In this document: piece by piece, positions 1 to 32,000 of the stretch | Position numbering within the stretch: the stretch's first letter is position 1 | How the letters are laid out: each line of letters opens with the position of its first letter | DNA from: Planctomycetales bacterium | Lineage (GTDB): Bacteria > 4484-113 > JAFGCY01 | Assembly (NCBI GenBank): GCA_022646745.1 | Contig: CP060262.1 | Location: forward strand, 1,650,001-1,682,000 | Reading direction: 5' to 3' | DNA: 32,000 nucleotides | Position numbers and translations under genes: made by a program | The notes under the pieces: generated by a model | Databases searched by the model: none | What the model saw: the letters and a program-made list of their open reading frames with translations, nothing else | What the model was told of the DNA's origin: nothing

Positions 1-448
1 TCAGGCTGCGCAGCACGATCGCCGTGCTGGACAGCGAAAGCACCATCCCGAGGAACAGTGCTTGCTGGCTTGTGAGCCCGAAGGCCATCCCGCCGATGAA
101 GGCGATGCCGATCGTCAGGCCGATCTGGGCCACGCCGGCCAGCAGGGCCAGTGGGCCGGCGGCCTTGATGCGCTCGCGGCTGAATTCGAGGCCGATGGTG
201 AACAGCAGCAGCGCCACGCCGATCTCGCCGAGCATGGTGAGGTCGTCGCTGCTGCGCACAAGTCCCAGCCCGTGTGGCCCGGCCACTGCACCGGCCAGCA
301 GGAAGCCGCTGACGACGGGCAGCTTGAGCTTGCCCAGCAGCAGCGCGGCGATGATCGCTGCCACGGCCAGCACCATCACGTCGATCAGCAGTGCGCTTTC
401 GGGATGGGAGGCTCCGGCGAGCAGGGCGACTGGGAAGGGCAAGTTCAC
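1..448 (-). CDS. Cation:proton antiporter, CPA2/Kef-type Na+/H+ exchanger family (N-terminal 149 codons; gene continues past the left edge)
   Basis: Own translation of the minus strand from GTG at 448: VNLPFPVALLAGASHPESALLIDVMVLAVAAIIAALLLGKLKLPVVSGFLLAGAVAGPHGLGLVRSSDDLTMLGEIGVALLLFTIGLEFSRERIKAAGPLALLAGVAQIGLTIGIAFIGGMAFGLTSQQALFLGMVLSLSSTAIVLRSL. It shows consecutive TM helices and the LPxVxGxLxAGxxxGP ... LLLFxxGLE pattern typical of Kef/NapA-type exchangers. It is absent from the ORF track only because it has no stop in the window. Track ORFs 24..482 and 62..454 (+) are antisense shadows. The start codon is uncertain (no clear SD). Confidence 0.75.
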   Translation of the reverse strand, partial: MNLPFPVALLAGASHPESALLIDVMVLAVAAIIAALLLGKLKLPVVSGFLLAGAVAGPHGLGLVRSSDDLTMLGEIGVALLLFTIGLEFSRERIKAAGPLALLAGVAQIGLTIGIAFIGGMAFGLTSQQALFLGMVLSLSSTAIVLRSL

Positions 449-473
449 TGCTAATAGTTTACTGGTTACAAAT

Positions 474-577
474 GGGGGATGAGGGATGATGGATGGGGGG
501 ATGGGCAGAAGCAGAATCAGAATGAGAAGCAGAATCAGAATGAGAAACAGAAACAGAAACAGAAGCAGAAGCAGAAG
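474..577. repeat. Composite microsatellite: about 4 G-rich heptamers (GGGGGAT GAGGGAT GATGGAT GGGGGGAT) followed directly by 12 tandem hexamers (CAGAAN)
   Basis: Read directly. 474..505 holds the heptamers. 506..577 is exactly 12 x 6 nt: cagaag cagaat cagaat gagaag cagaat cagaat gagaaa cagaaa cagaaa cagaag cagaag cagaag. The same two-part architecture recurs at 19717..19804. Confidence 0.9.
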
Positions 578-584
578 ATGATGA

Positions 585-950
585 AGTACCGGCGCGGCCC
601 TGCCGCGATTGCACGCGGGATGTGGAAATGGGGCAAGGCGCAACCTGAGTGAGGGTATGTTGCCAGAATTCCTTTTTCCCTGCGCCGCAGGATCCTTCTG
701 CGTCTCTGCGCCAGAAGACCCGCCACGTTGTGCCCCCTCGCAAGTCGAATCACGCCATGGCGTGATGAGGCCTGATGCTACGAATCACAGGGATATGGAG
801 CCAATAATCACGAGCCGCGCAGCCTCGCGGGAAGCTGTGTACCCGCCAGTCTGGTTTTATTGGCGAAGAGGCGCAGAGATTCAGGAGGCGCAGAGCTTGA
901 CAATGTACGCGAGGCTAATTGCTCATTCTTCATAGCTCATTGCTTCGCAG
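585..950. repeat. Dispersed intergenic repeat, copy A (about 366 bp), with a conserved 18-bp perfect palindrome ATCACGCCATGGCGTGAT at 749..766
   Basis: Aligns by eye block-for-block with 3316..3822. Shared blocks: AGTACCGG..., GAGTGAG-GT-GTTGCCAGAATTCCTTT, CTGCGCC-CAGGATCC-TTCTGCG-CTCTGCGCCA, AGTCGAATCACGCCATGGCGTGAT, GCCAG-CTGGTTTTA-TGGCG-AGAGGCGCAGAGA, AGGCGCAGAG, TTGCTCATTCTTCATAGCTCATTGCTTCGCAG. The internal arms CTCTGCGCC / GGCGCAGAG are mutually complementary. The last ~14 nt overlap the 3' end of CDS 937..2298. Confidence 0.8.
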
Positions 951-2298
951 TAGGTATTTCCATGCAAACCAGGCGCATCATCCCTGAGCCGATCGGCTCT
1001 CCCTGCTTGTCGAGTTCCACCTCGAAGCCGTATACCGTGCCGAACTCCTGGCGGTCGCGTGAGTTGCGATAAAGGTGTCGGATCAGGACGTCGTCGGAGC
1101 AGGTGTACAAAGCCTGCTTGCCATCCGGCTGCAGGTACAGAAGCGAGTTCCAGTCCCGTGCCTGCCGTGGGGCAATCAGCTCCGCGATTGTCGGATTGGA
1201 AGAGTGGTTGATTCGCATCGATTTCAGCAGGTTACGGCGGCTTTTCTGGATACTGCTGTCTGCGCCAGGTTTGCCCTCCAGCAGCAATGCTCCATCATCT
1301 GCGATGTCGTATATCAGGGAAGCATGGTAGCTGCCCGTCTGATAGCTCTGCACCGCCATGTTTTCCATGTCCAGCAGCCTGATGCTGGAGTCGATCTCAT
1401 ATTCGTTACCATGAGTGGCTCCGCTGGCAATCCATGCCAGCCACTGCCCCTTGCCGCGCCCGGTGTGCACCATGCTCTCCTCGCGATCGCTGTACAGCAG
1501 TGCTCCTGAAGGTGTACAGAGTTGCACGAGTTGGTCGTGCCCTGAAGCATCACGTGCAAAACCATAGTAGTTGCCATTGTCCAGTTGCATCGCACGGTTG
1601 ATCCTGCCGGGAATCAGGGGCTGAACCTGCCCATAGCCCTCTTCCCCCTCGCGGTAGTAGTTGTACACGGTGCCCATTGCCCCGTTCTGCTTCATGCATG
1701 TTGTCAGCCTGCCATTGTCTTCAACGAACAGGTCATGCAGCTCGCCTTGCAGAGTCAGGTGGTCCATCGAATGCAGTAACTTTCCCTCGTCATCCAGCAG
1801 GAACACCTTGTCCGAATTGGCAAGCGCGATGAACTCGCCCGATGGGCTGCAGTCCAGCCTGGATTTTCTTCTCGTGGTCTGTACGCCGCCCTCCAGGCTG
1901 CTTTGCCAGTTGGTTGAACCGTCATTGATGTTCAGGCAGCGCAGGATATTGCCATTGTTGAACACCAGTAGCCCAGCCGTATCAGAGTAAACCCAGCGGC
2001 AGTCATCCCAGCCATTGCCCATCTCCCTGTCCCAGAGCTGCCTGCCTGCATCGTCCCAGGCGCGGATATGCTGGCCGCTGAGCATCAGCACGCCGTTTCC
2101 CGGGCTGGCCATCAGGATCGCACGCGGATTGTACGAAATCTCGTCGGATCTCCAGATTGTTTCCAGCTGGTGTTGCGGCCTGAAGATAAGCAGCAGCAAG
2201 GCACCCATCACGAGCGCTGGAACAAGCAGGATCAGGATTGCCCGACTCCTTCGCTGCACTACGGGTTTGGTCGAATCAGGCTGGTGTTCGCTGTCCAT
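937..2298 (-). CDS. Hypothetical single-pass membrane protein with a probable beta-propeller-like (PQQ/BamB-like repeat) extracytoplasmic domain
   Basis: 453-aa ORF. It has an N-terminal basic stretch plus a TM helix (RRSRAILILLVPALVMGALLLLIF). Recurring G-x-L/V-x-x-D...W segments (e.g. IRAWDDAGRQLWD, LRCLNINDGSTNWQS, VFLLDDEGKLLHS) are suggestive of propeller blades. No family was recognised with certainty. Confidence 0.55.
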   Translation of the reverse strand: MDSEHQPDSTKPVVQRRSRAILILLVPALVMGALLLLIFRPQHQLETIWRSDEISYNPRAILMASPGNGVLMLSGQHIRAWDDAGRQLWDREMGNGWDDCRWVYSDTAGLLVFNNGNILRCLNINDGSTNWQSSLEGGVQTTRRKSRLDCSPSGEFIALANSDKVFLLDDEGKLLHSMDHLTLQGELHDLFVEDNGRLTTCMKQNGAMGTVYNYYREGEEGYGQVQPLIPGRINRAMQLDNGNYYGFARDASGHDQLVQLCTPSGALLYSDREESMVHTGRGKGQWLAWIASGATHGNEYEIDSSIRLLDMENMAVQSYQTGSYHASLIYDIADDGALLLEGKPGADSSIQKSRRNLLKSMRINHSSNPTIAELIAPRQARDWNSLLYLQPDGKQALYTCSDDVLIRHLYRNSRDRQEFGTVYGFEVELDKQGEPIGSGMMRLVCMEIPTAKQ

Positions 2299-2423
2299 GC
2301 TGCCGATCTAGCTTAGCTGCGGAATGGGCTTTGCGGAATGCAGAAGCGGGATGCGCCATCCAGGGATGCGTGATGGCCCATCCCACTTCCCGCTCTCCAA
2401 ACTCCACACTCTAAACTTCTTTG

Positions 2424-2454
2424 TGTTATACTCCAATTTAGGAATCATTCCTAA
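2424..2454 (+). promoter_or_regulatory. Extended -10 promoter (TGtTATACT, 2424..2432) followed by a perfect 8-1-8 palindrome TTAGGAATcATTCCTAA (2438..2454): candidate Fur-family autoregulatory box
   Basis: The palindrome was read directly. It keeps the AATnATT core common to the 7-1-7 Fur/PerR/Zur boxes and sits 12 nt upstream of the Fur-family start codon, just downstream of the -10. Confidence 0.5.
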
Positions 2455-2465
2455 GTAGGTCAACG

Positions 2466-2960
2466 ATGCACGAACAGCACGACATGGAAGATGGCATCCA
2501 GCAGCGCCTGCGCGAGGCCTGCCTGAAGGCGGGGATCCGCATGACCTACCAGCGGCTGGAGGTCTACCGCGAGGTGTCCGGCACCACCGAGCACCCGGAT
2601 GCGGAGAGCATCCACAAGAGCGTGCGCCGCCGCATCCCGACGATCTCACTCGATACCGTCTACCGCACGCTGTGGCTGCTGCAGGACCTCGGCCTCGTCA
2701 AGACGCTCGGCGCATCACGTGAGCGCGTGCGCTTCGATGCCAATGTGCGACCGCACCACCATTTCGTCTGCCTGTCCTGCGGCAAGGTGCAGGACTTCTT
2801 CGACGAGAAGCTGGACAGCATCGCACTGCCTTATACGGTCGGCGAGCTGGGCACGGTGGAGCAGACCCACATCGAGGCCCGCGGCTACTGCCACAACTGC
2901 GCCAGACAAAATGGCAGCACCGCGGCACGCAGCGGCCGTGAGAACGTCAGCCGAAATTAG
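2466..2960 (+). CDS. Fur-family metalloregulator (Fur/Zur/PerR class not resolved)
   Basis: Motifs: RMTYQRLEVYREV..HPDAESIHKSV...ISLDTVYRTLWLLQDLGLV (winged helix), then HHHFVCLSCGKV ... CHNC (two CxxC pairs forming the structural Zn site). Confidence 0.9.
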   Translation: MHEQHDMEDGIQQRLREACLKAGIRMTYQRLEVYREVSGTTEHPDAESIHKSVRRRIPTISLDTVYRTLWLLQDLGLVKTLGASRERVRFDANVRPHHHFVCLSCGKVQDFFDEKLDSIALPYTVGELGTVEQTHIEARGYCHNCARQNGSTAARSGRENVSRN

Positions 2961-3157
2961 CGGGCTGGGCCGGTTGCCTGAACCAGTCCATTAATCCCAA
3001 CTAAATATGAGCAGGATGCTCATTACTCTTTGTGCGCAAGTCACGCCAGGGCGAGGCGCGACGCGCAATCCGAAACTCAGGTAGCGCGCGACTGCGCGCC
3101 TTGCATCGGTTCGCTGTGCTCTGCTGGCAACGAGCTGGCTTGCCGCGGTTTTCTTAA

Positions 3158-3181
3158 CGCGGAGTCGCGGAGACGCGGAGG
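3158..3181. repeat. Tandem octamer (CGCGGAGN) x3
   Basis: cgcggagt cgcggaga cgcggagg, read directly. Confidence 0.8.
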
Positions 3182-3315
3182 ATGACGGAGTAACTCGTCT
3201 TAACGGTAGTGATTCGCTTCGCTCTGGAAAGATCGAGCAAATAAAAAGGAATTCTTCAACGCGAAGGCGCTAAGCCGCTAAGGAAAAGAAGGGAATGAAA
3301 CGCCTGACGGAAAAC

Positions 3316-3822
3316 AGTACCGGCCTTGCCCCGCAATGCCTGCACGAGAGAAGAGGCATTTGTGCAAAGCGTGACATGAGTGAGAGTAAGTTGCCAGAAT
3401 TCCTTTCTCTGCGCCTCAGGATCCCTTCTGCGCCTCTGCGCCAACAAAACCGCCAAGCAGTACCTCCGCGTCAGTCGAATCACGCCATGGCGTGATCGTA
3501 CGAACCAAAGATATTTGCAGCCAAAACGATGGTGGCGCGCAGCCGCGCGGTGAGCTGGGTGCTCGCCAGCCTGGTTTTAATGGCGCAGAGGCGCAGAGAA
3601 TGAAGAGGCGCAGAGGAATTCAATGTCCGCTTTGCTCATTGCTCATTCTGCATTGCTCATTGCTGGCAGCATGCACTCTCAATCGTCGCAGGGCGACGCC
3701 GGTACTATGTTGGCAATATGGATGTCAGGGAATTGCCAAACACAGAGATCCACAGAGTTCCGAAGTGCTGGAAGATGTTCGCCGGGCTCATTGCTCAATC
3801 TTCATAGCTCATAGCTGCGCAG
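3316..3822. repeat. Dispersed intergenic repeat, copy B (about 507 bp; the same element as 585..950 with a ~165 bp internal expansion), palindrome ATCACGCCATGGCGTGAT at 3479..3496
   Basis: See copy A. The tail block GCTCATTGCTCAATCTTCATAGCTCATAGCTGCGCAG (3786..3822) matches the copy A tail (914..950). Between them sits an expansion that includes five tandem heptamers (TTGCTCA TTGCTCA TTCTGCA TTGCTCA TTGCTGG) at 3632..3666. Confidence 0.8.
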
Positions 3823-4005
3823 CATTCCCTCCCAGGCGCATTGATACTGCGCCGCTACTGCCTTGTATCAGGTGATTCCCGTACTTCCTTCCCTTCCCTT
3901 TGCGCCTTCGCGTTGTCAGAACCATCCTGGCAAGCTTGATGCATCGCATTTGCGCAGCTGCCACTCGTTATCGCGTGTATTCGCTACGCGCTCCGATCAG
4001 CTCTG

Positions 4006-4040
4006 CACATCCCGCATACCGCATCCCACATCCCACATAG
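4006..4040. repeat. Five tandem heptamers CACATCC CGCATAC CGCATCC CACATCC CACATAG (GGATGYG on the minus strand), abutting the stop codon of CDS 4042..4440
   Basis: Read directly. The same unit family occurs at 19934..19966, and in the opposite orientation at 474..505. Confidence 0.85.
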
Positions 4041-4041
4041 C

Positions 4042-4440
4042 TCAGGCGGCAGTGCCTGCGGATTTCACCGCCGCAAGCAGGCCGTCCACGTCATCTGCTT
4101 CCGCAGCAGCCTTCCATTCCGGGAACAGCCAGTCCGGCAGGCTCTTCAGGCTGCGCAGGATGCTCGAAAGTTCGGCCGCCTTCTGCGCCATCTCCAGGTG
4201 CTCGCTGAGCCGGTTGCGCAGCACTAGCTTCAGGGTCTTCAAGCTGAAGCGCTCGGCCACCGTGGCACGAACGCACATCCGGCGCAGCAGGCCATCCTCA
4301 TCGCGGATCAGTGCGGCGGCATCCTCCGCGCTCAGGCCACTGTCCCGCAGTGACTGCTCGCTCAGGTCGCCATCGCTGATCAGGCACCACAGCAGTGCGC
4401 GCACCACAGGGTCATCATGCAATTTCTGGCTGAGAGTCAT
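4042..4440 (-). CDS. Hypothetical protein (132 aa, helical, acidic)
   Basis: Clean ORF with GC3-rich codon usage like its neighbours and a G-rich SD-like stretch (AAGGGGCGGAAA) before the ATG. No family recognised. Confidence 0.5.
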   Translation of the reverse strand: MTLSQKLHDDPVVRALLWCLISDGDLSEQSLRDSGLSAEDAAALIRDEDGLLRRMCVRATVAERFSLKTLKLVLRNRLSEHLEMAQKAAELSSILRSLKSLPDWLFPEWKAAAEADDVDGLLAAVKSAGTAA

Positions 4441-4451
4441 TTTCCGCCCCT

Positions 4452-4469
4452 TTGCCGGATTTCCGGCAA
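4452..4469. promoter_or_regulatory. Perfect 8-2-8 palindrome TTGCCGGA-tt-TCCGGCAA, 12-29 nt upstream of the 4440 start codon
   Basis: Read directly. Its core CCGGAAATCCGG resembles GGAAAATCCGGAA (21565..21579), CGGAAATTCCGGAA (21721..21734) and CCGGAAAATTCC (10079..10090). Confidence 0.35.
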
Positions 4470-4609
4470 CATTGCTAACTGTACGTTAAGCATATTTTAG
4501 CAGAAATCCATAATATAGCAAGTATTATCAATATAAATAACATGCCAACCATAGAACCGATCAATTCGTTATCTTCTTTGATAAAGGGCTTCGGGGGCAG
4601 GAATTCCAC

Positions 4610-4631
4610 TATTACATGAAATGGTGTAATA
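4610..4631 (+). promoter_or_regulatory. Inverted repeat TATTACA-N8-TGTAATA immediately upstream of the ArsR-family gene (candidate operator) within an AT-rich divergent promoter region (4441..4640)
   Basis: 7-8-7 inverted repeat read directly, ending 9 nt before the ATG at 4641. ArsR/SmtB repressors typically bind an inverted repeat overlapping their own promoter. The match to any known operator consensus was not established. Confidence 0.3.
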
Positions 4632-4640
4632 ATACATTCC

Positions 4641-5144
4641 ATGGACAAACTGGAATCCATGGAAGCGCTTGAACGGCAGTCCGCTGACGAGGCCCAGGCG
4701 CCTGCACGGGGCAGCGCCCGGCCCGCCGCGCTGCGGCTCAATCCGCTGCCGGCCACGCTTGGGGAGAAGCCCTGCCCGCAGCGGCCCGCCCTGCAGGCCC
4801 GCCCGCTGCTCAGTGACAGCCAGGCCGGCGAGCTGGAGCTGTTGTTCCGCCTGCTGGGCAACACCACCCGGCTGAAGATCCTGCACTGCCTGGTGCGTGA
4901 GGGCGAACTGCCCGTCGGCGAGCTGTGCGAGAAGATCGGGCTCAACACCCAGGCGGTTTCCAACCAGCTGCGCAACCTGGCCGGCAACGGCATCGTGATG
5001 GCACGGCGCTGCGGCACGAACATCCACTACCGCGTGGTGGACGACTGCGTTCTCGAACTGCTGGAGCGCGGCCTTTGCCAGCGCGAATGCGTGGAGGAAC
5101 GCGGTGCCCAGGGTTGCGGATCGGAGGGTTGCTGCAATGGATGA
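4641..5144 (+). CDS. ArsR/SmtB-family metalloregulatory transcriptional repressor with a Cys-rich C-terminal tail
   Basis: Core motif: ELELLFRLLGNTTRLKILHCLVREGELPVGELCEKIGLNTQAVSNQLRNLAGNGIVMARRCGTNIHYRV (wHTH of the ArsR family). The C-terminus CQRECVEERGAQGCGSEGCC is a plausible metal-sensing site. The ~60-aa N-terminal extension may mean the true start is later. Confidence 0.85.
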   Translation: MDKLESMEALERQSADEAQAPARGSARPAALRLNPLPATLGEKPCPQRPALQARPLLSDSQAGELELLFRLLGNTTRLKILHCLVREGELPVGELCEKIGLNTQAVSNQLRNLAGNGIVMARRCGTNIHYRVVDDCVLELLERGLCQRECVEERGAQGCGSEGCCNG

Positions 5145-6333
5145 TGAACGGAAGGGCGCTGACCTGAGCGCCCTGCGGATTGATTCACCGGCACTGCGGC
5201 CCGGCCTGCGGCGCAGCCTGCCGCTGGTCGAGATCCTGATCGTGGCCTGCATCCTGCTGGCAGCCTGGCTGCTGCTGGGTGACCGCCTGCCGGCGCTGAA
5301 GCCACAGGCCGAGCAGGTCGAGGCAGTGCAGCCCGCCACTGGAGGTGCAGACACCGCCCAGCGGGACAGCCTGCCCCCCGCCGCTCCCGGTGAGATCGTG
5401 GCCGGCGGCTACATCGAAATCATCCCGCCGGGGGCCACGGTGGTTTCCAGTGACGTGGATGCGCGCATCACGGCGATCCATGCCGTGCCCGGCGAGCATG
5501 TCAGTGCGGGCCAGCTGCTGGCAACACTTGATTCCAGCCAGCTGGAGCTGGAGCGCGGGAAGCTGCGGGCGGAGCGCGAGGTTGCCAGCCGTGAGCTGGA
5601 ACTGGCGCAGGCCGGCAGCCGCACGGAGGAGATCGAGGCCGCGCGCGCGGTTGTCAATTCCGCGAAGGCGGAGCTGGAACTGGCGCGCGAGGAGGCCCAG
5701 CGCGCGATCGAGCTGTTCGAGAAAGGCGTGGTCTCAAGGGCGGAGATGCGCACCTTCGAGACGCGCCGTGACACGGCCGAGGAGCAGCACAATGCCGCCC
5801 TGTCCGAGCTGGGCAGGCTGCAGGCAGGCACCCGCAGCGAGGAGATCAGCATCGCCGAGGCCCGCATCGGCCAGCTGGACAGCGAAATCAATGAACTGAA
5901 CTGGAAGGTCGGGCACTGCGAGCTGCGCAGCCCGGTTGACGGCGTGGTGCTGGAGCAGCTGGCGGAGATCGGAGACTGGGTCGGCGTTGCCAAGGACGAC
6001 CCCTCGAGTGCCGCGATCCTCTCGCTCTATGACCCGCAGCATGTGCAGGCCTGGGCGGACATCAACCAGCGCGACAGCGGGCTGCTCAGTGTCGGCCAGC
6101 CGGTCACGCTGACAACGGATGCGCATCCGGACCGCCCCGTCAGCGGCCGCTTGAGTGCGATCATGCCGCTGGCCAGCATCCAGAAGAACACGGTGCAGGT
6201 CAAGCTCAGCATCGACGAGGTGCCAGAGGACTTCCGGCCCGGGCTCGGGGTGCGCGTGGCGATAGACACAAGGGAAGCAGGCGCTGGCAACAGCGAGGCC
6301 GAAGATGGCAATCGGGAGGCCGGTGATGCCTGA
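5137..6333 (+). CDS. HlyD-family membrane-fusion / periplasmic adaptor protein (MacA-like)
   Basis: It has an N-terminal TM (LVEILIVACILLAAWLLL), a lipoyl-like motif (IHAVPGEHVSAGQLLATLD), a long coiled-coil (ELELAQAGSRTEEIEAARA...) and a beta-barrel part (CELRSPVDGVVLE). I prefer the ATG at 5137 (SD GGAGGG at 5123..5128), which overlaps the ArsR stop by 8 nt. The track start at 5104 is an N-terminal over-extension. Confidence 0.85.
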   Translation: MDDERKGADLSALRIDSPALRPGLRRSLPLVEILIVACILLAAWLLLGDRLPALKPQAEQVEAVQPATGGADTAQRDSLPPAAPGEIVAGGYIEIIPPGATVVSSDVDARITAIHAVPGEHVSAGQLLATLDSSQLELERGKLRAEREVASRELELAQAGSRTEEIEAARAVVNSAKAELELAREEAQRAIELFEKGVVSRAEMRTFETRRDTAEEQHNAALSELGRLQAGTRSEEISIAEARIGQLDSEINELNWKVGHCELRSPVDGVVLEQLAEIGDWVGVAKDDPSSAAILSLYDPQHVQAWADINQRDSGLLSVGQPVTLTTDAHPDRPVSGRLSAIMPLASIQKNTVQVKLSIDEVPEDFRPGLGVRVAIDTREAGAGNSEAEDGNREAGDA

Positions 6334-7042
6334 GCGCGGTGCCGGGCCGATTGTTGAACTGCGCGGTGTAACCCGTCGCTTCAGGAGCGGCGGTGGCTTC
6401 ATCACTCCGCTGGAGAACGTCGACCTGACAATCAATGAAGGTGAGTTCGTGGTGCTGATGGGCCCCTCCGGCACCGGCAAGAGCACCATGCTCAACCTGG
6501 TGGCCGGGATTGACAAGCCCGACAGCGGACGGATCATCGTTGCCGGCGAGGACATCACCGGTTACAGCGAGGATGCGCTGGCGCGCTGGCGCACCCGCGC
6601 GATCGGCTACATCTTCCAGCAGTTCAACCTGCTGGGCGTGCTGAGTGCGCGTGAGAATGTCGAGCTGCCCCTCAGCCTGCTGCCGATCCCGGCCGCGCGC
6701 CGCCGCGAGCTGGTGGACACGGCGCTTGAGGTGACCGGCATCACGGACCGGGCCGGGCACTATCCGCGCCAGCTCTCCGGCGGGCAGGAGCAGCGCGTTG
6801 CCATTGCACGCGCGATCGCCTGCGACCCGCTGCTGCTGCTTGGCGACGAGCCGACCGGCGCGCTGGATTCCAGGACCGCGAAGATGGTGATGGAACTGCT
6901 GGCGGAACTCAACCGCCGCTTCCAAAAGACCGTCATGCTGGTGACGCATGACCCGGCGGTGGCCGCCTACGGCCAGCGCGTGCTGCACCTCAATGAGGGA
7001 CGGATCGAGGAGGAGGTACGGGCAGCGCATGCTGATGCTTAG
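6326..7042 (+). CDS. ABC transporter ATP-binding protein (MacB/LolD-type)
   Basis: Walker A is GPSGTGKST, the signature is [14 protein letters not shown] and Walker B is [12 protein letters not shown]. The ATG at 6326 is preceded by GGGAGG (6314..6319) and overlaps the HlyD stop by 8 nt. Confidence 0.9.
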
Positions 7043-8174
7043 GATGGCAATGCGCACACTGCTCGCGGGCGGCCTGCGCAGCGTATTGACAATCGGCAGC
7101 GTGGCGGTCTGCGTGTTCGTGTTCTCGCTCCTGCTCTCGCTGGACGAGGGCGTCAGCGCGATGCTGGAGCGCAGTTCGGATAAGGGAGTGCTGATCGTGT
7201 TCGAGAAGTACAAGGCCTGCCCGCCCTACAGCCGCCTGCCGGTCAGCTATGCCTCGCAGATCGCGGGGATTGAGGGCGTCAGTGCCGTCACCCCGGTGCG
7301 CTTCCTGCTGTCGGACTGCGGCACCACCACGAACCTGATCGCCGTACATGGCATCGAACCGGACCAGTTCCGCACATTCCGCGCACTTGATGTTGACGAC
7401 AGCGCCTGGCAGGACTTCGAGGCCGAGAAGGGCGGGGCGATGGTCGGGCGCAAGGCGGCGGAGAAGTACGGTTGGCAGGCGGGCCAGACGGTCACACTGG
7501 CCCAGCTGCGCGGCGTCAGCTTCACCGTGCGTGGGGTGTTTGACAGCGGTGGTTCCAGCCTCGATGAGGTGGTGCTGGTGGACCGTGAATACCTCGAACA
7601 AAGCATAAACGAGATCGGCGAGGTGACGATGTTCCTCGCAAAGGTTGGCGACGGTGCGGATGGCGGGGCGGTGGCTGACCGGATCGACAGCAACTTCGCC
7701 AACTACGCTACGATGACCAGCAGCACACCAGAGAAGGGCTTCATGGCGCAGCAGATCAGCGGCTTCTCCGAGCTGGTGGCCTTTGCCCAGCTGATCGCCT
7801 GGGTCTCGCTCGGCCTGCTGATGCTGGCAACGGCGAACTCGGTGTCAATGGGACTGCGTGACCGGATGCGTGAGGTGGCGCAGCTGAAGCTGCTGGGCTT
7901 TGACAGCCGGCTGGCGGCGCAGCTGATCGTGATGGAATCCCTGCTGACCGGCCTGCTGGCGAGCCTGATCGGCGTCGGGCTGGGAATTGCGGTGCTTGGC
8001 AACGGGATGGCCAGCATCAGCGTCGAAGGCTACACGATGTATCCGCAGTTCACGCCGGCGACAGCCCTTGCCAGTTTCGTGGCCGGGGTCGGGATGTGCC
8101 TTGCGGGTGGTTACGTGCCGGCGCAGCGCGGCGCCACACGGCCGATCGGGCTGGCGCTGAGGGGGGTGGACTGA
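7029..8174 (+). CDS. ABC transporter permease, FtsX/MacB-type (TM1 - large periplasmic domain - three C-terminal TMs)
   Basis: N-terminus is [32 protein letters not shown]. The C-terminal FtsX-like region is LRDRMREVAQLKLLGFDSRLAAQLIVMESLLTGLLASLIGV. The ATG at 7029 overlaps the ATPase stop (7040..7042). The track start at 6948 lies inside the ATPase gene. Confidence 0.85.
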   Translation: MLMLRMAMRTLLAGGLRSVLTIGSVAVCVFVFSLLLSLDEGVSAMLERSSDKGVLIVFEKYKACPPYSRLPVSYASQIAGIEGVSAVTPVRFLLSDCGTTTNLIAVHGIEPDQFRTFRALDVDDSAWQDFEAEKGGAMVGRKAAEKYGWQAGQTVTLAQLRGVSFTVRGVFDSGGSSLDEVVLVDREYLEQSINEIGEVTMFLAKVGDGADGGAVADRIDSNFANYATMTSSTPEKGFMAQQISGFSELVAFAQLIAWVSLGLLMLATANSVSMGLRDRMREVAQLKLLGFDSRLAAQLIVMESLLTGLLASLIGVGLGIAVLGNGMASISVEGYTMYPQFTPATALASFVAGVGMCLAGGYVPAQRGATRPIGLALRGVD

Positions 8175-9316
8175 TGAAGCTGCCCGTCGGCTACAGCCTG
8201 AGGAGCATGCTCAACCGTCCAAGCCGCAGCCTGATGACCAGCGGCGGCGTGGCGATCGCGATCTTCCTGTCGGTCACGATGCTGGCACTCGGCAAGGGCT
8301 TGAGCCGCACCGCCTCCTCCACCGCTGAGCCGCTGAACCTGATCGTGATGAGCTATGGCGCGGTCAGCCAGGAATTCAGCGCGGTGGAGCCGGCCTACAT
8401 CCGTGCGATGGCATCGCTGGAAAGCATCGGTGGCGGGGTGGAACTCAGCCCGGAACTGTACATCAACACGATGGCCCAGGCTGGTGGGTGCCCGGCTTCC
8501 GCAGTGCTCACGCGTGGGCTGCGCAGCGGGAATGCCGGGCTGCACCCGAAGGTGAGTGTGGCCGAGGGACGCCTGCCGGAGCGTGGCAATGAAGTGGCGC
8601 TCGGGCCGCTGGTGGCAACCCGGCTCGGGATGGGCAGCGAGGAACTGGCGATTGGCAGCACACTGGCCTTCGAAGGCCAGGACTGGCAGGTCGTCGGCAT
8701 CCTGTCCGCGCCGGGGACCGCCTATGAATCCGAGATATGGGCCCCGCTGGAGGACCTGATGGCGGCAGCACGCCGGGACGACTTCTCGATCGTGATCACC
8801 CGCGCAGCTGACCTGGCGACACTGGAGGATGTGAGGTTCGACCTGGACACGCGCACGGACATCCGTACGACAGTTGTCAGCGAGACGGAATACTTCGCGA
8901 AGGAGAGCGAGCGGCTGAAGCCGGTGCTGGCGGTCTGCGGCATCATGACCCTGCTGCTCGTCAGCGGCGGGATGATGGCCGGCATGAACACGATGTTCAA
9001 CTCCGTGATGGGCCGCATCAATGAGCTGGCGGTGCTGCTGCTGCTGGGCTACCGCCGCTTCGAGGTGGTCGGTGGGATCATGCTGGAGGGCCTGCTGCTC
9101 TGCCTGCTGGGCGGCGTGCTGGGCAGTGCTGCCGGGCTATTGCTGTCCGGCGTGCCGATGAAGTTCAGCATGAGCGCCTTCCGCTTCGTGGTTGACCAGC
9201 AGGTGCTGCTGCAGGGCATCGGCCTCGCGGCGGTGATCGGGGTGGTAGGCAGCATTGTCCCGTCACTGCGCCTGCGCACACTGAGCATAGCGGCGGGGCT
9301 GCGCTCCGCAAAATGA
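8174..9316 (+). CDS. Second ABC transporter permease, FtsX/MacB-type
   Basis: N-terminus is MKLPVGYSLRSMLNRPSRSLMTSGGVAIAIFLSV. The C-terminal part is INELAVLLLLGYRRFEVVGGIMLEGLLLCLLGGVLG. The ATG at 8174 shares one base with the preceding TGA (8172..8174). Confidence 0.85.
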   Translation: MKLPVGYSLRSMLNRPSRSLMTSGGVAIAIFLSVTMLALGKGLSRTASSTAEPLNLIVMSYGAVSQEFSAVEPAYIRAMASLESIGGGVELSPELYINTMAQAGGCPASAVLTRGLRSGNAGLHPKVSVAEGRLPERGNEVALGPLVATRLGMGSEELAIGSTLAFEGQDWQVVGILSAPGTAYESEIWAPLEDLMAAARRDDFSIVITRAADLATLEDVRFDLDTRTDIRTTVVSETEYFAKESERLKPVLAVCGIMTLLLVSGGMMAGMNTMFNSVMGRINELAVLLLLGYRRFEVVGGIMLEGLLLCLLGGVLGSAAGLLLSGVPMKFSMSAFRFVVDQQVLLQGIGLAAVIGVVGSIVPSLRLRTLSIAAGLRSAK

Positions 9317-9378
9317 GTCTTGAGCAACAGGGCCCATGGGCCTGGTATGTATTGTCACGTGAATAAGAGAGGTGCCAG

Positions 9379-9918
9379 ATGATTAGACTGATCGCGATCC
9401 TCGCGCTACTGCTGATCCTGCCCGTGGCGGGCTGCAACAAGGGCGGGGCCAGCACTGAAAGCACGGCAGCGGGCACGGCGAAGGTGCCGCCCATCGTGTC
9501 CAGTGCGGAAGCTGCATCGACCGCAGCCGCGCCCACGAAGGAGGAGTCCAGCTACGAGCCGCAGGCCGGCAAGGAGCTGGAACTGTCCAAGGATGAGAAG
9601 GTGCTGATCGTCAGCGTGGCCGACCTGGACAGCAAGGCGAAGGACATGGAAGGACTTGTTGCACTGGAGGGCCGGGTGGCGGAAAGTTACCCCGACAAGG
9701 GCACGATCATCCTGGTGGACTGCGACAACATGAAGGGTTGCCAGGACGGCTGCTGCCCCCAGACCCGGGTGCCGGTACGCCTGTCCAGGGCTGCCGGAGA
9801 GGAGAAGGTCAGCGTTCCGGCGGTGGACGAATATGTGATTGTGGTGGCGGAGCTGAGCCTGACCGAGACCGGCTACAACCTGGCTGTGCGCGAGGTGCGC
9901 CCGGCGAAGCTGGGCTAG
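9379..9918 (+). CDS. Lipoprotein of unknown function with a C-terminal Cys cluster (DCDNMKGCQDGCC)
   Basis: Signal peptide plus lipobox: MIRLIAILALLLILPVAGC. SD AGAGAGG sits 6 nt before the ATG. It lies 63 nt downstream of the efflux operon on the same strand. Confidence 0.65.
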   Translation: MIRLIAILALLLILPVAGCNKGGASTESTAAGTAKVPPIVSSAEAASTAAAPTKEESSYEPQAGKELELSKDEKVLIVSVADLDSKAKDMEGLVALEGRVAESYPDKGTIILVDCDNMKGCQDGCCPQTRVPVRLSRAAGEEKVSVPAVDEYVIVVAELSLTETGYNLAVREVRPAKLG

Positions 9919-9933
9919 GCTGCGATCCTGAAA

Positions 9934-10012
9934 GAGGCACGATGGACTTGAAGCGGCCCATCGTGTCTCAGTTTGAAATGCAATAGAGACCTGTCGTCTC
10001 ATTTGCAAACTG
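9934..10012 (+). terminator. Two adjacent stem-loops downstream of the lipoprotein gene (possible terminator or structured element, no U-tract)
   Basis: GAGGCACGATGG (9934..9945) pairs with CCATCGTGTCTC (9958..9969), with one G-U. CAGTTTGAAATG...(inner GAGAC/GTCTC)...CATTTGCAAACTG spans 9969..10012. Confidence 0.3.
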
Positions 10013-10158
10013 AAACGCTATTGCCTGAGTGCAATTCCGGCCTTTACAGGACTGGATGCAGCAATTTCTCAGGATCAGCCGGAAAATTCCACCCCGATCA
10101 TGGATTCAGCGCCCTTATCGGGCATAATCTTTGTGCGGGACGCAATTTCATGGATCGT

Positions 10159-10167
10159 TGTTATAAT
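10159..10167 (+). promoter_or_regulatory. Extended -10 promoter element TGtTATAAT upstream of the 118-aa lipoprotein gene
   Basis: A perfect TATAAT (10162..10167) with TG at 10159..10160. It lies 25 nt upstream of the ATG at 10192, with AAGGA as SD. No good -35 is present, which is consistent with the extended -10 class. Confidence 0.4.
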
Positions 10168-10191
10168 GTATCCGGTTAAGGAACCCTTTCC

Positions 10192-10548
10192 ATGCTGAAG
10201 GTTATCGTTACAATCTGTGCTGCGCTCCTGCTGTTTGGCTGCAGCTCATCCACTTCTGACACGCTGGATGCAACCCGCGAGAGCTCCAAGGCTTACTATC
10301 GCTTCCACGTCGTCGACAGTGAACCGACCGCCAGCAACATCTACTACACCTTCCCCGAGAACCAGACCTGGGGCAGCTTCTCCGTCTACCGCGTGATTGA
10401 GCCGATCGAGGACATCGACTGCTACGACGAGTTCGTGATCGAGGGCAAGGGTCCGGACGGCAACGGCCGCTTCGTGATGCGCGTCGTGACCGACCAGGAG
10501 CAGATCGCCGAGTACAGCTGGGACTTCTTCCTCGTATCCGGCATGTAG
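10192..10548 (+). CDS. Small lipoprotein of unknown function (118 aa)
   Basis: Signal peptide plus lipobox: MLKVIVTICAALLLFGC. Codon usage looks plausible. Confidence 0.6.
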   Translation: MLKVIVTICAALLLFGCSSSTSDTLDATRESSKAYYRFHVVDSEPTASNIYYTFPENQTWGSFSVYRVIEPIEDIDCYDEFVIEGKGPDGNGRFVMRVVTDQEQIAEYSWDFFLVSGM

Positions 10549-10728
10549 CCCTGCCTTCGGCAGTTCCCCACTCCGCCTCTTAAGTCGTTTGACCGCGACT
10601 TGATCTTCGTGCGCGTTTTTTAACACTCTTTTAAACCGGGGATTTGTGCCTGAATCCTAAAATATATGGGTCGGCTGTAATGCCGTAACCGGCACGATTT
10701 TCAAACACGAGCAAGGCGGATTTCGCAA

Positions 10729-13700
10729 GTGTTCAGGCGTTGCCTGAAGGGGCTGCTGGCCCTGATCGCAGTTTACATGTCCTTTGGCGCAAGCGCAGCG
10801 CTCTGCGCGGACACGCCTTCACTTGAGAGAAACAACGACAGCGTGCGCCTGCGCCTCAAGTGGAAGCACCAGTTCCAGTTCGCCGGCTGCTACGCCGCGC
10901 TGGAAAAGGGCTACTTCTCGGAACTCGGGCTGGATGTTGAGCTGATAGAAGGCGGCGTTGACAGCCCTGTGGAAGCCGTGCTGGATGGCCAGGCTGATTT
11001 CGGGATCGCGGGGCCGGAACTGTTGCAGAGCCGCCTCAACGGGGCGGACGTGGTTGCCCTGGCAGTGATCATGCAGCAGACCCCCTCCACCCTGATCAGC
11101 CTGTTCGACAGCGAGATCAGTTCCGTGTCGGACCTGCGCAACAGGCGCCTGATGCTCTACAGTGCTCCGCGCTCAGTTGAGATCAGCTCGATGCTGATGA
11201 AGGGCGGGCTGGCCGATGGGCAGTATGAGGTGCTGCCGCTGAATGGGAACGCCATGCAGCTGCTGATCGCCGGCAAGGTTGATGCCATCCAGGGCTACAC
11301 CACAAATGAACCCTTCCTGCTGCACCAGCTGGGATACGAGACCCGGCTGCTGAACCCCTCCGATGAGAATGTCGACTTCTACGGCGACACGCTGTTCACG
11401 ACGGAGCGGGAGATCCGTGACCACCCGGCGCGCGTGATGGCGATGCGCCAGGCACTGCTGCGGGGCTGGCAGTACGCCTACGACCATCCGGATGAGATTG
11501 CGGCCCTGATCCGCAGCAAGTACAACCCGCAGCTCGATGCGGAGCAGCTGGAGTATGAATCCCGCCTGACGCTGACGATTGTCAACCCGCCATTCTCCGA
11601 CATCGGCCAGATGAGCTCTGACCGCTGGCGCCACATGGCCGAATACATGCAGGTGTTCGGCATGGTGGACGAGCTGGACCGCCTGGACGGAATGATGTAC
11701 AGCGACTATGACATCCTTGATCCGGATGTCAGCCGCATGCGGCGCGCCCTGCTGGCACTGGCACTGGCTGCTGTACTGGCCTTCGGGCTGCTGCTGTTCT
11801 TCAACCTGAGCCTGCGGCGCGCCGTGCAGTTCCGCACCCGGGAGCTGACGGAGCTGAACCGCCAGCTCAACGGCCAGCTGGAGCAGAACCACAGCGTGCT
11901 GCAGGAGCTGGAGAAGCACCGCCGCGGCTATGCCGAGGCCCAGCGCATCGCGCGGGTTGGCAACTGGAGCTATGACGTCGTCAGTGGCGAGCTGGACTGG
12001 AGCGAGGAGGTGTTCCGCATCTACGGGCTGGACCCGCAGATCACCCCCTCGCTGGCCGACGCGCTGGAGGTGACGCATGAGGATGACCGCAGCATGCTGC
12101 GCATCGCCCTGCGTGACGCGATCCGCGATGGCCAGCCGGGTTCGATCGTGCGCCGCATCCACTACGCGGATGGACGCATCGGCTATGCCAACACGGTGTT
12201 CGAGCCGGTGATGAACGGGCAGGGACGCACGGTGATGCTGCGCGGGACCGTGCAGGACGTGACCGAGATCCGCCTCGCGCAGGAGGCACGGGAGCAGAGC
12301 GAACAGGCCTACAACGCCCTGTTTGACAACAGTATTGAGCTGATCTTCGTGGTCGACCCGCAGGGCCGGCTGATTGAGGCGAATGACAACGCCCTGCAGC
12401 GCTTCGGCTTCGGCCGGGCTGACCTGGGCAAGCTGGGACTGCAGGACATCACCAGCCGCAATGAGCATAACCGCGCGATGCGCGGCATCACGGAAGTGCT
12501 CACCGGCGAACGCCGCGGTGCGCTGCAGGAGTTCAGTGCCACCACGCGCAGCGGCGAGCGGATCTGGTACGAGTCAGCCGGCGTGCGGCTGGAGCGTGAC
12601 GGGCAACCCTGGGCGGTGCTGGTGGTGGCCCGCGACATCACTGACCGCAAGCATGCCGAGGCCGAGCGCCGCCACCTGGAATCACAGCTGCGCCAGACCC
12701 AGAAACTGGAGGCGATCGGCACCCTGGCCGGCGGCATCGCGCACGACTTCAACAACCTGCTGTTCGCCATCCGTGGCAACGCCGACCTGGCGCTGACCCT
12801 GCCCGGAGACGAGGAGAACACGCGCGAGTGCCTGGCTGAGATCCTCGCGGCCTCGGCGCGCGCCACCGAGCTGGTGCAGCAGATCCTCTCGTTTGCCCGC
12901 AAGAGCGAGGTGGAGATGCGGGTGGTGGACCTCAACCAGACCTTCGCCGAGGTGCTGCGCCTGATCCGCGCCACTATCCCGGCCAGCATCGAGATTGTCA
13001 GCGAACTGAGCCACGGGGAGAACCTGGTATATGGCGACGTGACCCAGATGCACCAGCTGATGATGAACCTGTGCAGCAATGCCGGTTATGCGATGCGCGA
13101 GAAGGGTGGCCGGCTGACGATCCGCCTGCGCCGCTTCGGCCCGGTGGCCGAGTTCGGCGGGCGCGTGATGGACCCGGCCAGCAGCTACCTGATGATCAGC
13201 GTCGAGGACACCGGCACGGGCATCAGCGAGAAGGTGCGGGAGCGGATCTTCGAGCCCTTCTTCACCACCAAGGGCATGGGCGAGGGCACCGGCATGGGAC
13301 TGTCCGCCGTGCATGGCATCGTGGTGGCAATGAAGGGTGCGATCGAGGTGCAGAGCACGCTCGGGGTCGGTACCACCTTCAACATCCTGCTGCCCGAGGC
13401 GCAGCCCGAGATGCTGGAGCTGCCCACGCTGCGCCGCGACGTGCCGCGCGGCCATGAGCGCGTGCTGGTGGTTGACGACGAGGAGGCGATCGTGCGCGTG
13501 ATGTACACCTCGCTGAGCAACCTCGGCTACAGCGTGACGGCCTGCACCGGCAGCAAGGACGCGCTGGAGAAGTTCCGCCTGAGCCCGGACGGATTTGACC
13601 TGGTGATCAGTGACCAGGCGATGCCGGGCATGACCGGCAACCAGCTGGCACAGGAGATCCGCGGAATCAGGGATGACCTGCCGATCATCATCTGTTCCGG

Positions 13701-13815
13701 CAACAACACCGCACCCAGTACCGAGGAGGGGGAGCGTGCCGGTGTGGCGATGTTCCTGCACAAGCCGGTGGAGCGCCGCGAGCTGGCCGAGGCGATCCGC
13801 AGCCTGCTGGACTGA
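10729..13815 (+). CDS. Hybrid sensor histidine kinase / response regulator with an N-terminal periplasmic SBP-like (NMT1/SsuA-type) sensor domain, TM, coiled coil, two PAS domains, HisKA, HATPase_c and REC
   Basis: Signal/TM at the N-terminus. SBP-like region: LRLKWKHQFQFAGCYAALEKGYFSELGLDVELIEGG. Second TM: ALLALALAAVLAFGLLLFF. PAS-like: VGNWSYDVVSGELDWSEEVFRIYG and NALFDNSIELIFVVDPQGRLIEAN. H-box: GGIAHDFNNLL. G-boxes: DTGTGI and GTGMGLS. REC: VLVVDDE...DLVISDQAMPGMTG...LHKP. GTG start. Confidence 0.9.
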   Translation: MFRRCLKGLLALIAVYMSFGASAALCADTPSLERNNDSVRLRLKWKHQFQFAGCYAALEKGYFSELGLDVELIEGGVDSPVEAVLDGQADFGIAGPELLQSRLNGADVVALAVIMQQTPSTLISLFDSEISSVSDLRNRRLMLYSAPRSVEISSMLMKGGLADGQYEVLPLNGNAMQLLIAGKVDAIQGYTTNEPFLLHQLGYETRLLNPSDENVDFYGDTLFTTEREIRDHPARVMAMRQALLRGWQYAYDHPDEIAALIRSKYNPQLDAEQLEYESRLTLTIVNPPFSDIGQMSSDRWRHMAEYMQVFGMVDELDRLDGMMYSDYDILDPDVSRMRRALLALALAAVLAFGLLLFFNLSLRRAVQFRTRELTELNRQLNGQLEQNHSVLQELEKHRRGYAEAQRIARVGNWSYDVVSGELDWSEEVFRIYGLDPQITPSLADALEVTHEDDRSMLRIALRDAIRDGQPGSIVRRIHYADGRIGYANTVFEPVMNGQGRTVMLRGTVQDVTEIRLAQEAREQSEQAYNALFDNSIELIFVVDPQGRLIEANDNALQRFGFGRADLGKLGLQDITSRNEHNRAMRGITEVLTGERRGALQEFSATTRSGERIWYESAGVRLERDGQPWAVLVVARDITDRKHAEAERRHLESQLRQTQKLEAIGTLAGGIAHDFNNLLFAIRGNADLALTLPGDEENTRECLAEILAASARATELVQQILSFARKSEVEMRVVDLNQTFAEVLRLIRATIPASIEIVSELSHGENLVYGDVTQMHQLMMNLCSNAGYAMREKGGRLTIRLRRFGPVAEFGGRVMDPASSYLMISVEDTGTGISEKVRERIFEPFFTTKGMGEGTGMGLSAVHGIVVAMKGAIEVQSTLGVGTTFNILLPEAQPEMLELPTLRRDVPRGHERVLVVDDEEAIVRVMYTSLSNLGYSVTACTGSKDALEKFRLSPDGFDLVISDQAMPGMTGNQLAQEIRGIRDDLPIIICSGNNTAPSTEEGERAGVAMFLHKPVERRELAEAIRSLLD

Positions 13816-14913
13816 TCAGCCGGCGGGCAGCAGCTCGAGCACGAAGTCGTCGTCAGGTCCGCGCCTCCAGGCGGCTGTGTCCTCATCGCCATCGTTGTCA
13901 AACCAGGGGCTGTAGGTGCGCACATGCACCGTGCGTCCATCGGGCAGGAACTCCAGCAGGCGGATCCAGCCCTCTCCGCCGAGCGGCAGGAACTGCGCGT
14001 TGAACAGCATCTGGTGGCAGTCGTTGCCGGCGTCGTTTGGCGTCGTCAGCCGGCCGACCATGTCGCCGCCGACATGCCCGCTGAACACGAACTGCATCAG
14101 CGGCTGCCCGCGCACCAGGCCGTTCCAGAGGTCCTCGCCGTCGCTGGTGTCATCCGCCGTGCCCTTGTAGCTGTAGGGGTTGGCCGCCTGGCTGTCACCC
14201 TTGCTGGCCCAGTCGTAGCGGGTATCGTCGTGGTACATGTAGGCATGTGTCAGCAGCAGCTGGGTATGCCCGCTGTACTGCGGCAGGCTGCAGACCGCAT
14301 CAGCCCAGCGCACGATCTCAGCCCGCGGACCCCATTCCAGAGAGACGATCAGCATCTTCCTGCCGTCCGGCGCGGTGAAGTCGTAGATGGCATTCTCCAT
14401 GGTCACCCTGCCTCCGTCCGGCGACCATGAATCAGCCAGCATGCCGCCCTGGGCCGGGTCCAGCAGCGGGAAGTCCTCCAGCCGGAAGTAGTCACTGAAG
14501 CGGCTGTTGCGGTTCTCAGCATTCTGCCGGCCATAGTCGTGGTTGCCGGTTGCCATGATCACCGGGATGTCATCGCTGACCCGGCCGATGGCCTGCCGCG
14601 CATTGCGCCACTGCTGGAAGCTGTTCTGGTTGCCACTGCTCTGGGCGGCGAACAGCACGCCGTTCTGGAACACGATGTCGCCTTCCTGCAGCACGAGTGC
14701 GATGTTGAACTGCTCGCGGTGTTCACTGATCCAGTCCATGCAGTCATTCAGGATGTGCATGTGCTCACTGTGGTCCACGTAGCTCTGGATGTCCGGCAGC
14801 ACCACCATCAGCCAGCTGTCCTCCTCAAAGGGCCAGTCATCAGCGGAAGCGGGACCGGTCGTTGCCAGGATCAGGGCCAGCAGCAGGCAGGCCGACAGGG
14901 TGGGTTTGCGCAT
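13816..14913 (-). CDS. Secreted calcineurin-like metallophosphoesterase
   Basis: Signal peptide: MRKPTLSACLLLALILATTGPASA. Motifs: VVLPDIQ, QEGDIVFQ (GD), ATGNHDYG (GNHD), LLTHAYM, FSGHVGGD (GH). Its stop codon abuts the stop codon of the convergent kinase gene. Confidence 0.8.
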   Translation of the reverse strand: MRKPTLSACLLLALILATTGPASADDWPFEEDSWLMVVLPDIQSYVDHSEHMHILNDCMDWISEHREQFNIALVLQEGDIVFQNGVLFAAQSSGNQNSFQQWRNARQAIGRVSDDIPVIMATGNHDYGRQNAENRNSRFSDYFRLEDFPLLDPAQGGMLADSWSPDGGRVTMENAIYDFTAPDGRKMLIVSLEWGPRAEIVRWADAVCSLPQYSGHTQLLLTHAYMYHDDTRYDWASKGDSQAANPYSYKGTADDTSDGEDLWNGLVRGQPLMQFVFSGHVGGDMVGRLTTPNDAGNDCHQMLFNAQFLPLGGEGWIRLLEFLPDGRTVHVRTYSPWFDNDGDEDTAAWRRGPDDDFVLELLPAG

Positions 14914-14940
14914 GGCCCATTCTAGCGGTGGAATGTGTTG

Positions 14941-17541
14941 CTAAGGCGTGTGGAAGTAGACCTTGTCCGCCACGTAGCCCGGGATCTCCAGCTTGCCGGG
15001 GTAGAGGATATGCACGGTCACATAGCCCTCGAAACCAGGTTCCAGCTCGATAACCGGGTCCGTGTAGTCGATGTAGCTCGCCTCCGGCGGGTCCACCACG
15101 TACCAGGTGTTCGGGTTCTCGGTGATGTCGAGGTCAATCTCGTCCAGCACCTGAAGGCGGTAGCGCTTGCCGGTCTCGATGATGTACGGGTCGTCCAGGC
15201 TGCCGTCACCGCCCAGCGGCGTGTCGAACAGCAGCAGCTTGGGCAGCGGGGCCAGCAGGTTGATCTTGATCGCGTCCTCGAACTCCGGGCTGACCCAGTC
15301 ATATTCATTGCCCTGCGCATCCTTGTAGCGCGCAACGGGTGTCTTGTAGCGGTAGCCGGCCAGCACGAAGGCCGGTTCGTAGATCCGCAGGTCGAAGTTG
15401 AACAGCGCACCGGAGGCATTGCTCAGGTTGAGGCTGCTGGCAGGCGTGATCTGCACGTCGAAGTTCTGGAAGTACTTGCCGGCGAAGTAGGCGACCGGAT
15501 AGATGTTGGCATCCATCGTGAGCGGGCCGCTGCCGAGGTTCTTCCAGATGCCGTCGGCGAAGTCGTCAGCGCCACCCTGCACGCCGGGGTTGATGCTGCC
15601 CTCCACCACCTCAGCGCTGCCGAGCACGTGCAGCGTGATCCTGTCCAGGGTGTTGAACGGGTCCTCGCTCTGGTTGGCATAGACCGTCACGTTGACAACC
15701 TGGCCCGGGCGGCGCTCGGTCAGGGCCGGCACCACGTGGATGCTGTCCTGCGCGCCGAACTGCTCGAGCTGGCTGACGCGGTCGGTCCAGATGCGCGCCA
15801 CCTCGCCGAACTGGCTGAGGCGCTGCATGCGGCAGTGCAGGGTCACCTGGCGGCCGGGCTCAATATCCGCTCCCGTGATGCGGCCGAGTGCCAGGCCCTG
15901 GTTGAGCGGGTTGGCATTCTCAAAGGAAGTCAGTTCGGTGAACCAGACCGAGATGTCGCTGAGCTCGGCGTCGCCGGAGTCATCGTACTGGTAGGCATTG
16001 CGCAGCTGCAGCAGGCCGCTGTCGAGCTGGATGTCCTCCACCGTGCCGACGATGGTCACGTCGTCATCGGCGTAGTACTGCTCATCTGTGCGCAGCTTCT
16101 CTTCCAGGGCATCGCTCAGGCCGTTTAGGTCACTGTCATGCAGCCATGTCTCGTTCGAGTAATCCCCGTCCCCGTTCAGGTCGCGCGCCAGTGCACCACT
16201 GGCCGGGTTGAGCCGGGTCGGAGCGCTACTGGGCTGGCCGGGAACCGTGCTTGTGGCATAGATGTCCAGGTAACTGCCGGACTGGCCGTTGGGGACCGCC
16301 TGGATGCTCTGCTGGATGCCGTAGCTCCGTCCGTCGTCTGGCAGCTTGAAGGGGAAGGACAGGGTGAACACCGCCGGGCCGTCCGGGCCGCTGGGCTGGT
16401 TGGGCTCGCCGGTGGCCGGGTTCACAGCGGGCAGGAAGTCCGTCTGCAGGTAGCACAGCTTATCGCGGTGCACTTCATCGAACATCGCCGTGCCGAAGGG
16501 CAGCGGGAAGTCAATCGGATAGTGATACGCACCGGGATCCTCGATGGGGTTTATCAGGCGCATCACCGAATAGCAGTCGTAGCTGTCCGGGTCTGAGGGT
16601 ACGTACTGTCCAAGCGCGCTGCCAGCCTTGCCGCAGAGGTCCAGTAGCTGCATGTCCAGGAAGCGCAGGCTCGCGGTCAGCTCGGCGTTGACAGCCTGGC
16701 CGCTGGCGGGGCCACCCGGATTTCCGTCACGATCGAGGGTGACGACCGTGAGCGCTGCCGCGGACGAGACGCTCTCAGCGGAGACCAGCAGCTCAAAGCG
16801 GGGCGGAAGCCCGCTGCCCGGCTCGCGGATGCCGTCTGAGTATGGCACCTGCTGCAGCAGTTCTCCATCAGCGTACAGGTGGAAGTGGTCAATCGTGTTG
16901 CCGAAGTTGCGGGCGATGGTCGTGATGTCCGCCAGGTTCAGCTCCCCGTTGCCATCCCCGTCCACCCAGTAGCGCGGGTTGAAGCGGCTCCAGGGATCGT
17001 TGCCGGTGGTGGACTGGCCGAAGTACAGTGCCAGCGGAATCAGGTCGGCGACGTTCACCTCGCCGTTGTGGTCGTAGTCCCCGAGGTTGACCGCGGTCCA
17101 GTTCAGCTTCAGGTAGTTGTCAGCGGCGGGACTGATGATGAAGTCGGTCACGCGGTTGTCAACCGCGAGGATGCTGGGATCACGCTCCTCCGGCAACCCG
17201 CTGAGCTGGATCTCGGCCGTGGCCACGGCTCCATGCAATGGTGCAAGGCTGATGTCCAGCATATTGCCATTGACCTGCGCCAGGGCAAGCAGATCGGCAG
17301 TGCTGCTCAGGAATACACTGCCTTCCGCCGGACCATCGGCAAGCCCGATGCTGCGGGTGGCACCTGTGGAGGGGATGTTGGCAGCGGACAGGCGGAGGCC
17401 ATCACGGCCTGACTGCAGGACCTCAATGGTGAGCGGCCTGCCGCTCCGCTCCGTATCCGCGCCAGCCTTGCCACCGCCGCCGCAGGAGTACAGCAGCAGG
17501 AGCAGCGGGAGCGCGAGCAGTTGGAGCCGTTGCCAGTTCAT
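14941..17541 (-). CDS. Large secreted (lipobox-like LLYSC) protein with a type-I dockerin-like double EF-hand module; the remainder is unknown
   Basis: Signal: MNWQRLQLLALPLLLLLYSCGGGG. Two dockerin-type Ca-binding repeats: DYDHNGEVNVADLIPLALYFG and DGDGNGELNLADITTIARNFG. Its ATG overlaps the MocR stop (ATGA at 17538..17541). Confidence 0.75.
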   Translation of the reverse strand: MNWQRLQLLALPLLLLLYSCGGGGKAGADTERSGRPLTIEVLQSGRDGLRLSAANIPSTGATRSIGLADGPAEGSVFLSSTADLLALAQVNGNMLDISLAPLHGAVATAEIQLSGLPEERDPSILAVDNRVTDFIISPAADNYLKLNWTAVNLGDYDHNGEVNVADLIPLALYFGQSTTGNDPWSRFNPRYWVDGDGNGELNLADITTIARNFGNTIDHFHLYADGELLQQVPYSDGIREPGSGLPPRFELLVSAESVSSAAALTVVTLDRDGNPGGPASGQAVNAELTASLRFLDMQLLDLCGKAGSALGQYVPSDPDSYDCYSVMRLINPIEDPGAYHYPIDFPLPFGTAMFDEVHRDKLCYLQTDFLPAVNPATGEPNQPSGPDGPAVFTLSFPFKLPDDGRSYGIQQSIQAVPNGQSGSYLDIYATSTVPGQPSSAPTRLNPASGALARDLNGDGDYSNETWLHDSDLNGLSDALEEKLRTDEQYYADDDVTIVGTVEDIQLDSGLLQLRNAYQYDDSGDAELSDISVWFTELTSFENANPLNQGLALGRITGADIEPGRQVTLHCRMQRLSQFGEVARIWTDRVSQLEQFGAQDSIHVVPALTERRPGQVVNVTVYANQSEDPFNTLDRITLHVLGSAEVVEGSINPGVQGGADDFADGIWKNLGSGPLTMDANIYPVAYFAGKYFQNFDVQITPASSLNLSNASGALFNFDLRIYEPAFVLAGYRYKTPVARYKDAQGNEYDWVSPEFEDAIKINLLAPLPKLLLFDTPLGGDGSLDDPYIIETGKRYRLQVLDEIDLDITENPNTWYVVDPPEASYIDYTDPVIELEPGFEGYVTVHILYPGKLEIPGYVADKVYFHTP

Positions 17542-19088
17542 TCGTACAGGTCCTTGAAGGAGGATGCTTCCCGCTTGAGCAGGGCCGGGTCGGCAATTGC
17601 CTTGCCGATCTGCTCACAGAGGATGACTACTCCCTTTTCTATCTCACTGGTTGCGGTCCGGCTAAATGATAACCTGAGCGCATTGATGTCGGAATGGTCC
17701 GGCATCAGGAACGCTCCCGGAGTGAAGTCCACGCCCGCGCGCCGTGCCATGCTGAGCAGTGCGATCCCGCGGATGCCGGCCGGCAGCTTGAGCCAGAAGG
17801 CGAAGCCGCCGTTCGGGATGTCGTAACTGCAGCCCTCCGGCAGGTGCTCTCGCAGCAGCTTGTCCATGATGTTCCTGCGCTTGCGGTATTCCCGGGCCGC
17901 ATGCCGCACATGCTTGGAATAGTAACCGCGCTGGATGAACTCATGCAGCAGCACCTGCAGGAAGTAGCTGTCCCCGCTGTCTCGCCCGAGCTTGGCAGCC
18001 ACGATGTCGTAGGCCAGGCTGGAGGGCGCGCAGATCCAGCCGACCCGGATGCCCGGCAGGAAGGACTTGGCGAAGGTGCCGATGTGGATCACGTAGTTGC
18101 CGGAGTCCATTGCCTTCAGCGGCAGCGGGGCCTTGCCTTCATAGCGCAGCTGGCGGCCATAGTCATCCTCGATGATCGGCAGCCTGAAGCGCTCCGCCAA
18201 TTCCAGCAGGGCAGATCGCCGCTCCACGGACATGGTGATCCCGGTCGGGTTGTGGTAGGTCGGCGTGACTACGATCGCCCCGATGTTGCCGGACTGCAGT
18301 TCCTGTTCCAGCAGATCGGTGCGCATCCCATGTTCGTCCAGTTCAATCTGCACAAATGGAATTCGCTGGACCGAAAGGCAGTTGAATATGCCATGGAAGG
18401 TCGGGGCTTCGATGGCAACCTTCTGGCCCGGCTTCAGGATCATGGAAAGCACGAGCCCGAGCGCGCGGCGGAAGCCGCCTGAGATGATGATGTCGTTCTC
18501 ACCTTCGGCCATCGCCACACCGTTGAGCGCCATTTCCTTCTCGAGGTGCTCAACCAGCGGCTGGTATCCCTGCGGATGGCCGGTGTCGAAGAAGAACTCC
18601 TGCGGGTTCCAGAGCATGCTGGTGGCAACCTGCTTGATGCGGTCGAAGGGGAACAGCGATGGGTCGGGGAAATTGCTTACGAAAGAAATGGTTGATCCGT
18701 GGAATTTCCGGCTCATCGGAACGCCGAAGAACTCTGTCGGGATGACAAGCGGCTCCCACTCAAGCGGTACACGGTTCTGCTGGGAGGCGATGGTTTCATC
18801 GCGGGTGCGCAGGTTGCTGCCGAGCACGATCTCCGGATGTTCGGTGATATAGGTGCCGCTGCCACTGCGGCGTTCGATGATGTTCTCCGCCGCCAGCATG
18901 TCGTAGGCGTTGAAAACCGTGGTGACGGAGACGTCAAGGTCCCTGGCCAGGTTGCGCACGCTCGAAATCCGCTCGCCGGGGGCGAGCAGGCCGTCACGGA
19001 CGAGACTCACGATCTGTTCATGGATCTGAAGGTAGAGAGGAGTCTGGCTGTCCTTATCAAGCAGGATCTTAAGGTCCACGCACCTCAA
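17538..19088 (-). CDS. MocR/PdxR-type regulator: GntR-family wHTH fused to a class I/II aminotransferase-fold (PLP) domain
   Basis: wHTH region: PLYLQIHEQIVSLVRDGLLAPGERISSVRNLARDLDVSVTTVFNAYDMLAAENIIERRSGSGTYI. This is followed by a ~400-aa aminotransferase-like region (IIISGGFRRALGLV, TPTYHNPTG, IHIGTFAKSFLPGIRVGW with the candidate PLP lysine in FAK). The start is ambiguous (TTG 19088 or GTG 19079). Confidence 0.85.
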   Translation of the reverse strand: MRCVDLKILLDKDSQTPLYLQIHEQIVSLVRDGLLAPGERISSVRNLARDLDVSVTTVFNAYDMLAAENIIERRSGSGTYITEHPEIVLGSNLRTRDETIASQQNRVPLEWEPLVIPTEFFGVPMSRKFHGSTISFVSNFPDPSLFPFDRIKQVATSMLWNPQEFFFDTGHPQGYQPLVEHLEKEMALNGVAMAEGENDIIISGGFRRALGLVLSMILKPGQKVAIEAPTFHGIFNCLSVQRIPFVQIELDEHGMRTDLLEQELQSGNIGAIVVTPTYHNPTGITMSVERRSALLELAERFRLPIIEDDYGRQLRYEGKAPLPLKAMDSGNYVIHIGTFAKSFLPGIRVGWICAPSSLAYDIVAAKLGRDSGDSYFLQVLLHEFIQRGYYSKHVRHAAREYRKRRNIMDKLLREHLPEGCSYDIPNGGFAFWLKLPAGIRGIALLSMARRAGVDFTPGAFLMPDHSDINALRLSFSRTATSEIEKGVVILCEQIGKAIADPALLKREASSFKDLYE

Positions 19089-19111
19089 TTATTCCAGAAT
19101 CAGCAAAGCAG

Positions 19112-19124
19112 AAAGTAATCACTT
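19112..19124. promoter_or_regulatory. Imperfect palindromic box AAAGTAATCACTT close to the MocR start codon (variant of the AGTGATCA box)
   Basis: Read directly, 24-36 nt upstream of the TTG at 19088. It is related to the four perfect AGTGATCA boxes further upstream. Confidence 0.35.
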
Positions 19125-19224
19125 CGTATCGTTTTTGGAAGAACGCTTTGTGGCAGCACTTATATGGCGGTTCAGGTGGCCGGCCTGGGGACTGCCCGTT
19201 CGCCATTGATACAGGTCCACACCT

Positions 19225-19254
19225 TATATTCCAATCAGTACATTCTGATGTCAA
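19225..19254 (-). promoter_or_regulatory. Candidate promoter of the MocR operon: perfect -35 TTGACA (19254..19249) with a weak -10 (AATATA/GAATAT) 17-18 nt downstream
   Basis: Minus-strand reading: TTGACAtcagaatgtactgattggAATATAagg. The -10 is poor, so this call is tentative. Confidence 0.3.
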
Positions 19255-19311
19255 TGTTCAGTAGTATTGAGACTGCCGTATTCTCCGTCAGGCCTTTATC
19301 CATGGGGAATC

Positions 19312-19373
19312 AGTGATCATGCCAAAATCATCAGAAAGTGATCATTGCTGCAATATCAATAGCTGAGTATCAT
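19312..19373 (+). promoter_or_regulatory. Regulatory module 1: AGTGATCA (19312..19319) - N17 - AGTGATCA (19337..19344), abutting -35 TTGCTG (19345..19350) - N17 - -10 TATCAT (19368..19373)
   Basis: Read directly. It is followed 6 nt later by a 10-bp-stem hairpin (19380..19410). The geometry is identical to module 2. Confidence 0.55.
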
Positions 19374-19474
19374 CTCCATAGCGCACCTCCATCGGCCCGT
19401 GGGGTGCGCTATCCTCTTTCTTGGGCCTGCCGAATACCCCCGCACGAATTCCAGCTCCTGAGATCCTGTTGCAA

Positions 19475-19536
19475 AGTGATCACTTTCTCATACATACAAA
19501 GTGATCATTGAGATGCACCCCATAATCCCGTACCAT
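19475..19536 (+). promoter_or_regulatory. Regulatory module 2: AGTGATCA (19475..19482, inside the 14-bp palindrome AAAGTGATCACTTT) - N17 - AGTGATCA (19500..19507), abutting -35 TTGAGA (19508..19513) - N17 - -10 TACCAT (19531..19536)
   Basis: Read directly. It is followed 6 nt later by a 7-bp-stem hairpin (19543..19564). Both hairpins carry GCCCGTGG. Confidence 0.55.
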
Positions 19537-19542
19537 GCTAAG

Positions 19543-19714
19543 GGGATCCGTGCCCGTGGATCCCGTGAATCTCGGCACGTATTGCGCGCCGAACTGGTCC
19601 AGGCGGGTGCGAGCCTGCCTGCAGCATGAATAACTTACGCTTACACCAAAAGCGCCGCGAGGCAGTTATTCAAGGCGGTGGAGCAGCAATGACTCCATCG
19701 CCTTAATGCTTTCT
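19543..19714 (+). ncRNA. Candidate ORF-less structured transcript downstream of module 2 (hypothetical sRNA or leader)
   Basis: Successive hairpins: GGGATCC/GGATCCC (19543..19564); GAATAACT/AGTTATTC (19628..19671); and a 12-bp stem AAGGCGGTGGAG/CTCCATCGCCTT (19672..19704) followed by AATGCTTTCT. No ORF longer than ~30 codons, and no family recognised. Confidence 0.25.
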
Positions 19715-19716
19715 AA

Positions 19717-19804
19717 GGGAACAGGGAACAGGGAACGGGGATCAGGGAACGGGGATCAGAAGCAGAAACAGAATCAGAAGCAGAATCAGAAGCAGAAGCA
19801 GATT
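19717..19804. repeat. Composite microsatellite: 6 heptamers (GGGAACA GGGAACA GGGAACG GGGATCA GGGAACG GGGATCA) followed by 8 hexamers (CAGAAN)
   Basis: Read directly: heptamers 19717..19758, hexamers 19757..19804. Same architecture and orientation as 474..577. Confidence 0.9.
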
Positions 19805-19933
19805 CTGTAGCGGCGGCTTCCAGCCGCCGGACTTCAGAGCTTACATAACTCAGCATCCACTAACCAAGCTATCAGGAATCTTCTGGCGGCTGGCTGCCGC
19901 CACTCCAGCGAGCAAAATGCTCGCGCTCCAATC

Positions 19934-19966
19934 CTCATCCCGCATACCTCATACCCCATCCCGCAG
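19934..19966. repeat. Tandem heptamers CTCATCC CGCATAC CTCATAC CCCATCC CGCAG(TA), about 30 nt downstream of the stop of the minus-strand gene 19997..21493
   Basis: Read directly. Same unit family as 4006..4040. A hairpin TAAAGGCC...GGCCTTTA lies between the stop codon and the array. Confidence 0.85.
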
Positions 19967-19996
19967 TAAAGGCCCGAGCCCTGCGCCCAGCGGCCT

Positions 19997-21493
19997 TTAC
20001 AGCTGCCGCTCGATCTTGGCAATCGTTGCGTTACGGTCCCGGTTGTCCGGGTCGAGCTTCGCGGACTGCTTCAGTGAGGCGAGGGCCAGTTCGGTGCTGC
20101 CGGTGGAAAGGTAGAAGCTGGCCAGCATGTCATGCGCGTCCGGGTCGGACTGGTTGTGCTGAACGTGCAGCTGCAGCAGCGCAATCGCCTGCTTCGGCAG
20201 GCCGTCGCGCACCAGGTGCTTGCCGGTCGAGACCACCAGCTCAGTGAGCTGCTGCTCGCTCAGGCTGCGGCTGGCGGCACTGTAGATCCGCTCCGCCCCG
20301 CGCCCGCCATTCTCGTAGAAGTCGTGCTCCAGGTCGCGGCGTGCGATGAAGCGCGGGTCCTCGAAGTCCGCATAGGGCAGCCAGTCGAAGGCCGGGTGCG
20401 GTCCGTCCAGCACGGTGCCGGCCAGGCGCTCGGCCACGCTCAGGCCGTTGGCGGAATTCGTCAGCATGATGATCCCGCTGCCGAGCTGCGGGTCGACCAT
20501 CACGAAGCTGCGGTAGTCCAGGTTGTCACCCCACTGCCAGACATTGTTGCCATGGCGGCCGGCCTCGATGCCGAAGCCCAGCCCCCAGTAGACGCTGCTG
20601 TCATTCTCGCCGCCGAAGAAGCCGGTCGGGCGGGCCTGGGCAGTGCTCATCATGCTGGCCAGCTTGTTGTCAATTCCCTCGCGGCGCAGCAGGGCCTCGA
20701 TGAAGCGGCCGTAGTCCTCAGCCGTTGTCAGCAGTGTGCCGGCCGGGTTCATCGTGCGCCGTGTCGGCAGGGTCTGGCCGGTCGGCCGGCCCAGCAGGTC
20801 ATGCCCGCCGGCCAGCTTGCGCGCCACCTGCTCATCGGCGACATAGCTCGAGTTGCGCATCCTGAGCGGTCCGAACACCTCGGACTGCATGAAGTCCTGC
20901 AGGTCCTCACCGGTGATGCGCTGCACCACCTGCTGCAGGTAGACGAAACCCTCGCCGGAGTATTCCCAGCTGCTGCCGGGCTCGAATGACAATTCGAGCT
21001 CCGCCCCGCTGGTCCAGTTCGGCAGGCCGCTTGTATGACTGAGCACCATCCGCGCCGTGATCTCACGGTAGCGCGGGTCATGCTTCAGCCGCGGGTTCTC
21101 CTCATACTCGCACAGCGGGCGGTCGAGGTCGATCAGTCCGCGGTTGGCCAGCCGCAGCACGGCGTAGGTGAACAGCGGCTTGGACAGTGAGGCGGCGAAG
21201 AAGCGCGTGTCACGCTCCACCGGCCGGTTGGTGGCACGGTCCATCGTGCCGAAGTTGCCAACATAGCTGACGCGGCTGTGCTGCAGGACGACAACGGACA
21301 TCCCGGGGATGTCAGCACCGTCCATCAGGCGCGGCACCAGCCTGTCGAGGTCACCGTGGGTCAGTTTCGCCGGGATGGCCTGGGCCTGGCCGGCTGTGAG
21401 TACACTGAGGAAGATGACTACGGTGGCGATCAGTCTTCCCAGGCGGTCCGCATCGTGAATCCATCCCTGCAGGTGCAGCATTTCACTTCCCAT
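19997..21493 (-). CDS. Secreted serine hydrolase of the beta-lactamase/PBP (class C-like, PF00144-type) fold with a C-terminal TPR-like domain
   Basis: Signal-like region: RLGRLIATVVIFLSVLTAGQAQA. SxxK nucleophile motif: FAASLSKPLFTYAV, followed by HTSGLP and YSGEGF. The C-terminal ~100 aa (QAIALLQLHVQHNQSDPDAHDMLASFYLSTGSTELALASLKQSAKLDPDN) looks like TPR repeats. Confidence 0.85.
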   Translation of the reverse strand: MGSEMLHLQGWIHDADRLGRLIATVVIFLSVLTAGQAQAIPAKLTHGDLDRLVPRLMDGADIPGMSVVVLQHSRVSYVGNFGTMDRATNRPVERDTRFFAASLSKPLFTYAVLRLANRGLIDLDRPLCEYEENPRLKHDPRYREITARMVLSHTSGLPNWTSGAELELSFEPGSSWEYSGEGFVYLQQVVQRITGEDLQDFMQSEVFGPLRMRNSSYVADEQVARKLAGGHDLLGRPTGQTLPTRRTMNPAGTLLTTAEDYGRFIEALLRREGIDNKLASMMSTAQARPTGFFGGENDSSVYWGLGFGIEAGRHGNNVWQWGDNLDYRSFVMVDPQLGSGIIMLTNSANGLSVAERLAGTVLDGPHPAFDWLPYADFEDPRFIARRDLEHDFYENGGRGAERIYSAASRSLSEQQLTELVVSTGKHLVRDGLPKQAIALLQLHVQHNQSDPDAHDMLASFYLSTGSTELALASLKQSAKLDPDNRDRNATIAKIERQL

Positions 21494-21738
21494 CCACGTT
21501 AAGTGTCATTCCCCGATGCAGTGCAATAGACGCGCCCGATCTCGCGATGGTTTCGGCTGTGTCAGGAAAATCCGGAATGTTTATGGATGGCGGTGAATTA
21601 GATGTGAAGAAACGCGCAAGGTTTCATGACCCGGGTTGTCAGGGGGCTGCGTGGCGTGTCCGCGCCAGTCGCTTTACACTCCATATGACGCAGACAAGCG
21701 CTGATTGTTCCGGTAACGCGCGGAAATTCCGGAAAACG

Positions 21739-22134
21739 CTAGCGGCGCTTGCGGATCAGGAAGTACAACGAAACCGCTGCGCCGACGAACACCAGCGCGG
21801 ATGCGACAACCACTGGAATGGTCTCGGAGGTGGTGCCGCCAAGCACCACGAAGCAAGTGCCGAAGAAGCCGGCGAACACCCCGATGCAGCTCAGGCAGGC
21901 GATGCCCAGGCCGCGTATGAGGGATCGTCCACCGCCGCTTGACTGCTGGAAGCTCGGCGGCGGAGGCGGAGCTTCGCGTGACCACTGCTGCGCTCCACCC
22001 TGTTGCCACTGCGGCGGCGGTGGCGGGGCGGAAGGTGGATCCGGCGGTGGAGGTGGAGCAGCTTCGCCGTGGTTCTGCGGGGCATGCGGGGGATCGACCG
22101 GATCGTGTTCGTTATCATGCGGGAAGTCGTTCAT
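21739..22134 (-). CDS. Small membrane protein (131 aa): proline-rich N-terminus (PPPPPDPPSAPPPPPQW...APPPPPSF) plus two C-terminal TM helices
   Basis: The internal ATG at 22134 is preceded by GGAGG with 6-nt spacing and overlaps the upstream stop as ATGA (22131..22134). The longer track ORF (to 22407) overlaps the upstream gene out of frame. Confidence 0.6.
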   Translation of the reverse strand: MNDFPHDNEHDPVDPPHAPQNHGEAAPPPPPDPPSAPPPPPQWQQGGAQQWSREAPPPPPSFQQSSGGGRSLIRGLGIACLSCIGVFAGFFGTCFVVLGGTTSETIPVVVASALVFVGAAVSLYFLIRKRR

Positions 22135-22472
22135 TGCCAGCCTCCGAGGCGCAGGATGCTGGGCAGCTCGATCCCGGCCCAGGCGCAGTAACCGGCCCCG
22201 AGTGCCACCGCTCCCCAGAAGCCGCAGATCAGGGGCGGGCTCTTGGCGAAGCAGCGGGTGTCCATCCGGCCGTGCCACATCATCACGACGTAGCAGAACA
22301 CGGTGCCAAGCGCGATCAGCGTGAGCACGTACTTCGGCCCGGCCAGCAGCATCGCGAGGAAGGCCAGCGTGGCGGCCTTGCAGAAGGTGAAGGCGATGCC
22401 TTCCCACTTGGCGGCCTCGCGGCGCTGCAGTTCAGCGTTGTCAGGCTGGGCCTGTCCCACATGGCTATCCAT
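22131..22472 (-). CDS. Small integral membrane protein (113 aa, about 3 TM helices), unknown family
   Basis: The ATG at 22472 is preceded by GGGGAGAGAG and overlaps the Lgt-like stop by 8 nt. Sequence: MDSHVGQAQPDNAELQRREAAKWEGIAFTFCKAATLAFLAMLLAGPKYVLTLIALGTVFCYVVMMWHG... Confidence 0.6.
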   Translation of the reverse strand: MDSHVGQAQPDNAELQRREAAKWEGIAFTFCKAATLAFLAMLLAGPKYVLTLIALGTVFCYVVMMWHGRMDTRCFAKSPPLICGFWGAVALGAGYCAWAGIELPSILRLGGWQ

Positions 22473-23241
22473 CGGCTCTCTCCCCTGCTGCGGACTGCAG
22501 CGGATGCTGTTCCAGATTATCGCGCCTGTCACGCGTCCTTGCATACAGCCCCGCCCCGCCAGCGGCAATGAACAACAGGCAGACCCACTGGGCGAGTGAC
22601 AATCCGGCGAACAGGCCGTCCTGCTGGCGCGTGGCTTCCACGGTAAACCTGAGCAGGCCGTAGCCCGCCAGGTAGCAGAGGAACAGGTCGCCTTCCTCAG
22701 CGAGGCGTGTGCGCAGCCAGAGCAGCAGTCCGAGCAGGGCAATCAGGCCAAGCGCCATGTAAAGCTGGCTCGGGTGCACGGTGTTGCCATCCTGCGCGGC
22801 TGCCCAGGGCAGGTTGCAGGCGCGGCCGCCGCAGCAGCCACTGAACCAGCAACCGAAGCGGCCGACGGCTTCACCGGCAGTCAGGGCCAGCGCGAAGGGC
22901 ATGCCTGTGCTGTAGCGGATCCCGAGCCGTGACTTGGCAATCTCGACGGCGATCCAGCCCACTAGCAGGCCACCAAGTACGGTCCGGCCGCCGCCGAAGG
23001 GGCTTGGCAGGGATGTGTCGCCTGTCGGCAGGCCGAGCGCCAGCCACTGGCTGAGCTTCGCTCCGACAGTGCCGCCGAGCAGCGCGGCAGCCAGCAGGAT
23101 GATGCGTGCATTGCCGGTTGGCAATGGATGGCGGCTGAGGCGCTGGGCCAGCATGAACACGATGCTGCCAACGAGGTAGCCGGCGGCGTGCAGGCTGCTG
23201 CCAAGCGCCGGGTTGCTGCCCGGCTCAGGCACCCTTGCCAT
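22465..23241 (-). CDS. Lgt-family (prolipoprotein diacylglyceryl transferase-like) membrane protein, a divergent variant with a Cys-substituted signature loop
   Basis: Contains the HPSQLY motif (TVHPSQLYMALGLIALLGLLLW), GGRTVLGGLLVGWIAV and the loop GRFGCWFSGCCGG where E. coli Lgt has GRLGNFINGELWG (from memory). The start is uncertain (ATG 23241, GTG 23232 or upstream ATGs up to 23304). All options overlap the radical SAM gene end. Confidence 0.75.
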   Translation of the reverse strand: MARVPEPGSNPALGSSLHAAGYLVGSIVFMLAQRLSRHPLPTGNARIILLAAALLGGTVGAKLSQWLALGLPTGDTSLPSPFGGGRTVLGGLLVGWIAVEIAKSRLGIRYSTGMPFALALTAGEAVGRFGCWFSGCCGGRACNLPWAAAQDGNTVHPSQLYMALGLIALLGLLLWLRTRLAEEGDLFLCYLAGYGLLRFTVEATRQQDGLFAGLSLAQWVCLLFIAAGGAGLYARTRDRRDNLEQHPLQSAAGERADG

Positions 23242-24829
23242 CCACGAGCGTGCTGCCATCGCGGCGGTAGCGCGGCCTGCCATCCGGGAAGTCGGATGCA
23301 TCATCGAACAGCCAGCGCCAGCAGAAGCTCAGGCGGCGCGGGTCCTCCTCGAAGCTGCCGCTGTGCACGCAGCACTGGCGGATGCGGTCGGAGTTGAAGG
23401 TGTGGGCGTCCATGAACTGCTTGATGGTGATGCGGAAGCCGCGGGTGGCCAGCTCGTTGCCATCGGGCCGCTCGCCGCCGCTGCGTCCGCCGAGCCGTTG
23501 CCAGATCCCTCCGAGCTTCTCGAACAGGCCCGGCACGCAGGCGCACATGCGCGAGACCTCGAGTGCGAGCTGCGGCGCCCCCGGCCCGAGCTGTTCGCTC
23601 AGCACCTTCGTCAGGCTGCCGCTCTTCAGCATGTCAACGACGGGCTGGCTCAGGCCGTCGAAGGTGATCGTATTGGCAACGAGGTGCACCCACTGCCTGA
23701 GGTTGTCGCGCCCGATCAGCTGCGGCAGGGACTTCCAGCTGCCGTCGGACAGCTTAAGCATGTATGAGATGTCGCAGCAGTCGCGGTGCGAACAGGGCAG
23801 GGGCACGAAGTCGTCCGCCGTCATTGCGCCGTCAGTCCAGCCGGCCAGCCGTTTCAGGATGCCGGTCGGGGTGGTGCGGTCCATCGGGTCATAGCCCGGG
23901 AAGCGCCCGCTGCCGAACATCGGCTGCAGGGCCACGCCGGAGCAGTAGGGGCTGTCCAGCCCGTGCCGGATGATGCGGCCGCACTGTTCCTCGTTGACAT
24001 TGCGCATCACGGTCGTCACCAGGGTATGGAAGATGCCGCGCTCGTTCATGCGCGCACTGGCCAGCAGTTTCTCCTCCAGCACGTCCTCATTGCGCAGCAC
24101 GTGTGAGGTGTTGCCATCGAAGCCGTCGAACTGCAGGTAGACCTCCACCTGGCGGCGATGGGCCGCGAGGAAGTCCAGCAGCGTGTCGTTAGTGGCAATT
24201 TCGCGGCCGTTGCTGTTGAGCATGATGCGGGTGATGTTGCGCGTTGCCAGCGCTTCGATCATCGGCACGATGTCGCGGCGCACCGTCGGTTCGCCGCCGC
24301 TGAGCATCACAACGCCGAGCCGGCCGCCTTCGCGGGCGAGCATCGTGTCCACCGTTGCCAGGATTTCCGGGAGAGTCGGGCGCTCCTCGACGGGTTCGGC
24401 CGTGCCCGGTGGCTTCGCACTGGCGAAGCAGGCCGGGCAACCGTAGTTGCAGCGCTCGGTGACGTTCAGCAGCAGGATGCAGGTGTGCTGCGCATGGCTT
24501 GCGGGCAGGCCATGGCGATAGGCATCCGGGAAGCCGCCGGGCAGGCCGGGGCGGTCGGGGACCACTGTGCTTGTCGGCGTGGACCAGCCGCGGCGGCCCT
24601 GCCAGAGTGTGGCATCCTCCTCGTAGAGGGACTCCGTCTCGCCGTGCACCTCGCAGAAGCGCCGCATCCAGATGCTGCCGGAATGGCTGACGAGCATGCC
24701 GTCCTTCCAGACCCCGGCCTCATCGCTGGCGCGCTGCCTTTCCGCAAAGCAGTGCGGGCAGACGGTCTGCACGAATTCCTCGATGGTGTACTGGCGCAGC
24801 TCTGGCGCTGCGATGCCTTCCGGGTCCAC
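23225..24829 (-). CDS. Radical SAM enzyme, COG1964-like architecture (the family that, to my recollection, includes archaeal tetraether lipid synthase Tes/GDGT-MAS and MJ0619-type enzymes)
   Basis: CxxxCxxC core: NVTERCNYGCPAC, then MLSGGEPT. N-terminal knuckle: VCPHCFAE...RRFCEVHGE. Further Cys clusters: PLPCSHRDCCDISY and RIRQCCVHSG. GTG start at 24829 with no SD. A TATACT -10-like hexamer ends 6 nt upstream. Confidence 0.8.
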   Translation of the reverse strand: MDPEGIAAPELRQYTIEEFVQTVCPHCFAERQRASDEAGVWKDGMLVSHSGSIWMRRFCEVHGETESLYEEDATLWQGRRGWSTPTSTVVPDRPGLPGGFPDAYRHGLPASHAQHTCILLLNVTERCNYGCPACFASAKPPGTAEPVEERPTLPEILATVDTMLAREGGRLGVVMLSGGEPTVRRDIVPMIEALATRNITRIMLNSNGREIATNDTLLDFLAAHRRQVEVYLQFDGFDGNTSHVLRNEDVLEEKLLASARMNERGIFHTLVTTVMRNVNEEQCGRIIRHGLDSPYCSGVALQPMFGSGRFPGYDPMDRTTPTGILKRLAGWTDGAMTADDFVPLPCSHRDCCDISYMLKLSDGSWKSLPQLIGRDNLRQWVHLVANTITFDGLSQPVVDMLKSGSLTKVLSEQLGPGAPQLALEVSRMCACVPGLFEKLGGIWQRLGGRSGGERPDGNELATRGFRITIKQFMDAHTFNSDRIRQCCVHSGSFEEDPRRLSFCWRWLFDDASDFPDGRPRYRRDGSTLVDGKGA

Positions 24830-24855
24830 GCGATGAGTATAGGGGGAGTAGTGTT

Positions 24856-24890
24856 CAGTGGGCAGTGGTCAGTAGTCAGTGGGCAGTAGT
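24856..24890. repeat. Five tandem heptamers CAGTGGG CAGTGGT CAGTAGT CAGTGGG CAGTAGT immediately upstream of the radical SAM operon
   Basis: Read directly. The array covers the position where a -35 element for the TATACT hexamer (24841..24836, minus strand) would lie. Confidence 0.85.
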
Positions 24891-25040
24891 TCTTGGGCGG
24901 AAGGGGAGCAGGCCAGGCAACGGCAAAACCGGATTTAACGAACTTCCGCCTTGCCCAGCGGATGAAGCTACTTCATTGGCAGCGAGGTCGCTTCAGCCAG
25001 ACCCGCTGGCCGATATGTTGCCAGACTGACATCTTGCCTC

Positions 25041-25061
25041 CGGTAACTTCAGGCCGACCCG
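25041..25061. repeat. Partial copy of the 28-nt CTCAACCCGTWWCTTCAGCGCGACCCGG repeat family (CGGTAACTTCAGGCCGACCCG)
   Basis: Similarity by eye to 26100..26127, 26151..26178 and 26346..26373. It lies on the left flank of the AT-rich island. Confidence 0.5.
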
Positions 25062-25374
25062 CTGAAGCTTGCCTTCAGCGCAGGCCCAGACCGACGAGCA
25101 ATCCTGAGAGACGCATTATCCAGGCGATTGTGCATTTAGTCTAGGAAGAACTGTTTATCTCCGCTGCTCATCCGTACGAATTGATGATTGAAGTCACAGA
25201 CTGGTGCGACTTGCTTTGGATTAGGTATATTATTGCACGAATAAACTGACTGGAGTGGAGGCAATGAGTTACCTTGTGGAAGGGAGAACATACATCCAAC
25301 TTCAGCTATACACTTGGCATTAATTGCGTCATGAATTGTCTGTGTGCTACAAATAGGGAAGGTTGACAACTATT

Positions 25375-25956
25375 ATGAAGAATAGAATGTTAGAGTTCGG
25401 GATAGCTCTCTTGACAGTCAGTATGTCATTTGTTCTTTGCCAGACTACGGCATATGCCGAAAGCATAGACCAGTTACTCACTTCATATCTGCATATCACG
25501 GATTCTACATTGCTGAAACTCAACGACGAAGAAAGATTGTGGCTGTGTTCCAAAATGTACGACTCTCAGTCAAGCACTGAGGATGACCAGATCCTATCTC
25601 AGATCCAACTAAAAATCGATCAAGATGAGTATTCAGTCATTCTCAAAACTCTTCATCCATCTGTTTATCATATGTTTTACCAAAGGATATCTACAGATAG
25701 TTATCTTTACAATTCAGTTGATAAAGTTGTGAAACAAAATATTGACAGTGGTGTTCTTACAAAAGAAGATCGTGCATTACTAGAAGGCAATGATATAGTC
25801 CTCTACAGTATCTTACGTGTAATTGATAAAATGTTAAGAAACTCAGAGTCGAACAGGATGAATCTTTCGGAAGAAGATAAATTATTGCTACTTACAATTT
25901 TTGAATGTTATCATTCAAATCCTAGTTACGAATACTTAATGGAAAATCTCCCATAA
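25375..25956 (+). CDS. Secreted hypothetical protein (193 aa) encoded in a strongly AT-rich island
   Basis: Signal peptide: MKNRMLEFGIALLTVSMSFVLCQTTAYA-ES. It is the only long ORF in the AT-rich stretch. GGGAAGG sits 12 nt upstream of the ATG at 25375. The track TTG start at 25363 directly abuts the SD and is unlikely. The protein is helical, rich in D/E/S/L, with no family recognised. Confidence 0.6.
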   Translation: MKNRMLEFGIALLTVSMSFVLCQTTAYAESIDQLLTSYLHITDSTLLKLNDEERLWLCSKMYDSQSSTEDDQILSQIQLKIDQDEYSVILKTLHPSVYHMFYQRISTDSYLYNSVDKVVKQNIDSGVLTKEDRALLEGNDIVLYSILRVIDKMLRNSESNRMNLSEEDKLLLLTIFECYHSNPSYEYLMENLP

Positions 25957-26099
25957 ATTCTGCGCATGTTTGATCATCCAAATTCCTTCCCTTCATCCCG
26001 GGACCACTAACGATGTTGGAGAACCAGCATATCATGTAGCCTATTACCCCCTCTCAAGTTCTGTTTTCGTGCTCCCAGCTGCGCCTGAATTCCTCAAGG

Positions 26100-26373
26100 C
26101 TCAACCCGTTACTTCCACCCGACCCGGATGCGGCGGCATTTCGTCTTCGACTCAACCCGTTTCTTCAGCGCGACTCGCTGGCAGCGTATGCGCCAGACCA
26201 AGTTCTGTTTCCCGCTCATGCGAGCATTCACGGGTCTGCAATGCAGCTCAAGGCAAAGCCTCTCGCTGATTGCGTGGACAGGAGGGTATCCAACGGGAGA
26301 AGTAACTTCAACCCGATCACGCCTGCGGCGTGATTTCGCCTGCGGCTCAACCCGTAACTTCAGCGCGACCCGG
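26100..26373. repeat. Cluster of three copies of a ~28-nt repeat (26100..26127, 26151..26178, 26346..26373), plus a second 28-nt repeat CCCGCTCATGCGAGCATTCACGGGTCTG (26211..26238) that recurs at 29982..30009
   Basis: The three copies are ctcaacccgttacttccacccgacccgg, ctcaacccgtttcttcagcgcgactcgc and ctcaacccgtaacttcagcgcgacccgg. The second family matches 26 of 28 nt between its two copies. An inverted partial copy (gggtcgggttgaacttg) lies near 30036..30052. Confidence 0.7.
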
Positions 26374-26610
26374 GCGGCTTAGCCGACCGCAGCGCCAGAC
26401 TGCTGAAGCTTCAGCTGAAGCAGAAAGGCAAAACGGGACCGGATCCTTCTCGCGGGTCCAGTCCCGTTTGTGCTTCTCGTTCCTGTCGTACTTCCTCGGG
26501 CTGTGGCTGCCACCGCCCCTGTACTCCAGGATGTGCCGGATATGCTCTTCAGCACGTCCGTACTTCAGTACGTGCTCCTTCTTACGGGAGCCCTTCTTCT
26601 TCTTCGGCAT
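26347..26610 (-). CDS. Doubtful small, very basic protein (87 aa): MPKKKKGSRKKEHVLKYGRAEEHIRHILEYRGGGSHSPRKYDRNEKHKRDWTREKD...
   Basis: It has an excellent SD (GGGAGG, 5-nt spacer) before the ATG at 26610 and GC3-rich codons over the first ~55 codons. However, the reading frame runs through a terminator-like hairpin and into the repeat cluster before reaching a stop. Confidence 0.35.
   Translation of the reverse strand: MPKKKKGSRKKEHVLKYGRAEEHIRHILEYRGGGSHSPRKYDRNEKHKRDWTREKDPVPFCLSASAEASAVWRCGRLSRPGRAEVTG
26418..26469 (-). terminator. Strong hairpin (9 bp + mismatch + 6 bp stem, 26431..26469) followed on the minus strand by TTTTGCCTTTCT: a rho-independent terminator candidate, possibly bidirectional
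   Basis: AAACGGGAC-C-GGATCC ttctcgc GGGTCC-A-GTCCCGTTT, read directly. Confidence 0.45.
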
Positions 26611-26872
26611 ATGCGCCTCCCGTGGCGAAATGTTTCCGCAGAAACAATACCCCAAAGCCATTGACACGCTTCTGATTTTCCGTGGTATTCTCAACGGTGC
26701 CTGTGTTCCGTATCACAGAATCCAAGCGGGGTGCGGGCAAAACACAGTGGGTGCACGAAGGATTTGAAGAGTAGAGATACCGGTTTGCTGAAGGCTGTCT
26801 ACCAAGATTGACCCGACTCCGTTTTCCCCCTCCCAAGAACCCGACTCACGCAACTGTTTTTCTGGAGATTGT

Positions 26873-27259
26873 ATGAATATCTATGTAGGCAACCTGTCAT
26901 ACAGGCTTTCTGATGTCGAGCTTCGCAACCTGTTTGAGGAGTTCGGTTCTGTTTCCTCGGCCAACATCATCAAGGACAAGTACAGCGGCCAGTCCAAGGG
27001 CTTCGGCTTTGTCGAGATGGACAACGAGGATGAGGCGAAGCGTGCAATGGAGGCCATGAACGGCAAGGAAGTCGGCGGCCGCGAGATCGTGGTGAATGAA
27101 GCCCGCCCGCGCAAGGAGTTCGGCGGCGGCGGTGGCGGCGGTGGCCGTCGCGGCGGTGGTGGTTATGGCGGCGGTGGCGGCGACCGTGGTGGCTATGGCG
27201 GCGGTGGCGGCTATGGCGGCGGCGGCGGCGGCTACAGCGATGGCGGCCGCGGCTGGTAA
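26873..27259 (+). CDS. RRM-type RNA-binding protein with a glycine-rich (RGG/YGG) C-terminal tail
   Basis: RNP2 is IYVGNL and RNP1 is KGFGFVEM. The tail is GGGGGGGGRRGGGGYGGGGGDRGGYGGGGGYGGGGGGY. SD GGAG sits 5 nt before the ATG. Confidence 0.9.
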   Translation: MNIYVGNLSYRLSDVELRNLFEEFGSVSSANIIKDKYSGQSKGFGFVEMDNEDEAKRAMEAMNGKEVGGREIVVNEARPRKEFGGGGGGGGRRGGGGYGGGGGDRGGYGGGGGYGGGGGGYSDGGRGW

Positions 27260-27267
27260 ACAGCCCC

Positions 27268-27287
27268 TCCCGGCATTGAAGCCGGGA
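27268..27287. terminator. Short hairpin TCCCGGC-attgaa-GCCGGGA between the convergent RRM and xseB genes (weak terminator candidate)
   Basis: 7-bp stem read directly; no U-tract. Confidence 0.3.
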
Positions 27288-27310
27288 ATCAAACCCGACT
27301 AATCAGACGG

Positions 27311-27577
27311 TCAGTGCTGGTCCGGATCCTTCAGGACCCACTGGCCGTCCTTGTTTTCCACGTACTGCGATACGCGCAGCTGGGCCTGCTCCAGGAACTT
27401 CTGGCAGTTGCGCACCAGCCCGACCCCCTCCTCGAAGCGGCCCAGCAGTTCCTCCAGCGGAAGCTCACCGCGCTCCATCTCCGCCACGATCTCCTCGAGG
27501 CGGGCGAAACTGGCCTCGAACGCGCCAGCGCCTGATTCAGCCTGCGGGCTCACTGCATCGCCATCCTTGCCGGGCAT
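27311..27577 (-). CDS. xseB: Exodeoxyribonuclease VII small subunit
   Basis: FEASFARLEEIVAEMERGELPLEELLGRFEEGVGLVRNCQKFLEQAQLRVSQ matches the XseB pattern (compare E. coli [50 protein letters not shown], from memory). The ATG at 27577 has GGAGG with a 5-nt spacer. The longer track ORF (to 27712) is an over-extension. Confidence 0.85.
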   Translation of the reverse strand: MPGKDGDAVSPQAESGAGAFEASFARLEEIVAEMERGELPLEELLGRFEEGVGLVRNCQKFLEQAQLRVSQYVENKDGQWVLKDPDQH

Positions 27578-27975
27578 CTCTTCCTCCGTGTGATCGGCCG
27601 CCTCATCGTGGGTGCCGAACAGATCCTCAACCATGCGAGCATTGTAGCTGAAGCGAGCCGTATGGCCACCTGGCCCTGCGCTGCCTCCAGCTTGATTGTG
27701 AAACCCCGGCAAACCCGGCTTACAGTCAGAATTGGAGGGTTATACATATTATTGGTAAGTCCATGTGCCAGCACTTTTGCAGGTCGCAAGCAATGGGTAA
27801 AAACTGTTTGACATGCCCGAGTTGTGAGTACCTGTGACCGCCGGTTTCGGCAGGCAGGGGGCTGGACAGACCGGGTAGTTTTGCCATTTTAGTCAATTCT
27901 CGCTTGACAGGGCCCGTTTGAGACAGGAAGCGGATTCATCGTGAAGAGGGAATGGACTGAAATTGTGAATTATGG

Positions 27976-28042
27976 AAAAAATTGAAAAATTAAGCAAAAT
28001 TTAAGATTCAGTTTGACTTCCATGATTATCAAAGGGTAAACT
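27976..28042 (+). promoter_or_regulatory. Candidate strong promoter of the LruC-type lipoprotein gene: three phased A-tracts (27976, 27985, 27996; UP-element-like), -35 TTGACT (28013..28018), N18, -10 TAAACT (28037..28042)
   Basis: Read directly. It predicts a ~95-nt leader, then GAGGAGAAGG before the ATG at 28144. Confidence 0.45.
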
Positions 28043-28143
28043 ACTTAGGTTGTGGATGCAGCAGGTGTGCGGATACGCTCGCTAAACTGCATTGTAAGGA
28101 AAACTAAATTAGAAAGGCATGTGAATTTCTGAGGAGAAGGGAA

Positions 28144-29928
28144 ATGACACACCTGAATTTCAGCAAGCTTGCAGCTACCGTACTTACTACGGCTGTGCTG
28201 GGAGCATGGATTGTTGGCTGCGGCGGAGGCAGTACCTCCCCCGACCCGGTCAACCTCAATGATCCCGGCAGCAACGGGATCGTCGGCGGCGATAACCTGA
28301 CCGGCAACATCAGCGTGGGCCTGCCCCAGGCTGGATTTGCCCCCGACCAGGTTCCCGGTGCATCCGTAGATGCCCCGCTCGGCCTTAACACCGAGTATTC
28401 CCCGGTGTTCGGCGGCGTTGAGACCACCAAGTCCTCCGCCAAGAGCTCCTCAGCCCTGCAGCCAGGTGACGACATGGCGATCCGTGCCGCGACCATTGCG
28501 GATTTCGGTGCCGAGCCGGACTATGACGCTGAGAACCCGAGCTTCACCGAGGGTGAGATCGTCACCCTGTGGGTCGAATACGAGGTGAGTGGCCAGGCTC
28601 CCGGCGTGGCCATCAGCTGGTACTCCGCTGAGACCGAGATTGACTACACCGCGCCCTTCATCGCAACTGACGGCGCCGGTGTCTACACCACGAAGTTCAC
28701 CGCCACCGTGCCCGTCGGCTCCGCCGGCCAGGCCAGCTATGACTTCACCCTCGACTACGGCAAGATCACCAGCGTGGTGGTCGGCCCGGGCGTGGAAGGC
28801 CCCGACACCGTGAACGTTCCGTTCACCATTGAGGCCAACACCCCGAACGAGGAATACACCTACGAGCCTCCGACCGAGACTCCTCCGGGCGATAACCCGG
28901 ACTGTGTCCCCGATATCAGCGTGGCCTGGAGTGACGATGACCTGTCGGTCACTGCCACTTCATCCGCTGCCCTCAAGAGCATCACACTGCAGTTTGAGGA
29001 CTTTACGAGCCAGAGTTTCAACTACGAAGGCCAGAACGTTTTCGTGGCTACCGCGTCCGGTACCGGTTCCAACAGTGGAAAGAGGCTGCGTGGTACATAT
29101 GTCGAGTCCGGTTGCAACTCTGATTACTGGAACGAGTCAGGCGATGGTGAATACTTCGGCCACAATATCACCGGTCACAACCTGATGGTCTGGGAAGACC
29201 TTATCCAGAACTCCGACTACGACTACAACGACTTCGTCTCCTCGATGTTCCTGAAGGAGATCCGCGATGGCAACGGCGACCTGATCGAGATCAACCTTGA
29301 GATCAAGGCCCTGGCCCGTGGTGCCGGTTACGACCATGACTGGCAGTTCAACATCGACAGCGCCTTCCCGGGTGCGGTCTGTGTCGCGACCATTGACCAG
29401 TACTACGCCACCGGCCTCCGTCATGGACCGCAGCGCGTCTGGTACTCCAACCAGGGTGTCAGCATCCCGGTATTCGTCAGCAGCAAGCAGGCCCTGCCGG
29501 CTCCTAAGGGCTACTGGGCGACCAACGCCTTCGACAGCCAGCCCGTCGTGCAGGGTGACTACGCGATCGTGAAGATCCAGTTCAGCACCCCGATGAAGCA
29601 GGGCAGCTACACCGCAATGCCATACGAGCCCGAGCTGCGTGTCCATCCGAGTGGTGGCAACGTCTACGTTGTTCCGCTGTGGACCAAGCCCGGTGACTAC
29701 ATCGATTCCAACGGACGTCCGCTGGCCTTCATCGTGCCCAACACCTACGCATGGTGCGCGGAGAGCAAGAAGATCTGGAACGTCTATCCGGGATTCAACG
29801 ACTTCGCCAACTGGGCCAATGGCACCGCCGCTGAGCCCAACGTGAAGTTCTATGACACTGCTCCGGTTGGTGACATCTTCAATGAGTCCTACAACCTGAT
29901 CAACTCAGTCGAGTTCATCACCGAGTAA
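28144..29928 (+). CDS. Lipoprotein with a C-terminal LruC-type domain (DUF4842-like)
   Basis: Signal plus lipobox: LTTAVLGAWIVGCGGG. The C-terminal segment VWEDLIQNSDYDYNDFVSSMFLKE...LEIKALARGAGYDHDWQFNI resembles the FEDxWPxxGDYDxNDxVV ... ARGAG signature I recall for LruC-domain proteins. Confidence 0.75.
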   Translation: MTHLNFSKLAATVLTTAVLGAWIVGCGGGSTSPDPVNLNDPGSNGIVGGDNLTGNISVGLPQAGFAPDQVPGASVDAPLGLNTEYSPVFGGVETTKSSAKSSSALQPGDDMAIRAATIADFGAEPDYDAENPSFTEGEIVTLWVEYEVSGQAPGVAISWYSAETEIDYTAPFIATDGAGVYTTKFTATVPVGSAGQASYDFTLDYGKITSVVVGPGVEGPDTVNVPFTIEANTPNEEYTYEPPTETPPGDNPDCVPDISVAWSDDDLSVTATSSAALKSITLQFEDFTSQSFNYEGQNVFVATASGTGSNSGKRLRGTYVESGCNSDYWNESGDGEYFGHNITGHNLMVWEDLIQNSDYDYNDFVSSMFLKEIRDGNGDLIEINLEIKALARGAGYDHDWQFNIDSAFPGAVCVATIDQYYATGLRHGPQRVWYSNQGVSIPVFVSSKQALPAPKGYWATNAFDSQPVVQGDYAIVKIQFSTPMKQGSYTAMPYEPELRVHPSGGNVYVVPLWTKPGDYIDSNGRPLAFIVPNTYAWCAESKKIWNVYPGFNDFANWANGTAAEPNVKFYDTAPVGDIFNESYNLINSVEFITE

Positions 29929-29946
29929 TCCTTCTCCGAGGAAAAC

Positions 29947-29980
29947 GGGGGGCCCGCAGTGCGGGTCCCCCATTTTTTTT
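29947..29980 (+). terminator. Rho-independent terminator of the LruC-type gene
   Basis: GGGGGGCCCGC-agt-GCGGGTCCCCC (11-bp stem with one G-U) followed by A and then T8 (29973..29980). Confidence 0.85.
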
Positions 29981-30191
29981 GCCCGCTCATGCCAGCATTC
30001 GCGGGTCTGACCCTGCGGCTGCGCATTCGCGCATCCGGGTCGGGTTGAACTTGCAGGTGATTGGGAGGTGCTTCGGGCAGGAGGAGTGGAACTTGTTTCA
30101 CTCCGGTATGCAAACTGCCGAGCGCTTGCGTGAGGCAGCAGGAGATTCGGGTCTGGCGTTAGAATCAGTGTAGCAATCCCGGAGGCTGATC

Positions 30192-32000
30192 ATGTCCGGA
30201 ACCGATTCCTGCAAAACCTGCTTCGCGATTTCCCCAAAGCATGCGTACCTTATTTCGCTGCTGATGTTGCTCCTGTGCTGCCAGCCCCACCTGCAGCCCG
30301 CTACCACTACGGCGCTTCCACAGGGGCAGGCTACCACCGGACGCACTGAACTGATCCTGGCGGCCCAGGCCCCGGTGGAGGAGTACAAGGCCCCGCCCGG
30401 CGTTGACCAGGACAGGGTGATCGCCTACCACAACCAGGGCAACCAGTTCCTCGCACTCGAGATGTGGGATGATGCCGAGGCCCAGTTCCGCGAGGCGATC
30501 CGCCTCGATCCCAACAACCCTTATTCCTACAACGGCCTGGCGCTGGCTCAGTACGGCCGCGGTGAGTACCCACTGGCCATCACGTCCTGCCAGCAGGCGA
30601 TCAGCCTGCAGCCCGGCTACGCCTACGTGCGCTGCACGCTGGCGCTGGCCCTGTTCCAGTCAGGCAGCCGCGGTGCCGCCGTCGAGGTGCTGGAGGAAGC
30701 CCAGGCCCTGTCCGCCCCCGGTGAGGAGGCCTACACACTGGCAACGGCATTGCTTACGCGCTTCCGCCAGAAGCTGGCAGACGAGCCGGGCAGCGCGATG
30801 TTCAGCCTGCAGGCCGGCGATGACTCCGTCGCGGCTTTCCTCCAGCAGCGTGAAAGCTTCGAGGACATCTTCGTCAGCAGCCCCTTCACGGCCGGCAGCA
30901 CGGCTCCGGGGGCGGCCTCAGCAGAGTATGAGCGGCTGCGGGCGGCCAAGGTGGCGCAGGTGCTCAGCGACAGCGCGGACCTGGTGCAGGCCGCTGCCGG
31001 CCTCGATCCGGTGCTGCGGGAATTGGAATCCGTTGTCAACAACGCAGCGAATGAACTGGCAGACGCCATCCCGGCCCAGCAGGGACTGGCGGCGCATATC
31101 CGTGAGCGCAATGCGGCCCTGGCGGGGGAGCAGCGTGAGGCCGCGGATTTCCTCGCCCGGTTGGACACGGGTTCGAAGGACGAATTCGTGCGCAGCTCAC
31201 TGGAGTACCAGCGCAGCCTGATGGCGATGCGGCTCGGCAGCCTGCAGCTGCAGCAGGTTGACAACCTGATCAAGCAGGCCGCTGTACTGGTGGCCACTTC
31301 CCGCGGCGGGATGGGTGCTTCCGCCGCGGACTATGAACAGCGGCTGCTGGCCGGGCTGGCCGTGCATGACCGCGAGGCCGGGCGCAAGGCGCGGCTGGAC
31401 CATGCGCTGCACTATGTTGACGACGGCCTGCGCGCGCTGGACACCGCGGACTACTACTACGGGCTGGAGGCCGTGGCCTTCATGCGCACCGAGATGGCCA
31501 GCGTGCGCTTCCGGGCGATGAACCTGCGCACCTCGGACCGCATCGACAAAGAGAGTGCCCGGCTGGCACTCGGTACGGTGGACTGGCTGGATGCCCTGTC
31601 CCGTGAGCTGCAGGAACAGTTTGACAACATGGACACCAGCCGCCTGCTGGACGATGCGGAGCTGCGAGCGATGGCGGATGATGCTCCGGGTGGGGCATTG
31701 CGCGCGGCAATGTTCGTGCTGTCAATCGACACGGCATATGCCGATGACAAGGTCTACTCACAGAATGTGCAGCGCGCCTTACAGCGTGACAGGCGGCTGT
31801 TCGACCGCTCCACCTCGGAATATGAAGGCATCCCGCATGCCATCGGTGGGATGGTGCGTGCCACGCAGGACCTGGCCGGCTCCACGGTGGATACGCTGGA
31901 TGCGCTGGTCAGCACGGCGGTGATCCCGGTGGCCGGCGCCTGGTACGGCGACAGTGGGCAGGAGATCTGGCGCGAGATCAAGGGCAAGTACACGGCGGTG
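30192..32000 (+). CDS. TPR-repeat protein with an N-terminal signal/anchor and a long helical C-terminal region (603 codons, continues past the right edge)
   Basis: Own translation from the ATG at 30192 (GGAGG with a 6-nt spacer): MSGTDSCKTCFAISPKHAYLISLLMLLLCCQPHL...VIAYHNQGNQFLALEMWDDAEAQFREAIRLDPNNPYSYNGLALAQYGRGEYPLAITSCQQAISLQPGYAYVRCTLALALFQSG... (TPR motifs). The frame stays open to the last base. It is absent from the track because it has no stop. Track ORFs 30469..31221 (+) and 30731..31297 (-) are off-frame shadows. Confidence 0.75.
   Translation, partial: MSGTDSCKTCFAISPKHAYLISLLMLLLCCQPHLQPATTTALPQGQATTGRTELILAAQAPVEEYKAPPGVDQDRVIAYHNQGNQFLALEMWDDAEAQFREAIRLDPNNPYSYNGLALAQYGRGEYPLAITSCQQAISLQPGYAYVRCTLALALFQSGSRGAAVEVLEEAQALSAPGEEAYTLATALLTRFRQKLADEPGSAMFSLQAGDDSVAAFLQQRESFEDIFVSSPFTAGSTAPGAASAEYERLRAAKVAQVLSDSADLVQAAAGLDPVLRELESVVNNAANELADAIPAQQGLAAHIRERNAALAGEQREAADFLARLDTGSKDEFVRSSLEYQRSLMAMRLGSLQLQQVDNLIKQAAVLVATSRGGMGASAADYEQRLLAGLAVHDREAGRKARLDHALHYVDDGLRALDTADYYYGLEAVAFMRTEMASVRFRAMNLRTSDRIDKESARLALGTVDWLDALSRELQEQFDNMDTSRLLDDAELRAMADDAPGGALRAAMFVLSIDTAYADDKVYSQNVQRALQRDRRLFDRSTSEYEGIPHAIGGMVRATQDLAGSTVDTLDALVSTAVIPVAGAWYGDSGQEIWREIKGKYTAV

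Follow-up and report, generated by a model that had tools for sequence, protein, structure and literature searches.

The 900-bp gap upstream of mocR in an uncultured bacterium of the phylum UBP7, known from MAGs only, is on balance likely to be a compact regulatory unit of the adjacent PdxR-like MocR protein, driving two small RNAs. Within the stretch of DNA analysed here (32 kb, hereafter the window), the whole regulatory element occupies ~420 bp. Comparison with related genomes supports two conserved, structured and previously undescribed non-coding RNAs as the predicted divergent output.

Boxes and candidate promoters upstream of mocR

Inspection of the gap identified five copies of a box whose unit is a 14-bp GntR-type palindrome, AAAGTGATCACTTT, with the core AAAGTGA; the rest of the window is free of the box. 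Four of the copies form two modules, each with a candidate promoter directed away from mocR, and the fifth lies beside the mocR start:

19110..19125: box 5, AGAAAGTAATCACTTC, 20-45 nt upstream of the mocR start
19308..19321: box 1, AATCAGTGATCATG, putative distal operator of module 1, centred at about -65 relative to the start of promoter P1
19335..19348: box 2, AAAGTGATCATTGC, putative proximal operator of module 1, centred at about -40 and overlapping the -35 of promoter P1
19345..19373, plus strand: candidate promoter P1, TTGCTG (19345-19350), 17 nt, TATCAT (19368-19373); weak -35, with box 2 abutting TTGCTG
19473..19486: box 3, AAAGTGATCACTTT, a perfect palindrome, putative distal operator of module 2
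19498..19511: box 4, AAAGTGATCATTGA, putative proximal operator of module 2, overlapping the -35 of promoter P2
19508..19536, plus strand: candidate promoter P2, TTGAGA (19508-19513), 17 nt, TACCAT (19531-19536); box 4 abuts TTGAGA

The original prediction had described two pairs of the 8-mer AGTGATCA separated by 17 nt, and these were recovered on the plus strand at 19312, 19337, 19475 and 19500, with a start-to-start distance of 25 nt in both pairs. Their occurrence is far beyond chance: the window holds six matches to the 8-mer against 0.82 expected, a count reached by none of 100 shuffles, and AAAGTGAT occurs four times, always in the gap upstream of mocR, against 0.34 expected. Allowing up to three mismatches, the 14-mer is likewise found four times in 32 kb, each time inside this gap. 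The -35 and -10 hexamers with 17-nt spacers abutting boxes 2 and 4 could be read directly from the sequence as predicted, and the degenerate fifth box proposed beside the MocR start corresponds to AAAGTAATCACTT at 19112-19124.

Subsequently, we compared the element across genomes. A complete element with an identical layout is present in six genomes, namely that of the window and five others whose MocR is 78-90% identical to the window's; the alignment therefore comprises six full sequences that represent about three divergent lineages, and some box comparisons took in eight aligned sequences. The more distant lineages are L003/L015, L004 and L019. All six genomes retain the boxes, the 25-bp register and two TTGnnn-N17-TAnCAT promoters, in which the length of the spacer is constant and its sequence is not. 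Of the five copies, box 1 is the weakest and has been conserved least (AGTGAnnAT), with a register to box 2 that is 25 bp in all genomes. AAAGTGA of box 2 is invariant in eight sequences, box 3 is nearly invariant with a single change in L004, and box 4 is conserved as AAAGTGAT(C/T)ATTGAG. Box 5 is kept in all eight aligned sequences and becomes a perfect palindrome, GAAGTGATCACTTTC, in L019. A Dam/GATC phase switch was considered and rejected, given that the GATC in boxes 2 and 4 is lost in several genomes that retain AAAGTGA.

For promoter P1, the -10 is kept as TA(T/A)CAT in all genomes, and a promoter scanner placed it at the matching position in L003 and L019; for promoter P2, TTGAG and TA(C/A)CAT are invariant, and the scanner called it both in the window and, in L004 and L019, at the position aligned with it. 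At the level of sequence, P1 and P2 thus provide the small RNAs with promoters of their own, as judged by a sigma-70-type consensus that may not be that of the phylum UBP7.

Profile searches with nhmmer detected one syntenic copy of the element per orthologous locus in the 252 kb examined, with RNA2 hit boundaries of 19543-19714. Moreover, AGTGA-N20-AGTGA occurs 20 times in these 252 kb, and each occurrence is the element upstream of mocR. This paired-box scan, of the kind suggested in the original prediction, together with the single syntenic copy per locus excludes a generic repeat or mobile element within the 252 kb examined. A metagenome scan with CCCACGGGCCGATGGAG-N40-48-ATCACTTT returned no matches and a protein-profile scan of the same collection returned paralogues at 55% identity or less only; because neither yielded further orthologous loci, the alignment stays at six full sequences. 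In viral contigs, an 18-mer of RNA2 had no matches, and two matches to a 17-mer of hairpin H1 were dismissed as chance, the flanking stem being absent in both.

Candidate structured RNAs on the plus strand

Each promoter is followed by a segment with the features of a short structured RNA:

19378..19422, plus strand: RNA1, ~45 nt, hairpin H1 plus downstream U-rich tract CCUCUUUCUU
19542..19714, plus strand: RNA2, ~170 nt, seven helices, ending in a 12-bp stem with the tail AAUGCUUUCU
19544-49/19558-63: helix P1 of RNA2
19572-77/19582-87: helix P2
19600-08/19613-21: helix P3
19628-35/19664-71: helix P4
19639-42/19650-53: helix P5
19654-56/19661-63: helix P6
19672-83/19693-704: helix P7, the 12-bp stem

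H1 consists of a 10-bp stem, a 1-nt bulge, four further base pairs and the hexaloop CGGCCC, 14 bp in all. The original prediction placed a hairpin 6 nt past each -10; the hairpins themselves stand, and H1 actually begins 4 nt after the -10 and is longer than described. H1 looks like a terminator located at the start of promoter P1, which would give a transcript of ~45 nt. Six of the eight nucleotides after its stem are T, and the bulged stem falls outside the rules of the terminator scanner. The RNA1 segment is 87-100% identical across genomes, with one compensatory change from C-G to A-U and one G·U at the base of H1. The motif GCCCGTGG, noted earlier in both 5' hairpins, is indeed present in both within the window and invariant in hairpin 1, but it is missing from the first hairpin of RNA2 (helix P1) in two of the six genomes (L003/L015) and was rejected as a shared functional motif. 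A pairing of RNA1 with the ribosome-binding site of mocR (CGCACCTCCAT with CGCACCTCAAT) was also dropped as not conserved, because the H1 changes of L003/L015 have no counterpart in the partner, and L004/L019 have a different mocR 5' region.

RNA2 folds with an MFE z-score of -4.6. Its consensus structure comprises 48 pairs with 96.1% of cells paired, compared to 30-46% when the partners were slid as a control, and the covariation check on homologous regions proposed earlier yielded seven pairs with compensatory changes, with an observed covariation score that none of 500 shuffles reached. Helices P4-P7 are invariant in the alignment and therefore uninformative on structure. The predicted terminal 12-bp stem was confirmed at 19672-19683 / 19693-19704; P7 and its tail were called as a terminator by the scanner in L003 and L019, and no terminator was called in the window because the P7 tail there has just 4 T in 8. 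Indels of 1, 2, 3, 6 and 8 nt lie inside every small ORF (26, 32, 42 and 57 aa on the plus strand; 29 and 32 aa on the minus strand), and those of 1, 2, 6 and 8 nt shift the frames between genomes. No ORF is conserved, in agreement with the ORF-free divergent region originally described.

The strand of the signal bears on a clearly improbable alternative, in which the block would be the long structured 5' leader of the mocR operon, or another of its cis-regulatory RNAs, starting from a minus-strand promoter around 19720-19800. The region does lie directly upstream of mocR, and its minus strand folds well too, with a similar alifold folding term; the fold is nevertheless worse (z -3.7) and its covariation penalty is +3.39 against +0.09 on the plus strand. 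The plus strand has 15 G·U cells and one A·C cell, and reading the reverse strand turns the 15 G·U cells into A·C mismatches, one of them invariant in the 12-bp stem. U-rich tails after H1 and P7 and conserved -35/-10 pairs occur on the plus strand only. A leader reaching mocR is further opposed by its two margins: past 19715 the sequence is unconserved and, in L002, holds an inserted gene, and the filler at 19151-19305, between the RNAs and mocR, is just 22-35% identical in distant genomes. Taken together, the compensatory changes, the asymmetry of G·U and A·C, the orientation of promoters and terminators, and the frame-breaking indels argue for non-coding RNAs on the plus strand. The original view of a hairpin-rich RNA as the divergent target is accordingly supported, in the form of a conserved, structured plus-strand RNA, and its single transcript of 170-330 nt is replaced by what are probably two units of ~45 and ~170 nt.

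The same asymmetry, a property of single-stranded RNA, makes it very unlikely that the element acts at the DNA level only, as a nucleoprotein complex on the five boxes with the hairpins serving as inverted-repeat protein sites. Inverted repeats with compensatory changes can be dimer sites, and P4-P7 are invariant in sequence and not just in structure; seven distinct helices with variable loops would, however, be unexpected for protein sites, and the helices sit exactly within the limits set by promoter and terminator syntax.

Conservation of the segments was assessed against the three more distant lineages. Identity is 87-91% for the H1 segment, 72-82% for boxes 3-4 with promoter P2 and 66-74% for RNA2; in the same comparison, third codon positions of mocR are 45-67% identical and filler is 22-35% identical. 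Segments that are 66-91% identical against such backgrounds exclude the reading, raised in the original prediction, of a fossil of a lost operon. More broadly, a non-functional element is barely plausible, whether as what decay has left of a lost divergent target gene or as a generic repeat in which promoter-like strings arose by chance. Related MocR genes (L010/L011/L013 and L022) do have a divergent protein-coding lipoprotein gene, so that a gene could once have stood at this position; conservation of the segments far above that of synonymous sites and flanking filler, which points to purifying selection, compensatory changes that keep the helices, one syntenic copy per genome and the lack of a conserved ORF all speak against it.

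RNA2 might instead be a convergent antisense-type element acting in cis, with regulated read-through of its weak terminator into the 3' end of a beta-lactamase-fold gene or an LGT/radical-SAM operon and with RNA1 possibly modulating the terminator. Every gene past the terminator is convergent to RNA2, the U-tail is weak, and, by reading, the upper stem and loop of H1 (loop CUCCAUCGGCC) match the 3' arm of P7 (CUCCAUCGCC) at 10 of 11 nt, both being invariant. We nonetheless regard this alternative as distinctly unlikely: the neighbour varies between genomes, L004 lacks the beta-lactamase gene and has a second terminator after RNA2, the spacer past the terminator is a plastic region containing tandem repeats and an inserted gene, and pairing between H1 and P7 lies beyond the reach of covariation. 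In the window, a duplex scan for targets with the H1 loop and the linkers of RNA2 as queries gave only the trivial antisense match above background.

Rfam release 15 had no family at gathering score in the window. Hits at E<=10 were noise only (mir-317 at 19.7 bits against 56, FTX_1 and a snoRNA) and lay over the box region rather than the RNAs.

MocR and its putative operator boxes

The gene bordering the gap heads a predicted operon on the side away from the RNAs:

17538..19079, minus strand: mocR, regulator with a GntR wHTH and an aminotransferase fold, 513 aa from GTG at 19079
14941..17541, minus strand: 866-aa lipoprotein-like gene, sharing 4 nt with the mocR stop
13816-14913: metallophosphoesterase-like gene, 365 aa, next after the 866-aa gene

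The mechanical ORF of mocR begins at TTG 19088 instead, and mocR is also called as a gene on the source contig. Its product matches the Pfam domains GntR (7.9e-14, residues 18-81) and Aminotran_1_2 (9.9e-20), and its relatives in the PDB include GabR (4n0b, over residues 1-433) and PdxR (7pq9). IGTFAKSFLPGIRVGW aligns with LGTFSKILAPGFRIGW of the aminotransferase 1x0m, and the PLP-lysine motif is TFAKS, whose lysine we take to be the Schiff-base lysine. Against the NCBIfam PdxR equivalog NF052282, MocR scored 323.5 bits with a cut-off of 320, a marginal match. Each genome has at least three paralogues of MocR at 50-55% identity.

The 866-aa gene would be co-operonic with mocR, given their 4-nt overlap. 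Its product has no match in Pfam or NCBIfam, and its N-terminus, LLLLYSCGGGG, is by reading a lipobox. The pair of mocR and an overlapping large gene of no known function is kept in all relatives examined. This protein-coding operon downstream of mocR is an addition to the original prediction. Among the annotated ORFs of the 32-kb window, no pdxS/pdxT, B6 or GABA genes were found.

We propose that the boxes are operators of the adjacent MocR, an assignment based on box 5 in the mocR 5' region, on the tracking between box type and recognition helix, and on the likeness to the PdxR box. Paralogues of MocR carry other box variants upstream, and the box type follows the recognition-helix sequence: VSVTTVFNAY and VSMTTIYSAY go with AAGTGAT, VSLATVQTAY goes with AAGTGTAC, and SKNTVS goes with GTGTCC and CTGTCCC. 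In L022, the arrangement of box, TTG, N17 and -10 stands before mocR itself. The AAAGTG core recalls the C. glutamicum PdxR box, AAAGTGGW (PMC4494728); the original prediction likewise attributes boxes of the AAAGTG type to PdxR. MocR motifs typically comprise 2-4 boxes, direct or inverted (PMC5320631); here, five repeated boxes in the regulator's own upstream region, conserved in 6-8 sequences, form a MocR-type operator arrangement. The comparison thereby lends support to the earlier view of the boxes as probable MocR operators.

The form of the boxes also raises the possibility that the RNAs are real and the boxes belong to another factor encoded elsewhere, such as a classical GntR/FadR-type dimer preferring 14-bp palindromes, with the adjacency of mocR reflecting coincidence or co-regulation. 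The boxes are GT-N4-AC palindromes like classical GntR operators, and such palindromes match head-to-tail MocR dimers less well than classical GntR dimers, direct repeats having been proposed as the better fit for the former (PMC5320631). In addition, characterised MocR direct repeats lie two or three helical turns apart (PMC5320631), whereas the 25-bp register, in both modules and in all genomes, corresponds to ~2.4 turns, not an integral number. On the other hand, the boxes occur in the 252 kb only upstream of this mocR orthologue, one of them at its own start; box type follows the MocR recognition helix across paralogues; and ~20% of MocR regulons are predicted with inverted repeats, PdxR itself using mixed repeats. 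Ownership by another factor is accordingly unlikely in our estimation, and MocR remains the preferred candidate.

A putative regulator-plus-small-RNA circuit

From the sequence features, conservation, RNA structure, strand and absent coding potential described above, we infer transcription, MocR binding, the sign of regulation and action in trans as follows. MocR would bind the five GntR-type boxes through their AAAGTGA core. Box 5, presumed to be the autoregulatory operator of mocR, would lie over its promoter or 5' region and autoregulate the operon that mocR forms with the lipoprotein-like and phosphoesterase-like genes. In each of the two box pairs, with their 25-bp register, the boxes would be centred at about -65 and -40 relative to one of a tandem pair of sigma-70-like promoters directed away from mocR. 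The TTG of the weak -35 comes from the proximal box, a layout that would suit activator-dependent promoters, as at GabR/gabT and PdxR/pdxS. Promoter P1 would read straight into the 14-bp hairpin and U-tract to give RNA1, with read-through as a possibility, and promoter P2 would give RNA2, from its 5' hairpin to the putative 12-bp terminator. The RNAs would be the divergent output of the regulator, most likely acting as regulatory small RNAs in trans via invariant loops and linkers; the invariant segments include the H1 loop, GCAGCAU and the P5 loop ACACCAA. More tentatively, a MocR sensing PLP or an amino compound may have a small-RNA pair, rather than an enzyme operon, as its primary divergent output, with the RNA1 loop mimicking the terminator arm of RNA2; such mimicry would allow the two RNAs to cross-talk.

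The locus resembles those of PdxR (B. clausii, C. glutamicum) and GabR (B. subtilis) in its regulator, a GntR wHTH joined to an aminotransferase-fold domain with a PLP lysine, in the several short direct or inverted boxes upstream of the regulator gene and, as in PdxR-pdxST and GabR-gabTD, in having one box set over the regulator's own promoter and another abutting an outward -35. It differs from PdxR-pdxST and GabR-gabTD in that the outward promoters would drive non-coding RNAs and there are two tandem copies of the operator-promoter module. Further differences are the 14-bp palindromic boxes in a 25-bp register, the position of mocR at the head of an operon with a lipoprotein-like gene, and the lack of nearby B6 or GABA genes.

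In the enterobacterial pairs OxyR-OxyS, GcvA-GcvB and SgrR-SgrS, the factor gene and the sRNA gene diverge from one control region, the sites of the factor are found upstream of the sRNA -35 or across it, and the sRNA combines stem-loops with a U-tailed terminal hairpin. None of these factors is a MocR protein, all being of the LysR or SgrR type, and no sequence or Rfam relationship links their RNAs to the present ones; here, two tandem promoters and an extra hairpin RNA of ~45 nt are found. To our knowledge, all described MocR-family regulators act on protein-coding genes, for B6 synthesis or for GABA, taurine, ectoine or rhizopine catabolism, and a full-text literature search did not find a MocR regulator linked to a small RNA. 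A regulator-plus-small-RNA circuit would thus apparently be new for the MocR family.

If confirmed, the circuit would add riboregulation to the outputs of PLP-dependent transcription factors and, as a first MocR-to-sRNA circuit, would couple metabolite sensing to post-transcriptional control in uncultivated UBP7. The locus would then also define a new structured RNA family, and a candidate phylum without genetics would gain a promoter, operator and terminator set defined by sequence comparison alone. Owing to its compact size, the element is directly testable in a heterologous host.

Two candidate promoters for mocR itself were also noted, TTCCAA-17-TACTTT overlapping box 5 and a TTGACA near 19250.

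The gap upstream of mocR and its conserved block

G+C content was ~64% overall and 52% at window positions 19001-20000. The features of the locus are as follows.

17538-19079, minus strand: MocR-type regulator gene (mocR), encoding the domains GntR and Aminotran_1_2
~900 bp, between two minus-strand genes: gap upstream of mocR
19378-19422, plus strand: candidate RNA1 of ~45 nt, hairpin 1 (H1) and a U-tract
19542-19714, plus strand: candidate RNA2 of ~170 nt
19997-21493, minus strand: beta-lactamase-fold gene, far border of the gap

Since mocR is overlapped by 4 nt by an 866-aa gene, which is followed by a 365-aa metallophosphoesterase-like gene, the protein-coding genes served by the mocR promoter lie downstream and not divergent from it. 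The 866-aa protein (14941-17541, minus strand) had no family match in Pfam or NCBIfam; its N-terminus, LLLLYSCGGGG, reads as a lipoprotein signal, and two dockerin/EF-hand-like DxDxNGxxNxxD repeats were recognized by eye. A large gene (605-877 aa) without a Pfam or NCBIfam family lies behind or facing every MocR of the clade, with partners in the related loci L020, L021 and L010, and the pairing looks like an uncharacterized conserved partnership. Convergent to the mocR operon is a hybrid histidine kinase gene (10729-13815, plus strand), whose product combines an NMT1/THI5-like periplasmic-binding domain at its N-terminus with PAS domains and a receiver; this synteny is kept at all orthologous loci.

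Proteins 78-90% identical to the window MocR were found in five other assemblies, and the comparison set comprised six full sequences, including the window. The shared gene order was radical-SAM / LGT / two small genes / (beta-lactamase) / long gap / mocR / large unknown gene / phosphoesterase / hybrid histidine kinase. Alignment of the gap delineated a conserved block of ~600 bp (window 19090-19714), with unalignable DNA on either side. Among the three more distant lineages, identity to the window reached 87-91% for hairpin 1 and its U-tract, 72-82% for boxes 3-4 with promoter 2, and 66-74% for RNA2. For comparison, third codon positions of mocR gave 45-67%, and the filler stretches (19151-19305 and 19425-19468) 22-35%. 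Given that the block far exceeded both comparators and that the sequence beyond 19715 was plastic, these data indicate that the block is under purifying selection, with sharp edges. The original prediction had offered the fossil of a lost target operon as one alternative; the identities do not bear this out, and selection on the block together with its sharp edges rules out a decaying remnant.

Directly after the putative RNA2 terminator, two adjoining tandem arrays occupy 19716-19802: AGGGAAC x6 (or a 14-mer x3) and CAGAAG x7.7. At the aligned position, CAGTGGT-like repeats occur in the related locus L019 and GTTGTCAG in L004, with none in some genomes, so this spacer is hypervariable. Related locus L002 carries a ~370-bp insertion (4807-5187) between the beta-lactamase-fold gene and RNA2, aligned just past window ~19800-19960, that encodes a four-helix-bundle protein of 127 aa, 23S_rRNA_IVP (Pfam 7.5e-39), whose gene is missing from the source gene table. 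Over its first ~270 nt and upstream DNA, the MocR gene of L028 (479-2020 of a 2.4-kb ENA contig) matches the window at 93-100% identity; thereafter identity is mostly ~50-70%, with one later 90-nt stretch at 96%, a pattern that reflects either chimeric assembly or recombination between paralogues.

Operator-like boxes and predicted promoters

The boxes, promoter elements and stem of the original prediction were all located where it had placed them. The box unit is a 14-bp palindrome, AAAGTGATCACTTT, with a perfect copy at 19473-19486; allowing up to 3 mismatches, it occurred at four sites in 32 kb, all inside the gap. AGTGATCA matched six times in the window (0.82 expected), and AAAGTGAT occurred four times (0.34 expected), each time in the gap. 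In 252 kb of related sequence, all 20 occurrences of AGTGA-N20-AGTGA were copies of the mocR-upstream element, which excludes a generic repeat within that sequence.

Both modules run in the order box, TTG, exactly 17 nt of unrelated sequence and TA(T/A/C)CAT, with no indels in any genome, in keeping with the predicted -35/-10 pairs, whose spacing is fixed while the spacer sequence varies. Calls by a promoter scanner fell on promoter 2 in the window, in L004 and in L019, and on promoter 1 in related loci L003 and L019, always at aligned positions on the strand heading away from mocR. The -35 element of promoter 1 is weak (TTGCTG, TTGATG, TTGTCC, TTGGAA or TTTGCA among genomes), and only its box-derived part is constant. 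Since the boxes are also centred near -40 and -65, the arrangement would fit the geometry of an activator-dependent promoter.

Probable structured RNAs in the divergent slot

The plus-strand sequence starting from promoter 2 (19543-19716) folded with z = -4.6. The six-genome consensus structure of RNA2 contains seven helices and 48 pairs, on which 96.1% of cells formed standard pairs, versus 31-46% after sliding partners by 1-3 columns. The covariation check proposed for homologous intergenic regions, run here on six genomes, yielded seven pairs with compensatory double changes, all in helices P1-P3, and none of 500 shuffles reached the observed score; helices P4-P7 are invariant and thus carry no information on structure. 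The loop of the terminal 12-bp stem varies freely, while the stem itself persists together with the U-rich tail (AAUGCUUUCU or AGUUAUUUUC), and a terminator was called there in L003 and L019, with no such call in the window.

H1, directly after promoter 1, consists of a 10-bp stem, a bulge, four further pairs and the hexaloop CGGCCC, and varied by one compensatory C-G to A-U change and one G·U. Its position ahead of CCUCUUUCUU and a non-conserved spacer suggests that promoter 1 yields a terminated RNA of ~45 nt, with read-through into RNA2 possible. The predicted 170-330 nt of hairpin-rich RNA holds as regards structure, but probably comprises two transcription units, of ~45 and ~170 nt. The H1 upper stem and loop, CUCCAUCGGCC (19382-19392), nearly duplicates CUCCAUCGCC (19693-19702), which forms the 3' arm of the putative terminator of RNA2, and both segments are invariant in all genomes. 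By virtue of this near-repeat, competition of RNA1 for the 5' arm of that stem is conceivable; cross-talk between the RNAs, or a target common to both, is possible.

Helix cells contained 15 G·U pairs (one invariant, in the 12-bp stem) versus one A·C, and folding the reverse complement turned the G·U cells into A·C mismatches, the covariation term of alifold rising unfavourably from +0.09 to +3.39. This asymmetry, with agreeing promoters and U-tails, argues that the RNAs lie on the plus strand, divergent from mocR. As predicted, the region lacks a coding sequence: every ORF of at least 20 aa was disrupted between genomes by 1-, 2-, 6- or 8-nt indels. No Rfam family matched at its gathering threshold, and what a cut-off of E<=10 let through was noise. 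In profile searches of related sequence, each orthologous locus gave a single copy, and the rest of that sequence gave none. Collectively, we consider it likely that these are conserved plus-strand genes for structured non-coding RNAs, transcribed from promoters of their own.

Paralogue group 2 (L010, L011 and L013) and related locus L022 carry a lipoprotein gene in the divergent position, whereas the window's orthologue group has a lipoprotein-like gene downstream of mocR and RNA genes in the divergent slot. The non-coding divergent target is thus a variation, specific to this lineage, on a MocR arrangement that is classical in other respects.

The adjacent MocR as candidate regulator

We infer that the boxes belong to the adjacent MocR from the site of box 5, the tracking of box type with recognition helix, the design of L022 and the likeness to PdxR in score and box. 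In all genomes, box 5 precedes the mocR start by 20-45 nt; its L019 copy is perfectly palindromic. Related MocR genes have their own repeated boxes upstream, distributed as follows.

Recognition helices of MocR proteins and their upstream boxes
VSVTTVFNAY (window's MocR group): AAGTGAT
VSMTTIYSAY (L022): AAGTGAT
VSLATVQTAY: AAGTGTAC
SKNTVS(I/V)AY: GTGTCC and CTGTCCC

In L022, box-TTG-N17-AATAAT, resembling the modules here, immediately precedes mocR. The protein passed the NCBIfam PdxR model marginally (323.5 bits, cut-off 320), and the Corynebacterium glutamicum PdxR box is AAAGTGGW (PMC4494728). Predicted MocR motifs generally comprise two to four boxes, direct or inverted (PMC5320631), and the PdxR site is a bent 48-bp sequence with two direct motifs and one inverted (PMC10450172). 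Against the assignment to MocR, the 25-bp register corresponds to ~2.4 helical turns, in contrast to the 2 or 3 turns of characterized MocR direct repeats (PMC5320631), each box is palindromic in itself, the window lacks B6 genes and the PdxR score is marginal. On these grounds, the protein is filed as a MocR-family regulator and the name PdxR is withheld.

In the circuit we propose, one or more effector-responsive MocR dimers would occupy the boxes, the mocR operon would be autoregulated through box 5, and promoters 1 and 2 would be controlled by MocR, activation being the simplest case, with RNA1 and RNA2, each beginning with a 5' stem-loop, as output. We favor this entire chain by a narrow margin, while a role of the RNAs as trans-acting base-pairing sRNAs is a tentative suggestion. 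A local RNA target scan found no target. An apparent match of H1 to the mocR ribosome-binding site was rejected, as it was not conserved among genomes.

Elsewhere in the window, 7 kb from the RNA genes, a gene at 26873-27259 (plus strand) encodes a 128-aa bacterial RRM_1 protein (Pfam 2.5e-24). Around a 197-aa ORF without a family match, G+C falls sharply to 40% at 25001-26000, versus ~64% elsewhere, and this segment may be foreign or non-coding DNA.
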